This document shows positions 1 to 64,000 of a stretch of 64,000 nt of DNA, piece by piece. A program made the translations under genes and the position numbers. Position 1 is the first letter of the stretch. Each line of letters opens with the position of its first letter. This DNA comes from Bdellovibrionales bacterium. Its GTDB lineage: Bacteria; Bdellovibrionota; Bdellovibrionia; Bdellovibrionales; CAYMLA01. The notes under the pieces were generated by a model. It saw nothing but the letters and a program-made list of their open reading frames with translations, searched no databases and was not told the origin of the DNA. The stretch covers positions 2,080,001-2,144,000 of the forward strand of contig OZ244239.1 of NCBI GenBank assembly GCA_965217115.1. The letters are read 5' to 3'.

Positions 1-504
1 TCCTCCTGTAGCCACCGAAGCTCCTTCAATAGGATCTCCAGCCTCATTTACTACCCTAACTCTGAATTTTTGTGACACCATAGTGTAAGAAGATTTGTCA
101 CTTACCGAATTTGTATCAAAATCAAAATAAAATGTATTATTTGGTAGAACCCTTTCACCCCCTTTAATTATTTCTAGAAGTTGTTTTTCATGACTCTCGA
201 TAACCTCTATTCCCGTGTTTTTTAAGCAGTGCTCTTCTGAGAAAGATGCAGAGTTGGCATTTCCAGCAAGAATTTTCCACACTGTGGCATAGACTAAATT
301 TGTAATTGTCTTTCCCTCATACTGTCCCAATGTATTATTACATTCAGGACATGTTATGTTCTTAAATGTTTTTCTTATATTATCATCCTTAATGTCATCA
401 CTTCTGAGAAGGTTGATTCTTGACAGCATGGCTTTTACAATCAAATGCTCTCTGCTTGATGCGGTATTTTTATGACAATATCTACATATTTTTACATTTC
501 GCAT
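1..504 (-). CDS. HNH endonuclease-like protein, partial (runs off the left edge; not in the ORF track)
   Basis: Manual translation from ATG at 504 (RBS GGGAGA upstream): MRNVKICRYCHKNTASSREHLIVK...NITCPECNNTLGQYE. This is the CxxC...EH...CxxCN zinc/HNH pattern, and the frame stays open to position 1. Confidence 0.65.
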   Translation of the reverse strand, partial: MRNVKICRYCHKNTASSREHLIVKAMLSRINLLRSDDIKDDNIRKTFKNITCPECNNTLGQYEGKTITNLVYATVWKILAGNANSASFSEEHCLKNTGIEVIESHEKQLLEIIKGGERVLPNNTFYFDFDTNSVSDKSSYTMVSQKFRVRVVNEAGDPIEGASVATGG

Positions 505-606
505 CTACTTTATCTCCCTAAAACATATGAATAAACCAGTTTGTTATTTTTGCCCTACAAATAGCATTAGGGTTAAATCGGTCATTGGTTCGGATATGCT
601 TATGAG

Positions 607-683
607 TGGTCGGCGCGACTGGATTCGAACCAGCGACCTCTACAACCCCAATGTAGTGCGCTACCAAACTGCGCCACGCGCCG
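607..683 (-). tRNA. tRNA-Pro(GGG)
   Basis: Reverse complement CGGCGCGTGGCGCAG...CTACA-TT-GGG-GT-TGTAG...GGTTCGAATCC...CGCGCCGACCA: cloverleaf with T-loop and encoded CCA. Confidence 0.97.
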
Positions 684-737
684 ATTTAAAAGTTGGAGAA
701 AATTATCATACTTGTGTGAATGAGTAAAGCTCTTGGG

Positions 738-1727
738 TTAGATAAGGCCCATCCCTTGGACAGCGGTTTTTTCGTTACGAAGCTCATCGAGAGTGACTTG
801 GAACTTGCCCTGTCCGAATTTGTTGTGGGAGAGACCCTCGATCACTTTGAGATTTCCACTTTCAACTCGACAGGGAAAAGAAAATATTAAACCGTTATCG
901 ACACCGTATTCCCCAGAAGAACACTTACAAAGGGAGAAACTGTCATTATCAGGTGTGTCGTGGGTGAGGTTGTATACATTATCGACAATGGCGTTGGCGG
1001 CTGATGCTGCTGAAGATAGTCCGCGGGCTTTGATGATGGCGGCCCCTCTCTTTTGAACGGTTGAGATAAAATCTTCTTTGAGCCAGAGTTCATCATTGAT
1101 GACCGTGGCTGCTGATTGGCCATTGATTTTGGCATTGTAAAAATCAGGGTATTGAGTGGCTGAGTGATTCCCCCAAATAGTGACGTTGGTGACCTCTGTG
1201 ATGTCCACTCCAGCTTTTTGGGCAAGCTGTGTTTTGGCGCGGTTTTCATCTAACATCGTCATGGCAAAAAAACGGTCATTAGGAACATCAGGGGCACTGT
1301 GCATAGCAATGAGAGAATTGGTGTTACAGGGATTCCCGACAACGAGGGTGCGAACATCATTGGCGGCATGGTTATTAATGGCCTTGCCTTGAGGTCCAAA
1401 AATCCCACCGTTTACTTTTAGCAGGTCAGCTCGCTCCATGCCGGCCTTACGGGGAATAGCTCCAATCAATAGAGCCCAGTTGGTGTCTTTCATGGCGACA
1501 TTGAGATCACTGGTGCACACGATTTTTTTTAGGAGAGGGAATGCACAGTCGTCGAGTTCCATGGCAACCCCGTTTAGGGCGGGAAGTGCCTGTTCCAATT
1601 CTAAGAGTTGAAGCTCAACTTCAGTGTCATTGCCAAACATTTGGCCCGAGGCAATTCTGAAAAGAAGGGCGTAACCAATTTGTCCAGCTGCCCCGGTGAT
1701 CGTTACCTGAACTCTCTTTTTTGCCAT
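738..1727 (-). CDS. mdh: malate dehydrogenase
   Basis: [13 protein letters not shown]-binding motif; [26 protein letters not shown]. Confidence 0.97.
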
Positions 1728-1863
1728 TTAAACTCTCTCCATGTTATTTGTTTCGACTGACAGTCATCTTTATTTCAATGACACTCTGGTTATGCACATA
1801 AGAATGACGAAATATAACGATGTTTTACTCACTAGTCTAATGATTTTATAGATTCCTCTGTTT

Positions 1864-2541
1864 TTATTTAAAGCTTCTAGGGAGGGGGCTTTTGATTTCA
1901 ATGGAGCACTCATTGAGTGGCAATTTGATTTTGTGTGCATGTAGAAAAAGCCGTTCGTATTGTTCGTGATGTTCTGAGTACAATGGGTCGCCTAGTATCG
2001 ACATATCGTGTTCACTGAGATGCACGCGGATTTGATGGGTGCGTCCAGTGATGGGAGTGGCTTTAATAAGTAGCGACTCATCCCTGTTAACATCGAGTAT
2101 TTCGAAATGGGTAAGGGCTTTTTGTCCACCAGAGTGAACAGACCCGTGTTGATATTTTATTTTAGATTTATTTAGTTTATTCAATGGAGCAAGGTGATTT
2201 TCAATCTTCCAGGTGTCACCGATGGAGAGTTTTTCTTGAAAAACCGTTTTTGCGATGTAGGTCTTCTGAACGGTCTTGTTTTGAAAGGCATGGGAGAGGA
2301 TGTGGTTTCCCCGTTTAGTTTTAGAGAAGAGTATGACGCCAGAGGTTTGTTTATCTAGACGATGATGGAGGGCTAAGTATTGATGCTGATCTCTGGTTAT
2401 AAGAAACCGTTTAGCGGCATAATAGAGATTGGTCTGAGCGTCGGCAAGAGTTTCTTGGGTGAGAACTCCCGGAGGTTTATCTAAGGCTAAGAGGTCATCA
2501 TCTTCAAAGAGGATTTTTATGGGAATATCCTGCCAATTCAT
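1864..2541 (-). CDS. RluA-family RNA pseudouridine synthase
   Basis: DKPPG, HRLDKQTSG, TGRTHQIRVH, GDPLY and LHAH motifs. Confidence 0.93.
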   Translation of the reverse strand: MNWQDIPIKILFEDDDLLALDKPPGVLTQETLADAQTNLYYAAKRFLITRDQHQYLALHHRLDKQTSGVILFSKTKRGNHILSHAFQNKTVQKTYIAKTVFQEKLSIGDTWKIENHLAPLNKLNKSKIKYQHGSVHSGGQKALTHFEILDVNRDESLLIKATPITGRTHQIRVHLSEHDMSILGDPLYSEHHEQYERLFLHAHKIKLPLNECSIEIKSPLPRSFK

Positions 2542-2685
2542 AGGGGAGTGATACCACGCTTCAAAAGAGTTGTCGATTCAGGCGCAGAGCGGCCTCAAAG
2601 TTTTAAAATTCAACTAGACAATACTTTGGGAGCAGATTAGCCTAGATTTTTTAGATTTTTTAGATTTTTATATATTGATATGTGT

Positions 2686-2774
2686 GCCCTGGTGGCGAAA
2701 TTGGTAGACGCACAGGACTTAAAATCCTGGGGCCGGTAACGGCCGTGCCAGTTCAAGTCTGGCCCGGGGCACCA
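2686..2774 (+). tRNA. tRNA-Leu(TAA)
   Basis: GCCCTGGTGGCGAAATTGGTAGACG...CAGGA-CT-TAA-AA-TCCTG, long variable arm, GTTCAAGTC, ends ACCA. Confidence 0.96.
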
Positions 2775-2933
2775 TTGTTTTAGCTCTAATGAGAGAGAAC
2801 AATGTAAGAATGACATGGAAGAATGACGTTATTTGTTATTTTTATCTGACAAATGACAATTTGTGCCAAACCAGATTCGGTAAAATTCCTTTTATTTCAG
2901 TATGTTGAAGAATTCCCCCCCGGCTGTAATGTC

Positions 2934-2949
2934 TGGCACTAACGTTGCT
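2934..2949 (+). promoter_or_regulatory. sigma54 (RpoN) -24/-12 promoter
   Basis: TGGCAC-TAACG-TTGCT is an exact match to TGGCAC-N5-TTGCW, about 40 bp upstream of the CDS at 2991. Confidence 0.75.
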
Positions 2950-2990
2950 TTGTTATTGGTCGGAGTATTATCTTTAAGAGGAGTTATAAA

Positions 2991-4145
2991 ATGAGAGGCT
3001 TATTTTCATTAGTGATACTGTTAGCTTCATTTACGGTGTGGTCGCAAGGTACAGAACAAGAGATAGACCGTGAATTAGACAAAATATATGAAGAAGCTAG
3101 CCTCAAAGGTATTGAGGAGCCGAAGAAGCAGGTGATAACAGCAGAGGTTTCAGGGGAGAGTTTAAAGCCTTCAGAAAAACTTGTTTCCAGCGAGCCACTC
3201 TCTATCTCTAAAAGTGAACCCGTCGTCTCTAAGCAGAATAACATCGAAATCAAAAACGTTCAGACACAGGTTCAACAACAACCTTCGATTCGTATTCAAG
3301 CAAGACCTGTTGGGGAATCCCGCGCTGCTAGCTTGAGAAAAGCTCGTCAGGAAGCAGAGGCGCAGACTGAATTGAAGATAGTGGAGCGCCTTGAAAAATC
3401 TCGTATTGAAGATGAAAGTCGTCGCTCTAAAGCTCTTTTTGGCGGTGGTTTTGATTCCCTTCAAAGAGAAGAGAGCACAGAGCAAGTTAATAATGAGCCA
3501 AGCCTCAATATTAAAGAGGAAATTCGTGCTGCGATTTCAGACTTGAAGAGCAATGAAAAATCAATCCTCGATAGAACATTCTTCGGAGGATCTATTGGTT
3601 TTGGAGACTATCCCGATGCTATAAACATAGAGAGTAACTTTTCAGCTGGTTTTTCCATGGGAACAGTTTTTGAGGATAGAATGATCGCAGAATTGAGTTT
3701 TCTCTATGGAAATTACGAGATAGAAGAAGTCTTTAGTGGATCAAATAACGGTTTTCCTCTGATTAAGTCGATGGATCAATACTCAGTGGATGGTCTGTTT
3801 AGATATCAGTTATTGACCGGACGATTGAGACCTTCTGTAGGTGCTGTTACATCTTATGCCTATCGTTCTTACTCAGACTCTCAGTACTATTTGGCTGTTA
3901 GCGAAGGGGCCAGCTCCCACGCTATGGATATGGGAGTGGCAGGAAGTGTTGATTTAACCGTGAATTCACATTTTACAGTCAGTGGTGAGTATCGTTACCT
4001 GTGGAATATATGGAGTAAAACAAACAGAAACAATGATCCTTATCAGAATTCATCGTTTTCAAATAACTCCCATTCCTATGGAGGGCGGCCACTGGAAGAA
4101 TTTAGCCGTTATGTTTTTCTGTTGAGCGGTAAATTCAGCTTCTAA
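2991..4145 (+). CDS. outer membrane beta-barrel protein with N-terminal coiled-coil/low-complexity region
   Basis: Signal peptide, amphipathic beta-strand C-terminal half, terminal Phe (GKFSF). Confidence 0.75.
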   Translation: MRGLFSLVILLASFTVWSQGTEQEIDRELDKIYEEASLKGIEEPKKQVITAEVSGESLKPSEKLVSSEPLSISKSEPVVSKQNNIEIKNVQTQVQQQPSIRIQARPVGESRAASLRKARQEAEAQTELKIVERLEKSRIEDESRRSKALFGGGFDSLQREESTEQVNNEPSLNIKEEIRAAISDLKSNEKSILDRTFFGGSIGFGDYPDAINIESNFSAGFSMGTVFEDRMIAELSFLYGNYEIEEVFSGSNNGFPLIKSMDQYSVDGLFRYQLLTGRLRPSVGAVTSYAYRSYSDSQYYLAVSEGASSHAMDMGVAGSVDLTVNSHFTVSGEYRYLWNIWSKTNRNNDPYQNSSFSNNSHSYGGRPLEEFSRYVFLLSGKFSF

Positions 4146-4187
4146 GTAGGGCCTTTTTGTCCTGACACCCGATTAAAAACAAATAAT

Positions 4188-4220
4188 AAAGCCTCGGAAA
4201 ATTTCGGGGCTTTTCTTTTT
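4188..4220 (+). terminator. intrinsic terminator
   Basis: AAAGCCTCGGAA-AA-TTTCGGGGCTTTT hairpin followed by a T-tract, after the OMP gene. Confidence 0.7.
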
Positions 4221-4297
4221 GTCCGTATAGTGGAATGATAGTGAATCATTGAGTTAAGAGAACGGTTTGATAACAGCTATCTTAATGGGGAGAGGGT

Positions 4298-4948
4298 TTG
4301 ATTAAGTGGGTTCTGTGGATTTTAGGGCTATTCTTGTGGAGCAATGTTTTGGGAGCGAAGCTTGTAAACTCCATTGTCGGCAAAGTCAGTGATGAGCCTG
4401 TGACCTCTAGAGAGGTTTTGATAAATAAAGTCCTAGAGCAGACTCTCTACTCAAATGGGAATAAAAAATCAAATCGTAGGGGTTGGGAATTAACCATGAA
4501 TAGCCCTCGCTTTATTAGACAAGTGAGGATGACGTTACTTGAGAGAGTGCTGAGTATTGAGAGTCAAAAATTCTCTTTAGGCAAGGTCAGCCCTGGGGAA
4601 ATTAAAAAAAAATATGATAAGGTGAAGTCTCTAACTGCCCATTGGAAATATTGGTTGAGTTTAGAGGTCGATAAGGAGGAACTCACTGAGCTCATTGTGC
4701 GTAAAGTGAGTTCTAAGAAGTTTATTGGTTTCAGAGTTAAATCAACAGTTGTTCCCATTACTGAGATTGAAACGCGGACGTATTTTGAAAGAAATCAGGG
4801 CAAATTTGGTAGTTTGCCTTTTGAAGCTTTAAAGAAAAACATTAATATTTTTCTAAGTCGTAGAAACTCTAAACGTCGTTTGAAGGATTGGTTCTCTGTA
4901 CTCAAGAAAAAATACAATGTTCGCAATTTTGAGGCGAAAACACTTTAA
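4298..4948 (+). CDS. exported protein, SurA N-terminal-like chaperone domain
   Basis: Signal peptide; LVNSIVGKVSDEPVTSREV and WFSVLKKKYNV resemble SurA/PrsA ends. Confidence 0.5.
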   Translation: MIKWVLWILGLFLWSNVLGAKLVNSIVGKVSDEPVTSREVLINKVLEQTLYSNGNKKSNRRGWELTMNSPRFIRQVRMTLLERVLSIESQKFSLGKVSPGEIKKKYDKVKSLTAHWKYWLSLEVDKEELTELIVRKVSSKKFIGFRVKSTVVPITEIETRTYFERNQGKFGSLPFEALKKNINIFLSRRNSKRRLKDWFSVLKKKYNVRNFEAKTL

Positions 4949-5423
4949 TGTAATGATAGAGAGTTCGATTGTTTACAATTTAATAGGGCGGTGGGCTTCA
5001 TGGAGAGATGTCTCTGCGGTGTCTCATCTTTTACAGAGAGTGAGTCAAGCTCACCCCGAGGTTTTAGGTCTGAATCACTCGGATGAAGAGTTAAAAAAAT
5101 CTGTGGAAAATCAAGAGCTTTTTATTGGAGATAGGGGTCGCGGCGTGTGCGCAGCCATTGTCTTCCAAAGGTCACCTGATGTCTGGGAGGTCAAAGCCCT
5201 GGCAACTCAGGTTGAATCCATGGGAAAAAATGTGATGAGTTCCCTTCTACGACAGTGGTTGAACCTTGTCCCCAAAGGAATGGAAGTCTGGCTAGAGACA
5301 CAGGATTCTAACCAAAAAGCCTTGAAATTGTACCTATCTCAAGGGTTTGAACCTGTTGGTGAACGCCCTTCATATTACTCAGATGGAAGTAATGCTGTTT
5401 TGTTGACATGGAGGAGTATATAG
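4917..5423 (+). CDS. GNAT N-acetyltransferase, RimI-like (true start may be downstream)
   Basis: VWLETQDSNQKALKLYLSQGF...RPSYYSDGSNAVLL C-terminal RimI pattern. Confidence 0.75.
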   Translation: MFAILRRKHFNVMIESSIVYNLIGRWASWRDVSAVSHLLQRVSQAHPEVLGLNHSDEELKKSVENQELFIGDRGRGVCAAIVFQRSPDVWEVKALATQVESMGKNVMSSLLRQWLNLVPKGMEVWLETQDSNQKALKLYLSQGFEPVGERPSYYSDGSNAVLLTWRSI

Positions 5424-5464
5424 GCTTGCTTTGGGCAGAGATGTTTGTTAGGTTCATGGCGACG

Positions 5465-5489
5465 AATGGGCCCTTGTGCCCATTTTTTT
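5465..5489 (+). promoter_or_regulatory. rimP leader hairpin (terminator-like attenuator)
   Basis: AATGGGC-CCTTGT-GCCCATT plus T-tract just upstream of rimP; matches the widespread GGGC..GCCC rimP leader. Confidence 0.7.
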
Positions 5490-5522
5490 GTGTGTTTAAC
5501 ATTATTTTAACTGGAATGACCT

Positions 5523-6044
5523 ATGCCTGAAAACCTTCTGACCCATGTAAAAGGGTTAGCTGAACAAGTGACCCAGAGAGAAGGGTGTGAACTTTACGAT
5601 GTGGAGTTTTCAGGGACAGGCCGTCATCGAGTTCTTAGGGTTTATGTGGATAAGCCTGGCGGAGTGGGAATTGAGGATTGCACAAACGTTTCCCGCGGTC
5701 TGAATTTACTTCTCGATGTAGAGGATGTTGTTCCTGGCGGGGAGTATAGCTTGGAGGTTTCAAGTCCTGGTTTGGAGAGACCTCTGCGTTATTCACGGCA
5801 CTTTTCCTCTGTGATTGGTGAGAAGATTTGGGTGAAGACGGAAGCTGTTTTGGAAAAATATGGTGTGGAAGACCGTAGTTTATGTAAAGGAAAGCAAGTG
5901 AAGGGGATTTTAGAATCAGTTTTAGAAAAAGAGATCTGTTTACGAATTGAGTCGGGTTTATTGCAAATTCCACTTGAGGCAATCAATCAATCAAAGCTGG
6001 TCTTTGATTTTAATAAGAAGCAAGAGAGAGTCATTGTAAAATAA
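5523..6044 (+). CDS. rimP: ribosome maturation factor RimP
   Basis: LRVYVDKPGGV.IEDC, YSLEVSSPGLERPL; located upstream of nusA. Confidence 0.96.
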   Translation: MPENLLTHVKGLAEQVTQREGCELYDVEFSGTGRHRVLRVYVDKPGGVGIEDCTNVSRGLNLLLDVEDVVPGGEYSLEVSSPGLERPLRYSRHFSSVIGEKIWVKTEAVLEKYGVEDRSLCKGKQVKGILESVLEKEICLRIESGLLQIPLEAINQSKLVFDFNKKQERVIVK

Positions 6045-6069
6045 CAGTCATGAACGAGAGGTAATTGTT

Positions 6070-7554
6070 GTGGCAGATAAAATGTTTTCAGATATAGATC
6101 GAGTTATGGAACAAATAGGTAAGGATAAAGGTATCGACAAGCAAGTCGTTGTCGAGGCAGTGACTCAGGGTATGCTTGTCGCTGCTCGCAAGAAGTACGG
6201 AACTTACAGGGATATTGAAGCTCAGTTTAATGAAGAGACAGGTGAGATTGAGCTCTATGAATTCAAAGAAGTTGTCACTCCTGATAAGTTTGAAGATGAG
6301 TTGATTGAGATTATTTTAGATGAGGCCCTTGCATTGGACCCAGAGGCGCAATTGACAGATACGATTGGAATTCGCTTGGATATTGGTGAATTGGGAAGAA
6401 TTGCAGTTCAGACGGCCCGTCAGATTATTTTGCAAAAAGTACGGGATGCTGAGCGGGAAATTATTTACTCAGAGTTTGAACAAAAACGTGGTGATATTGC
6501 TTCAGGGATTGCCCGACGAGTGGAGAGAGGTTCCTTAGTTGTGGATTTAGGACGCACAGAAGCGTACATTCCTCCAAGAGAGCAGATACCTGGCGAGACT
6601 TATCGTCCTGGCGATCGACTTCAAGGTTTTATTGCAGATGTTCGTCAAACCACCCGTGGACCCCAGATTATTATGTCCCGTGCTGATAATCGTTATCTCA
6701 TGAAATTATTTGAAGCTGAAGTTCCAGAAATACAAGACGGTATTGTGGAGATGATGGCGGCAGCCCGTGAGCCTGGGCATAGAGCAAAAATAGCTGTTGC
6801 GACCAAAGAAGCCTCGGTTGACCCTGTGGGCGCCTGTGTGGGAATGCGGGGAAGTCGTGTGCAAAATGTCGTGCAGGAACTTCAGGGAGAAAAAATTGAT
6901 ATAGTTCCTTGGGATGAAGATATAACTCAGTTTGCTTGCAACGCCTTGGCCCCAGCCGAAGTGTCCCGTGTGTTTTTGGATGAAGAAAATAAGGAAATGG
7001 AAATTGTTGTTCCCGATAATCAATTGAGTTTGGCCATCGGAAAGAGAGGTCAGAACGTTCGCTTAGCAGCTAAGTTAACTGGCTGGAGACTGGATATCAT
7101 GTCAGAAACGAATGCAGCATCTCGCACGGCAGAGTCAATATTTAACTTAATGTTGATTCCAGGCATGGATGAGGTTGTGGCGCATAATTTGTTTCAATCA
7201 GGATTTGGATCTTTCCAAGTCATTTCTCAAACAGATGTGGAAGATGTCATGCTCGTGTCTGGTTATGAAGAGACTGAAAAAGCGCAGAAACTCATTGAGG
7301 ATTGTAAGGCATTGATTGAAGATTACAAAGCTAAGGGAGAAGAGATTCCTAAGGCTCCAGTTGCAGTAGAGAGATCTGAGAAGATGACTGGGGGCATGGA
7401 TGCTAAGGCCTTGGCTGAACATCGTTTGAAAGAAGAAATGGCTCAGTTAATGGGACAACAAGAAAAAGAGAAAGAAGAAAAAGAAGAGAAAGAAGAAGAA
7501 GAGAAGAGAGAAGAAAACACTGAATCTGCTGAGGGAGAAGAGGTAGAGGCATAG
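6070..7554 (+). CDS. nusA: transcription termination/antitermination factor NusA
   Basis: GRIAVQTARQ, S1 and KH domains (DPVGACVGMRGSRV, AIGKRGQNVRLA); acidic tail. Confidence 0.98.
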   Translation: MADKMFSDIDRVMEQIGKDKGIDKQVVVEAVTQGMLVAARKKYGTYRDIEAQFNEETGEIELYEFKEVVTPDKFEDELIEIILDEALALDPEAQLTDTIGIRLDIGELGRIAVQTARQIILQKVRDAEREIIYSEFEQKRGDIASGIARRVERGSLVVDLGRTEAYIPPREQIPGETYRPGDRLQGFIADVRQTTRGPQIIMSRADNRYLMKLFEAEVPEIQDGIVEMMAAAREPGHRAKIAVATKEASVDPVGACVGMRGSRVQNVVQELQGEKIDIVPWDEDITQFACNALAPAEVSRVFLDEENKEMEIVVPDNQLSLAIGKRGQNVRLAAKLTGWRLDIMSETNAASRTAESIFNLMLIPGMDEVVAHNLFQSGFGSFQVISQTDVEDVMLVSGYEETEKAQKLIEDCKALIEDYKAKGEEIPKAPVAVERSEKMTGGMDAKALAEHRLKEEMAQLMGQQEKEKEEKEEKEEEEKREENTESAEGEEVEA

Positions 7555-7598
7555 GTCAGTTTCAATTTATTTGAAGTGGTTATTTTTAGGGAGAGATA

Positions 7599-10481
7599 GT
7601 GAAAAGCCTTAAGGTTTTTGAATTTGCAAAAGAAATTGACATTGAGACTTTGGTTTTGATGGATAAGATTCGTGGGTGGAAGCTCCCGGTGAAAAGCCAT
7701 ATGGCTGATCTTAATGAAGAGCTTATTGAAGTCATCAAAGATAAGTTAATTCAAGAGAAGACAGGCAAAGCGCCTAAGAAGAAAGTGGTGAAGAAAAAAG
7801 CCGCAGCGGGAAAGAAGACAAAAAAAGCTGTAGCGGAAAAGACAGCGGAAAAAACAACGAAGAAAACAGCGAAGAAAACAGCGAAAAAAGCAGCTAAGAA
7901 GACGGCCAAAAAAACAGCTAAAAAAACGGCTAAGAAGACAGCCAAAAAAACAGCTAAAAAGGCTGTGGTTAAGAAGAAACCAACCCCTAAGTTGACTAAG
8001 GCGACGGGTAAAAAGATTGTTGCCAAAGCAGTGGAAGAGGTCAAAGAGGAAACAGGGCCTAAGAAAGCTCGTAGAACAGTTATTCGCCGTAGAAAAGCAG
8101 ATATCGTTGAGCAAGTTGATTTAGAAAGTGAAATTCAGGCACAGAACGTGGTGCCGGAAGTGATTTCTGATGAAGCTAAACCTGTAGAAAGTGTAGAAGA
8201 GGGTTTTACGCCAGAGAGTGCCGTCGTTGCGAACGATGAGAGTGCCGTAAAAGTTAAGGCGAGTGTAGAGGAAGAAAAAGAAATTAAGAAAAAAGCTCGC
8301 AAGGGCAAGGTTGAAGTCTCTATTGGGGCAAGTGGTCTGTCTAGCCCTAAACCACGGAATAATATTGTTGGTAAAATGGATTTAAATCGCACGGATTCCT
8401 CTAGAGGCCCCAGTCAAGCAGGTGGTGATAGTGCTGCTGGACGTACTCGCACAGAAACTCGTAATATTAGAACGGGTTTTGTGGCTCAGCAACCTGCAGG
8501 TTTTCCTCCAGTAAATGCAAGGGGTGATAAAGATAAATCTCCCTATAAAAAAACAGTAAAGAGAGGCAGTGCTGGGAGTAATACGGCCCCAACAGAGGCA
8601 CCGCCTCTATTTGCAGCAGCAGATTTCCGTAAGCGAGAGATGGTTTTCCAACCTAGGAAGAAGAAAACTTTTAGTACGGGTGTGGCTAAGAAAACTCAAA
8701 TAACCACTCCTAAAGCTAGCAAGAGATTAGTAAAGGTTTCTGGAGCGATGCTAGTATCTGATTTGGCTCAAGAGATGAACGTGAAGGTGGGAAAATTAAC
8801 AAGGGTTTTAATGACTAATGGCGTGACTGCTAAAATAACAGATGAATTAGACTTCGACACGATTTCTTTAATTGCTCCTGAATTTAATTTCGAAGCTGTG
8901 AGCGTGCAGAAAACAGAGGAGATAGTTATTGAGTCCGTAGCTTTTGGTGATGTGGATGCAAAGCTTACAAGCAGAGCACCTGTGGTGACAGTGATGGGTC
9001 ATGTTGATCATGGTAAGACAAGTTTGCTCGATGTTATTCGTAACACCGATGTCATCTCTGGAGAGTCGGGGGGCATCACTCAGCACATAGGTGCTTATAG
9101 TGTTACGTTAGAGGACGGTCGAGTGGTGACCTTTATTGATACCCCTGGGCATGCGGCTTTTACGGCCATGCGTGCGCGTGGTGCTGACGCCACTGATATT
9201 GTGATATTGGTCGTGGCGGCAGATGATGGTGTTATGCCGCAGACTGAAGAGGCTATTAATCATGCTAAGGCTGCGGGTGTTCCCATTGTTGTCGCTGTGA
9301 ATAAGATCGATAAAGAAGGGGCTAATCCTGAAAAAATTAAACAGCAATTGGCTGAGCATGAATTGGTGCCAGAGGATTGGGGTGGTGAGACGGCTTTTTG
9401 TGAAGTGTCAGCTTTGCAAAAAACAGGAGTTAAAGAATTATTAGAGAGTGTGCTTTTGATTTCTGAGATGTCAGAATTTAAAGCTAATCCAGAGCGCTCA
9501 GGCTCAGGGATAGTGATTGAGTCACAGATAGTGAAAGGTCGTGGGCCTGTTGCGACTATTTTAGTCAAAGATGGAACCGTCAAGATAGGTCAACACATCG
9601 TGGCTGGTTGTGAGTATGGAAAGGTTAGAAATTTAATAGATCATAAAGGCAAGATGGCCAAAGAGGCGGGGCCAAGTGTTCCCGTGGAAGTTTTAGGATT
9701 ATCGGGAGCGCCTTTAGCTGGTGATCGTTTTGATATTTGCAAAGATGAGAAAGCAGTTAAAGAGTTGATAGATCTTAGAATCACAGAGAGAGATAAGTTA
9801 GAGGAGACTCCCCATTCTGGAATGTCTCTGGATGATATATTCGCCAAGGTAAAGCAGGGTAATTTGAAAGAGCTTCCCATTGTTTTAAAAACAGATGTGG
9901 CGGGAACAGGAGAGGCGATCCGTGGAATGTTCGCCAAGATTGGTAACGAAGAAGTACAGCCTAAAATCATTCATTCAGGAGTGGGCAGTATTAATGAGTC
10001 AGATGTTCTTTTAGCAAGCACTGCTGAAGGTGTTGTTATTGGTTTTAATACAAAACCAGATAATGGCGCGATGGCTAAGTCAAAAGAGCGGGGCGTGAGC
10101 ATTCAAACCTATGGCGTGGTCTATGAATTAGTGGATGATATAAAAGCAGCTCTGAGTAAGTTATTAGATCCAGATATCGTGGAGGCTCCTTTAGGGACTG
10201 CGGAAGTTCGTGAAATTTTTAAGGTCCCTCGCATAGGTTTTATTGGTGGTTGCATGGTTTCTGATGGAACTATTAGTCGTGATTCTCTATTGAGATTGGT
10301 CCGAGATGGAAAAGCAATTCATGAGGGCAAAGTCTCTAGTTTGAAACGTTTTAAAGATGATGCCAAAGAAGTCAAAACAGGTTTTGAATGTGGTATCGGT
10401 ATCGAAGGCTACACTGATTTACAACCAGGTGATGTGATCGAGGCCTACGAAGAAAAAGAAGTGGCCCGTACACTAGATTAG
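7599..10481 (+). CDS. infB: translation initiation factor IF-2
   Basis: [34 protein letters not shown]-terminal [12 protein letters not shown]. Confidence 0.99.
7780..7980 (+). repeat. 12-bp-period coding tandem repeat (AKKT)n in infB
   Basis: Encodes [42 protein letters not shown]; boundaries approximate. Confidence 0.85.
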
Positions 10482-10517
10482 TGCATTGGATTAGAATATA
10501 ATATTAAAGGTCCTAGT

Positions 10518-10904
10518 ATGGGTGAGAGCCGTCGCGTTTTAAAAGTCGAGAAAGAAGTTCGAGAGATTGTAGGGAGTTTCTTGTCTAGAGATTTTCTTGG
10601 TAGATTTCCGATTCTGGTCACTGTGTCCCGTGTCTGTTTGAACAAGGATTTGCGACAGGGAAGAGTGTTTGTCACTATGATGGGTGTCGATGGTGGAGAG
10701 AATGATTTAGAAGATGAAGTCATAGAAGCATTGAATAAAAAATCTCCCGAAATTCAATTTGAAATCAACCGTAAATTACGAATGAAATTTTGTCCAAAAC
10801 TAACATTCTCTGTGGATCAGTCTATAGAAAAGGTCTTACACATAGAGAGAGTCCTCCATGGCTTGCAGAAGAGCACAGAGCAAAATATAGAGAAGGATGA
10901 ATAA
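10518..10904 (+). CDS. rbfA: ribosome-binding factor A
   Basis: VTVSRV..NKDLRQGRVFV and LRMKFCPKLTF; located after infB. Confidence 0.93.
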   Translation: MGESRRVLKVEKEVREIVGSFLSRDFLGRFPILVTVSRVCLNKDLRQGRVFVTMMGVDGGENDLEDEVIEALNKKSPEIQFEINRKLRMKFCPKLTFSVDQSIEKVLHIERVLHGLQKSTEQNIEKDE

Positions 10905-11844
10905 GATGGGTCGTGATAGAGGAGCATCTTCTATAAATGGTTTAATACTTGTTGATAAGCCTGTAGGTATCACTAGCCATGATGTGGTGAGTAAGGTTCG
11001 TCGTATTTTAGGAACTCGCAGAGTGGGGCATAGCGGAACTCTAGACCCCTTGGCTTCGGGATTAATGGTGTTGCTTATTGGAGATGGCACTAAGCTGAGT
11101 CGCTATGTTTTAGAAGAAAACAAAAGCTATGAACTGTGTTTTGAGTTAGGTAAAACAACGGATACACTCGATATTACAGGGGAGGTTCTTTCAGAAGAGC
11201 CAGTTGATATTAGTCTTGAGAAGTTACAAGAAGCTGTGAATGATTTTGAGGGTGTGTTTAATTGGTCTGTTCCCCGTTATTCGGCAGTTAAGATTGCCGG
11301 TAAGAAACTCTATGAATACGCAAGAGAGGGGGTTGAAGTGGAGCGCCCTGTTAAGAAGATGAAATTTTGGGATGTAAAATCCCTTGAACTAGGTTCAAAG
11401 CATGGACGAATCTCTCTGTCTTGTTCTAAAGGGAGTTACATCCGCTCTTGGGTGGATGAATTAGGGAAACACTTGGGCTGCGGGGCTGTTTTGACGGAAT
11501 TACGTCGAATGTCATCCCAACCCTACGAAGTCTCTCAATCCGTGACTTTGAAGGCCTTGCAAGGTGAGATGGATGAGAGGGGCTGCGTGGAGCATTTAGA
11601 GTCTTTTATTCCCATGCAAGGCACATTGCCACATTGGAAGGCCTGCTCTGTTTCTGGACGTAATGAGGCACTTCTGTGCAATGGACAAATATCAACTGAT
11701 CTGAAAGGACGCCTGGGAAGTTTTGTTGGTTTAGAAGGGGACCTCTCAGGGGTGAAAGTCTTGAGTGGAGAGAATCAGAAGCTCTTGGCACTGGTTCATT
11801 TTATTCCAGGAAGCGGATTTCAAATAGGACGGGTCTTTAATTAA
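10897..11844 (+). CDS. truB: tRNA pseudouridine(55) synthase
   Basis: DKPVGITSHDVV, GHSGTLDPLASG, CSKGSYIRS. Confidence 0.97.
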   Translation: MNKMGRDRGASSINGLILVDKPVGITSHDVVSKVRRILGTRRVGHSGTLDPLASGLMVLLIGDGTKLSRYVLEENKSYELCFELGKTTDTLDITGEVLSEEPVDISLEKLQEAVNDFEGVFNWSVPRYSAVKIAGKKLYEYAREGVEVERPVKKMKFWDVKSLELGSKHGRISLSCSKGSYIRSWVDELGKHLGCGAVLTELRRMSSQPYEVSQSVTLKALQGEMDERGCVEHLESFIPMQGTLPHWKACSVSGRNEALLCNGQISTDLKGRLGSFVGLEGDLSGVKVLSGENQKLLALVHFIPGSGFQIGRVFN

Positions 11845-11856
11845 TTGAGTAACTTA

Positions 11857-11886
11857 TTGACCCTCCGTGTGTTTTTACGGTACAAA
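11857..11886 (+). promoter_or_regulatory. putative sigma70 promoter of rpsO
   Basis: TTGACC-N18-TACAAA, about 165 nt upstream of rpsO; the long leader could hold an S15 autoregulatory structure (not verified). Confidence 0.4.
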
Positions 11887-12050
11887 TTGCCGTTCATAAC
11901 AGAATATCTCTTTTTAGCGACAGCCATGACGCTTTAAGGGGGGTCTGGGTGTTGGTGACTGACAGAATATTGATGGATTCAATTCTTTGATGAAATCACC
12001 TTTTTCAAAAGATCTGGCATTTTTAACCTTTAAAACTCTTTGGAGGGAAA

Positions 12051-12320
12051 ATGGCATTGCACAAAGAAGTCGTAGGACAAGTTCTTAAAAAATTTCGTCG
12101 AAATGAATTGGACACAGGCAGCACTGAAATTCAAGTGGCCTTGTTGACGACGAGAATATTACAACTCACTGAACATTTTAAAATTCATAAAAAAGACAAC
12201 CACGGTCGCTTAGGACTTGTGAAGATGGTGAGCAAACGTCGTAAATTGTTAAAATACCTAAAAAGCAATGACCTAGCTAAGTACAACGAAACGATTAAAG
12301 AGCTGGGACTTAGAAAATAA
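12051..12320 (+). CDS. rpsO: 30S ribosomal protein S15
   Basis: DTGSTEIQVALLT, HKKDNHGRLGL, LGLRK. Confidence 0.98.
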   Translation: MALHKEVVGQVLKKFRRNELDTGSTEIQVALLTTRILQLTEHFKIHKKDNHGRLGLVKMVSKRRKLLKYLKSNDLAKYNETIKELGLRK

Positions 12321-12353
12321 TTAAATCTGATAGATTAATCTTAAGGAGATAAA

Positions 12354-14465
12354 ATGACGCCAATAACTGTGACCACCACGTTAGGTGGAAAAGATGTAAC
12401 TATTGAAACGGGTCGAATTGCTAAGCAAGCAGACGGTTCAGCTCTTGTAACCTGCGGAAGCAATATTGTTCTTGTGACAGCGGTGTCATCAAGATCAGAG
12501 AGCAAGATGGATTTCTTTCCATTAACTTGTGAGTTTTTAGAAAAATCCTACGCGGCAGGAAGATTCCCTGGTGGTTTCTTTAAACGAGAAGCTAAGCCGA
12601 ATGTTGATGCAACTCTAAGTGCGCGTTCAATGGATCGCCCTATTCGCCCGATGTTTCCCGAAGGATATCGTCGGGACACACAAGTGGTTGCGACTATTTT
12701 GAGCAGTGATGGAACTTATTCCATGGATTCCTTAGCCTCTATTGGAGCTTCGGCAGCTTTGCATATTTCTGCAATTCCCTTTAATGGGCCGACAGCGACT
12801 GTTGTTGTTGGGCGTGTAGAGGGAGAGCTTGTTATTAACCCAAGTCCAAGTGAATTAGAAAAATCTGATTTAGAAATTGTGGTGGCGGGGACTCGCAAGG
12901 GTCTTTTAATGGTTGAAGGTGAAGCGGAGTTTGTCGCTGAAGCGGATATCTTAGAGGCATTGAAATTTGCCCATAAAATGATTTTACCACTTATTGATCT
13001 TCAGGATGAATTACTTAAGAAAGTAGGGGCTAAAGAGAAGAGAGAGTTCATTGCCTTTACAGTTGATTCAGATTTTAAAAAACAAGCAGAAGAGTTTTGC
13101 GCACCAAAAGTTAAAGAGGCTCTAGGTATTCGTAATAAACTAGAGCGCTATGCCGCTGTGGATGCCTTGAAAGTAGAGGCAACAGAAAAATTTATTGCAA
13201 GTATTGGAGAAAAAGACCTAAAGGAACTGCGTAAAAAAGAATTGGGAATTATCATTGGTGACTTGAAGTACGACATCTCTCGTAGCACGCTCTTGGATAC
13301 AGGAGTGAGAATTGATGGTCGTGATTCTAAGAAAATTCGTCCGATCTTTTGTGAAGTGGCTCTATTACCGAGAGCCCATGGTTCGGGTTTATTCACTCGT
13401 GGAGAGACCCAAGTTCTAGGAACTGTGACTCTGGGAACTAAGGATGACGAACAGAGCATTGATGCTCTCAATGGAATGTATAAAAAGAATTTTCTCTTAC
13501 ATTACAACTTCCCTCCTTACTGTGTGGGTGAAGCTGGTCGTCTTGGATTTACAAGTCGACGTGAATTAGGTCATGGTTCTTTGGCTGAAAAGGCTTTGAG
13601 ACCAATACTGCCTTCTGCTGAAAAATGGCCTTACACGATTCGGGTGGTAGGGGATGTCATGGAATCTAACGGTTCTAGCTCCATGGGAACTGTCTGTGCT
13701 GGAACGATGGCGTTGCTAGATGCCGGTGTGCCTATTAAAAGCAATGTAGCCGGTATTGCCATGGGTTTGATTACCGATAATAAACGAGTGGCGATTTTAT
13801 CAGATATCTTAGGTGATGAGGATCATTTGGGAGATATGGATTTTAAAGTGACAGGAACACGTGAAGGAATCACGGCCTTGCAAATGGATATTAAAATAGA
13901 CAGTATCTCTTTTGATATTATGCAAGAGGCTATGATGCAGGCTAAAGAAGGTCGAAATCATATTCTAGATGAAATGGAGAAAGCGATTCAACAGCCTCGT
14001 GAAGAGATTTCTGAGTACGCTCCCCGTATTATTTCTATTAAAGTAAAACCAGACAAGGTCAGAGAGGTGATCGGTGCTGGTGGTAAAGTTATCCGAGGTA
14101 TTGTTGAAGAGACGGGTGTTAAAATTGACATTGAAGATGATGGAACAATTAACATCGCATCGACAGATCCTGAAGCCAGTAAGGCGGCGATTAAAATGAT
14201 TGAAGACATTGTCTCTGAAGCGGAATTGGGTAAGACCTATAAGGGAAAAGTTGTTAAAATTGTTGATTTTGGTGCCTTCGTTGAAGTGTTGCCAGGCTCC
14301 CAAGGATTGCTACATATTTCTGAAATTAGCCATGAGAGAATTCGTTCGGTGGATGAGGTTCTCAAAGAGGGTGATGAAGTGGATGTGAAGGTTCTTGATG
14401 TGGATAGATCTGGACGTATAAAACTTTCCCGCAAGGCTCTGCTGTCAAATGAGCAACAACACTGA
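12354..14465 (+). CDS. pnp: polyribonucleotide nucleotidyltransferase (PNPase)
   Basis: ETGRIAKQADG, DFFPLT, FTRGETQ, ESNGSSSM, DHLGDMDFKV; KH and S1 domains. Confidence 0.99.
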   Translation: MTPITVTTTLGGKDVTIETGRIAKQADGSALVTCGSNIVLVTAVSSRSESKMDFFPLTCEFLEKSYAAGRFPGGFFKREAKPNVDATLSARSMDRPIRPMFPEGYRRDTQVVATILSSDGTYSMDSLASIGASAALHISAIPFNGPTATVVVGRVEGELVINPSPSELEKSDLEIVVAGTRKGLLMVEGEAEFVAEADILEALKFAHKMILPLIDLQDELLKKVGAKEKREFIAFTVDSDFKKQAEEFCAPKVKEALGIRNKLERYAAVDALKVEATEKFIASIGEKDLKELRKKELGIIIGDLKYDISRSTLLDTGVRIDGRDSKKIRPIFCEVALLPRAHGSGLFTRGETQVLGTVTLGTKDDEQSIDALNGMYKKNFLLHYNFPPYCVGEAGRLGFTSRRELGHGSLAEKALRPILPSAEKWPYTIRVVGDVMESNGSSSMGTVCAGTMALLDAGVPIKSNVAGIAMGLITDNKRVAILSDILGDEDHLGDMDFKVTGTREGITALQMDIKIDSISFDIMQEAMMQAKEGRNHILDEMEKAIQQPREEISEYAPRIISIKVKPDKVREVIGAGGKVIRGIVEETGVKIDIEDDGTINIASTDPEASKAAIKMIEDIVSEAELGKTYKGKVVKIVDFGAFVEVLPGSQGLLHISEISHERIRSVDEVLKEGDEVDVKVLDVDRSGRIKLSRKALLSNEQQH

Positions 14466-14510
14466 GGTTGAATTTTGCAAAAGGCTCTTCTTTGAAATCG
14501 ATGGAGGGCC

Positions 14511-15773
14511 ATGGCAGTCTTTAACAAAACAATTCTAAGTAATGGCATTCGTGTTTTGACGGAGAGCCATAAAAACTCCTTGGCACTTTGTTGTGGTATT
14601 TTTGTCGACGTGGGCTCTAGAGATGAACCAGAGCCATGGGCAGGGATAACCCATTTCCTAGAACATTTAGTTTTTAAAGGGACGCAAAAGAGAGATGCCT
14701 ATGAATTGGCGCGTGTGATGGAGTCTGTGGGGGGAGAGCTGAATGCCTATACGTCACGGGATAACACTTGCTTTCACACGCTGAGTTTAGCAAAACATTG
14801 GGAATTGAGTTTAGATGTGTTGTCGGACCTAGTGTCTAGGGCGACCTTTCCAGAGAGTGAATTTGAACGGGAGAAGCAAGTCGTTCTCCATGAAATAGCC
14901 ATGGGCCCTGATAATTTGGAAGAGTTTATCTTTGATCGCTTTTCTCAAGAGATATATGGAGAGCATGGTTTAGCTAGGCCGATCACAGGTTTTAAGGAGA
15001 CGGTAAAGAATCTTAATATTGAGGATGTGAAGAGTTTTTACAATCAACGCTATTGTGGTAAGAACTTAGTTGTTAGTGCAACAGGAAATGTAAATCATAG
15101 GGACTTTGTTGCAAAAGTTCAAGAGCTGCTAGGTCATATTCCGGAAACAGATATTAAAAGCGTTCGTGAAAAGGCAGTTTTTAAAATATCTCGTTTTGTC
15201 GAGACAAAATCATCGGAGCAAGCCCACTTACTGATGGGAATCCCATCGACGAGTTTTAAAGACAGTTTGCGTTTTGAATCCTATGTGATGAATACATTTC
15301 TTGGGGGAGGGATGACCTCCTGTCTTTATCAAAGTGTGCGAGAAAAACGAGGGTTGGCTTATTCGATTTACTCTTACTTGCAGACGTCGATAGACTCGGG
15401 ACTCTTATGTGTCTATGCAGGGACTGAAGAGAAAATGATAGAAGAAGTGTTCAGAGTCTGTGTGGAAGAAATGACTAAAATCAAAGAGCGAGGAGTTTCT
15501 GATAAAGAGTTAATTCTGTATAAGACCCAGGTTCTGGGGAGTGTTTTATTGGGTTCTGAGGATATGGAGAATCGTATGAATTCAATTGCAGTGAATGAAA
15601 TGATTTTTGATCAATACAAGTCTGTTCAAGATATTATGAAAGAGATAGAGGGAGTGTCCGTTGCAACAATGCAAGAGTATTTGGATCATCATTTTGATTT
15701 AGATGCTATTTCTGTAGCTATGATGGGTAACGTAAAAGAAGAGAGATTATCTTCTAATTGGAAGGAGTTATAA
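14511..15773 (+). CDS. M16-family (pitrilysin-like) zinc peptidase
   Basis: HFLEH (HxxEH) motif, GGELNAYT, VREKRGLAYSIYS. Confidence 0.95.
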   Translation: MAVFNKTILSNGIRVLTESHKNSLALCCGIFVDVGSRDEPEPWAGITHFLEHLVFKGTQKRDAYELARVMESVGGELNAYTSRDNTCFHTLSLAKHWELSLDVLSDLVSRATFPESEFEREKQVVLHEIAMGPDNLEEFIFDRFSQEIYGEHGLARPITGFKETVKNLNIEDVKSFYNQRYCGKNLVVSATGNVNHRDFVAKVQELLGHIPETDIKSVREKAVFKISRFVETKSSEQAHLLMGIPSTSFKDSLRFESYVMNTFLGGGMTSCLYQSVREKRGLAYSIYSYLQTSIDSGLLCVYAGTEEKMIEEVFRVCVEEMTKIKERGVSDKELILYKTQVLGSVLLGSEDMENRMNSIAVNEMIFDQYKSVQDIMKEIEGVSVATMQEYLDHHFDLDAISVAMMGNVKEERLSSNWKEL

Positions 15774-15774
15774 A

Positions 15775-16233
15775 ATGTCAGTTTTAGAGAAAATAGTTTT
15801 GCAAATTAAGAAATTAGAAAATTTTAGAGGAGAGCTGCCTTCCTATCAGACTCAAGGGGCGAGTGGTTTTGATGTAAAGGCTCAGCTAGACGATGAGATA
15901 CGACTGTCACCTGGACAAAGGGTTTTAGTGCCAACGGGATTGTCTTTGTCCATTCCCCAGGGCTATGAAATACAGGTGAGACCCAGAAGTGGTTGGGCAG
16001 CTAAGAAAGGGTTGTCTGTTTTAAATACTCCTGGAACTATTGATGCTGATTATCGAGGGGAAATTAAAGTTATTTTAATAAATCTTGGTGAGACCGACGT
16101 GAGTATAAAAAATCAAGATCGCATAGCGCAGTTTGTTCTCTGCCCTGTTTTTCAGGCTGAATTTGAGATCGTTGATAAATTAGATGAAACCTCTCGCAGT
16201 GCTGGTGGATTTGGTAGCACAGGTAAAAGTTAA
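15775..16233 (+). CDS. dut: dUTP diphosphatase
   Basis: SGFDV, RPRSG, GTIDADYRGEIKV, RIAQ, RSAGGFGSTG. Confidence 0.98.
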   Translation: MSVLEKIVLQIKKLENFRGELPSYQTQGASGFDVKAQLDDEIRLSPGQRVLVPTGLSLSIPQGYEIQVRPRSGWAAKKGLSVLNTPGTIDADYRGEIKVILINLGETDVSIKNQDRIAQFVLCPVFQAEFEIVDKLDETSRSAGGFGSTGKS

Positions 16234-16248
16234 AACTGATTATTTTGG

Positions 16249-16953
16249 GTGGATATGAAAAAATTAATTATTATACCGACTTATAATGAATTAGAGAATA
16301 TTCAGAAGATTATTCCAGAGATTTTAGATAAAAATCCTGGAGTTGATATTTTGGTGGTGGACGATAGCTCTCCAGATGGAACAGGTCGAGTGGTTGAGTC
16401 TTTAAGTCGTGAAAATAAAAAAATAAACCTTCTCAGCCGTAAAGAAAAAAAGGGTTTGGGAAAAGCCTATTTAGCAGGGTTTCAATGGGGATTGGATGAA
16501 GGCTATGATGTCTTAGTGGAGATGGATGCCGATTTTTCCCATCGCCCAGAGGATTTAGTTAATTTATTAAAAGAGTGTGGAAAAAATGATTTTGTGGTTG
16601 GATCTCGTTATGTTCCTCAGGGGCAGACAGTTAATTGGAGTTTAGGAAGGATTTTTATTAGCCGCTTTGGCAGCCTATATGCTCGTTGTATTTTAGGTTA
16701 TAAATTAAAAGATTGGACGGGGGGGTTTAATGCCTGGAAGCGAGGGACTCTTGAGAAAATGGGTTTAGAGAATATCCAATCTAATGGTTATAGTTTTCAG
16801 ATTGAGCTTAAGTACCGTGCCTTGAGGGATGGCTTTGAAGGTATTGAAGTGCCAATTGTTTTTGAAGACCGTCAGGTGGGACAGAGTAAGATGTCTTTAA
16901 AAATCGTGATAGAAGCTTTTTTTAGAGTGTGGCAATTCCGTTGGAAAAAATAG
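16249..16953 (+). CDS. polyprenol monophosphomannose synthase-like GT2 glycosyltransferase
   Basis: IIPTYNE, VDDSSPDGT, EMDADFSH, GYSFQIE, GQSKMS. Confidence 0.92.
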   Translation: MDMKKLIIIPTYNELENIQKIIPEILDKNPGVDILVVDDSSPDGTGRVVESLSRENKKINLLSRKEKKGLGKAYLAGFQWGLDEGYDVLVEMDADFSHRPEDLVNLLKECGKNDFVVGSRYVPQGQTVNWSLGRIFISRFGSLYARCILGYKLKDWTGGFNAWKRGTLEKMGLENIQSNGYSFQIELKYRALRDGFEGIEVPIVFEDRQVGQSKMSLKIVIEAFFRVWQFRWKK

Positions 16954-16986
16954 GTTGAAATATTTCCCCCATGTATCGGTTTTTTT

Positions 16987-18330
16987 TTATCCTTTTAAGG
17001 GGTGGCTAATAATACGAAGCTGTGTAAATTGGCGATGTCCCTCTTTAGAGCCATGGAAACCGTAACCGCTTTGCTTAGCACCAACCCAAGGACACCCTTT
17101 GGCCCCCGAAGGACTGCGATTGAGGCCGACCATTCCTGAGTTGAGGCTTCTAGCTATTTTTTGAGAACGATCAAGGTCTTTGCTGAAAATCACTCCACCA
17201 AGAGCATAGTTTCCGAGATTGGCTAATTTTACGGCCTCACTGTCTGATTTGACACGCACGACACAGGCAACAGGGCCAAATGTCTCTTCTCTCATGATGT
17301 TCATCTCAGGGGTGAGGTTTTCTAAAATGATGGGAGAAAAATAGTTACTGCTGTCTTGGCAGAGTTCGCCATAGATAATTTTAGCTCCATCACTGAGGGC
17401 ATCTTTGACCTGTTGAAGGACGTGATCTTTTTGTCTTCGATGGATCATATGTCCTATCTGAATATCTGCCGTGTGTCTCTTTAACTTTTCAATAAAATCA
17501 TCTGCAACAGTATCCCTAACGTAGATCTTCTCTGTGCTAACACAAACTTGTCCTGCATTACGAAAAGAGCTGGTGGCAGCGAATTGAGCAGCGGCTTCCA
17601 GATCAGCGTCTTCTGCCACGATAAGAGGGTCCTTCCCACCAAGCTCTAAGATGACTCTCTTTAAATCACAGCTAGCAGTTCCAAGAATTTTCTTACCAGT
17701 GGCTTGAGAACCAGTGAAGGTTATCAATTGCACGTCGGATTCAACGAGTTGCTGCCCCTGTTGTCCAGTGCCAATAATCACTTGTAGGACATTCTCAGGA
17801 AGGGCTTGATTGAGCAATTCGGCATATTTGAGACCTATAAGGGTCACCTCTTCAGAGGGTTTAAAGAGGACAGTGTTTCCAGCTAGCAGGCTAGGTATTA
17901 TAAGGGTGTGTGGCATACCTAAGGGGAAATTCCATGGTGTAATACTTGCGCAGACTCCTAAGGGGTCATGGTAAATATGGGTTTTGGTGGCCGTGTCTGT
18001 ACGAATTTCAGAGGACAGGGCGTCTTTGACCTCTTGATATAGAGGCTCAAGATTTCCGCAATAGTGCTGGATCTCTCTCTCAGCTTCGAGCGGAGTTTTT
18101 CCCATTTCATCGTGAATGAGCTGAGCCATGTCCTCTCTGTTGCTAAAAATAAGGTCATAGCCTTTTTTGATGTGATTCATTCGTTCATCAATGGTGAGTT
18201 GTCTCCATGATTCCTGTGCCCTGTGGGCTTGGGAAACCTTGCTCTTAATATCTTGCTGAGATGTGATTGGAAGCTCTTTAATAAGTTTACCAGTTGTAGG
18301 ATTAAAGGACTCAAGTGTGGTTTTTTCCAT
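16987..18330 (-). CDS. aldehyde dehydrogenase family protein
   Basis: ITPWNFP, FTGS, LELGGKDP, catalytic Cys in GQVC, EETFGP. Confidence 0.95.
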   Translation of the reverse strand: MEKTTLESFNPTTGKLIKELPITSQQDIKSKVSQAHRAQESWRQLTIDERMNHIKKGYDLIFSNREDMAQLIHDEMGKTPLEAEREIQHYCGNLEPLYQEVKDALSSEIRTDTATKTHIYHDPLGVCASITPWNFPLGMPHTLIIPSLLAGNTVLFKPSEEVTLIGLKYAELLNQALPENVLQVIIGTGQQGQQLVESDVQLITFTGSQATGKKILGTASCDLKRVILELGGKDPLIVAEDADLEAAAQFAATSSFRNAGQVCVSTEKIYVRDTVADDFIEKLKRHTADIQIGHMIHRRQKDHVLQQVKDALSDGAKIIYGELCQDSSNYFSPIILENLTPEMNIMREETFGPVACVVRVKSDSEAVKLANLGNYALGGVIFSKDLDRSQKIARSLNSGMVGLNRSPSGAKGCPWVGAKQSGYGFHGSKEGHRQFTQLRIISHPLKG

Positions 18331-18541
18331 AAGAGTAAACTCTCCTTGGTGATTTTCATGGGTTATATTAGATGGAAGAGATGAGAGGAGAGCTTAATTT
18401 GTTTCTCACCTTGGGGCAAGTGATATATCTCCCTAGAGAGACTTCCTAGAGATCAGACTTTTGTCTATTTTTTTTTTAAAATAAAAAAATTATTTATAAA
18501 TACGTTACAATTTTAGAGTTAGATATCCCTTATACTGTGGA

Positions 18542-19684
18542 GTGGAATTGATGATGATTCGTAGCGTTTTTATCCTTTTATTTCTTATAGTCGGCTGCCA
18601 AACTTCTCCCCTAAAAGAGCAGGCAAAAAAAGTGAGACAGCCAAGTTCAAGCAGCATAATGAAGGGGCCTGTCACTTTGGTTTATCATCGTTTTGGACCG
18701 CCAAATTCATCAACGAGTACCCATTCTGAACTTTTTAAAAAACAAATGGGCTATTTAGCAGCCCAGGGCTTTGATTTTTTAGATGCCGAGAGCGCCATCG
18801 AAGATTTAAAAAACTCAAAAAAAGAGGGAGAACATAGTTTCTATTCAAATAGGGCAGTTATCATAACCTTCGATGACCCCCATAAATCTATATTTACAGT
18901 GGGGGCAGCTCTTTTTAGAGAGTATGATATCCCTGTCATGTTATTTATTAATACGGACGATGTCGGGAAGAAAAAAAGCATGAGTTGGGAGCAAATTAAT
19001 CAGCTTCTCAATGATCCTTCGCTGCGTGTAAAAATAGGGTGTCACTCCTACAAGCATGCGAACATGCCTTCAACAATGACTCCACTTGAAATGAAAAATG
19101 ATTTACAGATATGTATGGAAACAATTAAAGAAAAAACAGGGAAGTCTCCCAAACTATTTGCCTATCCTTATGGTGAATATTCTGAGGAGCTTATCAATGT
19201 GGTGAAAGACTTGGGGTTTAAAGCTGCATTTGCTCAATACTCTGGTGTTGTCTATGAAGGGTCTAACTTCTTTGCCTTACCCCGCTTCCCAATGAATGAT
19301 TTCTATGGAAAAATTAAGGAAGGAGGAACTGATTTTCGTTTGAAAGTGAACACTCTTCCACTGCCTATTGAAATTGTTAATCAAGAAAATATGATGCGTG
19401 GATCGAAGATACCAGCAAGGATTGAATTTACATTAGACCCCGGATTGCGGGCAAGTGATCTTAGGTGTTTTTCGAATGTTGAAATAGTAGAGACCCGAGA
19501 GGAGTTAAGTAAGCATAATAAAGCTATGTGGCGTGACAAATCCCGCTTCATTCTTCAATGGAATAAGCCCTTTTCTTCCCGCCGTGAATATATTAACTGC
19601 ACTTTATTGGGAATTAGAGGAAAACCAATTCGATATTATTGGCATTCTTTTAAGCTAGGTGATCCGAATCTTCCTGAGAGATAA
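18542..19684 (+). CDS. polysaccharide deacetylase (CE4) lipoprotein
   Basis: Lipobox IVGC; LVYHRF, ITFDD, HSYKH, FAYPYG, LPRF. Confidence 0.88.
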   Translation: MELMMIRSVFILLFLIVGCQTSPLKEQAKKVRQPSSSSIMKGPVTLVYHRFGPPNSSTSTHSELFKKQMGYLAAQGFDFLDAESAIEDLKNSKKEGEHSFYSNRAVIITFDDPHKSIFTVGAALFREYDIPVMLFINTDDVGKKKSMSWEQINQLLNDPSLRVKIGCHSYKHANMPSTMTPLEMKNDLQICMETIKEKTGKSPKLFAYPYGEYSEELINVVKDLGFKAAFAQYSGVVYEGSNFFALPRFPMNDFYGKIKEGGTDFRLKVNTLPLPIEIVNQENMMRGSKIPARIEFTLDPGLRASDLRCFSNVEIVETREELSKHNKAMWRDKSRFILQWNKPFSSRREYINCTLLGIRGKPIRYYWHSFKLGDPNLPER

Positions 19685-19729
19685 GATGTCTAGAGAGAGC
19701 CATCTTTCATGGCTCAAATATCTGCAGGC

Positions 19730-20296
19730 CTAGTGTTTTCTATACCAAGGCGTTTTCCTTAGAATAAATGTTAAGATGAGGGCCAACAGTATTCCTAGGG
19801 TGGCACCTCCTAAAACATCCAAAGGAAAATGAACCCCAACATATGTTCTGCTGTAGGCAATGGTCATTGCGAGGAAGTAGGTTGGCCACATGACAGGATA
19901 GGCAAGAGTGAGATAGGTGGCTGCAGCAAAATTATTGGCGGCGTGATTTGAAGTGAAGCTCCAGCCAGCATGGGGCCGTGTTTTTAAGTGAACATTGAGA
20001 TCTTGATGGTGGCGGGGTCTAAGCCGTTGCACGTTGGCTTTGATAAGACGATGGGAGATAAGATCCGTTGCTCCTACAACGAGAATAAGAGCGAAGAAAT
20101 GTTTAAGGGCCTTCTTCCGTGAAAGAAAGAACCAAGTTATAAGAATTGAAGGAACCAGAATAAACTTAAACCACCAGATCCTGTGTAAATCAGTTATTCC
20201 TGGCATGAGCATATCTAAAAGAGAAGAGGTCCATTGGTTGTGAATTAAATCAAAGAGGGTTTTGTCTAAAGCGATGATTTCTTGCAACATATCCAA
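19730..20296 (-). CDS. PAP2-family membrane phosphatase
   Basis: KANVQRLRP, SFTSNHA, SRTYVGVHFPLDV. Confidence 0.92.
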   Translation of the reverse strand: MDMLQEIIALDKTLFDLIHNQWTSSLLDMLMPGITDLHRIWWFKFILVPSILITWFFLSRKKALKHFFALILVVGATDLISHRLIKANVQRLRPRHHQDLNVHLKTRPHAGWSFTSNHAANNFAAATYLTLAYPVMWPTYFLAMTIAYSRTYVGVHFPLDVLGGATLGILLALILTFILRKTPWYRKH

Positions 20297-20310
20297 GCTC
20301 CGTTAAAGGA

Positions 20311-21348
20311 CTACTTTAACGCCTGTGCCAGATCATTGGCAACTTCTTTAGGGGAGATGCTGACCAGGCATTCCTGGTAAGAGTTCCTATTCGTGCAGGG
20401 TCCTTGACCGTGTTTACTACAAGGGCGGCAGGAGAGTTCCCTCTCTTTGATAACAGTGGTTGCGCGACCGGGGTAACCAAAAGGAGCTGGGCCCATGAGG
20501 GCAATACACTTCATGCCCAATTGTTCGGCAATGTGCATAAGCCCAGTGTCGTTAGACACCAAGGCTTTGCAGAGAGATACAGCGGCAGAGCTCTCCTCAA
20601 AAGAGAGTCGTCCAGCTAGATTCATGGTTCTTTCAGGTGCGATGTTAGCGATCTCTTGGATGAAATGATCCTCTGGTCCACCGAATAGAAGAAACTGCCA
20701 TTGGGGATTATTTAGAATCAATTTCTGCCAGTGTTGCAGGGGCCATCGTTTTAATTCGTAGGAGGACGAAGGAGCTAGAGCAATAAGTGGACGTTGATTA
20801 TTAGAGGGGGGTCCAATTCTCTCTTCGGTTCGGAGTAAAAGTTCTACGGAAAAAAACACTTGTGGGCATGGAGGAAGACGAGTTGGAATTCCCCAGCGCA
20901 CCAAAGGTTCGATGAGGGCTATTTGTCCAGGAAATGGTTTTGGGTAACGATTGATTCGGAGATAAAAAAGAAGAAAGCGTTTCCAGCGATAGCCTGAACG
21001 ACGTAAAAAGTGATAGGGGCGAAAGAACCAGAGCATCCCTCCCAGGCCCCAGTGAATCATGCGTGAGCGCAGATTATTATGGGCATCATAGACGTGGGTA
21101 AACCGTTCTTTTCTGAGAGCTTTTATAAGCTGTATTAATCCTGGAAGACCCGATAGCCGATCGAGACTCCAAACTTTATTTATGCACGGGTGGCTCTGTA
21201 GAAGTGTTGAGTACTCCTTGCGTGTGACAAAGTGAACAGTGGCCTGGGGAAACTGAGTCTTAATCACGGAGGGAATACTAAGAGATTGAACCACATCCCC
21301 GAAGCTTGAAAATCGAATGACTAAAAATTTCTCCTGTTCTTTTGCCAT
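20311..21348 (-). CDS. glycosyltransferase family 9 (LPS heptosyltransferase-like)
   Basis: IRFSSFGDVV, KRWP, SNDTGLMHIA, C-terminal CRPCSKHG. Confidence 0.92.
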   Translation of the reverse strand: MAKEQEKFLVIRFSSFGDVVQSLSIPSVIKTQFPQATVHFVTRKEYSTLLQSHPCINKVWSLDRLSGLPGLIQLIKALRKERFTHVYDAHNNLRSRMIHWGLGGMLWFFRPYHFLRRSGYRWKRFLLFYLRINRYPKPFPGQIALIEPLVRWGIPTRLPPCPQVFFSVELLLRTEERIGPPSNNQRPLIALAPSSSYELKRWPLQHWQKLILNNPQWQFLLFGGPEDHFIQEIANIAPERTMNLAGRLSFEESSAAVSLCKALVSNDTGLMHIAEQLGMKCIALMGPAPFGYPGRATTVIKERELSCRPCSKHGQGPCTNRNSYQECLVSISPKEVANDLAQALK

Positions 21349-21370
21349 AGGTCTCTAGTGATAACATCCC

Positions 21371-22594
21371 TTGATCTTTATTTCAATGCTGGGTATGAGA
21401 GATATGGGGGTACTAGAGTTGATCTTGCCATTGATTGTCCTTTCTTATTTGAGTTTATTTATTTTTGGTTTCTTAGACAACATCAGGGGTCCCCTGTTTT
21501 CTGATATTCTAGAGTCTTTTAATCTGACTGACGGACAGGGGGGAGCCTTCTTTGCAATGGCTTCTCTAGGCTCTTTTGCAGGTGGATTATTAGCGAAAAG
21601 ATTGTTTTCATCTTTTAAGATCTGGCAAATTAATCAATGGGCTCTGCTCTGCATCCTTGTGGGAGCTTTTGGAACTGGATGGGAGAGAGATTACAGTGTT
21701 GTCCTCCTTTTTTCTTTTATTTTTGGAGTGGGGTTAGGTGTTCTGGGAGTGGCGGTGAACGTTATGGTTCAGAGGGGGAGTTCGGAGAAGAAGTTACGTC
21801 AAATGATGTCAGGCTTGCATAGTTGTTACGGGTTATCAGCCCTCTTAGCTCCGTTTGTTGTGGCCTATGGTTATGGCAAGGGGTTCACTTGGCAGGAAAT
21901 GATTATGGGAACTTCCCTATTGCCATTGTTAATTATTGTTGGAGTTCTTTTTAAGAGAAAATCAATGGACAGGGAAATCATAGAAGAGAGTCAGAAGGAA
22001 ACCCCGAAAGAAATTCCAAAAAAAATCCCGAAAAAAATCAATGGGAGGACGGCTATAGATTCGAAGATGGGGGTCTTTGTCTTGGCCAACGCTCTCTATG
22101 TCTCCAGTGAATTAGCTATTTCCACACGTCTGGCTCTCTATATGCGTCGTTATGGGGAGACCCCTGAAGTTGCATCCTATTATCTGTCGCTATTTTTTCT
22201 GGGACTTTTCATTTCTCGTTTGGTCCTTATCAAGTCAATAGCCCTCTCCCATCGTGTGATTATTTTAGGGGCATCGTTAAGTTCAATTGTCTCTTGGCTG
22301 TTGGGTCTTTGGGTGCATCCACTTTTTTTCTGTATACTGGGAATAACGATGGGACCTATCTTCCCTGTGTCAATGGCCTATGCGAGGGATGTATTTGCCA
22401 ACAAGGCGAGCCATGTGGTGGCCTACTCAATCTCGGCTATGTCGTTGGCAATCATGGTGATGCATAGTTTGATTGGTTGGTTAACAGATCTTTTTAATCT
22501 GCGATGGGCGTTACATCTAGCTGTATTAGTTTTACTGGTGCATTTTGTATTGATGAAAATATTATCCCGCAGAGTGGAGGGAGAAGGATATTGA
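21371..22594 (+). CDS. MFS transporter
   Basis: About 12 hydrophobic helices with a central hydrophilic loop; DNIRGP motif. Confidence 0.85.
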   Translation: MIFISMLGMRDMGVLELILPLIVLSYLSLFIFGFLDNIRGPLFSDILESFNLTDGQGGAFFAMASLGSFAGGLLAKRLFSSFKIWQINQWALLCILVGAFGTGWERDYSVVLLFSFIFGVGLGVLGVAVNVMVQRGSSEKKLRQMMSGLHSCYGLSALLAPFVVAYGYGKGFTWQEMIMGTSLLPLLIIVGVLFKRKSMDREIIEESQKETPKEIPKKIPKKINGRTAIDSKMGVFVLANALYVSSELAISTRLALYMRRYGETPEVASYYLSLFFLGLFISRLVLIKSIALSHRVIILGASLSSIVSWLLGLWVHPLFFCILGITMGPIFPVSMAYARDVFANKASHVVAYSISAMSLAIMVMHSLIGWLTDLFNLRWALHLAVLVLLVHFVLMKILSRRVEGEGY

Positions 22595-23841
22595 AAGAGT
22601 CCTATCAATTCTATTTGGTTATCCCGGTCGGTCTTGAAAAAATAGCTTTAGAGGAGCTGAGTTACTGGTGGCCTCTCTTGCAAAAAAATACGGCAATGGA
22701 CTCTCTACCACCGGTGGAGAGAACAAAGGGAGGTCTTGAGTTCACTTGTGCCATGAACTTAGGGCTACAGCTGAATTATTTATTAAAAATCCCTTCGCGT
22801 ATTTTGCTCCGTTTACAGGTTTTCCCCTGCACATCGTTTAAGGAGTTTTCAAAGAAGATCTCCCAGATTTCTTGGAGTGAGTTTTGGTCAGAGCCTCTAG
22901 ATATTAAACTACACACGAGTTCCCACGGTTCAGCTCTCTACACAGCTAAGCGCATTGAAGGGAGTTTTCGCGATGGTTGGAAGGAGTTTTGGAAAGGAGA
23001 AACAGGGGGGGGAGCTGAAGGGAAACCAATCTCAAACAGTTCTCAAAGTATCTTTGTAAGATTGGTAGATGATGTGGCAACAGTGAGCCTAGATACATCG
23101 GGGGAGCATCTTCACCGCAGAGGTCAGAGGTCCCACATTGGGCAAGCGCCATTGCGCGAGAACTTAGCCGCAGCCCTATTGTGGTTAATGATTGGGAAGA
23201 ATGGATTTAATAATTTAGGAGAGACCATTTTAGCTGATCCCATGTCAGGCTCAGGTATTTTCATGTTGGAAGCCTATCAGTTATTGAAGGTAAAGAAGGA
23301 ACGTGATTACAGTTTTCAGAATTGGAAGAAGGGGCAGAGAGATGGAGTGGCGAGATCCCATTGGCAGCAAGAGACCTTTGGGGGTTATGAGTTGTGGGAT
23401 ATAGATAAGAAGATGTTACAGGCCATCGATTCAAATCAGGAGGGCATACCTGAAGAGATGTTTGAAGTGCGACACAGTGACATCATTGACTTGCAAGGGG
23501 TGAGTTCTAAAGAGATGAGTGGTAGAGAGATGGGTGGTGAAGAAATGAGTGGTAAAGACAGAGGAGCGAACCCTCTATGGGTGATCGTCAACCCCCCCTA
23601 CGGAGAGCGTTTAAAAGTCGAAGGCTCTTTAGTGGATTATTACAGTCGTCTCTGTATGAATATTCAGAGAGTGTGGCAACCCAGTGTTGTGGGACTCATC
23701 ATCCCTCGCAAGGTGGGTATAAAGAAGATAAAAACATCTCCACACTGGGAGTCACAGAAATCCTGGTTTTTCCAAAACGGGGGAATCCCCGTTGGCTTTC
23801 ATCTATTCTCAGTTAAACGGGAATTTCAAAGGCCTACTTAA
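22591..23841 (+). CDS. THUMP-domain rRNA m2G methyltransferase (RlmL-like); start reassigned to TTG overlapping the MFS stop
   Basis: SLDTSGEHLHRRG, APLRENLAAA, DPMSGSG, NPPYGERL. Confidence 0.85.
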   Translation: MKESYQFYLVIPVGLEKIALEELSYWWPLLQKNTAMDSLPPVERTKGGLEFTCAMNLGLQLNYLLKIPSRILLRLQVFPCTSFKEFSKKISQISWSEFWSEPLDIKLHTSSHGSALYTAKRIEGSFRDGWKEFWKGETGGGAEGKPISNSSQSIFVRLVDDVATVSLDTSGEHLHRRGQRSHIGQAPLRENLAAALLWLMIGKNGFNNLGETILADPMSGSGIFMLEAYQLLKVKKERDYSFQNWKKGQRDGVARSHWQQETFGGYELWDIDKKMLQAIDSNQEGIPEEMFEVRHSDIIDLQGVSSKEMSGREMGGEEMSGKDRGANPLWVIVNPPYGERLKVEGSLVDYYSRLCMNIQRVWQPSVVGLIIPRKVGIKKIKTSPHWESQKSWFFQNGGIPVGFHLFSVKREFQRPT

Positions 23842-23871
23842 AGGGGGAATCATTGACTCAAAATCAAGTCA

Positions 23872-24693
23872 TTACTTTTGAGTGTCAAAACAATAGCTCT
23901 CCGATGTGTGATAGAACCTATCCTCTGACCAGTTGTCTTTATTGTTTTTAAATGGATGGAGATTTATCAGAATCCTTGAGCGTTCGTTTCCACTGGGGTC
24001 CAGTAGAGAAGAGTAGGTGTTAGGGTTTGAGTAGAATGCAGGAATAAGAGCATCGGTCTCATGGAGCAAGGTATCGATATCACCGTTGGCATCGTTATCA
24101 TCGTTATTGTAACCAGCGATCTTGATGGCATGATCGTAACGTCCTATTCCAGAGACGACAAAATGAATCTGCTCAAACCATTCCTGGGGAGAGCTTCCAC
24201 TAACCTTGGCAAATGGATTCCCATCATTATGCTCGTTGATGATGTTTTGCAAAACAGTGTAGGAGAGGGTGTCATAATAACCTGAGATAGGAATTGATTG
24301 CCCGTACCCTTTAAGCTCTAGGCGAAATTCTAACGGTGTTTCAGAGATGTCCGTGCTTTGATGATCCAGTGCTTCCCATTTAAAGAGGCGAATATAGTAA
24401 TTCGCAGTGCTGGAGAAGTTGCTTGTATTGATGGAGTTCATCTTTAAATAGACAAACTCAAAGCTAGCGTTGCCACCGCTATCATGGAGAACCTTCATGT
24501 CGGCATCAATAAATGAGCTATCAAATGAATTGCACTGAGCCACTTTTCCAGAAGAGTCATCGGTTCCGATACGACTGGCCTGGTTCGAAGAACCATCTCC
24601 TATCTTCTGACTGCCGCAACCTATGGAGAATAACCCTATAATGATGGTGCTGCATAAGAAAAGACACTTAGATACTTTTGTTGAATGTTTCAT
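23872..24693 (-). CDS. hypothetical lipoprotein (start reassigned to ATG 24693)
   Basis: Strong RBS GGGAGG before MKHSTK; lipobox SIGC; sigma54 site directly upstream. Confidence 0.7.
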   Translation of the reverse strand: MKHSTKVSKCLFLCSTIIIGLFSIGCGSQKIGDGSSNQASRIGTDDSSGKVAQCNSFDSSFIDADMKVLHDSGGNASFEFVYLKMNSINTSNFSSTANYYIRLFKWEALDHQSTDISETPLEFRLELKGYGQSIPISGYYDTLSYTVLQNIINEHNDGNPFAKVSGSSPQEWFEQIHFVVSGIGRYDHAIKIAGYNNDDNDANGDIDTLLHETDALIPAFYSNPNTYSSLLDPSGNERSRILINLHPFKNNKDNWSEDRFYHTSESYCFDTQK

Positions 24694-24721
24694 TTTTCCT
24701 CCCGTTCTTAATTGTATATAC

Positions 24722-24737
24722 AGCAAGGATGATGCCA
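24722..24737 (-). promoter_or_regulatory. sigma54 -24/-12 promoter
   Basis: Reverse complement TGGCAT-CATCC-TTGCT, about 30 bp upstream of ATG 24693. Confidence 0.7.
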
Positions 24738-24826
24738 GTATCATATTGGGGCACAGAGAAAATAACAGCAATATTATATACTTAGGCGGCTCCATCCAGT
24801 CTTAAATTGAGACGGTGTGACTTGAT

Positions 24827-25768
24827 ATGGGGCCGTGCAAGTTGCAGAATCGTCTGTGGGTTGTCTACACTGAAATGAGCGTTAAAAAAAAGCGGGTAAA
24901 TATGCGAAATATTTTAAGTAATTACAAAACTGTCGTTTTGTTAGTCACGAGTCTGGGTTTTATGTGCTCCTGTGCAACGATTTCTCAGTTAAAAGACGGG
25001 CAAGTGCTCCATGGATTGGAGGAGAGCCTCTTAAAAGTCCCCCTGTTCTTGCATTTGAAATCAGTGAGAGGCGAAGTGGACAGGGTGTTTATTTATACGG
25101 AGGCTATTAATCAACATCACATAAACGGGCGTTCGCCAGTGTTAAAGAAAAACATCACGTCTTTTCTTGTGGAGATTGAGAACTTAGGTGTTGATACAGA
25201 GAACCACCTAAATCAGCGTGTGCATGTTTTAAACAAAGAGGGAGAGTCGGATTTACATGATTACGCATACCCTCGATTAGGAGAGGTGTTTAACTATCAG
25301 TACAAGAGAAATGGCGAGGTTCTACAGGTAGAGAATTTTCCAAGGGATTCTCTTTTTTATGTGCCAGCGATCTCTCTACCTAAAGGGAAAAAAGGAAAGG
25401 GAGACACATGGGCATTGCAGAGATCATGGTGGGACTCTAAAAACAACGTGCAGCTAAATTTAGACATGGTAACGATTTTGGAGAGTTTCTTAGAATGTGG
25501 TGAAGGTCATATCTGTGCATTGTTGTCTATTGATGGGAAAGTCACGATCCCCTCGATGGTTAATAGTATTGAATCAGGTTTTTTAGGGCGTTTATCAGGA
25601 GAGATTCTTTTTTCCGTTGAGAAGGGAGTCGTGCTTGTATCAAACATAAAATCAGAAGAAGCCCTGCAAATCGGAGATGAGACAATAGAAACCCATTCCT
25701 GTTTAAAGAGCGTGCTCATCTCTTCAAAAGTAGCAAGGGGCTTTAAAAAAAGTAAGTCTTGTGAATAG
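24827..25768 (+). CDS. hypothetical protein, probable lipoprotein (likely start near 24902)
   Basis: Long ORF; hydrophobic stretch ending in MCSC lipobox-like motif. Confidence 0.6.
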   Translation: MGPCKLQNRLWVVYTEMSVKKKRVNMRNILSNYKTVVLLVTSLGFMCSCATISQLKDGQVLHGLEESLLKVPLFLHLKSVRGEVDRVFIYTEAINQHHINGRSPVLKKNITSFLVEIENLGVDTENHLNQRVHVLNKEGESDLHDYAYPRLGEVFNYQYKRNGEVLQVENFPRDSLFYVPAISLPKGKKGKGDTWALQRSWWDSKNNVQLNLDMVTILESFLECGEGHICALLSIDGKVTIPSMVNSIESGFLGRLSGEILFSVEKGVVLVSNIKSEEALQIGDETIETHSCLKSVLISSKVARGFKKSKSCE

Positions 25769-25774
25769 TTAAAA

Positions 25775-26134
25775 GGTTCTTTATGACAAACATATGACAA
25801 ACAATGGTGGAGCCAGTTTTTTTTCTGATGAGCCGTTTTTTTTCTAGAGTCTCTCCCAAAAGAATCCAGCCCTTTTCTTGCTCAAACATCCGTTTGTCAC
25901 CTTCCATTGCAGAGAAATGCAATGGAAGTCGCCAAGCCAAACTCGCCGAAAAGAACTGGATTCTTTTGGGAGAGACTCTAGAAAAAAAGAACGTATTCAA
26001 TCAATTGAGTCAATGGATCTCTTTCTATGACTGACCTCCATGTATAACAACGCTGTTATCCATGGATAGTTTTAGAAAGAGAGCCCTCAAGATGGATCTC
26101 TTGGGAACATTTCTACTATTTATCACAAAGAACC
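25775..26134. mobile_element. MITE (non-autonomous, ISL3-like ends), copy 1
   Basis: Imperfect TIRs GGTTCTTTATGACAAACA / reverse complement GGTTCTTTGTGATAAATA; 8-bp direct repeat AGTTAAAA at 25767-25774 and 26135-26142; near-identical second copy at 39356-39699. Confidence 0.85.
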
Positions 26135-26151
26135 AGTTAAAACCATGCCCT

Positions 26152-26847
26152 TTATGAAACTTGTGATCTCAACCAATGGCCTAGCTTGGTTTGTTCGGAG
26201 AGAAGCTTATTGGGTATGGATTCAAACTTAGTGAGATAATGGGAGAGCTTCCTCAGGTCCTCTTCTGTGTTGACCTTGAAGTCTTGGGACAGAGTGTGGA
26301 CCTCCCCGCGTTTTTTTAAAACATCGTGGAATTCATTAAAAGCCTTATCAGATGTGTGAGAAACAGATTTCCATTCTTGGAATGAGAGGTTGGCCTGACT
26401 GCCGTAAAGGTAGTAGCCGCCCCCATGACAAGGGCCAAGAACAAATTGATTTTGCAATGTCTTTTCAATGGCAAGCTCTATACAAGAAGGTTCTATGTGA
26501 GGCTGATGGGGGGTCATAAAAAGAACAGCATCGTGCATTTCGAGTAAAGAGTCTTCTATGGATGCCAAGCACTCCCCAATGTCAAGACCACTTGTTGGTT
26601 GTAGAATTTTATTAAAATTTTGCCAAAGCCCGTTCTGTAGGCCAGCCTCTTCAGCAATAGCCCAGTAGGGGGTGAGTTTAAAATCCTGTACTTGGGATGA
26701 AATTTTGAGGATAACTTCCTCAATGGCTTTTATAGATTGAATGTAAAACTCATTAATGGCCTCTGGGCCTAAGCTTCGTATTAAATCTAATTTTATAGGT
26801 GATAGACCAGGTGTTTTAACAAAAATAGCGAGGGCGATGTTTTTCAT
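26152..26847 (-). CDS. DUF2064/TIGR04282-like nucleotidyl/glycosyltransferase
   Basis: AIFVKTPGLSPIK, VLGPCHGGGYYL, VNTEEDL. Confidence 0.7.
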   Translation of the reverse strand: MKNIALAIFVKTPGLSPIKLDLIRSLGPEAINEFYIQSIKAIEEVILKISSQVQDFKLTPYWAIAEEAGLQNGLWQNFNKILQPTSGLDIGECLASIEDSLLEMHDAVLFMTPHQPHIEPSCIELAIEKTLQNQFVLGPCHGGGYYLYGSQANLSFQEWKSVSHTSDKAFNEFHDVLKKRGEVHTLSQDFKVNTEEDLRKLSHYLTKFESIPNKLLSEQTKLGHWLRSQVS

Positions 26848-26881
26848 AGTGTCTGTCCTTTTATTGGTTTTGGAGATCTCT

Positions 26882-29239
26882 TTAGTGAAGCTCTGCCCAT
26901 GTCACTCCTGAAGAAGTGTCTTTTGAATCAGTTTCTGTCTTCTTAGCAGATGAAGACCATTTTTGTACATAGAGACTTCGTGATAAATAGGAGCGGATCG
27001 CTTTCTTTAAAGAATCAGTGCCATGGCCGTGTATGATTTTAACACGGTCTTCCTGTTGCAGGGTTGCTTTGTCTAATTGTATCTCTAGAGTTTCCAGGGC
27101 CCCATCAACTGTGAGTCCTCTCAGGTCTACAGTGCGAAATCCTCCGGACGTATCATACTGATGTCCACGGAGAGTTTTTGCCGTGGGGTTCTGTGTTGAT
27201 TTTGGAGGTAATAACTCATGCCATGGCAGTATAAGACGTAGAGAGTTGGCCAGAACAGGGACTAAGCCTTTTTGATTGGGCGTTCCCTGAACAATCCCAT
27301 TTTGTTTGAGATGGGAAACAAAGACATTAGACCCAGGGGGAAATTTATCTGCAAAAGCTTCGGGAGAGTCTACGACATTAGATGAAGAATCTCTGTTGTT
27401 ACCTGCGGAGCGGATAATCTGAGGGAATTCTTTTTTTATTTGTGAGAGGGTTTCGTGTTTACGGAAAATTTGTTCAACTTTTGTATTGCTTATCATATGG
27501 TCAAGTGTTCTCTCTGCCTTCTTGACAGATTTTTCTAGGTGTTGTTGTTTTTCCTTTTCAAACCCGTGTAATAAACTCTCGTAGTGACTTTTTAGTTTAT
27601 TAACTTCCTTTCGTTCTTGGTTGAGAGAGTTTCTCATAGCCAGAATATCTCTTCTGAGGGTTTCTATATCCTCCATGCTCTCTAAATGTTTTTGAGATTC
27701 TGGAGACAAGAAGTCAATGGCCTGTTTGATGATGGCTGTATTTATGCCGATTCTCTTTGCTGTCTGTATGGCTAAGGATTCACCTGCAATGCCTGGAAGA
27801 AATTGATAGGTAGGAATATCTTTTGCCTTGTCGTATTCCAAGCTGCCGTTGATAACTTTTGAGGATTCTGACCAGCCGACTTTAAGTGGGCCTAAATGAC
27901 TTGTGATAACACCGTAGACTTTGTTGTCAGCGTAGGCATTGATAAAACTTCGAGCGATGGCACTGCCTTCCTCGGGATCTGTTGAGCCACAGATTTCATC
28001 GATAAGAACCAATGATCGGGGTCCTTTGTATTTTAGATTTTCATTTAATATTTTTAAATGGGCGGCGAATGTGCTCAAATGCTCATCCACACTCTGGGCA
28101 TCTCCAACGGCAACGGTGATGTGTTCAAAGAAAGGAACGAGGGAATCCTTTTCGGCACAGATGGGTAGACCACATCGTGCCATGTGTGCAGTTAAACCGA
28201 TGGCTTTGAGAAGAATTGTCTTTCCCCCTGCATTGGGTCCAGAGAGGAGTAATATTTGTTTCTCCCTGTCGAGAGACACATCATTGGCAACAATGGATGT
28301 TGAATGGTTGGATAGGTTTTGTGTCTCAAAAACAAGCAGAGGGTGACGAACTGAATTAAGCTCTAATTTATCTTCAGAAAAACGACAGGGGTTTGCCCCA
28401 ATGAGTTGTGTGAAACGGGCAAGGGAGAGAATGATATCGACCTCTACCATAAGCCCATAGGATTGTTGAAACTGTTCAAGCAGGGATCTGAGATAAAGGC
28501 TGAGTTTTCTAAGGAGTCGCTCTATTTCATCTTCAATATCGATTTCAATCTGTCGAATGCGATTGTTGATGGGGATAATTTGTTGGGGTTCCATAAAGAC
28601 AGTTTGTTTCGAATTACTAGATGCGTGAATGACGCCTTCTATCTCGTGTTGCATTCCTCCTTTGATAGGCAGAACCCAGCGACCCTCTCGGGTTGTTACG
28701 TACTTATCTTGTAGAATAGGTTCCATGCCGTGATCTTTTGTCAGGTGATCCAAGGTTTTACTGATCTCGCGCGCGAGGGACCTTTTCTCTTTAATGAGTT
28801 GGCTGAGTTTCTCACTGGCGTCAGTGCGAATCTCTCCAGAGGGTGTCATGATGGAGTCAATTTTTTCTAAAGGGGCAGAGGCATCTAGGAGTTCTTCCTG
28901 TAAGAACTCAATCCACTCTCTGGAGCTGTTTTCGATGAACTCTTTGAGTGTTAGAGCTTCTTGGCAAAACCAGCGCACATCTTTTATTTCGAGAATCTTG
29001 AGGACGGCCTCTTTTTTGAGTCGAGAGGCCCAGGGGTTAAAAAAATCTAAGCTCTCCATAAAAGGCCTAGGCCCTTGGTGTAGGAGAGAGCAAGCATCGT
29101 CAATTTTTTGAAAACTCCGACAGGCCTCTCGACTTGATGGAAGGGGAGCAAGGAGGGAAATTTTTTCTTTTGCAACATCGCTCGTGGCAAGAGGTTGAAT
29201 TTTTCTAATGACGTCAGTCCAATCAATATGACTTAGCAT
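26882..29239 (-). CDS. mutS2: endonuclease MutS2
   Basis: LSGPNAGGKT, STFAAHL, LIDEICGSTDPEEG; C-terminal Smr domain (DLRG..., IIHGHGT). Confidence 0.96.
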   Translation of the reverse strand: MLSHIDWTDVIRKIQPLATSDVAKEKISLLAPLPSSREACRSFQKIDDACSLLHQGPRPFMESLDFFNPWASRLKKEAVLKILEIKDVRWFCQEALTLKEFIENSSREWIEFLQEELLDASAPLEKIDSIMTPSGEIRTDASEKLSQLIKEKRSLAREISKTLDHLTKDHGMEPILQDKYVTTREGRWVLPIKGGMQHEIEGVIHASSNSKQTVFMEPQQIIPINNRIRQIEIDIEDEIERLLRKLSLYLRSLLEQFQQSYGLMVEVDIILSLARFTQLIGANPCRFSEDKLELNSVRHPLLVFETQNLSNHSTSIVANDVSLDREKQILLLSGPNAGGKTILLKAIGLTAHMARCGLPICAEKDSLVPFFEHITVAVGDAQSVDEHLSTFAAHLKILNENLKYKGPRSLVLIDEICGSTDPEEGSAIARSFINAYADNKVYGVITSHLGPLKVGWSESSKVINGSLEYDKAKDIPTYQFLPGIAGESLAIQTAKRIGINTAIIKQAIDFLSPESQKHLESMEDIETLRRDILAMRNSLNQERKEVNKLKSHYESLLHGFEKEKQQHLEKSVKKAERTLDHMISNTKVEQIFRKHETLSQIKKEFPQIIRSAGNNRDSSSNVVDSPEAFADKFPPGSNVFVSHLKQNGIVQGTPNQKGLVPVLANSLRLILPWHELLPPKSTQNPTAKTLRGHQYDTSGGFRTVDLRGLTVDGALETLEIQLDKATLQQEDRVKIIHGHGTDSLKKAIRSYLSRSLYVQKWSSSAKKTETDSKDTSSGVTWAELH

Positions 29240-30867
29240 GATGGGTCTCTGTATTTTTTTAAGGCTAGAAATGCGAGGAGAGAAAACAACAGAACCCAGG
29301 GGAGTCGATAACCATATTTTTGGTAAAAAGTAATGGGAGCGGGTGTAATATAGGGGATTTCAAAAAATCCCATCCACTCTTCTCCGATGGGGGAAGATTG
29401 GAGAATGGTTCCATCGGCGAGTATTGCGCCCGAAATTCCAGTGTTGGTATTACGAATAAGGGGACGACGGAACTCTATAGCCCGAGCCATAGTCATGTAA
29501 CTGTTCTGATAGGGTTCAAAAGTTTGACCAAGCCAAGAGTCATTGGCGTGGTTGATAAAAATCTCAGCCCCCTTGTCGGCAAATTTTTTCATGTATAACG
29601 GGAAGAGGCTTTCATAACAAATACTGGGTCCTATTTTGATGTTATCACTGGTCACAAATGTTTTTGCACCAATGCCTTTGCCAAATGGAGATGAGAATGG
29701 AAGTAAATAATAAAGGAAAGGAAAAATATCTCCAAAAGGGGCGTACTCTCCCCAAGGCAAGAGGATGTGTTTGCGATAGGGGGTCGAAATCAATTCACCA
29801 TTCTTATCTAGGTAGAAGAGTCCATTGGATGTTTTTTTCTCTCCTTCTTCATTGGGGAGCAAATCTTTAGAATAGGCTCCAGTGAGTAGGGGGATTTGTA
29901 TTTGTTTTACGAAGAGTTTCAACTGTGAGGGAAGCCTGCGCAGGTGGCGGTGCTTATCAAAGGACACTGGGAATGCTGTTTCAGGCCATAGGATCAACTG
30001 AGTCTCAGGATGTTTATCGATCCCCTCCCTGGTCATCGTCATAAATTTATTAACAATGTATGAGCGAAACTCCTCTCCTTCTTGGGCATAGACCTTCATG
30101 AGATTACCAATGTTCGCTTGGACCTGTAGAATATTTAATTGGGTTTTTTGAGATTGATTTTTCCGTGACCAAGTCAGTTGTTTTTGATAACCCCAAAATT
30201 GGAAGGTCAGAAATAATAGAGATGCTGTGGCGATGGCAGTGATCATGTGTCGACGTGCCTTTGGTTTTTTCTCTAAGGGTGTTCTGCTCTGCCAATAGGC
30301 GTAGGCGATCAATGCATTGATGATATAAGTGACAAGGCTTAATCCTTGGAAGCCTATGGTGTCGGCCATCTGTGCTCCAGGCCATTGCGCCCAGAGCCAG
30401 GAGTATCCCAAGTTCCATGGAAAGATGGAAGGCCAAAAAGTTTCCATGAGAAAATGAATACAGGCGAGACTCAGAAGAGAGGCGAGGGGTCCTAAGTTAA
30501 AATATTTTTTAACTCGCCACCAAATGACAGCAGAGAGGGGGATATAAAGATGTATGAACATGGCAAATAAGATAAGGACAGGGATTGCAAGTATCCATGG
30601 CAGATATCCAAACTCGTGGGCGGTGCCGGCCACCCAATGAAAACCTATCAGAGTGAATAGAAACTGGGCGAACCAACTCGTGAGAAAAACTTGCTTGATT
30701 GTTAGAGTACAGGGTTTGTCCTCTGAACATTTAAAAAGAAAAAACCATAGAAACGAAAACCCAAAAAAGATAGCCCAAGGTGGGAATGGGATATAGCTGG
30801 TACCAATGAGAAGCCCAGTTAATAGAGGGGCTTGATATTTTTTTAAATGGGACAGACAATCTTTCAT
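29233..30867 (-). CDS. lnt: apolipoprotein N-acyltransferase
   Basis: N-terminal TM helices; QANI, WPETA, K..LLPWGEY, ICYES, NTGISG. Confidence 0.93.
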   Translation of the reverse strand: MKDCLSHLKKYQAPLLTGLLIGTSYIPFPPWAIFFGFSFLWFFLFKCSEDKPCTLTIKQVFLTSWFAQFLFTLIGFHWVAGTAHEFGYLPWILAIPVLILFAMFIHLYIPLSAVIWWRVKKYFNLGPLASLLSLACIHFLMETFWPSIFPWNLGYSWLWAQWPGAQMADTIGFQGLSLVTYIINALIAYAYWQSRTPLEKKPKARRHMITAIATASLLFLTFQFWGYQKQLTWSRKNQSQKTQLNILQVQANIGNLMKVYAQEGEEFRSYIVNKFMTMTREGIDKHPETQLILWPETAFPVSFDKHRHLRRLPSQLKLFVKQIQIPLLTGAYSKDLLPNEEGEKKTSNGLFYLDKNGELISTPYRKHILLPWGEYAPFGDIFPFLYYLLPFSSPFGKGIGAKTFVTSDNIKIGPSICYESLFPLYMKKFADKGAEIFINHANDSWLGQTFEPYQNSYMTMARAIEFRRPLIRNTNTGISGAILADGTILQSSPIGEEWMGFFEIPYITPAPITFYQKYGYRLPWVLLFSLLAFLALKKYRDPSC

Positions 30868-31292
30868 AGGGGGATTTAAGCATAGAATTTTTGGAGGGCC
30901 AACTTGGATTTTCTAGACATGGAATGGCCTCTACAGGGCTGGCGACGGAATTAATAACTAAAACTTTAAAGTGCAACGATCTGTCATTTGAGAACTCACA
31001 GGAGCGGTCTGGCGCGTTTTTATGGGCAGAAGACGGTGGGAGTGGGTTTGCCAAGGCCCCCCCTTAAAGGCAGAATTGCTGAAAAATTAAGCACAAAAAA
31101 TAAGCTGAAAAAGAGGTGAAAGCCTCTAAATCCTCCCCTCTAGAGGAACCCCGTGGAGGGAAGTTCAATAAATCAGCCCCTGTTCTTGAGGGTGTGTTTT
31201 TCGACGAGTTTTGTGATGACTGGAGATTGGAGTGTCGGTTGGAGTGTCGAGACTGTTGAGGCTCGTCATTTTGTGGGCGCATAGGATCGGCA

Positions 31293-32690
31293 TTATTTTT
31301 CAGCAGAAGGTAGAGCTTTTAGGAGTTCCTGTCCAAAGCTCGAGGCGTTTGCCGTGGAGGAATTTGTCTTTTTCACAGCACTGCTGCCGTCGGAGGCAAA
31401 TTTACCTTGCTCCATTGATTGTGTGTTAGAAGCGATGATTCCATTTCGGGAAACCCCTTTATCCAGTGTGACAAGGGCTTTGAATAAATTGAGTTTTCTT
31501 GATGTTCCTGTTTTGGCAAGGAGTTCTTTGCTGCGATCTCCCGTTTGGAGAAGGTACTTACTCACTTCAGCGCTGGAGAAATGGGGAAAACGTGACATCA
31601 CTAAGACAGCTCCACCGGCGACAAAACTGGTTGCTTGGGATGTGCCTGTCATATATCCGTATTGACTGTTGGGGAGGGTGGATAAAATATTCTCTCCAGG
31701 GGCAGCAATATCAACAGTTTCAATACCGTAGTTGCTGGATTTTAAAACTTTGAGACTTGGGTTGAGAGCTGTGACAGAAATAATATTATCCAAGGAATAA
31801 TCGGCAGGGTAGTATTTGTGAAGATCAGAGTTGGATTTTTCATTACCAGCGGCAGCGACAAAGAGAATGCCTTCTTTTCGTGCGGTTTCTATAGCGTTAA
31901 ATTCAGCCGCACTGTACTCTAGGCCGCCACCAGAGTAATTGATGATACGGATTCTCTCTTTATGTCCCTGTGCTTTTAGGATGCGCGACATTTTGATGAT
32001 GTAGTTAATAGCACTAATCGTATTTGAGAGATTGTCTGTTTGTGGGAATCTTGGGTCGTAGTATTTGAGGGTCATGATCTTTACCTTTGGAGAGACTCCG
32101 CTAACCCCTTTGCCATTTCCACCTTGCGCGCCAATGATTCCTGAAATATGAGTTCCATGTCCATGGGTGTCTTTGAGATTATTATTGTTACTGACAAAAT
32201 TCCAGCCGTGAAGGTCATCAATGTAACCATTCCCATCATCATCAATACCATTTGTTGATTTGTTACGGCCTTTTCGATCTAAGCCTGATTCTCCGGGGTT
32301 TCTCCAAAGGTTTTTCTTTAAATCTTCGTGATTGATATCAATGCCCGTGTCTATGACGGCGACAATGATTTTGTCATTTCCTTGGGAGACAGACCAAGCT
32401 CGTTTAACATCAGATTTTTGCAATCCCCATTTCTCTGACATAGCAGGGTCTGAGAGGAGAACACTGGTTTCAATGAGTCCTTTCTGGGAAATGACTTTAC
32501 TACTACCCAAGGACTGCTTGCGGAGTAATCTCTGTTTGAGACTTGTCTTTTTTAGAGAGGCAAGGGGGCTGGAGAATGAGCGTGAAAAGAGAGCTTGGTG
32601 TTGGTTGTAGAAGAGTCCGCAAATAATCAGAGTGCCAATGACCGCTATTGAGATAAAAGGAGACAGCTCTGTTTTCTTTTCCATAGACAC
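31293..32690 (-). CDS. S8 (subtilisin-like) serine protease
   Basis: Catalytic triad motifs VIDTG, HGTH and GTSQA; DDDGNGYIDD calcium loop. Confidence 0.95.
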   Translation of the reverse strand: MSMEKKTELSPFISIAVIGTLIICGLFYNQHQALFSRSFSSPLASLKKTSLKQRLLRKQSLGSSKVISQKGLIETSVLLSDPAMSEKWGLQKSDVKRAWSVSQGNDKIIVAVIDTGIDINHEDLKKNLWRNPGESGLDRKGRNKSTNGIDDDGNGYIDDLHGWNFVSNNNNLKDTHGHGTHISGIIGAQGGNGKGVSGVSPKVKIMTLKYYDPRFPQTDNLSNTISAINYIIKMSRILKAQGHKERIRIINYSGGGLEYSAAEFNAIETARKEGILFVAAAGNEKSNSDLHKYYPADYSLDNIISVTALNPSLKVLKSSNYGIETVDIAAPGENILSTLPNSQYGYMTGTSQATSFVAGGAVLVMSRFPHFSSAEVSKYLLQTGDRSKELLAKTGTSRKLNLFKALVTLDKGVSRNGIIASNTQSMEQGKFASDGSSAVKKTNSSTANASSFGQELLKALPSAEK

Positions 32691-33007
32691 TCACTCCAAT
32701 TTTTTTGTGTTTTGCCATTATTTTTCGCGTTTGTGCAGACTTCTAATAATAAGATCGGATACATGGGCTCTAACCTTAAATAAAGGGAGGCCAGTGCCAA
32801 AAGAAAAAACTTAAACACCTGTAATCACTTGATTTTACAGATGGGAAGAGGGGGAGAAATGATTTCCTCCTCAAGGGAGTGTATCGTTTCTATACGATGA
32901 TGATCTGTTCTCATTTCCCAGCGATGATGTCCTCCTGTTGATATAAATATTTCCCTAAATTTTTTTAATAATTTAGGGGGTCAACAAGGGAGAAAAACGT
33001 CGGGAGT

Positions 33008-33895
33008 TCATTGTCGTTGTAGGCGCTGTATGCGAATTTCTAGGGAGGGGTGTGTAGAGAGCAGAGATCCGAGGGCACTCTTTGTCTTCCCAGATATTTT
33101 CAAGCTAGCCATAGCCTCGCCTTGATTGGAGATAAGTTCTTCTGTTCCAGCCAGTGCTTTTAAAGCGGAGATCATTTTGTTTTTGCCAGCGAGCTTTGCT
33201 CCACCGGCGTCGGCACGGAATTCGCGAAGACGGGAGAAGTAATTAACAACAAAGGAGCCGAGAATTCCAAAGACAATTTGAAAGAAAATAACCATAGCGA
33301 TTTCTGTGAAGAACCCAACCTCTTCATCTAGCTGTGATGTGATAATATTGGTGATGATGCGGGCGAAGAACATAACAAAGGCGTTCACGATTCCTTGTAT
33401 AAGAGTCATTGTCACCATGTCACCGTTGGCGATGTGGGAAATTTCGTGGCCAAGAATGGCCTCCAATTGTTCATCGTCCATTCGTTTGAGGAGTCCTGTT
33501 GAGACAGCCACAAGGGAATTCTTTTTGCTACGTCCTGTGGCGAAGGCATTGATCTCAGGACTGTCATACACTCCCACCTCTGGCATTTCGGGCAATCCCG
33601 CACGGCGGGCTAAGCGATGGGTGGTTTCTAAAAAATGACGAAACTCAGTGTGGGAATCGTGGGGGTCAATTATTTTTACTCCCATCATCCTCTTGGCCAT
33701 GAATTTGGACATAAGAAGGGAGATAAAGGCGCCGCCCATACCCCAGAAAGCGCATAACCACATAAGGTAGGAGTAGTAGGAATCTTGATACATTTGATCG
33801 ACGGGAATAAAGAGATTAAGTATCTGCCAGGCAATGGAGATAGTGGCAAGAACGAGGATGTTGGTAATAATAAATAAAGAAATACGCTTAAACAT
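33008..33895 (-). CDS. htpX: protease HtpX (M48)
   Basis: INAFATG, HEISHIANGDMVT, FSRLREFRAD, THP. Confidence 0.96.
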   Translation of the reverse strand: MFKRISLFIITNILVLATISIAWQILNLFIPVDQMYQDSYYSYLMWLCAFWGMGGAFISLLMSKFMAKRMMGVKIIDPHDSHTEFRHFLETTHRLARRAGLPEMPEVGVYDSPEINAFATGRSKKNSLVAVSTGLLKRMDDEQLEAILGHEISHIANGDMVTMTLIQGIVNAFVMFFARIITNIITSQLDEEVGFFTEIAMVIFFQIVFGILGSFVVNYFSRLREFRADAGGAKLAGKNKMISALKALAGTEELISNQGEAMASLKISGKTKSALGSLLSTHPSLEIRIQRLQRQ

Positions 33896-34010
33896 GTCTA
33901 AAAACTCCTTGCATGAGTGTTATCCTATTTCGATAAATTAAATAAAGCCGATAATTTGCCGACCACTATAGAATGTCTGTTATTCTTCCAATGTCAAGAG
34001 TGATCGCAGA

Positions 34011-34724
34011 TTATAGAATAGCTAATTCAAAATCACAGGACTGTCGTTCTCTCTCTAAATTGATCTCTTTAAGGCTCTTTATCCAGAGGCGATTTTTAGC
34101 ATCCCAGCTATAACCCTTGGCCTTGGCCTTGTCTTTTTCCTCAAAGCTGACAATGGCCTTAACAGTTAAATTGGGACTGGCGTTTAATTTTATAATCTCC
34201 TTGATGTCATACTGTGAGATGATTTTCAGCATCGTGAGAACATCAAAGATAGCTCTGTGGGAGTAGTAATTTAAAAACAGATGTTCTGCTGCGAGGTAAC
34301 TTAATTTTTTTGAACCGATTCTCTCTGGATATGGAACATCGAGCACAGAATCAAGCCATGTTTTCTTAAGAGCCCCCTCGACGACAGGAGTGGATGGGAA
34401 TTCATTGAGAGCTTTTTCGATGAAGGCCCTATCAAAGGGAGCATTGTGGGCGACAATGTAATCAGCTTGCCCCATAAGATTTGTTAGGCGACTTAAAACC
34501 TCTTCCTTTGGTTTCGCAAAGTTTTTGAGATCAGAATCCTGTATGCCTGTTATCTGAGTGATCTCTTGGGGGACGCTCTGTCCCTTTGGGAGTGCGACTA
34601 ATTCAGAAAAAATAACCAGAGGTGTCTTACGATCCGTATCCCAGAGAACGGCGCCAAGTTCAATGATTTCACAGGTGTTCGCATCTAAGCCAGTGGTTTC
34701 TACATCGAGTCCTAATAAGTGCAT
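34011..34724 (-). CDS. DEDDh 3'-5' exonuclease (DnaQ-like) with short C-terminal domain
   Basis: DVETTG, AHNAPFD, HRAIFD; C-terminal KDKAKAKGYSWD. Confidence 0.88.
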   Translation of the reverse strand: MHLLGLDVETTGLDANTCEIIELGAVLWDTDRKTPLVIFSELVALPKGQSVPQEITQITGIQDSDLKNFAKPKEEVLSRLTNLMGQADYIVAHNAPFDRAFIEKALNEFPSTPVVEGALKKTWLDSVLDVPYPERIGSKKLSYLAAEHLFLNYYSHRAIFDVLTMLKIISQYDIKEIIKLNASPNLTVKAIVSFEEKDKAKAKGYSWDAKNRLWIKSLKEINLERERQSCDFELAIL

Positions 34725-36463
34725 TTTTTAAAGTCCTCTTTAAAGGTTCTGATTTTTGCATGGGGAAGTAAGCCAAAGGAGAGCAAGGTGTCGTTAAAAC
34801 ACTTTAGTTTCAGTTTTCCATACTCCTGTGTAAACTCTTTTTTTAGATTAAAAATTTTCAAGAATCCATGGTAATAGGCCGTCGCTTGACCGGGGCTTCT
34901 GAAAGTGTATCTTTGATATTCTAAGCCAGCCATCGTTTTAGAAACTCCCAATTCTCTGTTAAAAACAAAGAGAACTTTAGCCTTTCCAGCTTTTCCTAAT
35001 TGAACCATGGGATCAAGGAAATATCTTGCAACTCTCCAGAGGTGCATCTGCAGAGCAATTAATTTTTCTTTATCTGTCAAATAGGGTTGCACCAATCTTT
35101 CAGCATAGAGCGCCCAGCCTTCAGTATTTACAGAATTTCCTGCATATCGGGCGCGAATCATTGAGATATCCCCGTTTAACATTGCACTGAATTGAAGATC
35201 ATGTCCAGGTCTTCCCTCATGGGCTGTCAAGATAATCGCCGCACTTTTATAACTGAAATCATCAAAAGGAGGTTTTCCTGAAGGGGCTGTGGGAACAACA
35301 AATTCCGGCAGAACACCATTATTGTTAATAAAAGGCGGGGCATTCATATGTGGTATAGGGGCGGCCTTGCTCTCTGCTTCTCCAGCCAATCGTATTTTTA
35401 ATTTCTTAGATGGGAGCGACACTAATTTATGGGTTTTAATAATCTTTTTTAACCTATCAGCTGCAGAGTGATAAAGCTGGCTCACATCATTGGCGCTTGT
35501 AACCTGTTCTAATTTTAAAAACTTAATCACTCCAAGGGGAGTGTCGTCCTTTAAATTATGTTTTTTAGCTATTTTCTTTGCAAGACGAGAGAAGGGTTCA
35601 TAGAGTTTTCTGTATTCTTTTTGACCAGCTAAAATCATCTCTTCTGGATCGGTATCTACTCCATACCTTTTTAATATGAGCTTATAAATATTAAGTGGGT
35701 AGGCGGGGTCTTTTCTAGTGAGGGGGAGTATTTCTTCTTTCAAGAAACGATCATAAAGGACAACTTCAGAGCGAAATAGGCGATACTCTTTTTTCCAATC
35801 AGAGCGGCCAGTTTTTTCCAATAATTCCCGAACTCCTTTTATGTAGCTCTTCGAGTTAGAGAGATACTTTTTTATGCCATCCACATGGGGATAGAGCTTT
35901 TTTTGAAGCTTGTATTTTTTTTGATGCCTCTTTATCTCAGACCAATAGGCTCGCACAATGTTTTTCTTTCCATGACTATTGCTAGACATGTAATATTTAA
36001 ATCTAGAGACGGCATCTCTTTTTCTCTTACTCGAAGATTGATCGTTCACTAATTGGAAGAGACTCTGGTAGACAGATCTACTCACTGCCGGGATTGAAAT
36101 ATGCCCGGCGCTTTGAAAAACTTTTAGCGATCTTAGATCTAGCTTAACCTCCTCCAAGAGAAGGAGAAAATCCATTTTCAGGTTTTTGTCTCTAGTCCCT
36201 TGAACTTTCTTCTCTAAGAGTTTTTTCCATTTTTTTAAGAGTGCGAGTTCAGCGTCTTCCAGCGCCTTAGATGGATGTATCCCCCTCGTATCAAATTCTT
36301 GATAACCCATGTAAGACCCCAGCTCTGGAGTTAATTCTGAAAAGTCCTTCGTGAATTTTTCGGCTAGGCGATCGGACTTCGTTATCCAAGAATCCCCGGC
36401 TTGAGTGGAATAACCAGCCAAGACAAGGAGCATAAAAGGGAGGAGGGAGTATTTAATTTTCAC
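34712..36463 (-). CDS. DUF885-family exported metalloprotein
   Basis: Signal peptide; HEGRPGHDLQ, EGWALYAE, PGQATAY. Confidence 0.88.
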   Translation of the reverse strand: MKIKYSLLPFMLLVLAGYSTQAGDSWITKSDRLAEKFTKDFSELTPELGSYMGYQEFDTRGIHPSKALEDAELALLKKWKKLLEKKVQGTRDKNLKMDFLLLLEEVKLDLRSLKVFQSAGHISIPAVSRSVYQSLFQLVNDQSSSKRKRDAVSRFKYYMSSNSHGKKNIVRAYWSEIKRHQKKYKLQKKLYPHVDGIKKYLSNSKSYIKGVRELLEKTGRSDWKKEYRLFRSEVVLYDRFLKEEILPLTRKDPAYPLNIYKLILKRYGVDTDPEEMILAGQKEYRKLYEPFSRLAKKIAKKHNLKDDTPLGVIKFLKLEQVTSANDVSQLYHSAADRLKKIIKTHKLVSLPSKKLKIRLAGEAESKAAPIPHMNAPPFINNNGVLPEFVVPTAPSGKPPFDDFSYKSAAIILTAHEGRPGHDLQFSAMLNGDISMIRARYAGNSVNTEGWALYAERLVQPYLTDKEKLIALQMHLWRVARYFLDPMVQLGKAGKAKVLFVFNRELGVSKTMAGLEYQRYTFRSPGQATAYYHGFLKIFNLKKEFTQEYGKLKLKCFNDTLLSFGLLPHAKIRTFKEDFKKCTY

Positions 36464-36743
36464 TAGAGAAGCTCCTTAGGTGTTTGCCCACTGATTTAGC
36501 ACATCGGGCTTTTGTATCAGCCCCAGTGAGGTCAAAAATTTAACTTCTTATAGGGTATAAGTTATTTTTAGTCCACAAGGATTCCAAGTTTTACTGTCAA
36601 ACGGCTTCACGGCAGGAAGCTATCCATAGGGAAAATTATTCAGGGTTTGCGGGGCTTTTGGACGTAGAGTGTCATTTGCCGTGGGCTAAACATCCTAAGA
36701 GTTCTTTAAGATGCCGCTTGATGGTGTTTGATTTTTTTCTCGG

Positions 36744-36759
36744 TGGCACGGAATATGTA
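36744..36759 (+). promoter_or_regulatory. sigma54-like motif (variant -12 GT)
   Basis: TGGCACGGAATATGTA; a near-identical TGGCATAGAATATGTA occurs at 39794-39809. Confidence 0.45.
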
Positions 36760-36771
36760 GTTTCAGGGGGG

Positions 36772-37869
36772 ATGATGGATGGAAAGGTTTTTTTTCTGAT
36801 AGCGATAGCTCTGGTCTCTTTTAAAAGTCATGTCTCTCTTGGAGGTATTGATGACTATGGAGAGGTGGATGCTTATTTTAGACGAATTCAAAGGGAGGCG
36901 GATGTTGAAGATGCAAAAACTCTCACTCCCCAGGAGCGTTACCAGGAGAGATTAATTGTTTTTACGAGGGGAGAGCCCGCAGATTTTGATTCTGAGGGTT
37001 ATCTTGAATTAGGGGCATTAACAGGTCAAAAGACTGTTTTCAGACAGAGTGGTGGCTTTGTCGGTGGCGGCGGTGGCTCTGGTGTTTTGAGAGGTGAGGA
37101 TTTTGATTTTCTAGATTTGGTTCAATTTGATGGAAATTTTCACGATGTTAAACAGAGTCATGGAAGGCATTCTTTAAACATTGATTTAGTTTCTAAGACA
37201 GAGGGCAGTAAAGGTTCTGCCAGAAAAACTCTCAAGTTACCTCTCTATGATAACTCTGGGTTATCTAAAAAAACATTGTCAGTGCAAGTGGAGTCTGATG
37301 TTGGAGGTCGAGGGCGAGAGCTTCAGAGACTCTTTAAGAAGAGTGATCCGTTTGTCCATGCAGAGAAGGTGCTTAATTCCTTTAGTATTGCATTGGCAGT
37401 TCCATCGCTTTTATTGGGGAACATCTCTTGGCATTTCACTTCTGAAGAGCCTCGAAATGGGAGAAGGTTCAATCCGAAGGGGTTGAAAGTTGATGCTTTA
37501 GAAACGGTGGGTTATCTTCACTCTGTTCCAGTGAACGGAAAAAAGAGAACATTTGTCGTTATTTCAGTTCCCCGTTGGAACAGACTTGGTTTTTTTGGGC
37601 AGGTTGGGATGATAGTTCATGAGGCGCTGCGGGTTTATCAACTCTCATCTTCCCATCCAGATCAGAAACATCATTTTTCAGAAGATTCATTACAGAGAGC
37701 CACTTCTCTGGCGACTCTGTGTCATCCAAACAGTGAAGGTCTTCGCTATTACCTATTAGCTCTTCTGTCTACTTACAATGGATACCACGGGGGAGTGGAT
37801 GGACTGGGAGTAGGTGTCACCCATGGAAAAGTCAGAGAATCTTGCCAGAGAGTTGATAGAGAAAATTAA
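36772..37869 (+). CDS. secreted hypothetical protein with poly-Gly segment and HE motif (start reassigned to ATG 36772)
   Basis: RBS AGGGGG; signal peptide; GGFVGGGGG..DFLDL; IVHEALR. Confidence 0.65.
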   Translation: MMDGKVFFLIAIALVSFKSHVSLGGIDDYGEVDAYFRRIQREADVEDAKTLTPQERYQERLIVFTRGEPADFDSEGYLELGALTGQKTVFRQSGGFVGGGGGSGVLRGEDFDFLDLVQFDGNFHDVKQSHGRHSLNIDLVSKTEGSKGSARKTLKLPLYDNSGLSKKTLSVQVESDVGGRGRELQRLFKKSDPFVHAEKVLNSFSIALAVPSLLLGNISWHFTSEEPRNGRRFNPKGLKVDALETVGYLHSVPVNGKKRTFVVISVPRWNRLGFFGQVGMIVHEALRVYQLSSSHPDQKHHFSEDSLQRATSLATLCHPNSEGLRYYLLALLSTYNGYHGGVDGLGVGVTHGKVRESCQRVDREN

Positions 37870-38690
37870 GTCCAAGGAAACAGGTCAATACTCAGTTGAT
37901 AAACCTCTGTTGGGTTTGACGTTGTGGTGACTTCCCTCTCAATCTCTTTTAAAACATTTAAAAACTTATTTCTGATTGAGTCAAAATTCTCTTGAGTTCC
38001 ATTAAAGAGAACAGAGAGAGCATACTTTTGATTCTTCGTTAAACCATCAATTCTTGAGAAGGCATTTGTTTTCATTAAAGAGTGGTACGCGTGTGTGATT
38101 GATGAGTCCTTGGAGAGAAAAAAATGGTTCTTAACAATAGAGAGCTTAGGGCCGTTTCTCTTGATAAGGTTCATTGCTTCCAGGCGGGCGAGGAAGACTT
38201 CATACTGTTGGGATGAGATATTGAGCAGGTTAAGAATTAAGCTCTGATCTTCTTTGAAGGATTTTATTCCTAGAAGGAGATGTATTAATTGAAGCTGGGG
38301 GGAGAGAAAGTACTGTTCGGAGAGGGAACTTTTGGAGTTAATAATATCTGCACTGAGATGGTCTTCAGTTCTCAATTTCTTCTCTCTAAAAGCTCTGATG
38401 GATTCTTTGAGTCTCCGTCTTCGATGGGGTAAGGAACTTCTCTGGTATTTAAAGAGCAATTCAATGAATTCAATCTCATCCCCGTTAAATTCTAGGTACT
38501 CGACAAGCAAGAAGAGCTGATCCCCACTCAGATGGGACTCCTCTTTAAAAACCTTTGAGAGATAGGAGCTTTGGATGTGGCATTTCTTTGCGATCGTTCC
38601 AAAATTAAACTCAAGCCCCCTGCCCCTCTTGAGCTGAGAGGCCTGGCGGTGAAGGACTTTTCTGTAGTCATTCGTGCTGAATATATCCAT
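37866..38690 (-). CDS. TIGR02147/DUF4423-family HTH protein
   Basis: IFSTNDYRKVL N-terminus, HTH (SSYLSKVF), C-terminal VYQLSIDLFPW. Confidence 0.8.
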   Translation of the reverse strand: MDIFSTNDYRKVLHRQASQLKRGRGLEFNFGTIAKKCHIQSSYLSKVFKEESHLSGDQLFLLVEYLEFNGDEIEFIELLFKYQRSSLPHRRRRLKESIRAFREKKLRTEDHLSADIINSKSSLSEQYFLSPQLQLIHLLLGIKSFKEDQSLILNLLNISSQQYEVFLARLEAMNLIKRNGPKLSIVKNHFFLSKDSSITHAYHSLMKTNAFSRIDGLTKNQKYALSVLFNGTQENFDSIRNKFLNVLKEIEREVTTTSNPTEVYQLSIDLFPWT

Positions 38691-38839
38691 AATTTATATA
38701 ATACATGAATATCTCCATTTAAATAGTGAAATTATTAAATTTCCTATAATAAATTAATAAATTAATAAATAGACAGGGATAATTGCCGGTGCTACGTGTG
38801 TTTACAGAATGTAACAAAACTAGAACGGGGGGATAAAAA

Positions 38840-39277
38840 ATGAAAAAGTTAATACTGTGTCTGTGTCTTTTAGGAATAGCCAGTCCATCGATGGCCATTG
38901 ATTTCGATGGTGTTTGGGATGATATTTCCGATATAAGAAGATGTGAGAAAAAGGTTGAGGAACGGGATAATCAGATAAAGGAACAGAAGAGACACATAAG
39001 AAAAATAACAAGAAAGCTAAGAAGATCAGAGAGACAAGTGGACGAACTAAATAGAGAGATAGAAGAAAAAGACGCCATCATAAGAGATCTCCGTAGAGGC
39101 GAAGGTGTCGTTATGCACATCTGTTCATCGGAGGCTTACTATGACGGACCCTATGTGGGAAGAGCCCGAACTAAAACTGAAGCAGAAGCAAAATCCATGG
39201 GAGACTGTAGAAGAACAAGCGAAAATAAACATTGGTGCAAAATCATTTCCTGCGAAAAATACACCGAGGGAAGTTAG
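38840..39277 (+). CDS. small secreted coiled-coil protein with C-terminal 4-Cys domain
   Basis: Signal peptide MKKLILCLCLLGIASPSMA; coiled coil; C...GRARTKTEAEAKSMGDC...C....C tail. Confidence 0.75.
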   Translation: MKKLILCLCLLGIASPSMAIDFDGVWDDISDIRRCEKKVEERDNQIKEQKRHIRKITRKLRRSERQVDELNREIEEKDAIIRDLRRGEGVVMHICSSEAYYDGPYVGRARTKTEAEAKSMGDCRRTSENKHWCKIISCEKYTEGS

Positions 39278-39326
39278 TTAGGATTTAATTTTTTAGTTAG
39301 GATTTATTTTATTTTAGTCGTGCTGC

Positions 39327-39355
39327 AAAGGCCACTCTAGGGAGTGGTCTTTTTT
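39327..39355 (+). terminator. intrinsic terminator (identical copy at 40322-40350)
   Basis: AAAGGCCACTC-TAGG-GAGTGGTCTTTTTT. Confidence 0.8.
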
Positions 39356-39699
39356 GATTCTTTATGACAAACATATGACAAACAAAACAATAGTGGAGTC
39401 AGTTTTTTTCTAGAGTCTCTCCCAAAAGAATCCAGCCCTTTTCTTGCTCAAACATCCGTTTGTCACCTTCCATTGCAGAGAAATGCAATGGAAGTCGCCA
39501 AGCCAAACTCGCCGAAAAGAACTGAATTCTTTTGGAAGAGACTCTAGAAAAAAAGGCCGTATTCAATCAATGGATCAATGGATCTCTTTCTATGACTGAC
39601 CTCCATGTGTAACAACGCTGTTATCCATGGATAGTTTTAGAAAGAGAGCCCTCAAGATAGGTCTCTTGGGAACAGTTCCAGTATTTATCACAAAGAACC
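39356..39699. mobile_element. MITE copy 2
   Basis: Near-identical to 25775-26134; left end GATTCTTTATGA, right end TCACAAAGAACC; sits directly after the terminator T-tract; target duplication degenerate. Confidence 0.82.
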
Positions 39700-39899
39700 C
39701 TTTTAAAACTCCAAACTGACAATTTACGCTAGGGGGTAGACACCTTGAAAAAGCTCAGTGACCGATAGATTGATGTCTGAGCTGCCTTCTCCATGGCATA
39801 GAATATGTACTCTAGAACCTTGAAATTAACGGTATCAATCGTATCTAGGAGAGTTGATCTCCCAAGGAAATAGAACGATACCCAATAAGGAGATAAAAA

Positions 39900-40163
39900 A
39901 TGAAAAAGCTAATACTGTGTCTGTGTTTTTTAGGAATAGCCAGTCCATCAATGGCTGGTAGGGCTGGTGATATTTTGGGTAGTACTTGGAGTAGTGGTGA
40001 TAATAAAAGCGGGCATGAAGAAAAGATTAAAAAGATTAAAAAGCTGGAAAGTCAGATAGAGAAACAAAAGGGAGATATAGAAAAATTAGAGGAAAAAGTG
40101 GACAAAGTAGATGAAAGACTAGGTGCCCTCGTCAAACTCATATTCGGCTCTTCTTATAGGTAA
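39900..40163 (+). CDS. small secreted coiled-coil protein, truncated paralog of 38840-39277
   Basis: Near-identical signal peptide; RBS AAGGAG. Confidence 0.7.
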   Translation: MKKLILCLCFLGIASPSMAGRAGDILGSTWSSGDNKSGHEEKIKKIKKLESQIEKQKGDIEKLEEKVDKVDERLGALVKLIFGSSYR

Positions 40164-40165
40164 TA

Positions 40166-40263
40166 TTTGTGGGAAAAGCCCGAACTAGAACTATAGAAGC
40201 ACAAGGGATAATACTTATTTGTGCAAGATCACTTCCTGCAAAGACGACACCGAGGGAAGTTAG
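40166..40263 (+). pseudogene. disconnected remnant of the Cys-domain coding tail of the 39900 gene
   Basis: Reads FVGKARTRT...CKITSCKDDTEGS* versus YVGRARTKT...CKIISCEKYTEGS* in the intact paralog. Confidence 0.7.
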
Positions 40264-40321
40264 TTAGTTAGGTTTTAATTAGTTAGTTAAAGTTAAAATT
40301 TTTTTATTTTAGTCATGCTGC

Positions 40322-40350
40322 AAAGGCCACTCTAGGGAGTGGTCTTTTTT
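40322..40350 (+). terminator. intrinsic terminator
   Basis: Identical to 39327-39355. Confidence 0.8.
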
Positions 40351-40559
40351 ATTGAAGGTTGGCGCAATATGATGCTACGCATTTATGCGTGGAGCTTCCT
40401 TTAAAGGGAGTGATGTTTTTGGCGTTCGTTTCACTTATTTGTAAAACATGGGTGGGGCTGAAGTGGGTTTTAAGTCTTTGACAGGGATAAGCACCTAATA
40501 TTGAATAGGTAGAGTCCCAAGAAGAGGGCCATTTAGTTTTTTTTTACACCTAGGAAACT

Positions 40560-42119
40560 ATGAGCGAAGAAGAGAAAAGAAGACTAAAGCAACAGCTTTG
40601 GAGTATCGCCAATGAGCTGCGTGGCAGAATGGCTGCGGATGAATTTAGAGACTACATCCTGGGCTTTATTTTCTACAAATACTTATCTGAAAAAATGTTA
40701 AACTATGCCAACAATCTATTGAAGGAAGATTCCAAGACGTATCTCTCCCTTGATAATGATTCCCCTGAGAGCAAAGATTTGCTTGATGCAATTAAAGAAC
40801 AGTCTGTTAGTAACCATGGTTATTTCTTAAAACCTTCTGAGTTATTTAGTGAAATTGCCAAACGGGGGAATGGGGATGGAAATAATTTTATTCTCGATGA
40901 TTTAACGCAAATCCTACGGAATATTGAGCAGAGCACAATGGGCCATGAGTCAGAGGATGATTTTGGTGATTTGTTTGAGGATATGGATTTGGCATCCACT
41001 AAATTAGGTCGAACTGAGGCTGCTAAAAACACACTTATCGCAAAAGTGCTGTCCCACCTAGATCAAATTAATTTTGATTTAGAGAATGCCAATTCAGACG
41101 TCCTAGGTGATGCCTATGAGTATCTTATTGCTCAATTTGCAGCAGGAGCGGGCAAGAAAGCGGGTGAGTTTTACACTCCTCAGCAGGTGTCTAAAATTCT
41201 TGCCAAGATTGTAACCAATGGAAAAGCCAAATTAAAGTCAGTGTATGATCCCACTTGTGGCTCAGGCTCTTTGCTATTGCGTGTGTCTAAGGAAACCGAA
41301 GTCTCTAGCTTTTATGGCCAAGAACTAAATCGCACGACTTATAACTTGGCTCGAATGAATATGATTTTACACAACATCCATTCCCGTGACTTTAACCTTA
41401 AGCAAGAAGACACCCTTGAACACCCTCAACATATTGATGAGCGGTTTGAGGCGGTGGTGGCCAACCCCCCTTTCTCAGCTGATTGGAGTGCAAACCCTCT
41501 TCATATGAATGATGATCGGTTTTCGCAATATGGTAAGCTGGCCCCGAAGACAAAAGCTGACTTTGCTTTTGTTCAACACATGATTCACAGTCTTGATGAG
41601 AATGGAACAATGGCTGTGGTATTGCCCCATGGGGTGTTATTTCGTGGGGCATCAGAGGGTCATATTAGGAGATTTTTAATTGAAGATAGAAACTTCCTTG
41701 ATGCAGTCATTGGTTTACCTGCGAATATTTTTTATGGGACAAGCATCCCCACTTGTCTCTTGGTTTTTAAAAAATGCCGTGAGGATAGTGGGAACGTTTT
41801 ATTTATTGATGCCAGCAATGAATTTACTAAAGAGAAAAATCAAAATATTCTCACCGATGGGAACGTCAACAAAATCATGGAGACCTTTAAAAATAGAAAG
41901 GCCATAGAAAAATACTCCTACTTGGCCCCATTAAGCGAAATTGAGGAAAACGGTTACAATCTAAACATCCCAAGGTATGTAGACACCTTTGAAGAGGAGA
42001 AGCCCATAGACCTTGGAGCTGTCTCTAAAGATTTAAAAAGTCTAAATAAAGAAATGGAAGCCACAGATAAAGAGATCACCAAGTTTTGTGATGAGTTGGG
42101 TATTGCCACACCGTTTTAA
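40560..42119 (+). CDS. hsdM: type I restriction-modification methyltransferase subunit M
   Basis: GEFYTPQQV, YDPTCGSGSLL, NPPF, VLPHGVLFRG, YNLNIPRYV. Confidence 0.97.
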   Translation: MSEEEKRRLKQQLWSIANELRGRMAADEFRDYILGFIFYKYLSEKMLNYANNLLKEDSKTYLSLDNDSPESKDLLDAIKEQSVSNHGYFLKPSELFSEIAKRGNGDGNNFILDDLTQILRNIEQSTMGHESEDDFGDLFEDMDLASTKLGRTEAAKNTLIAKVLSHLDQINFDLENANSDVLGDAYEYLIAQFAAGAGKKAGEFYTPQQVSKILAKIVTNGKAKLKSVYDPTCGSGSLLLRVSKETEVSSFYGQELNRTTYNLARMNMILHNIHSRDFNLKQEDTLEHPQHIDERFEAVVANPPFSADWSANPLHMNDDRFSQYGKLAPKTKADFAFVQHMIHSLDENGTMAVVLPHGVLFRGASEGHIRRFLIEDRNFLDAVIGLPANIFYGTSIPTCLLVFKKCREDSGNVLFIDASNEFTKEKNQNILTDGNVNKIMETFKNRKAIEKYSYLAPLSEIEENGYNLNIPRYVDTFEEEKPIDLGAVSKDLKSLNKEMEATDKEITKFCDELGIATPF

Positions 42120-42130
42120 AGGGGGGAGAG

Positions 42131-42547
42131 ATGGATAATGAAGAATTAGATTTAACATCTTTCTCTAGAGCAGTTGAGACGTTTAGGGTGGCACTCGATG
42201 AATACACAAAAGATGAAATCAATGATTTCGTCCGCGATGCTTGTATTCAGCGGTTTAAGTATTGTTATGATTCGTCAAAAAAGATAATAAAGCGTTATTT
42301 AAAAGGGGTTGTCGATGACCCTATGGAACTTGAGAGCATAGGTTTAGCAAACTTAATTAGAGATGCTTATACAAGAGGCTTAGTTAAACATAGTTGGGAT
42401 GTCTGGGATACGTACCGACTCAATCGCAATGCCACTTCCCATGGGTATGATGAGGCAACGGCCATCGGAATTGTTGAGGCATTGCCAGCCTTCTACCAAG
42501 AGGTCTTATTTTTATTAGAAAGGTTAGGCTCAAAAAATGAAACTTAA
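42131..42547 (+). CDS. HEPN-domain protein, HI0074/NTase substrate-binding type (putative toxin)
   Basis: RDACIQRF helix and RNATSHGY (Rx4HxY) motif; overlaps the start of the MNT-HsdS gene. Confidence 0.85.
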   Translation: MDNEELDLTSFSRAVETFRVALDEYTKDEINDFVRDACIQRFKYCYDSSKKIIKRYLKGVVDDPMELESIGLANLIRDAYTRGLVKHSWDVWDTYRLNRNATSHGYDEATAIGIVEALPAFYQEVLFLLERLGSKNET

Positions 42548-44102
42548 ATTTGATGTCACCCCTGAAGAATTCTCCATAATAAGAGATATTTTAGAGAAGA
42601 ATCTTTCCAGTCATTGCAAGGTTTGGGTATTTGGCAGTCGCGCTAAAGGCAGTGCCTTATTTAACTCGGATTTGGATGTGGCATTAGAGTGTAAAACTAA
42701 AATAGCACAAAAATTTTTAATACAATTAAAAACAGATTTTGAAGAGTCAAGACTTCCATATAAGGTGGATGTTTTAGATATAAAGAGTGTCGAACCTTAT
42801 TTTAAAGAGATCATTGATAAGCAGAAAACCCCTTTTCCCCTTGAAATAAAAAATAAAGTGCCAAAATTAAGGTTTAAGGAGTTTAGTGGGGAGTGGGAAG
42901 AAAAGAAGTATGGTGAGATGTACTCTTTTTTCACAACTAATTCACTTTCAAGAGAAAACTTAAATTATGAATATGGTAAAGTAAAAAACATTCATTATGG
43001 TGACATACATACGAAATTTACAACACTCTTTGATCTTGAAAAAGAGCAAGTCCCTTTTGTGAATAAAGGGGTAGATATTTCAAAGATAAAATCTGAAAGT
43101 TATTGTTTGGAAGGTGATTTGGTAATTGCTGATGCTTCGGAAGATTATTTAGCTATCGGAAAAACTATTGAGATAATAAATTTGAATGGTGAAAAAGTAA
43201 TAGCAGGGCTACATACCTTTTTAGCAAGGCCCAATAAGCACAAGATAGCATTGGGTTATATTAGCTATTTCCTACAGTCTTGGAAATTTAGAAAACAAAT
43301 AATGACAATTGCTCAAGGTTCAAAAGTTTTAAGTATTTCTATACCAAGACTTTCTGCAACAAAACTAACCCTACCAACCAAACCAGAACAACAAAAAATC
43401 GCCTCATTCCTAACAGCAGTGGACAGAAAAATAGCCCACCTAAATAAAAAGAAATCCTTACTTGAGAGTTATAAAAAAGGCCTAATGCAAAAAATATTCT
43501 CACAAACCATCCGCTTCAAAACCAACGACGGCAACAATTTCCCCGATTGGGAAGAAAAGAGGTTGGGGGATACATCAGAAATAGTTGGGGGAGGCACGCC
43601 TCCAACGGGTATTAAGAAATATTGGGATGGTGATATCCAATGGTTTACACCTACAGAAATCAAGAACAAGTATGTATGTAACAGCAATCGAACTATTACG
43701 CGGGCTGGGCTAGACGCATCCTCGGCAAAGTTACTGCCCAAGGGGACTCTACTTTTTTCTAGTAGGGCTACTATTGGTGAGGTGGGAATAGCGACCCAGG
43801 AATGTACAACTAATCAAGGTTTTCAGTCCTTCATTGTTAATCAAAATCATGAGCCTGAATTTTTATATAACTGGATACTCCAAAATAAGAAGAAATTTAT
43901 TAAAGGAGCTTCAGGTTCTACTTTCCTAGAAATCGGAAAGAATGAAATTAAAAGAATAGAATTAAACTTACCAATAAAACCAGAACAACAAAAAATTGCT
44001 TCATTCCTAACAGCAGTGGACAGAAAAATTGAACAATTGAATGAAAAGCAAAAATTATTTGGTGAATTTAAAAAAGCACTCCTCCAACAGATGTTTGTAT
44101 AA
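42537..44102 (+). CDS. hsdS: MNT nucleotidyltransferase fused to type I specificity subunit S
   Basis: Residues ~1-100: FGSRAKGSALFNSDLD (GSx10DxD) and LPYKVDVLD; then VPKLRFKEFSGEW, two TRDs and two PEQQKIASFL conserved repeats. Confidence 0.92.
   Translation: MKLKFDVTPEEFSIIRDILEKNLSSHCKVWVFGSRAKGSALFNSDLDVALECKTKIAQKFLIQLKTDFEESRLPYKVDVLDIKSVEPYFKEIIDKQKTPFPLEIKNKVPKLRFKEFSGEWEEKKYGEMYSFFTTNSLSRENLNYEYGKVKNIHYGDIHTKFTTLFDLEKEQVPFVNKGVDISKIKSESYCLEGDLVIADASEDYLAIGKTIEIINLNGEKVIAGLHTFLARPNKHKIALGYISYFLQSWKFRKQIMTIAQGSKVLSISIPRLSATKLTLPTKPEQQKIASFLTAVDRKIAHLNKKKSLLESYKKGLMQKIFSQTIRFKTNDGNNFPDWEEKRLGDTSEIVGGGTPPTGIKKYWDGDIQWFTPTEIKNKYVCNSNRTITRAGLDASSAKLLPKGTLLFSSRATIGEVGIATQECTTNQGFQSFIVNQNHEPEFLYNWILQNKKKFIKGASGSTFLEIGKNEIKRIELNLPIKPEQQKIASFLTAVDRKIEQLNEKQKLFGEFKKALLQQMFV
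43380..44029 (+). repeat. 53-bp direct repeat pair inside hsdS (43380-43432 and 43977-44029)
   Basis: AAACCAGAACAACAAAAAAT(C/T)GC(C/T)TCATTCCTAACAGCAGTGGACAGAAAAAT; 2 mismatches. Confidence 0.85.
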
Positions 44103-44111
44103 AGGCTGGTA

Positions 44112-44669
44112 ATGAATATGGAAAGATGTAGAAAGTGGTTAAAGTTTTTTGGGATCGGACTTATATCCCTTGTGTTAATTTACTTTCTCTGGATTTCTCT
44201 CATAGAATTATGGTGCATATTCTCCTTAGGCGATAAAGATATTAAATCTACGATAATAGGTATATTTGTCACTGCCGTTGTTTCTTTAACAGGTATTCTT
44301 ATCTCTAAAAAATTAGATAGAAAAAATCAAGAACAAAAAGATCTAAGAGACCTTAGGACCCCATCCTATGAAGAGTTTATTTCTTTTGTGTTTAAAGCAA
44401 TGTTTTCTGTAAAAAAAGGCAGGAAACCTATGGGTGTAGGGGAAATTAATAAAGAAATGGAAAGGTTGACCCCGTTACTTATAGCGCAAGCCTCTGAAAA
44501 AGTTCTCCTTGCGTATGAAAGATTCAGAGAAGAAGAAGATGATGAGATTGAAAGAATAAATACTATATTAAAGTTAGTTTTAATAATGAGGGAAGATTTA
44601 GGCTACACAAATAAAGGTATTTCTATTGAGACCCTCAAAAATATTTTTATAATAAAAGAGAGCGATTAA
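44112..44669 (+). CDS. hypothetical membrane protein (2 N-terminal TM helices plus helical domain)
   Basis: Two hydrophobic segments followed by a charged helical region; lies inside the hsd operon. Confidence 0.65.
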   Translation: MNMERCRKWLKFFGIGLISLVLIYFLWISLIELWCIFSLGDKDIKSTIIGIFVTAVVSLTGILISKKLDRKNQEQKDLRDLRTPSYEEFISFVFKAMFSVKKGRKPMGVGEINKEMERLTPLLIAQASEKVLLAYERFREEEDDEIERINTILKLVLIMREDLGYTNKGISIETLKNIFIIKESD

Positions 44670-44691
44670 AAGACACTTAATAGAGAGACCT

Positions 44692-45345
44692 ATGGATTCT
44701 TTTAAGAAGTTAATAAATGAAAATTCAATATATTTTGAGAAGATGGAGTATTATTTTGCGATCGCCCAAGAAGCTGAAGTAAATTTGAGAGACAACCCTG
44801 ATATTTCGATAGAAAGCTGTAAATCACTTATAGAAGGAGTCTCGAAGTATATTCTTAGTGTGTTATTAGCTGAAAATTATAATGATAACACTATTTCAAG
44901 AAAGAAGTTTAAAGCCATAGTAAATACCATGTTAAAAGAGGTGGCTAAACGCAGAGGAGCCATTGATGACAACCATTTTATATCCCAATGCTTGGAGTTT
45001 GTAGGGATTTTAGGTAAAACTAGAAATGACAGGGGAGACATTTGCCATGGAAGATGCTCTCCTAAGGAAGAAGTGAGTTCTCCTGAACTAGCAAAGCTTG
45101 TTTTCAGTATGACTGATGCTGTGTTGTCATATATACTAGATATTTTTTTTCAAATAGAGGACCCTCGAATCAAAGAAGAAGAATCTTACGATCATGAATC
45201 TCTTAGGGATTTCAATGATTATTTAGATGAAGAAAATCCGTTGGATGATGGCATAAGCTATAGTAAAGCTATTTTTTATCAAGACCCCATAGCGTATAAA
45301 GTAAAATATGATAATTTCTTAGACAATCAAGAGGCCAATCAATGA
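44692..45345 (+). CDS. abortive-infection Abi_C-like (HEPN-like) protein
   Basis: SIESCKSLIEGVSKYIL...LGKTRNDRGDICHGR...ELAKLV pattern; its stop overlaps the hsdR start (ATGA). Confidence 0.7.
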   Translation: MDSFKKLINENSIYFEKMEYYFAIAQEAEVNLRDNPDISIESCKSLIEGVSKYILSVLLAENYNDNTISRKKFKAIVNTMLKEVAKRRGAIDDNHFISQCLEFVGILGKTRNDRGDICHGRCSPKEEVSSPELAKLVFSMTDAVLSYILDIFFQIEDPRIKEEESYDHESLRDFNDYLDEENPLDDGISYSKAIFYQDPIAYKVKYDNFLDNQEANQ

Positions 45346-48176
45346 CAATTCAATCCGAAAATACCCTAGAGAATTTGCTTATTGAGCAGTTGGTGTCATT
45401 GGAATACGAAAAAGTGTCAGCGAACACCGAAGAGAAGCTATTGGTTAATTTAAAGACCCAGTTGGAAAAACACAACAAAACGACCTTTAGCGGGATTGAG
45501 TTTAAGCGCATTATGAACCACCTTAGCAGGGGTAGTGTTTTTGAGAAATCCAAGATTCTTAGAGACAAGTTTGTGCTTAATCGAGAAGATGGAACTAAGA
45601 GCTATATCAATTTTTTAGATAGCACACACTGGTGTCAGAACTTATTTCAAGTCACCAGTCAAGTCACCATTGAGGGGAAATACAAAAACCGTTACGATGT
45701 AACTCTTCTAATAAACGGTCTTCCCCTTGTGCAAATCGAGTTAAAGCGCAGAGGGTCAGAACTTAAAAAAGCTTTTAATCAAAATAACCGTTATCAAAGG
45801 CACTCTTTCCATGCCAATAGTGCCTTATTCGGGTATGTGCAAATATTTGTCATTTCAAATGGAGTCAATACTAAGTACTATGCCAATAATAGAGATCAAT
45901 CTTTTAAACAAACTTTTTTCTGGGCTGATAAAGACAACAGAAACATAACAAACCTGAATAAATTCACAGGGAGTTTCTTAGAGAGATGTCATATCTCAAA
46001 AATGATCTGTAGATATATCGTTTTAGCCGAGAGTGATAAAAGACCTATGGTTTTGCGTCCATATCAGTACTACGCCACTGAATTGATTCTTGATAGAGTG
46101 GTTAACTCCAATAGAAATGCTTACATCTGGCACACCACGGGGAGTGGAAAAACATTAACATCATTTAAAACTTCACAGTTACTAATGAAACTTCCGCAAG
46201 TGTATAAGGTGGTCTTTGTTGTAGATAGAAAGGATTTAGATTATCAAACCACTAAAGAATTTAATAGTTTTAGCAGTGGTAGCGTGGATGGCACAGACAA
46301 CACCCAAGCCCTGGTGAGACAATTCAACGATGATACAAAACTCATTGTCACCACCATCCAAAAGCTAAATACGGCGATCAGTAAAGAGCGATATCTGTCC
46401 ACCATGGAAAATTTAAAAGACAAGAACATCGTATTTATTCTCGATGAATGTCATCGTTCACAATTTGGAGAGACTCACCTAAAGATTACAAAGTTTTTCG
46501 AGAAAAGCCAGATGATTGGCTTCACAGGCACGCCGATATTTGCACAAAATGCTGTTGCCAATACGATTGGCAAGCGCACCACTGCCGATCTATTTGATAA
46601 ATGCCTCCATAAATATGTCATCACTGACGCGATTGCTGACGATAATGTGTTGAAATTCTCCATTGAGTATGTCGGTAGATATAGACAAAGAGAAGGCAGT
46701 GCTAATAGTATTGATATTAAAGTTGAGAATATTGACACTAAAGAGGCACTAGAATCTGATGATAGATTAGAGAAAATCACAAACTACATTATTGCAAACC
46801 ATGGTCGTAAGACACATGCTAAAGATTTTAATGCCATGCTTGCTGTGAGCGGTATTTCGACACTAACAAAGTACTATGAGCTATTTAAATCAAAAAAGGA
46901 AAGGGGTGAGCATAATCTAAAAATAGCAACCATCTTTAGTTACAGTGCCAATGAGGATGATAAAGACGCTGATGGTATTCCTGAATCAGAGGGCGCAAAT
47001 GTTGATGAGGCCAATATTAATCAGCACAGTCGAGATAAATTAGAGAGTTATATTGAAGATTACAACCAGTTATTTGGCACGAAGTTTACCACCAAGGAGT
47101 CGCAGAGTTATTATAACTATTATAATGACATTGCTAAACGAGTAAGAAACAGGGAAATTGATATTTTGCTAGTGATTAATATGTTTTTGACAGGTTTTGA
47201 TAGCCCTACACTTAACACCCTGTATGTGGATAAAAAGTTAAAGTATCATGGACTCATTCAAGCCTTTTCACGGACCAATAGGATTGTGGCTGAAAAGAAA
47301 TCCCAAGGAAATATTGTAAGTTTTAGAAATCTTAAAGAGGCCACCGATGAAGCGATCACCCTATTCTCAAATAAGGATGCCAGAGAGAAAATATTGATTC
47401 AGCCTTATGAGGAGTATGTCGAGTTGTTTAACAAAGCATTTGCAACCCTACTGGGCATAGCACCCAGTGTTAATAGCGCGGGTGCCTTAGTGACTAAGGA
47501 AGAGCAGCTAAAATTCATTAAAGCCTTTAGAGAGTTGATGCGGCTAAAGAATGTTCTCTCTGGATTTAGTGATTTTAATTTCTCAGATTTATCTATGGGA
47601 GAGCAGCAGTTCGAGGATTACAAGTCTAAGTATCTCGATTTGTATGAGGCAGTTAAGTACAGTATGGAGGATAACAGAGTATCTATACTTGATGATGTGG
47701 ATTTTGAACTGGACCTCCTCCACAGAGATGAAATCAATGTGGATTATATATTGAAGCTTCTTACTGAATACAATGGAAGCACAGAAGAACAATGGGATGA
47801 GAAGAAGGAAAATATTTTTAATCTCATATCTGGCCAAGAACACTTAAGGTCTAAGAGAGAATTAATTGAAGAATTTATCGACAATAACTTAATAAATATC
47901 TCTAACGGAGATGATATTGAGACTGAGTTTAATAAATTCTGGGAGGAACAGAAATCAAAGGAACTTACTGAGTTATGCGATGAAGAGAATTTAGACAAGC
48001 CTCGCGTTAAGAGCCTTATCGAAACCTACATCTACGATCAACGTGAGCCACTGGGCGATGATATCGCTAAAACACTACAAACCAAATTCAAATTACTAGA
48101 GCGACAAAAAGTGATCTCAAGGGTCCTTAATATGCTCATGAAGCATATTGAAAAATTCTATAACGCAAAGACCTGA
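45342..48176 (+). CDS. hsdR: type I restriction endonuclease subunit R
   Basis: DVTLLINGLPLVQIELK, HTTGSGKT, DECH, FTGTP, MFLTGFD, QAFSRTNR. Confidence 0.97.
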   Translation: MTIQSENTLENLLIEQLVSLEYEKVSANTEEKLLVNLKTQLEKHNKTTFSGIEFKRIMNHLSRGSVFEKSKILRDKFVLNREDGTKSYINFLDSTHWCQNLFQVTSQVTIEGKYKNRYDVTLLINGLPLVQIELKRRGSELKKAFNQNNRYQRHSFHANSALFGYVQIFVISNGVNTKYYANNRDQSFKQTFFWADKDNRNITNLNKFTGSFLERCHISKMICRYIVLAESDKRPMVLRPYQYYATELILDRVVNSNRNAYIWHTTGSGKTLTSFKTSQLLMKLPQVYKVVFVVDRKDLDYQTTKEFNSFSSGSVDGTDNTQALVRQFNDDTKLIVTTIQKLNTAISKERYLSTMENLKDKNIVFILDECHRSQFGETHLKITKFFEKSQMIGFTGTPIFAQNAVANTIGKRTTADLFDKCLHKYVITDAIADDNVLKFSIEYVGRYRQREGSANSIDIKVENIDTKEALESDDRLEKITNYIIANHGRKTHAKDFNAMLAVSGISTLTKYYELFKSKKERGEHNLKIATIFSYSANEDDKDADGIPESEGANVDEANINQHSRDKLESYIEDYNQLFGTKFTTKESQSYYNYYNDIAKRVRNREIDILLVINMFLTGFDSPTLNTLYVDKKLKYHGLIQAFSRTNRIVAEKKSQGNIVSFRNLKEATDEAITLFSNKDAREKILIQPYEEYVELFNKAFATLLGIAPSVNSAGALVTKEEQLKFIKAFRELMRLKNVLSGFSDFNFSDLSMGEQQFEDYKSKYLDLYEAVKYSMEDNRVSILDDVDFELDLLHRDEINVDYILKLLTEYNGSTEEQWDEKKENIFNLISGQEHLRSKRELIEEFIDNNLINISNGDDIETEFNKFWEEQKSKELTELCDEENLDKPRVKSLIETYIYDQREPLGDDIAKTLQTKFKLLERQKVISRVLNMLMKHIEKFYNAKT

Positions 48177-48260
48177 TTACTCCTAAAAAAAAGTCGAAGC
48201 CCAAACTGAGGCAGGGTCAAAGTTTATGGAGATATGCAAGAAAATAGTCACAGATACTAT

Positions 48261-50162
48261 TTAGGTGTCATTATTTTTTATATCTACTGGGTTAGACCAA
48301 ATTTTTTCTAAATTTACAGTGTCGCTATTTGGCTGATTAGCTTTATCTAAGAGATCTATAGTGGTCTTCACAGGTAAATTTGTTGCTACTCCAGCAAAAA
48401 AACAACTTCCAACTGATAAAATAGGTATGGATTCAAAAGATAGCTTGTCTAAGTAAGCAACGGCTTTATGAATTGCATTTATATCAGAATCATTTAATAA
48501 TTTGTGAATGAAATAATTATGCAACTGTGAAATCATTGTGGTTGATATATCCTGTGGCCTCTGGCTGGCGATGGTTAAAAATGTATTAAATTTTCTACCC
48601 TCTTTGATAATCTCCTCAAATATTTCTAATCTGTAATCTTTCCAACTTTCGCTCTCTCGTGCTGATTTATCCGATAGGATATTGTGAGCTTCATCAATGA
48701 TCAAATGTAATGATTTTTCTTTAAAATCTTTGTCTGCCTTATGAGTTTCATATAATTTTTTGATTATCAACAATGGCAATGTTTTTTTGATTTCTGTATT
48801 AACATCCTTCAAGTTAATAATGATTAAGTTTTTTTTATCAAAGATATCGGAGTCACTTCCTGTATTTAAAACTTTTTCAATATCTTTTTGCTTGCTCTTT
48901 AGTTTGTTGATAGCTGGCGCAATATGGTCATTTTGAGCTTTATCATTATAAACGTCATAAATTATTTGCAAATACAGGAAATGTATAAATTTTGATATAG
49001 AATCTTTTGGGAACTCATAAGTGTCAATTCTTCTATATATGTCTAACTCTTCAATATCATTATCAACTAGCTTGTGTCGGGGGTTACCATAATTATTTGG
49101 AATAAACCCTTTAGGATCTACTCCTGATCCACCACCATGCCATTCTAATCTAGCAAATATTTCTTCATCAGTTTTTTTTATTATATTTTCGAAATAGTCA
49201 AGTAATGTAAAAGCCTTATCTTTTAAGATCATGCGGTAGATTTTTTTTAGCTCAGATCTTAATGAATTTTTGAAATGGTTTAAAGATTCGTTATGCACTT
49301 TGTGTACACGTTTATATAATCTGATAGTTCTTTCTATAAAAGGCTTCTGTGTTTTTTCTGTTGCATTTGCTAAAATTGAAAGTAACTCAATGTCAATTAA
49401 ATCTTTTTCATGTAATGGAATTTTATCTTCCCCGTTCTCTGTTGCTGTGCTTAGAGTATAAACTTTTTTATTCTCTGTGATAATTTGATCTTGGTCCTCA
49501 TCCTCATCTTTTCCACCATACTCGCCGTTAAAATCTATAATTACAAACCGAGATTTTTCCTTAAAATCGTCACGTTCCTCCATGAGCTTAAAAAGTTCAT
49601 AGTATATTTTTGCTAGAGTATGGGATTTCCCACTTCCAGTATTACCAAAAATACCGATGTGGCTTGCAAATAGTTGGTTAATAGATACTTTTATTTTTTG
49701 TGCAGGTTCATCTGACAGAGAGCCGATAGTAATCGTTTTTTCATCTTCTCTATGGAACTGATGCAGTTGACGAAATTCATCTCTGTCGAGTAAATAACAA
49801 TCATTGTCAACAAGTGGCATTTCTTTTATACCTTGCCTAAACTTACTTCCTTCAAAATAACCAGCTAATGAAACTTCTAAAAACCGCTCAATATTATCCT
49901 CTTCCTTGTTATATTCTTTATGAGTAACTGCTTTAGTCCCTATAGATTCACCTTCAATTTTACCAATAATATTAGTAAATCCCTTGGTTATTTTAATGTA
50001 ACTATTAACGGAGATATTTTTTAAGACTTGACCATCAAATAAGAGATGAGATGCATTTTTGTTTTTATTAACCTTAATTCTAACAGATCTACCAGAGATG
50101 GAGTGGACTGAGCCAACTATAAAAACTGACTCCCTCTTTAATTGACTCTTGACATCACGCAT
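48261..50162 (-). CDS. herA: HerA-family ATPase (partner of Sir2); start reassigned to ATG 50162
   Basis: N-terminal HAS-barrel-like region, GNTGSGKS Walker A, LIIDEAH Walker B, ASQRP; start overlaps the Sir2 stop. Confidence 0.88.
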   Translation of the reverse strand: MRDVKSQLKRESVFIVGSVHSISGRSVRIKVNKNKNASHLLFDGQVLKNISVNSYIKITKGFTNIIGKIEGESIGTKAVTHKEYNKEEDNIERFLEVSLAGYFEGSKFRQGIKEMPLVDNDCYLLDRDEFRQLHQFHREDEKTITIGSLSDEPAQKIKVSINQLFASHIGIFGNTGSGKSHTLAKIYYELFKLMEERDDFKEKSRFVIIDFNGEYGGKDEDEDQDQIITENKKVYTLSTATENGEDKIPLHEKDLIDIELLSILANATEKTQKPFIERTIRLYKRVHKVHNESLNHFKNSLRSELKKIYRMILKDKAFTLLDYFENIIKKTDEEIFARLEWHGGGSGVDPKGFIPNNYGNPRHKLVDNDIEELDIYRRIDTYEFPKDSISKFIHFLYLQIIYDVYNDKAQNDHIAPAINKLKSKQKDIEKVLNTGSDSDIFDKKNLIIINLKDVNTEIKKTLPLLIIKKLYETHKADKDFKEKSLHLIIDEAHNILSDKSARESESWKDYRLEIFEEIIKEGRKFNTFLTIASQRPQDISTTMISQLHNYFIHKLLNDSDINAIHKAVAYLDKLSFESIPILSVGSCFFAGVATNLPVKTTIDLLDKANQPNSDTVNLEKIWSNPVDIKNNDT

Positions 50163-51279
50163 CGCTGCTATCCTCTTTTGTGGCATTCATTTTTTTAAAT
50201 ATTTGATCAGTTATTCTTTCTAAACCATAGTTATCTCCATTTTTAGGTGCGATAATTTTTATATTATGATTTTTTGATGTCTCCATTAATTCGTTAAGAT
50301 ATGCTCCACTGTCCTCTGAATAAGAAAAAACATACACTTGCAACGTTGGATTTGATCTTGCTGCTCTTTTCGTGATCTCTTTAATATGTTGGTCCTTCAT
50401 TGAGAAACCAATGACAAATAGGACAGAATTTTCTTTCTCCAATTCATTAGAATATGAGCGTAACAGTTCATAGTAGTATTTGTTTAAAACTGTCTCAGAG
50501 AACTTAGTCTCTTCAGGGTTAACAACAAGGATCTTTTTTTGATATTCTTTTAGGAAAGTTCTTTTTTTCTTTATTAAAGAACGCTCAAAATGAGACAAGT
50601 CTGAAGATAAATATATTTTCCTATTCTCATTGTTGAGATCAGACTCGTTATATTTCCAATTAACAGAGCCGTGAATTTTAAAAATATTAAATATAGGGAT
50701 TTCAGAACGTTTATCAAAATGTTGACTTCTTTGTATAATTGATTGCTTAAAATTACTCAAATCAAAAACAGGGTTCATTTTACCTAGAAAGCCATCATTA
50801 TAATGAATTTCTAAATCTTCTAATACTTTTTCAAAAAAAATATCAATATTTGTCGTGAATATATTTACCTGTCGTCCTATTACAGTTGTTTTTCTATCTA
50901 GAATGAGCTTTGATAGAGTCGTAAGGAAATTCATATAGTTCCTGTACGTTATCCATAAGCTTATCTTGTTGGGCTCAGCTTCTTCTTGTAATTTATCGTG
51001 TCTATATTTAGAGCAGGGCTCTTTGAAATCATATGAAATTATATATTTATTTGGAAGCATCACTTTTTCAAAATACTCTTTGTATTTATCTGATTTTTCG
51101 ACTGCCTTTTTTGCGTTATTTATATCGTGCTCAATATTATTTAACGTCGGAAGGCATGGCTGAGATATGCCTGATCCCATTAAGAAATTAATATTTGCAC
51201 TAGCAAATATGTCTTTGAACCTTGGCAATAAATGCTCTAATTCATCTTGAGTATTATCCTCGTCACTCACTTGAACCAC
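50155..51279 (-). CDS. SIR2-family (SIR2_2) NADase-like protein (probable GTG start at 51270)
   Basis: NFLMGSGIS, IFTTNID, KIHGSVNW, LFVIGFSMKDQH. Confidence 0.88.
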   Translation of the reverse strand: MVQVSDEDNTQDELEHLLPRFKDIFASANINFLMGSGISQPCLPTLNNIEHDINNAKKAVEKSDKYKEYFEKVMLPNKYIISYDFKEPCSKYRHDKLQEEAEPNKISLWITYRNYMNFLTTLSKLILDRKTTVIGRQVNIFTTNIDIFFEKVLEDLEIHYNDGFLGKMNPVFDLSNFKQSIIQRSQHFDKRSEIPIFNIFKIHGSVNWKYNESDLNNENRKIYLSSDLSHFERSLIKKKRTFLKEYQKKILVVNPEETKFSETVLNKYYYELLRSYSNELEKENSVLFVIGFSMKDQHIKEITKRAARSNPTLQVYVFSYSEDSGAYLNELMETSKNHNIKIIAPKNGDNYGLERITDQIFKKMNATKEDSSDA

Positions 51280-51364
51280 CTTTCTGTTGTTTTCATAAAA
51301 TAAAAAGAGACCAAAATTTTAATGACACAATTCAAAAAATAAATTGCCATCAGATAAAAATCTG

Positions 51365-51769
51365 TTAAATAATTAGGATAACTAAGGCTAAAAAGATAAT
51401 TTCTATTAAATAAAAAATAGAGAGCGTTAAAGAAAGAATTGCACTAATCCATTTGTTGTTTTTTCTAGTTAATTCAGAGAGGGTGTTCATTTTAAAATTG
51501 GTGGTTTCTTGCTTGCGGACATCATCATAGATACATCTAAAAAACCTTTCTTGCCAAAGAAAATAACCATCTAGTATCCAGAACCCTAGTATCGGGATAA
51601 AAAAACAAGTTAAAATATAAGAAGAGTTATCTTGTTTTGATATGAGTAAAATAGCCCCAGTAAGAAGCCCCATACTCCATGATTTTATATAAAAAGAATT
51701 TTGAGCGAGCCTGTTTATGATGCCTTGTATGAACTCTAAATGTTTTATTACCATCTCATTATCAGTCAC
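51365..51769 (-). CDS. small multi-TM membrane protein coupled to the TIR gene
   Basis: KHLEFIQGIINRLAQNSF..KSW and FWILDGYFLWQER; about 3 TM helices; starts 1 nt after the TIR stop. Confidence 0.75.
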   Translation of the reverse strand: MTDNEMVIKHLEFIQGIINRLAQNSFYIKSWSMGLLTGAILLISKQDNSSYILTCFFIPILGFWILDGYFLWQERFFRCIYDDVRKQETTNFKMNTLSELTRKNNKWISAILSLTLSIFYLIEIIFLALVILII

Positions 51770-51770
51770 T

Positions 51771-52421
51771 TCAAACCTCTTTACAAAGATCGTACTCTTC
51801 TTTTTTATCTCTTATACTGATGGCCTTATTTATATAACAATCTGTATCATTAATAAAATCCTTCCATTCAATACTTTTAATGTATGAACCTTTCCTATAT
51901 TTACAATGTTTACACCTAGCTGTATGTTTCTTTTTTCGATTGAACATATTATTCTTTAAAATTCCGAATAAACGACTTGTTCTAAGAGTTCGAAGATTAC
52001 AGTGGGCGCAAGTATTTTCTCTGATAAAGTAAGCATATTCTTCATTTGAGTCAGGTAAAACAACAGCAAGTATAGCATTAGTTTGGCTTGTCACGTCGTT
52101 TCTGGTAACCTTTTTTAATGAATAAGCTATCTCCCAAGGAATCCATTGATCATCTTCAGGCTTAGAATCTTCTTTCATATTTGGGGATATCAAAACGATA
52201 GTTACGCTGCTATCATAAATCTTATCTTTTAAGCGAGATTCAATAGTTTCATCCTTAAAATGACTTAGATCCTCATTGCCTTCTCCTTTATAAATGTCAT
52301 TAGTAAAACAGTTCTCCTCAAGATAATCTACGTAATCACGGGCAGTGCCATGACGTCCTTCTGGTAATTTGTAAACATCGTTATCGCGATATTTATATGA
52401 AACAAATATTTTTCGCGCCAT
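51771..52421 (-). CDS. TIR-domain protein (MTH538/DUF1863, ThsB-like)
   Basis: KIFVSYKY, SSVTIVLIS, WIPWEIAYSL with the catalytic-position Glu; extra CxxC motifs. Confidence 0.87.
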   Translation of the reverse strand: MARKIFVSYKYRDNDVYKLPEGRHGTARDYVDYLEENCFTNDIYKGEGNEDLSHFKDETIESRLKDKIYDSSVTIVLISPNMKEDSKPEDDQWIPWEIAYSLKKVTRNDVTSQTNAILAVVLPDSNEEYAYFIRENTCAHCNLRTLRTSRLFGILKNNMFNRKKKHTARCKHCKYRKGSYIKSIEWKDFINDTDCYINKAISIRDKKEEYDLCKEV

Positions 52422-52755
52422 TTCATCGCTCCGTTTTTATTTTACTGTTTTGCCTGTGAATCTCAACCTTTGAGTGTTTGCTTGATATTACATGCCCAGC
52501 TGCATTCCCACCAGAATATTATTGAAATTCCATAGGAGTGTCTCTTTTCAGTGCAAGGTTTTATTGGAGAATCGTCATTGCAGGAACACAGTATGAATAT
52601 CGAAATTGAAACGGGTGCTAGGGAAACACCAAGACGCCTCATATTGATATTAAAAGCAACCCTGCACACAGAGGGGAATAGTTATTAAGGCATCTCTACT
52701 TTTATCCGATGAATCTAGGGTGAGAGTTGTTAGTTGATTTGGGAGAGAGAGTTAG

Positions 52756-53748
52756 ATGTTTTCTAGGAAAGTTTTAATGGGGTTGTTTTTAAGTCTTTTT
52801 TTTGGATTTGTTGTGTTTGCAGATCTTAAGGAGACTGAGGTCACTCAAAAAGATCCCCTACAAGGTGATGTGGGGGCTCAGTATCATTTAGGGCTTATGT
52901 ACTATGGCGGGCAAGGGATTCCAAGGAATCATAAAACAGCTAGAGGTTTGTTCAAAAAAGCGGCCCTTCAAGGTTATGCTCCAGCTCAGAATAGCTTAGG
53001 GATTATGTACAATAGAGGGCATGGCGTCCTAAAGAATTATAAAAAAGCGGCGGCTTTGTACAGAAAGGCAGCCCTCCAAGGCTTTGTTCAAGCTCAGTAT
53101 AATTTAGGGGTTATGTACTACAATGGGCAAGGCGTTCCAAAGAATTATAAAAAAGCGGCGGCTTTGTACAGAAAGGCAGCCCTCCAAGGCTTTGTTCGAG
53201 CTCAGTATAATTTAGGGGTCATGCACTATGCTGGGGAAGGTGTTCCAAAGAGTTATAAGAAAGCCATCGGTTTGTACAAAAAGTTAGACCTTCAAGGTTA
53301 TGCTCAAGCTCAGTACAATTTAGGGGTGATGCACTATAGTGGGGAAGGCGTTCCAAAGAATTATAAAAAAGCGATGGCTTTGTACAGAAAAGCAGCCCTC
53401 CAAGGTCATGCTCCAGCTCAGTATAATTTAGGGTCCATGCACTATGGTGGGCAAGGCGTTCCAAAGAATTATAAAACAGCCGCAGGTTGGTACAAAAAAT
53501 CAGCTCTCCAAGGCGATCCCAAATCTCAGTATAATCTAGGGGTGATGCATATTGAAGGGCAGGGCGTTTCAGAGAACTATATCACAGGCTATGCTTGGCT
53601 ATTTATAGCTGCATCAAGAAAGTATCCGGCGGCGAGTCATCTTTTAAATATTTTAGAAAAGGAAATGACAAAGTCACAGATAGTTAATGCTCAGAAGCTA
53701 CTCTCAAAATTAAAGTCAAAGTCCAGAAATTTGAATTCTCTAAAATAA
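52756..53748 (+). CDS. secreted Sel1-repeat (TPR-like) protein
   Basis: Signal peptide; about 7 AQYNLGVMY..G.GVPKNYKKA repeats with 108-bp DNA period. Confidence 0.93.
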   Translation: MFSRKVLMGLFLSLFFGFVVFADLKETEVTQKDPLQGDVGAQYHLGLMYYGGQGIPRNHKTARGLFKKAALQGYAPAQNSLGIMYNRGHGVLKNYKKAAALYRKAALQGFVQAQYNLGVMYYNGQGVPKNYKKAAALYRKAALQGFVRAQYNLGVMHYAGEGVPKSYKKAIGLYKKLDLQGYAQAQYNLGVMHYSGEGVPKNYKKAMALYRKAALQGHAPAQYNLGSMHYGGQGVPKNYKTAAGWYKKSALQGDPKSQYNLGVMHIEGQGVSENYITGYAWLFIAASRKYPAASHLLNILEKEMTKSQIVNAQKLLSKLKSKSRNLNSLK

Positions 53749-53878
53749 AATATTAATTGATCCTTCTTGAACATCTGGGGGTGGGTTGTTCCGACTGAGT
53801 GATATATCAAAAAAAAGAGGATTTCTCGGGGAAATATTGGATAAAAGAAGTTTATGACAAAAGCCCCCCCTTGGGCGA

Positions 53879-54283
53879 CTAAAGGTGAATATTAAGGGTT
53901 AGTGGCAAGTTATGCAAAATCTTTTTGAGTGTTTCTCCTGTAATGTTTGTGTACCCCTCGGCTTCATACCTAGAGATCATTCTTACTGGCACATCGACTT
54001 TTCTTGCGAAAGCCTCCTTTGTTAAGTTTTCTGCAATTCTATATTTGATAGGTAATAACAAGATTTCTTCAGGCGTATCTATTTTTATTGCTTTAAGCCC
54101 TTTAGAGCAAAGTTTTTCATACTCAGAGACATCATCTTCAAGTTTTTGCTTCAGAGCTTCTGTTTGGATAACAGAGGATTTTGCAAGAATATTTTTCGCT
54201 GATTTTCTCATTTCAATAAGAGACTCAGATAAAGAATCAATTTTTTTCTTAGCTGCATTTAGTTGTCGATCACTTGTAATCAT
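53879..54283 (-). CDS. XRE-type HTH protein (antitoxin-like)
   Basis: MITSDRQL N-terminus, coiled region, then YRIAENLTKEAFARKVDVPVRMISRYEAEGY HTH. Confidence 0.75.
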   Translation of the reverse strand: MITSDRQLNAAKKKIDSLSESLIEMRKSAKNILAKSSVIQTEALKQKLEDDVSEYEKLCSKGLKAIKIDTPEEILLLPIKYRIAENLTKEAFARKVDVPVRMISRYEAEGYTNITGETLKKILHNLPLTLNIHL

Positions 54284-54293
54284 AATGCACTCC

Positions 54294-54580
54294 TTAAAGG
54301 TTTATTTGAATAATGCCTTTGGCCTCGCCATTTTTGTTAGTTTGAAAAAAATCAGGAAAAGGTTTGTTTGTACTTTTCTCCTTCTGTTCTGCAATAAAAA
54401 AGTCTAAACTATATTCTTTTAGAATGTTCTCTCTACATATTTGAGACTCTTCGGCAGAGCTAAAGTTCCAGAAGCTTTCATCGAGTAAATGTAGATTTTC
54501 TTCTTTCACTCCATTGATCTCCCAACAACCATCAATATCATTTGGTACCCCCTTAGCTGTGGTGAAACTTCCATGTTTCC
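54294..54580 (-). pseudogene. N-terminally truncated DUF6932-like nucleotidyltransferase remnant
   Basis: GSFTTAKGVPNDIDGCW...FFQTNK..AKGIIQINL C-terminal half present; the expected N-terminal region is replaced by the end of the DUF262 gene. Confidence 0.6.
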
Positions 54581-54630
54581 ACGATTTTTTACCCACAGAC
54601 TCTGCGGAAGAGGCACTTTTTTTATTTCTA

Positions 54631-56301
54631 TCAGATGCTCCAAATTTCATTATAGGCTTTTTCCGACAAGTACTTAGTTCTCTCTAGAATCTTTTCTTTT
54701 GACCATTCGGGAGCCTCAAGAATATTTTTCTCGAAATGGGGATATTTGCTTACAAATATTTCTTTTTTATCAATAAAAGATTTATTCTTAAGTTCCTCGC
54801 TATTATCTTTAGCTGTAACAAAGACAAGATTTCCAATATTAGCTTTATCGTTCATAGGCAGATCATCAACACTCTGAGAAGCAATATGCTCAATTGTCAT
54901 TAAACTGTAGTCTAGAGGTGTTCCTCTTCGAGAAGCTTCGTCAAATTTCCTCAAAATATATTGAATTATTTTTTTATCTTTAGTAAATTTATCTGAATAT
55001 TTTAGATCAGCAAATGCAAGCTCAAACTCCTCATATGTTGGCTTATCCTGAGCTAACTTATTTTTAACATTATTTAAAACTGCGACCTTTTCTTGTTCAT
55101 CTGGAGCGTGCCTTAGCTCTCTTGCTTTTTTAGCATAGTAAGATGAAAGACCACCTGAAGAACGCTGTGAGGTAACTGCATTGTGCATGAAGTGAAACTT
55201 TTCAATATAGTTAATGTATTTTTTTGCGTTTTTTAAGTTTATTTTTGTTGCATAATATTCAGCTAATATTGCAAGAACTATTGGCAATGGTTGTCTAACC
55301 TTAAAAACAGACAATGCTTCTAAGGATCTTTTTAAATTTTCTTCTTCATTAGTCCACTCCATATACGTTGGTTCATATATAGCTCTGTAATATTTAGACT
55401 CAATTAGCATTGCTTCTAAATGTTCTGATACATTTTCTGAATTGACGTTGTTTTTAAATTCTTTAAAAAGTTTCTTTTGTGTTGTGTATGTTTCTTTAGA
55501 TAACCAGTAGTGGTAAATGAAAGTATTTATATCAATATCTATTTTTGAGGTTTGAATATTCCCGAGCATTTCCTTCCACTTGTCACGTACTCGATCCAAT
55601 GTTTCTGTTTCACTTCTTAAAAGTTTTGTAATATGGTTTTTCACTAAGTCTGATGGCTGTAGATCTTTTCCACGCGTATTCAATGTTTCAAATATAATAT
55701 ACGCGTCATCTTCATTATCAAGTTCAATAAATATTACTTTTAATCTAACAACCTGATCTCTTAAAGCCTTCAGATAATTAATTTTTTCTTTATCTGATTC
55801 AAAGTCATTAAGTTCACTACGAATTAAGCCTTTAAGAAGTTCAAAAGCATCTCTTAAAGCTTTTTCTTCATCTGTTATTGAGGTCATATTTTCATTATTA
55901 TTAAAGCTTTGAATGCATTTATGAAAGTATGGATAAGACATTTCTGTCTGCAGAATAAACTGATCTTTATTATCCAGATCTTTTTTCATGATAAGTCGCT
56001 GAATGCCCTTCGCTAATTCTTCATTGTCTAAAATCTTTAAATGATCTCGAATCGCAGAGAATATTAAAGTTAAAGATGTTAATCTTTGCTGGCCGTCTAC
56101 AATCCCAAATAAACTTTGTTGCTTTTTGAAAACGACCATTGAACCAATGAAATATTCATTATCTGCTCTGTTCGTAATATCTGCCCAAAACTCTACTACA
56201 TTATCTTTTTCCCAAGAGTATGGTCTTTGAAAGCGAGGTATTTGGTAAAAGCCACTTTCCAAAATTGATTTTATATCTTTATCTATGCTTGAAACTTTCA
56301 T
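54631..56301 (-). CDS. DUF262-DUF1524 (GmrSD-type) modification-dependent nuclease; start reassigned to ATG 56301
   Basis: YQIPRFQRPYSW, VDGQQRLT, FETLNTRG; C-terminal TIEHIASQ..NIGNL HNH-like region. Confidence 0.88.
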   Translation of the reverse strand: MKVSSIDKDIKSILESGFYQIPRFQRPYSWEKDNVVEFWADITNRADNEYFIGSMVVFKKQQSLFGIVDGQQRLTSLTLIFSAIRDHLKILDNEELAKGIQRLIMKKDLDNKDQFILQTEMSYPYFHKCIQSFNNNENMTSITDEEKALRDAFELLKGLIRSELNDFESDKEKINYLKALRDQVVRLKVIFIELDNEDDAYIIFETLNTRGKDLQPSDLVKNHITKLLRSETETLDRVRDKWKEMLGNIQTSKIDIDINTFIYHYWLSKETYTTQKKLFKEFKNNVNSENVSEHLEAMLIESKYYRAIYEPTYMEWTNEEENLKRSLEALSVFKVRQPLPIVLAILAEYYATKINLKNAKKYINYIEKFHFMHNAVTSQRSSGGLSSYYAKKARELRHAPDEQEKVAVLNNVKNKLAQDKPTYEEFELAFADLKYSDKFTKDKKIIQYILRKFDEASRRGTPLDYSLMTIEHIASQSVDDLPMNDKANIGNLVFVTAKDNSEELKNKSFIDKKEIFVSKYPHFEKNILEAPEWSKEKILERTKYLSEKAYNEIWSI

Positions 56302-56308
56302 TGTTGAA

Positions 56309-57484
56309 TTAGCCCCCATACTCTTTTGGAAGTTCTTTCGTAAAATTAACTTGAAACTCATCTTTATTATAGTTAGGAATAAGCTTCAAATTTTTTGAGT
56401 TTACTTTGTCATCAAAAAACTGTTTTCTAATTTCTTTACCAAGAAGTTCACCAATAGCAGAAGGGACAGCGTTTCCAATTTGCTTTTGAACATTAGAGTT
56501 CCCGCCTAATATTTCCACATCATCAGGAAAAGTTTGAATTCTGGCCATTTCTCTCATTGTGAGTCTTCTGTTATTCCAATGAAAAGGGCCGATAGCTGTT
56601 CCTGGTTGTGCTTGAATTGTCCAACTTGGTTTATCCGGGTGAAGTTTTAATAAGAAACTCCAATATCTTGAACGCCATTTAAAGAGTGGTTGTCCATTCC
56701 CCCTTTCGGTATGGAAAAGATAATTTTCTCCGGGAGGTATTGAAGGTAGCAATGCGCCCCATTTTCCTCCAACTTCTGATTCGTGATGAGTTTCCTCTTC
56801 TGGTACAAGATCACCAATTGCATCCCAAGCCGTTCTGAAAGTTTTGCCTCCAATTGCAAGCATTGGATTGTCATCATCTTTAGGAAAGAAACGAGCTTTT
56901 GGAAAATCAAATTCGTAACCATCTCTTGAACCAATAATGAAAACACGTTCTCTGATCTGAGACACACCAAAATGAGCTGTGTTTATTACTTTCCATTTAA
57001 AAGTGTAATTTACATCATTTCGTTCATTGATTTCTTTAATTGTATTTTCAAGGTAGCGAAGACCTTCATCTTTTCCCTTATAAGCAAGGCCAAAGACATT
57101 TTCTAATATAAAAGCATGAGGAAGAGTATCTTCTAAAACTCGCATATATTGATTAAGGGTATTTGATCTAGGGTCTTTCAATCTTTTAGCATCACCATCT
57201 CTCCAATACCCAGATTTTGAAAAAGGTTGGCATGGTGGTCCACCAATTAAAAGTCCAGCGTCGCCTCTTTTAAGCTTGGCTGCTTCTAAAATAGTTGCAC
57301 TATCTACATTTTCAATTCTATCTTCAATAATAGGCCAGTTACGATTATGTCTTAATGTTTTACAACACCACTTATCCATTTCAACTGCAACAGCAGTATT
57401 AAAACCTGCAGCTTCAACTCCGTAGTCGAGTCCTCCTGCACCTGTATAAAGACTAATTACTTTCTTGAGATTTTTTTTACTCAT
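56309..57484 (-). CDS. DNA (cytosine-5)-methyltransferase
   Basis: SLYTGAGG (I), GGPPCQPFS (IV), ENV (VI), QIRERVF (VIII), RIQTFP (IX), QIGNAVP (X). Confidence 0.96.
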   Translation of the reverse strand: MSKKNLKKVISLYTGAGGLDYGVEAAGFNTAVAVEMDKWCCKTLRHNRNWPIIEDRIENVDSATILEAAKLKRGDAGLLIGGPPCQPFSKSGYWRDGDAKRLKDPRSNTLNQYMRVLEDTLPHAFILENVFGLAYKGKDEGLRYLENTIKEINERNDVNYTFKWKVINTAHFGVSQIRERVFIIGSRDGYEFDFPKARFFPKDDDNPMLAIGGKTFRTAWDAIGDLVPEEETHHESEVGGKWGALLPSIPPGENYLFHTERGNGQPLFKWRSRYWSFLLKLHPDKPSWTIQAQPGTAIGPFHWNNRRLTMREMARIQTFPDDVEILGGNSNVQKQIGNAVPSAIGELLGKEIRKQFFDDKVNSKNLKLIPNYNKDEFQVNFTKELPKEYGG

Positions 57485-57563
57485 TAGTTGTACCTATTCC
57501 TTTAAAAATATTTTAACATTAAGTAAATTATTGAAAACTAGTAAAATTGTGCGACGGAAATAA

Positions 57564-57578
57564 TGTATTGTCAATACA
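57564..57578. promoter_or_regulatory. palindromic operator candidate between the divergent MTase and HTH genes
   Basis: Perfect inverted repeat TGTATTG-T-CAATACA, 10 nt upstream of ATG 57589. Confidence 0.55.
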
Positions 57579-57588
57579 CGAGAATAAA

Positions 57589-57822
57589 ATGCTGAAATTT
57601 AATTTAAAAAATGCAATGCAAGCTTATGAGGCAAAGACGGGCCTTCACCTAACCTATGAAGAACTAGGGCAAATGACTAGCATTTCATCAGATACTTTGA
57701 AGTCTATCGCTACTCGGCCAGGCTACAACGCGACGCTCAAAATGATTTCAGATATTGCTTCTGTACTCAATATTGACCCAATAAAATATTTTGAATGGAA
57801 AATGGATAATAATGGCGAATAA
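57589..57822 (+). CDS. XRE-family HTH regulator (controller protein-like)
   Basis: LTYEELGQMTSISSDTLKSIA..YNATLKMISDIASVLNID; overlaps the next gene. Confidence 0.78.
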   Translation: MLKFNLKNAMQAYEAKTGLHLTYEELGQMTSISSDTLKSIATRPGYNATLKMISDIASVLNIDPIKYFEWKMDNNGE

Positions 57823-58678
57823 CAATATAACACTAGCAAAATTAACTGGATTATCAGAACAAGACCTTGCAGAAGTTTTTGCTAAAAATCCTCGCGCCTA
57901 TATGGCTGTAAAGGGAGCTGTTGCTGAAAAGCACCTAGAGAAGCTTCTTCTAGAATATCAAGCAAACGGGAAGATTAAATGCTTTACGACGGCAAGTGGT
58001 GACTTCGATAAGGATTTCTATGTCATTCTTAACGATGGTAAAAAAATATCACTAGAATGCAAAAATATTCAAGTTCTAAGCACATCAAACAAAACTCTAG
58101 TATCACAATATATTAACTTTCTAATTGATAACAGTTACCTTGATGAGAGCTGGCTAAAAGGGACTATAAACAATTTAATTAAAAGTGGTGGTATTTTGCT
58201 TGAGCCAGACTCTAAAGACTCAATTGATTCTTTAGAGGATATATTTAAATTAATCCTAAGCCAAAAGACTAAAACGACAGACAAAGTATATAAATCATTC
58301 CCTCAAGACCTTCGTGAATCAGGTGTTCCTAGATATGAGTTTAGCTCTTTGCTAGTTAAAGAAAGTGACGCTCTTGTAAATGATATTGATACATTTATTA
58401 CTCAGTTTGATGATCATCCGTTATCTATTGATTTTCAAAGAACAAGAAATTCTACCGATGATGATGGTGATACCAAGAAACAAAGATTCTATTGTCTTGA
58501 TGAGATAGATGTTGTTGGGGCCTGCCTCTTTTCAAGAACAATGAAGTGGCAATTTGTCTTTGGACACTCTAGACATTTCGCAATTCATAAAAAATACGAA
58601 GATCGCTATGCTAATAAGCTTCTTATTGAACCTGGTAAATGGTCATCAGACTTAATCTCTTCTCTATCAATTAAATAG
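57812..58678 (+). CDS. putative type II restriction endonuclease (PD-(D/E)xK)
   Basis: GAVAE...DKDF...LECKN core; DFQRTR, DVVGACLF; adjacent to the C5-MTase and HTH genes. Confidence 0.65.
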   Translation: MANNNITLAKLTGLSEQDLAEVFAKNPRAYMAVKGAVAEKHLEKLLLEYQANGKIKCFTTASGDFDKDFYVILNDGKKISLECKNIQVLSTSNKTLVSQYINFLIDNSYLDESWLKGTINNLIKSGGILLEPDSKDSIDSLEDIFKLILSQKTKTTDKVYKSFPQDLRESGVPRYEFSSLLVKESDALVNDIDTFITQFDDHPLSIDFQRTRNSTDDDGDTKKQRFYCLDEIDVVGACLFSRTMKWQFVFGHSRHFAIHKKYEDRYANKLLIEPGKWSSDLISSLSIK

Positions 58679-59008
58679 GTTTCATAGATTCCCCTCCACT
58701 TAAGTACGAGAGGTGAATTTATGAAACAAAATAAAATTAATGCAATATTGAAAATCAGACCCAACCTGCTTATGACCTTAGAAGTCTTGAGGTATTTGCT
58801 ACTTATTTTCAATGCATTAGAGGTATATTTTTGGGACTTTAATCTAAAATTGAATTTTCTTATCATCCAAACCTTTGGAAGAAAAAAAATAGTAGAGGGC
58901 TTACCTATTAAGCATTTTTGTTTTAACTCACCTCAGCCTTTAGTTCAGTTCAGTTTAATTAAGTTTAACCGATATGCTTTACAAGGATAAAAATTCAAGG
59001 AGACATTC

Positions 59009-59560
59009 ATGAAAATTATAATACTCTTAACTTTAAGTCTCAGCTTAATTTCTTGTGCTGGAACGAAATTGGAAACCTCTGTTACAAAAAATACTAACGC
59101 AAAAAGAGGTCCTTCTAGCCCGGAGAATGCACCAGAGCTTGGTCGTACAAGTGTAATGCAAGGATCAAACATCTACAGTTATAGCCGACCTATAAATATG
59201 AACCCTATTATAGCTAATATCACTTCTAGCGATGGGGGGCCAGTTCTTACGAGGTGGAGAATGCCAGAAAAAATTGATAGGGTTTGGACAGCAAAATTAG
59301 ATTGGATGAAAATTAAAAAAAACGGACCTAGGTCCTTATTTAGAACTATCAAAATAACTGGAGCAGAAGAAATATCTCTAGTTTTAGATACTGGCATTAT
59401 ATATGCCAATATTAACCACAGGAGAGTAAAAATTGGACAAACGACAAGCCATCTTTTTGGTAGAGGAGAGACTCATTTTGATCAAGGGTACATACTAACT
59501 TGGCCTGTAGAGGTTAAGGACAAAGAGGATCAATTAGTTTTTAGAGAGCCACTTTTTTAG
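59009..59560 (+). CDS. hypothetical lipoprotein
   Basis: RBS AAGGAG; MKIIILL...LISC lipobox. Confidence 0.72.
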   Translation: MKIIILLTLSLSLISCAGTKLETSVTKNTNAKRGPSSPENAPELGRTSVMQGSNIYSYSRPINMNPIIANITSSDGGPVLTRWRMPEKIDRVWTAKLDWMKIKKNGPRSLFRTIKITGAEEISLVLDTGIIYANINHRRVKIGQTTSHLFGRGETHFDQGYILTWPVEVKDKEDQLVFREPLF

Positions 59561-59601
59561 GACGAGTCATTTACTTTAAGTTAGCAGTTTAACCTAAAAT
59601 G

Positions 59602-59659
59602 ACCAATGGGTCATAATCGCCGGGAAATAAGAGTGGGTCATAATCGCCGGGATATAACA
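59602..59659. mobile_element. orphan IS21-like terminus (copy 1)
   Basis: Two 27-bp-period repeats TGGGTCATAATCGCCGGGA ending in ...ATATAACA; no transposase in the window. Confidence 0.55.
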
Positions 59660-59749
59660 CTAGTCAAAAGGTTAGTTTGATTTAGTTTAAATAATCCGAT
59701 AAACTCTTAGGAAGGTAGATACAATATAAAAAAATGTGAGGGCTTTACT

Positions 59750-60328
59750 ATGAAAATAATTATACTGTCTCTGTTAGGCTTAAGTTTTGTTGCCTGTTCG
59801 GGAGTAGGGAGCAAAACAGCATCTGTTACACCGAAGAGAAACATAGCAAATACTGGCCTTGAAGAACACGTTTCGACACTACCAGAGAGTCCCCATAAAA
59901 GAAGCAAAAGTACTAAAATAGCCCTTGTTGATTGTTATAGTGCTGGCAAAAAAACTGTTAAAATTGCCAAAAAATTTATTGCCATTGAAAGTCATACCTA
60001 TAATAAAGACAATAGTTTTTCTGTAGATGGATTCCCTTTTTTAATATCAAATATTCTTAAAAACGATGATGGTGTATTTCGCTCTAGAAACGGACGTACC
60101 TTATCTGCTGGAGCTTATTTGATGGCGACTAATAAAAATATTAGGGTAAGATACATGTGTGGTTCAGGTAGTATAGAATGGTTTGGAGACATTGCGACCT
60201 TTTATAATAGGGCTAAAGGGTTTTATAGGGCTAGAGGAGGGTTTTATGGTGCAGATATGATGTTACTTGAAGACGATTTAATAAAACAAGGATTGACCAG
60301 GGAGAGTATTAAAGATTGGGATGATTAA
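59750..60328 (+). CDS. hypothetical lipoprotein
   Basis: MKIIILS...FVAC lipobox; N-terminus similar to the 59009 gene. Confidence 0.72.
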   Translation: MKIIILSLLGLSFVACSGVGSKTASVTPKRNIANTGLEEHVSTLPESPHKRSKSTKIALVDCYSAGKKTVKIAKKFIAIESHTYNKDNSFSVDGFPFLISNILKNDDGVFRSRNGRTLSAGAYLMATNKNIRVRYMCGSGSIEWFGDIATFYNRAKGFYRARGGFYGADMMLLEDDLIKQGLTRESIKDWDD

Positions 60329-60338
60329 ATCTCCTTTA

Positions 60339-60398
60339 ACCAATGGGTCATAATCTCTGGAAAATAAAAGTGGGTCACATAATCGCCGGGATATAACA
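60339..60398. mobile_element. orphan IS21-like terminus (copy 2)
   Basis: ACCAATGGGTCATAATCTCTGGAAAATAAAAGTGGGTCACATAATCGCCGGGATATAACA, a degenerate copy of 59602-59659 in the same orientation. Confidence 0.55.
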
Positions 60399-60561
60399 AA
60401 GAATGTCTGTCCCTAGATAAATAATCAGACCCTAGCCGACAAGGCTAGGAGATCCTCTTGTGTGTACACACTCGATAGTTTTATAATAACCCTCTAAAGA
60501 GCGCCGTTGTCTCTACATCGGCGCCGAGTTAATATAGACGGTTTGAGATAAAATCATTAGC

Positions 60562-61377
60562 TTATTGAATATTGAAAAGGTCAATGCTTAAGCAAGCTAA
60601 TTCCTCTGGTGTCGTTGTATCAATAACTCCACTGACCTCTTGTACTGTGTTTAGCAGTATCGCTTTAATTTTTTTTAAATCTTTCTTTGAAACAGTTAAA
60701 GGTGCTGTGAAGAAGAGCTCTCTATTTGAAGCTTTTTCGAGTTTTTCAATAGCTTTTAAACGCCAGTTTATATGATGTCGATTTATTAAAATTGAGTCCC
60801 TGTCTAAGTGCGTTTTAGAAATACCTTGAGATAATTTACCATCAACTTCAAGACATAACCCTGAGGAATTAAGAAATTTTAGAACCTTTGATAAATCTTT
60901 TTTGTTAATATTAAAAAGCTGTTCTATATCATCAATAGAGCTTACCGTTTCAAGAGATGTTGCAAGCCATACGGCCATGAACCTCCAGTCAGAATAATAT
61001 TGTGATTTCTGTTGTTCTGTTAACTCAACAGATTTTTTAATTCTAGACTTTACTGTAAAATATTTATCTTTTATCTGTTGAAGAATTGATTGATAGTACT
61101 CTTTAAGTTCCACTGTTCCAGATCGGGAATGATTTATAAGCACCATAAAGTAATCTCTATCATTTTCCGTTAGTCCAAAGTAGTCACATACCTTAAAAGC
61201 TTGCTCCACTGAAAACTCTTTAGAACCACTTAAGACTTGAGAGATTAAACTCGTATGGACATTTAAATACTTAGAGATGCGTAAAAACTCGCCTCGGCCA
61301 TTTTTTGGCAGTGATGATATTCTATAGTTTAAATAATTTTTATAATTATCAAATTGGTATATAGAGTCCATTTGCAA
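60562..61377 (-). CDS. TIGR02147/DUF4423-family HTH protein
   Basis: IYQFDNYKNYL, GRGEF, SLISQVLSG HTH, YYSDW, HHINWRLKA, LSIDLF. Confidence 0.85.
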   Translation of the reverse strand: MQMDSIYQFDNYKNYLNYRISSLPKNGRGEFLRISKYLNVHTSLISQVLSGSKEFSVEQAFKVCDYFGLTENDRDYFMVLINHSRSGTVELKEYYQSILQQIKDKYFTVKSRIKKSVELTEQQKSQYYSDWRFMAVWLATSLETVSSIDDIEQLFNINKKDLSKVLKFLNSSGLCLEVDGKLSQGISKTHLDRDSILINRHHINWRLKAIEKLEKASNRELFFTAPLTVSKKDLKKIKAILLNTVQEVSGVIDTTTPEELACLSIDLFNIQ

Positions 61378-61530
61378 AGTTTACCATTTGGTATTCAAAA
61401 AGCAATATTAAATACGGAATAAATCTAATTTTTATGAAGCAAAGGTGTGATATTTACTTCAGCGGTAAGGCAGATTTTTTGACGTCTTACATAGATAATA
61501 GTATAAACATTTTACCTTGGGAGGCTAATA

Positions 61531-62541
61531 ATGAAGCTATTACTTTTATCATTTATTTTTCCTTTAATTTTAAACTCTTACGCATGGGCTGATGCTGGAT
61601 CAATGGGTTCTGGCGGAGGAATGGTGGTTGATTGTAATGGTTCAATTGAGCTTCTTGATGTTTTTGAAGCAAAGAAAAACATTAAACTCAAAATAATGCC
61701 TAGCTCAGAAAACACTCTTGATGACTACATTACTATCTATGTGAATAAGGCGAGACTTCAAAACCAGCTAAATGCAGGCAATGAGGAGTGGTGGAAGCGT
61801 CATTTTCATGAAAAATTTTACAAGGTTAAAAAGCTAATTAACTGGCATACTAGTACAGAGGAGCTACCATCGACAGGTGATGTTGGGAAAACTTATGGTG
61901 TTCCTAATAATTGCACAATCAGACAGGTTGCTATCTTCACAGACAAAAAACATCATATGATCATCGACAAAAACCTATGGAATCGTATGAGCCATCTTTC
62001 TCGTGCAGCATTACTGGGGCATGAGGAATTTTATTTTTATCAAAGACAGCTTGGGGACACAACCTCGGAAAATACGCGTTCATATGTTGGACAGGTTATC
62101 GCAAATGCAGGTTCAATACCTGTATTAGATGGCAAAGATGAATATTCTTACTTTTGTAGAGCTAGGAATGGAAGTCTTCCCGTAATTGGAAAGACTGATT
62201 TTTACTTAAATATAAAAGAAGTCATTTGGGGAGATATGTTTCTTGGTTCGACACTTGAGTTTCAATTCACTCACTTACTTGGAAATGATCTCCTCGTTAG
62301 AAGTCGGGCTAGTATGGCTAAGTTGCCCGTTAAGTTAGATATTGATATTTATGGATTATCACTTAGGGAAGGTGAATCTGTAAAGAAGAGAGTTTATCTT
62401 GATACTGTTCATTCCCATTCTCACTCTCAAAGTCTCTATGTTGAATTTAAAATGATGAAAGGCCAACCTGCCGTGATAACTTTTTACAAAGGTGATGAAG
62501 AGCTTGGAACTGTTGATGTGAGAAACTGTTCTCACAGATAA
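61531..62541 (+). CDS. secreted hypothetical protein with GSGGG segment and HE motif
   Basis: RBS GGAGG; signal peptide; GSGGGMVVDC..IELLDVFEA; C.IRQVAI; AALLGHEEFY. Confidence 0.75.
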   Translation: MKLLLLSFIFPLILNSYAWADAGSMGSGGGMVVDCNGSIELLDVFEAKKNIKLKIMPSSENTLDDYITIYVNKARLQNQLNAGNEEWWKRHFHEKFYKVKKLINWHTSTEELPSTGDVGKTYGVPNNCTIRQVAIFTDKKHHMIIDKNLWNRMSHLSRAALLGHEEFYFYQRQLGDTTSENTRSYVGQVIANAGSIPVLDGKDEYSYFCRARNGSLPVIGKTDFYLNIKEVIWGDMFLGSTLEFQFTHLLGNDLLVRSRASMAKLPVKLDIDIYGLSLREGESVKKRVYLDTVHSHSHSQSLYVEFKMMKGQPAVITFYKGDEELGTVDVRNCSHR

Positions 62542-62819
62542 AAAAAATGGACTGCGCCCTTTAGATGGGATCGCTTTCCACCAAAGTTACAAAATAGGTC
62601 TATTAGCGGGTTTAATATCTAAAACATCTTTTTTTAAATTCACTCGGTGGACGATATCCAAGCGCCGAGTGAAGCCTTTTCTTTTGATAAAGCTACCTAT
62701 ATCCATTGAGATTTCCTACGATGGGTCGAACTTCTTCCTTTAAAATACTTGATACAAAGTGATCTTTGCCTTTAAGCCTCTTTTTTTAAAGAATTTCAAA
62801 AAATAAAGAAAATTTAAAC

Positions 62820-62896
62820 TGGAGCGGGTGATGGGATTCGAACCCACGGCCTCAACCTTGGCAAGGTTGCGCTCTAGCCAGCTGAGCTACACCCGC
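62820..62896 (-). tRNA. tRNA-Gly(GCC)
   Basis: Reverse complement GCGGGTGTAGCTCAGCTGGCTAGAGCG-CAACC-TT-GCC-AA-GGTTG...GGTTCGAATCCC...CCCGCTCCA. Confidence 0.97.
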
Positions 62897-63033
62897 AGAT
62901 GGATAAAGAAAAAATAAAGGTACTTCATGGACTGTGAGACTGTCAAATATTGTTTTAATGGCGGCGGGCGGGTGGGCGCGGGGGCAGGTGAGGTGAAGTG
63001 AGGTGAGATGAGGGACTATAGACTCTTGGGGGA

Positions 63034-63975
63034 TTAGCTCGGGGTGTTTTGGTTTTGCCAAAAGCCCAGTTGTTTTTTGCCCTTGCGCTCAGGGTGGAGT
63101 TGGTAGTGGTGGGCACAGTTCTTTGAACAAGTGACAGACTTGAATTCTAACTCTAAACATCCCTTGCAAATATGGGTGAAACTGTCACAGCGCTGACACT
63201 GGATGCTCTCTTCAGCGGGGTCGCCACAGTGGGGGCATAAAGAAAAAAGCTGGGAGGGCCGCAGCTCTTGATCCACGGCAACCCGATGGTCAAAAACATA
63301 ACACTCCCCCTCAAACTGATCGTTAGGGAACTGCTCTATGTAATTAAGAATCCCGCCATCGAGTTGATGGACATTCTTAAACCCCTGCTGTTGTAATTCC
63401 AAGAGCCCCTTTTCACAGCGGATACCGCCCGTGCAGTACATCAGAATTTTTTGATCCTTAGGGAGGTTTTTCTCTCTGACGAAATTAGGGAAATCAGTGA
63501 ATTGATCAATGTGGGGATCAATGGCCTGTTTGAATTTTCCCAGCTTTGTCTCGTAGTGATTGCGAGTGTCGAACAAGAGAAAATCTTTTTCATTTTTAAG
63601 AACGGAATTCCACTTCTCTGGTGAGAGATGGTGGGCCTTTTTATTATCTGGTTTTAATTCAGCAGTGTTCAAGGTCACAATCTCTTCGCGCACTTTGCAA
63701 ATGAGACGGTGAAACGGATTGAAGTCAGAGAGACTGTCTTTGAAATGCAAGGACTCCCCTTTGACCAACTGACGGATGTATTTTTTGACCTCTTTAATGG
63801 ATTCATCAGATCCACAGATCGTTGAATTCAGCCCCTCAGTGGCGAGAATGAAAAGACCTCGAATCTGTAGGGATTTGCAAAAATCGAGCAAGTCCTTCCT
63901 GATCCCATCAATCTGGTCCCCGGGGAAGGGGGTGAATTTATAAAATGTCGTGATGTGGTATTGGTTTTTCTCCAT
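63034..63975 (-). CDS. trhO: rhodanese-domain tRNA U34 hydroxylase (TrhO/YceA family)
   Basis: FYKF, EGLNSTI, DTRNHYE, MYCTGGIRCEK, GGILNY, CYVFDHR. Confidence 0.9.
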   Translation of the reverse strand: MEKNQYHITTFYKFTPFPGDQIDGIRKDLLDFCKSLQIRGLFILATEGLNSTICGSDESIKEVKKYIRQLVKGESLHFKDSLSDFNPFHRLICKVREEIVTLNTAELKPDNKKAHHLSPEKWNSVLKNEKDFLLFDTRNHYETKLGKFKQAIDPHIDQFTDFPNFVREKNLPKDQKILMYCTGGIRCEKGLLELQQQGFKNVHQLDGGILNYIEQFPNDQFEGECYVFDHRVAVDQELRPSQLFSLCPHCGDPAEESIQCQRCDSFTHICKGCLELEFKSVTCSKNCAHHYQLHPERKGKKQLGFWQNQNTPS

Positions 63976-64000
63976 AGGTCTATGTATTTACTTGATTCAT

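Follow-up and report, generated by a model that had tools for sequence, protein, structure and literature searches.

In an EcoR124-like type I restriction-modification (R-M) operon of a Bdellovibrionales bacterium, the gene of a predicted HEPN toxin is followed by an hsdS gene whose product begins with a minimal nucleotidyltransferase (MNT) domain, so that the putative antitoxin is residues 1–100 of HsdS itself, with no stop at the junction, and not a separate small protein. Comparison with other genomes has shown the layout to be old, widespread and spread by horizontal transfer, with conservation of the acceptor Tyr and of the catalytic residues in both partners. The window analysed here is a 64,000-nt stretch (OZ244239.1, 2,080,001–2,144,000, forward strand), and all coordinates are positions within it (Table 1). 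By its domain content the system is of the EcoR124-like type I, with HsdM, a two-TRD HsdS and an HsdR bearing motor and EcoR124_C domains, all encoded in one operon. The seven-gene operon is tight and overlapping: the HEPN gene starts after an 11-nt gap from the end of hsdM, the HEPN ORF and the 521-aa ORF overlap by 11 nt in the ORF list, and the start of hsdR overlaps the preceding 217-aa gene by 4 nt. A promoter/terminator scan of positions 39900–48400 returned 21 promoter-like sites versus 26 expected. HEPN/MNT pairs and toxin-antitoxin (TA) modules in type I operons are already known, and the MNT-HsdS fusion appears to be a new variant; no description of an MNT-HsdS or MNT-HsdR fusion was found in the literature, a drawn example in the figures of PMC3710099 being possible.

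Table 1. Features of the operon, with positions in the window and the basis of each assignment.
Feature	Position	Strand	Basis
hsdM, type I methyltransferase subunit, operon gene 1	40560..42119	+	TIGR00497 458 bits (cut-off 242.75), N6_Mtase, HsdM_N
HEPN gene, HI0074 / NTase_sub_bind family, predicted RNase toxin, 138 aa	42131..42547	+	PF08780, TIGR01987, PDB relatives
K43 codon AAG, aligned to Mg2+-binding Glu E47 of L. pneumophila HEPN	42257..42259	+	alignment
RNATSHGY = Rx4HxY; Y106 = predicted AMP acceptor	42425..42448	+	sequence read directly
MNT::HsdS ORF, 521 aa	42537..44102	+	Polbeta + Methylase_S
MNT domain, residues 1–100 of the 521-aa protein, predicted adenylyltransferase antitoxin	42537..42836	+	PF18765, 1no5, AF2 fold
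GSx10DxD (G33-S34-x10-D45-x-D47)	42633..42677	+	sequence read directly
MNT-HsdS linker, residues 101–120, FPL...VPxLRF junction	42837..42896	+	low pLDDT, residue conservation
HsdS core: two TRDs + two long conserved helices	42897..44102	+	Methylase_S, PDB matches, AF2, Foldseek
185-aa cargo gene, family unassigned, two hydrophobic segments	44112..44669	+	hydropathy
217-aa Abi_C-like cargo gene in the hsdS-hsdR slot	44692..45345	+	sub-cut-off Abi_C match
hsdR, EcoR124-like restriction subunit	45342..48176	+	TIGR00348 494.8 bits; HSDR_N, SWI2_SNF2, T1R_D3-like, EcoR124_C

The original prediction, that the first ~100 aa of hsdS are an MNT with an exact GSx10DxD motif in frame with a two-TRD HsdS, was confirmed. 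The 521-aa protein matched Polbeta (PF18765) over residues 15–96 (4.9e-11) and Methylase_S (PF01420) in two stretches (7.6e-47) in Pfam, and in the PDB the MNT domain matched HI0073 by sequence (1no5, 3.7e-13). In the AF2 model of the whole protein (pLDDT 88.5, pTM 0.66), the N-terminal domain superposed on HI0073, MNT-Lpg and MntA (TM 0.88 and rmsd 1.4 Å over 96 against 1no5, TM 0.84 against 8xeo) and the remainder on HsdS structures, while the linker comprised the blocks of lowest pLDDT (61 and 74). The HsdS core, with AF2 helices at 282–321 and 481–520, matched 1yf2 (6.6e-57) and EcoR124II HsdS 7bst (5e-10) in the PDB, and 1yf2, 2y7c and 7bst in Foldseek. G33, S34, D45, D47 and D78 were invariant in 45/45 fusions, as well as in 16/16 fusions at genome loci; at the junction F100, P109, L111, R112 and F113 were invariant and the linker length differed among homologues. 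The MNT domain scored 39.2 bits on the NCBIfam MntA equivalog NF047752, under its cut-off of 60, and in the host genome PF08780 and Polbeta each had a single match above cut-off.

The junction was free of frameshifts and stops in contigs assembled from sequencing runs, a check that had been proposed. The host genome is a single closed contig of 2,170,531 bases; a Logan contig of run X1 spanned 41900–44300 with 0 differences, and contigs of X2 (42319–42928) and X3 (42611–42952) bridged the junction. Since runs X1–X4 come from one sample of one study, possibly the source of the assembly itself, they are not independent. Their agreement and the closed genome nevertheless speak against an assembly artefact or a private stop-codon loss, as do dozens of independent fusions with a common conserved junction; this explanation, to which we give virtually no chance, is ruled out by recurrence, and the fusion is both real and recurrent.

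The 138-aa RNATSHGY gene lies between hsdM and hsdS and overlaps the hsdS start by the 11 nt mentioned above, just as predicted, and the pair is HEPN/MNT of the HI0074/HI0073 type by sequence and fold. HEPN matched NTase_sub_bind PF08780 (Pfam, 2.3e-24, 86 bits, cut-off 31.8) and the HI0074 family TIGR01987 (NCBIfam, 61.6 bits, cut-off 55.8), and its relatives by sequence in the PDB were HI0074 (1jog, 2.9e-12) and L. pneumophila HEPN (8yuf/8xdj, 2–3e-7). Its Rx4HxY motif is complete (R99-N-A-T-S-H104-G-Y106), and its metal-site helix reads QRFK, where Q40 is kept and Lys stands at position 43 in place of Glu. In 43 HsdS-linked HEPNs, the motif residues were present in 43 (Y), 41 (E), 40 (Q), 40 (R) and 40 (H); of the 42 with a residue at the metal-site position, 41 have Glu, and Lys occurs in the Bdellovibrionales locus only. 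At the K43 codon, the contigs of X2, X3 and X4 showed 0 differences. In L. pneumophila HEPN, Q44/E47 form the Mg2+ active site, and E47A brought RNase activity down and rescued growth, according to the accessible text of PMC11586414. Since K43 occupies the position of E47, whose mutation to Ala rescues growth in this closest studied homologue, the Bdellovibrionales HEPN with E43K at its metal site is probably attenuated, and the local cassette may be disarmed. An attenuating effect of QRFK had been suspected before, and the correspondence to E47 and the uniqueness of Lys among the 42 aligned HEPNs bear it out.

A search for MNT and Methylase_S fusions with an upstream HEPN gene, which had been proposed as a check, found many in several phyla. 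There were 48 other Polbeta + Methylase_S proteins with 44–66% identity over the first 150 aa, and fusions made up at least 89 of the best 150 representatives of 50%-identity clusters (75 recognised by phmmer against the Bdellovibrionales HsdS core plus 14 of 30 others scanned with Pfam). The order hsdM, HEPN gene and MNT-fused ORF was present at 16 of 26 genome loci, with the HsdS core detected at 14 and the contig ending at 2; the titles of the locus records name Bacteroidota, Campylobacterota, Alpha-, Beta-, Gamma- and Zetaproteobacteria, Spirochaetia, Nitrospinales and Fibrobacteria, and the order that recurs in many phyla is hsdM-HEPN-MNT::hsdS-(cargo)-hsdR. The HEPN stop and the fusion start overlapped by 4–17 nt in the Bdellovibrionales locus and 13 of the 16 genome loci, and at 80 metagenome loci HEPN was directly upstream of 27/28 MNT::HsdS ORFs. 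A natural fused version is also carried by the Zymomonas plasmid pZMOB01. Deletion of hsdSp on the Z. mobilis ZM4 plasmid left growth normal (PMC8432527), which would count against an essential antitoxin if hsdSp encodes an MNT fusion; two patterns derived from the primers of that paper were absent from pZMOB01, and the ZM4 plasmid was not among the three Zymomonas plasmid records found. Such fusions are annotated merely as 'restriction endonuclease subunit S'.

Because the acceptor Tyr and the catalytic residues of toxin and antitoxin alike hardly vary, we consider it most likely, with moderate confidence, that the pair is a type VII TA cassette (HI0074/HI0073-type, HepT/MntA-like) hard-wired in an EcoR124-like operon, where the HsdS N-terminus serves as the antitoxin and silencing is tied to expression of the operon. 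By analogy with studied relatives, HEPN would be a Mg2+-dependent RNase and the MNT domain would silence it via AMP addition to Tyr106; MntA polyadenylylates Y104 of HepT through GSX10DXD (PMC7641770), and poly-AMPylation of HEPN by a short MNT is described for L. pneumophila (PMC11586414). The embedding of TA modules in type I R-M operons has precedents as well, e.g. DarTG2 (PMC12255303). To judge from the anatomy, HEPN would be translated first and MNT::HsdS would be translationally coupled; the sole antitoxin in the host genome would be made as part of HsdS, and silencing would therefore depend on continued expression of the R-M operon. The operon would be hard to lose (addiction) and could act as an abortive back-up upon expression shut-off, and the fusion would hard-wire a link that is kept elsewhere by a separate MNT gene. 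Such a layout may tie the survival of the cell to keeping its defence system.

Type I R-M systems are regarded as weakly addictive, since cells in which methylation is lost are protected by restriction alleviation. A toxin whose only antitoxin sits in HsdS would give type I operons a stabilising or back-up function, and the arrangement is common, occurring in at least 89 of the best 150 protein clusters and in many phyla. It also offers a clean system in which to ask if a tethered complex can gate an enzymatic antitoxin, with natural fused (pZMOB01) and unfused (pAP1447-1) operons at hand for comparison.

The unfused operon, on the Acetobacter plasmid pAP1447-1, has the order hsdM-HEPN-MNT-hsdS-hsdR, with the MNT stop abutting the hsdS start. 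As the unfused MNT at this same operon position shows, the arrangement does not require a covalent link. MNT was also found at the N-terminus of HsdR in eight loci (L011, L013, L016, L037, L039, L041, L042 and L046), preceded by a HEPN gene of its own in seven of them and lacking one in L016. In purine operons, HEPN was followed by an MNT::PurF fusion; the layout is accordingly not specific to R-M, because the same MNT type is joined to PurF there. The fusion partners of MNT thus comprise HsdS of more than one family, HsdR and PurF. The HEPN-first order was likewise found in stand-alone pairs, namely directly upstream of 34/36 short MNT ORFs at metagenome loci as well as in L017, L018, L021, L022, L023, L025 and pZA1001.

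These variants bear on whether the fused antitoxin could work as a guard comparable to PrrC, with AMPylation requiring an assembled M2S1 or R2M2S1 complex and a phage anti-restriction protein freeing the RNase to cause abortive infection. Operons of the EcoR124-like type, to which the one with this cassette belongs, also host prrC (PMC3710099, PMC12707154), the MNT tag on HsdR in the eight loci above extends tagging to both complex-specific subunits, fusions are more numerous than free forms in the closest relatives, and a published hypothesis has R-M subunits restraining R-M-linked HEPN RNases (PMC3710099, in its accessible part). On the other hand, the AF2 model (pTM 0.66) has a separately folded MNT on a lower-confidence linker; AMPylation is covalent, so that freeing the RNase would take either removal of its AMP or synthesis of new toxin, and neither is evident. 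The guard reading is also somewhat weakened because an unfused cassette exists, MNT joins HsdR and PurF too, and the local toxin, probably attenuated, carries Lys. We regard it as quite improbable. A wider version, in which the MNT tag makes R-M subunits (HsdS, sometimes HsdR) antitoxins, each with a cognate HEPN, the state of the complex gates AMPylation, and attack by anti-restriction proteins or loss unleashes the RNases, is speculative and in our judgement unlikely; if true, it would be a PrrC-like guard made from a type VII TA pair, and the portable 'antitoxin tag' would make any gene downstream of it (HsdS, HsdR, PurF) costly to silence or delete.

Alternatively, the pair could be a selfish TA cassette that hitch-hikes in mobile or indispensable operons with no link to restriction, its fusion being neutral. 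With the toxin first and a short MNT (no C-terminal helix) last, loss of a stop codon would easily join MNT to the next gene, and the HEPN-first order with overlap in stand-alone pairs, the variety of partners and the unfused intermediate of pAP1447-1 all fit such a history. In an MNT tree the fused label changed at least six times on starred branches, with a minimum of 18 changes overall, which also suits repeated fusion; yet this minimum of 18, compared with a mean of 37.7 after shuffling, shows that the label is strongly clustered. This tree has 105 columns and leaves 66 of 154 inner branches unresolved, which makes the event count uncertain, and we used it only for the clustering of fused forms and for the HsdR-fused MNTs, which form a separate clade; origins were not counted from it. 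Moreover, HsdS fusions with a conserved FPL...VPxLRF junction in at least 89 of the best 150 clusters exceed what neutral accident would lead one to expect, and the catalytic residues are kept throughout. We consider a neutral cassette rather unlikely, albeit with a real chance.

Decayed versions raise the further question of whether the pair is a TA module at all. HEPN could instead be the substrate-binding partner of a nucleotidyltransferase that modifies an R-M subunit or nucleic acid and regulates restriction or modification, in keeping with PDB titles that name the family a two-protein nucleotidyltransferase. HEPN motifs are degraded beside an intact MNT in three HsdS-linked loci (L005, L009 and L012), to which the local K43 may be added, and the metagenome-assembled genome L020 tolerates an intact HEPN beside an MNT truncated after ~52 aa, with no other MNT in its 1.1-Mb assembly. 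L020 would argue against obligate toxicity, unless this genome is chimeric or incomplete. Against a non-TA role, the acceptor Tyr in 43/43 and the metal-site Glu in 41/42 of the HsdS-linked HEPNs fit a regulated RNase, and all experimentally studied HEPN/MNT pairs in the accessible parts of the cited papers are a toxin with an AMPylating antitoxin (PMC11586414, PMC7641770). We consider such a role very unlikely.

Both partners of the proposed type VII cassette had their best sequence and fold matches in H. influenzae HI0073/HI0074 (1no5, 1jog), which are however two separate small proteins, described as a two-protein nucleotidyltransferase and not fused to R-M. The L. pneumophila HEPN-MNT pair (8xem, 8xdj, 8xeo, 8xeh; PMC11586414) has the same HEPN family, an IQxFE helix, Rx4HxY and a short MNT without the long C-terminal helix, but its MNT is a free 108-aa protein for which the accessible text describes no R-M context, whereas the Bdellovibrionales MNT forms the N-terminus of HsdS; its HEPN has Glu at the metal site, in contrast to the Lys of the Bdellovibrionales HEPN. 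S. oneidensis HepT/MntA likewise combines a GSx10DxD antitoxin with an Rx4HxY toxin neutralised by Tyr polyadenylylation, whereas its MntA is longer and needs a C-terminal helix for binding (PMC7641770, as far as accessible), the expression construct in that paper being named mntA-hepT. PrrC of the type IC EcoprrI system is also a HEPN RNase encoded in an EcoR124-like operon and thought to be silenced by R-M proteins, but it is a large protein that combines an ABC-ATPase with HEPN, it lacks an antitoxin enzyme, and its gene is located between hsdS and hsdR. The Bdellovibrionales HEPN, of 138 aa, is instead paired with a predicted AMPylating antitoxin that is joined to HsdS; the PrrC/RloC architecture of an N-terminal ABC-type NTPase and a C-terminal HEPN was not found, HEPN being a single PF08780 domain. 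The toxin gene comes first in the MNT::HsdS family, whereas in the S. oneidensis genome the antitoxin gene mntA presumably precedes hepT. EPEC DarTG2 is similarly a complete enzymatic TA pair inside a type I operon, but is of another family, lies between hsdS and hsdR and, in the accessible text of PMC12255303, is not fused to an Hsd subunit. In FhepTA (PMC13000451), toxin and antitoxin are fused to each other as a single-chain MNT-HEPN. In HINPO, too, a HEPN gene precedes the gene of a protein with an N-terminal Pol-beta-type NTase, although the accessible text describes this NTase as catalytically inactive and its partner is ParA, not HsdS (bioRxiv 10.64898/2026.10.19.760177).

Two cargo genes lie between hsdS and hsdR. 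The 185-aa ORF had no match in Pfam, NCBIfam or PADLOC and hit only unnamed clusters in an Atlas search, and no PADLOC model matched HEPN, the 185-aa ORF or the 217-aa ORF. The 217-aa ORF gave an Abi_C match under the Pfam cut-off (7e-4), and its homologue in L013 scored 39.5 bits for Abi_C, over the cut-off. It carries a conserved RNxxxDIxHGR segment, and this Abi_C-like gene is possibly a second HEPN-type effector.

Six genes, including hsdM, the HEPN gene, the MNT::hsdS fusion and hsdR, are packed on the plus strand with gaps of 9–22 nt or overlaps of 4–11 nt by ORF reading (table below). The three motifs named in the original prediction, RNATSHGY and QRFK in HEPN (the predicted RNase toxin) and GSx10DxD in MNT (the minimal nucleotidyltransferase, a predicted AMPylating antitoxin), are all present, and the genome carries a single copy of each partner. 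HEPN matched HI0074 (1jog) at 2.9e-12 and the L. pneumophila HEPN toxin (8yuf/8xdj) at 2–3e-7, and the first 108 aa of the fusion matched HI0073 (1no5) at 3.7e-13. An AlphaFold2 model of the fused protein, computed with 45 homologues (mean pLDDT 88.5, pTM 0.66), has a folded domain at residues 1–100 and a complete HsdS, connected by a linker of lower confidence (blocks 101–120, pLDDT 61 and 74). Foldseek matched the modelled N-terminal domain to HI0073 (TM 0.88, rmsd 1.4 Å over 96 columns) as well as to MNT-Lpg (8xeo) and MntA, and the remainder to HsdS of M. jannaschii, EcoKI and EcoR124I. A C-terminal helix is absent from the short L. pneumophila MNT and equally from the window MNT. The toxin–antitoxin identity of the pair is well supported.

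Coordinates of the operon, its motifs, the surrounding island and the MNT fusions to HsdR and PurF in other loci
Feature	Position	Strand	Remarks
hsdM	40560-42119	+	full length by Pfam/NCBIfam
HEPN gene, 138-aa ORF	42131-42547	+	NTase_sub_bind / HI0074 family, exceeds Pfam and NCBIfam curated cut-offs
QRFK (K43, codon AAG)	42257-42259		codon of K43, read from sequence
RNATSHGY	42425-42448		in HEPN gene, read from sequence
MNT::hsdS, 521-aa ORF	42537-44102	+	Polbeta-type nucleotidyltransferase at residues 15-96, then two Methylase_S stretches
GSx10DxD	42633-42677		in MNT domain, read from sequence
185-aa ORF	44112-44669	+	cargo in hsdS-hsdR slot; two hydrophobic segments; known family none
217-aa ORF	44692-45345	+	cargo in hsdS-hsdR slot; Abi_C-like, conserved RNxxxDIxHGR segment
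hsdR	45342-48176	+	full length, with EcoR124_C domain (Pfam/NCBIfam)
HerA	within 48261-57484	-	PADLOC HerA 7.8e-182; with SIR2_2 protein
SIR2_2 protein	50155-51279	-	with HerA
ThsB-TIR-like protein	51771-52421	-	
DUF6932	54294-54650	-	with HTH protein
GmrSD	54631-56361	-	
C-5 cytosine methylase	56309-57484	-	
DUF4423 paralogues	37866-38690 and 60562-61377		flank the defence genes
tRNA-Gly	62820-62896		just beyond
MNT::HsdR	L011:7511-11766		homologous locus
MNT::HsdR	L013:8246-11784		homologous locus
MNT::HsdR	L016:7699-10911		homologous locus
MNT::HsdR	L039:6561-10204		homologous locus
MNT::PurF	L088:4558-6782		metagenome locus

The junction between MNT and HsdS was checked in Logan contigs of four sequencing runs. 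One X1 contig covers 41900–44300 with zero differences, X2 and X3 contigs bridge the junction, and the K43 codon is covered in X2, X3 and X4; X1–X4 derive from one sample, possibly the source of the assembly (one contig, 2.17 Mb, 99.4% complete), and this agreement therefore indicates consistency and not independent proof. The fusion is independently real because its architecture recurs in other genomes. A search with residues 1–150 found 48 other proteins with Polbeta and Methylase_S (44–66% identity), and across 45 aligned fusions G33, S34, R35, D45, D47, V77 and D78 as well as the junction residues F100, P109, L111, R112 and F113 are invariant, with the TRDs free to vary. The MNT domain alone gave 2,799 matches at E<=1e-3 in a profile-free search of 1.84 billion cluster representatives. 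Among the best 150, 75 align to the window's HsdS core, and Methylase_S was found in 14 of 30 other longer matches scanned with Pfam (the seven shortest of these others being omitted), which brings the fusions to at least 89 of the 150; 38 do not exceed 125 aa. This architecture is both conserved and widespread. Some fusions (P0032, P0033, P0039 and P0041) have long low-complexity inserts (e.g. YPHPNPLPEGEG...) between MNT and HsdS, indicating that linker length is free to vary. Two further proteins, P0187 (a single 242-aa chain of NTase_sub_bind then Polbeta) and P0149 (one ORF that joins the C-terminal part of a HEPN to Polbeta and Methylase_S), may have arisen by read-through into a triple fusion or may have starts called at the wrong place.

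The gene order is likewise conserved. Among 26 loci recovered from one-genome-per-species contigs, 16 show hsdM, then HEPN, then an ORF that begins with MNT and continues; the HsdS core was detected in 14 and the contig end was reached in 2, and hsdR lies downstream in 11 of the 14. GSx10DxD is kept in 16/16, and the HEPN stop overlaps the fusion start by 4–17 nt in the window and 13 of the 16. Among the best 80 of 185 metagenome relatives (85 MNT-bearing ORFs; locus L033 repeats the contig of genome locus L004, and further duplicates are possible), a HEPN gene lies directly 5' of the MNT ORF in 82/85, the exceptions being L034, L072 and L089, with the contig ending just upstream in the latter two. 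Twenty-eight of the 85 are MNT::HsdS, and 27 of these are preceded by HEPN. Record titles of the genome loci name Owenweeksia, Arcobacter, Sulfurimonas, Thioglobus, Marinobacterium, Spirochaetia, Nitrospinales, Thermohalobaculum, Fibrobacteria, Nitrosomonadaceae and Mariprofundaceae. A search of 60 genomes from the same family or order gave no close HEPN orthologue (best 36% identity); since the window's nearest relatives belong to other phyla, the operon was acquired horizontally.

In 43 HEPNs that each precede an MNT::HsdS, the acceptor Tyr is present in all, the motif Arg and His in 40 each, the helix-2 Gln in 40, and the helix-2 Glu in 41 of the 42 having a residue there; the sole Lys is K43 of the window. 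In the alignment K43 falls at the position of E47 in the L. pneumophila HEPN. According to Jin et al. 2024 (PMC11586414), the catalytic Mg2+ of that toxin is bound by Q44 and E47; changing either to Ala (Q44A, E47A) reduces RNase activity and restores growth of E. coli, and R98A and H103A have little effect. From this conservation together with these mutants, the HsdS-linked HEPN family as a whole looks like an active, regulated RNase. It had been predicted that QRFK might attenuate the toxin: the uniqueness of the Glu-to-Lys change and the E47A phenotype agree with this, and a single G-to-A change has probably weakened the window HEPN, a projection across about 25% identity. Motif decay was also seen in three other HsdS-linked loci (L005, L009 and L012). 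In L009 a decaying tandem duplication at 5022–5595, made up of an additional HEPN gene and an MNT fragment of 66 aa, lies between hsdM and the HEPN-MNT::hsdS pair; Q, R and H are missing from the second HEPN.

MNT enzymes block their HEPN partner by adding AMP units to the motif Tyr, as described in passages of PMC7641770 and PMC11586414. In the window operon HEPN would be translated first and translation of the fusion coupled to it, and antitoxin supply would therefore equal HsdS supply. Toxin silencing would thereby be tied to continued operon expression, a link that would stabilise the operon, and the system may serve as a back-up when expression fails. Taken whole, this reading of a HEPN/MNT pair in an R-M operon whose silencing depends on operon expression is slightly favoured, its identity part being very probable.

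The original prediction went further and hypothesized that the tethered antitoxin could make silencing depend on the integrity of the R-M complex, as in PrrC, the model for the HEPN genes, from at least 16 clades, that occur in R-M operons (survey passages of PMC3710099). Several loci weaken this hypothesis. The Acetobacter ascendens plasmid pAP1447-1 (L123; NZ_CP021525.1 285854-292659) carries hsdM, HEPN, a free 105-aa MNT, hsdS and hsdR with all junctions overlapping or abutting (the MNT stop abuts the hsdS start), so that the covalent link is optional; this unfused form is a natural comparator. In eight loci (L011, L013, L016, L037, L039, L041, L042 and L046; Pfam-confirmed in L011, L013, L016 and L039) MNT is fused to HsdR, preceded by its own NTase_sub_bind HEPN in 7/8 (L016 has none). 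Since MNT-tagged HsdR stands beside MNT-tagged HsdS, these operons carry two HEPN/MNT modules, one per subunit; MNTs fused to HsdR group in a long-branched clade of their own (support 100). HEPN also precedes MNT::PurF in 11 metagenome loci among the best 80 of 185 relatives (L069, L076, L088, L090, L091, L095, L096, L097, L098, L100 and L102), six Pfam-confirmed as Polbeta + GATase + PRTase (GATase_6/7 + Pribosyltran) and five assigned by equal size and layout alone; PurL lies directly upstream in 3/3 scanned, with purD nearby in one. The junction ...FDKLRE[EH]CGVMA places the PurF catalytic Cys behind MNT and linker. Were PurF to mature through processing at its N-terminus, MNT would be released.

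Two further loci that weaken the complex-integrity hypothesis have one partner truncated or absent. L020, from a MAG (5544–7685), has hsdM, an intact HEPN, an MNT ending after about 52 aa, about 270 nt of unrelated sequence and an unfused hsdS, with no other MNT found in its 1.1-Mb assembly, as if hsdS had been replaced and the antitoxin cut in the process. Conversely, L034 (1–2167) has hsdM directly followed by MNT::hsdS, without HEPN, and is an antitoxin-only remnant. As a lead only, passages in PMC8432527 describe a Z. mobilis ZM4 plasmid hsdS deletion that grew normally (82.0 vs 78.5 min doubling time); its HsdS, a putative MNT fusion with a putative HEPN neighbour, has two CDD superfamilies, and gene number x027 is skipped between hsdM and hsdS. 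Plasmid pZMOB01 of Z. mobilis ATCC 10988 (L121/L122; NC_017180.1 30878-32470 and 3-5154), a cultured host, encodes a methyltransferase, an HI0074-family HEPN, an MNT-fused 'restriction endonuclease subunit S' and HsdR. Coupling of silencing to complex integrity remains hypothetical, and some observations speak against it.

The literature describes the HEPN-MNT toxin–antitoxin pair, MNT and HEPN joined in one chain (PMC13000451) and, in passages of PMC12255303, DarTG2 inside a type I operon; a passage of a 2026 preprint (bioRxiv 10.64898/2026.10.19.760177) reports HEPN encoded upstream of a ParA whose N-terminal Pol-beta domain is inactive. According to the survey passages of PMC3710099, the only fusion partners of R-M-linked HEPN domains are nucleases, helicases and ATPases, with no methylases among them. 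A full-text literature search, which covers text and could pass over a drawn example, found no MNT fused to HsdS or HsdR; public annotation calls these fusion proteins 'restriction endonuclease subunit S'.

The operon sits in a defence island, of which the DUF4423 paralogues and tRNA-Gly are possible borders. The 217-aa Abi_C-like protein, a possible second RNase effector of the operon, has homologues in the same hsdS-hsdR slot of L013 and L046. Two small ORFs 5' of hsdM, at 38840 and 39900, share the same signal-peptide-like start.
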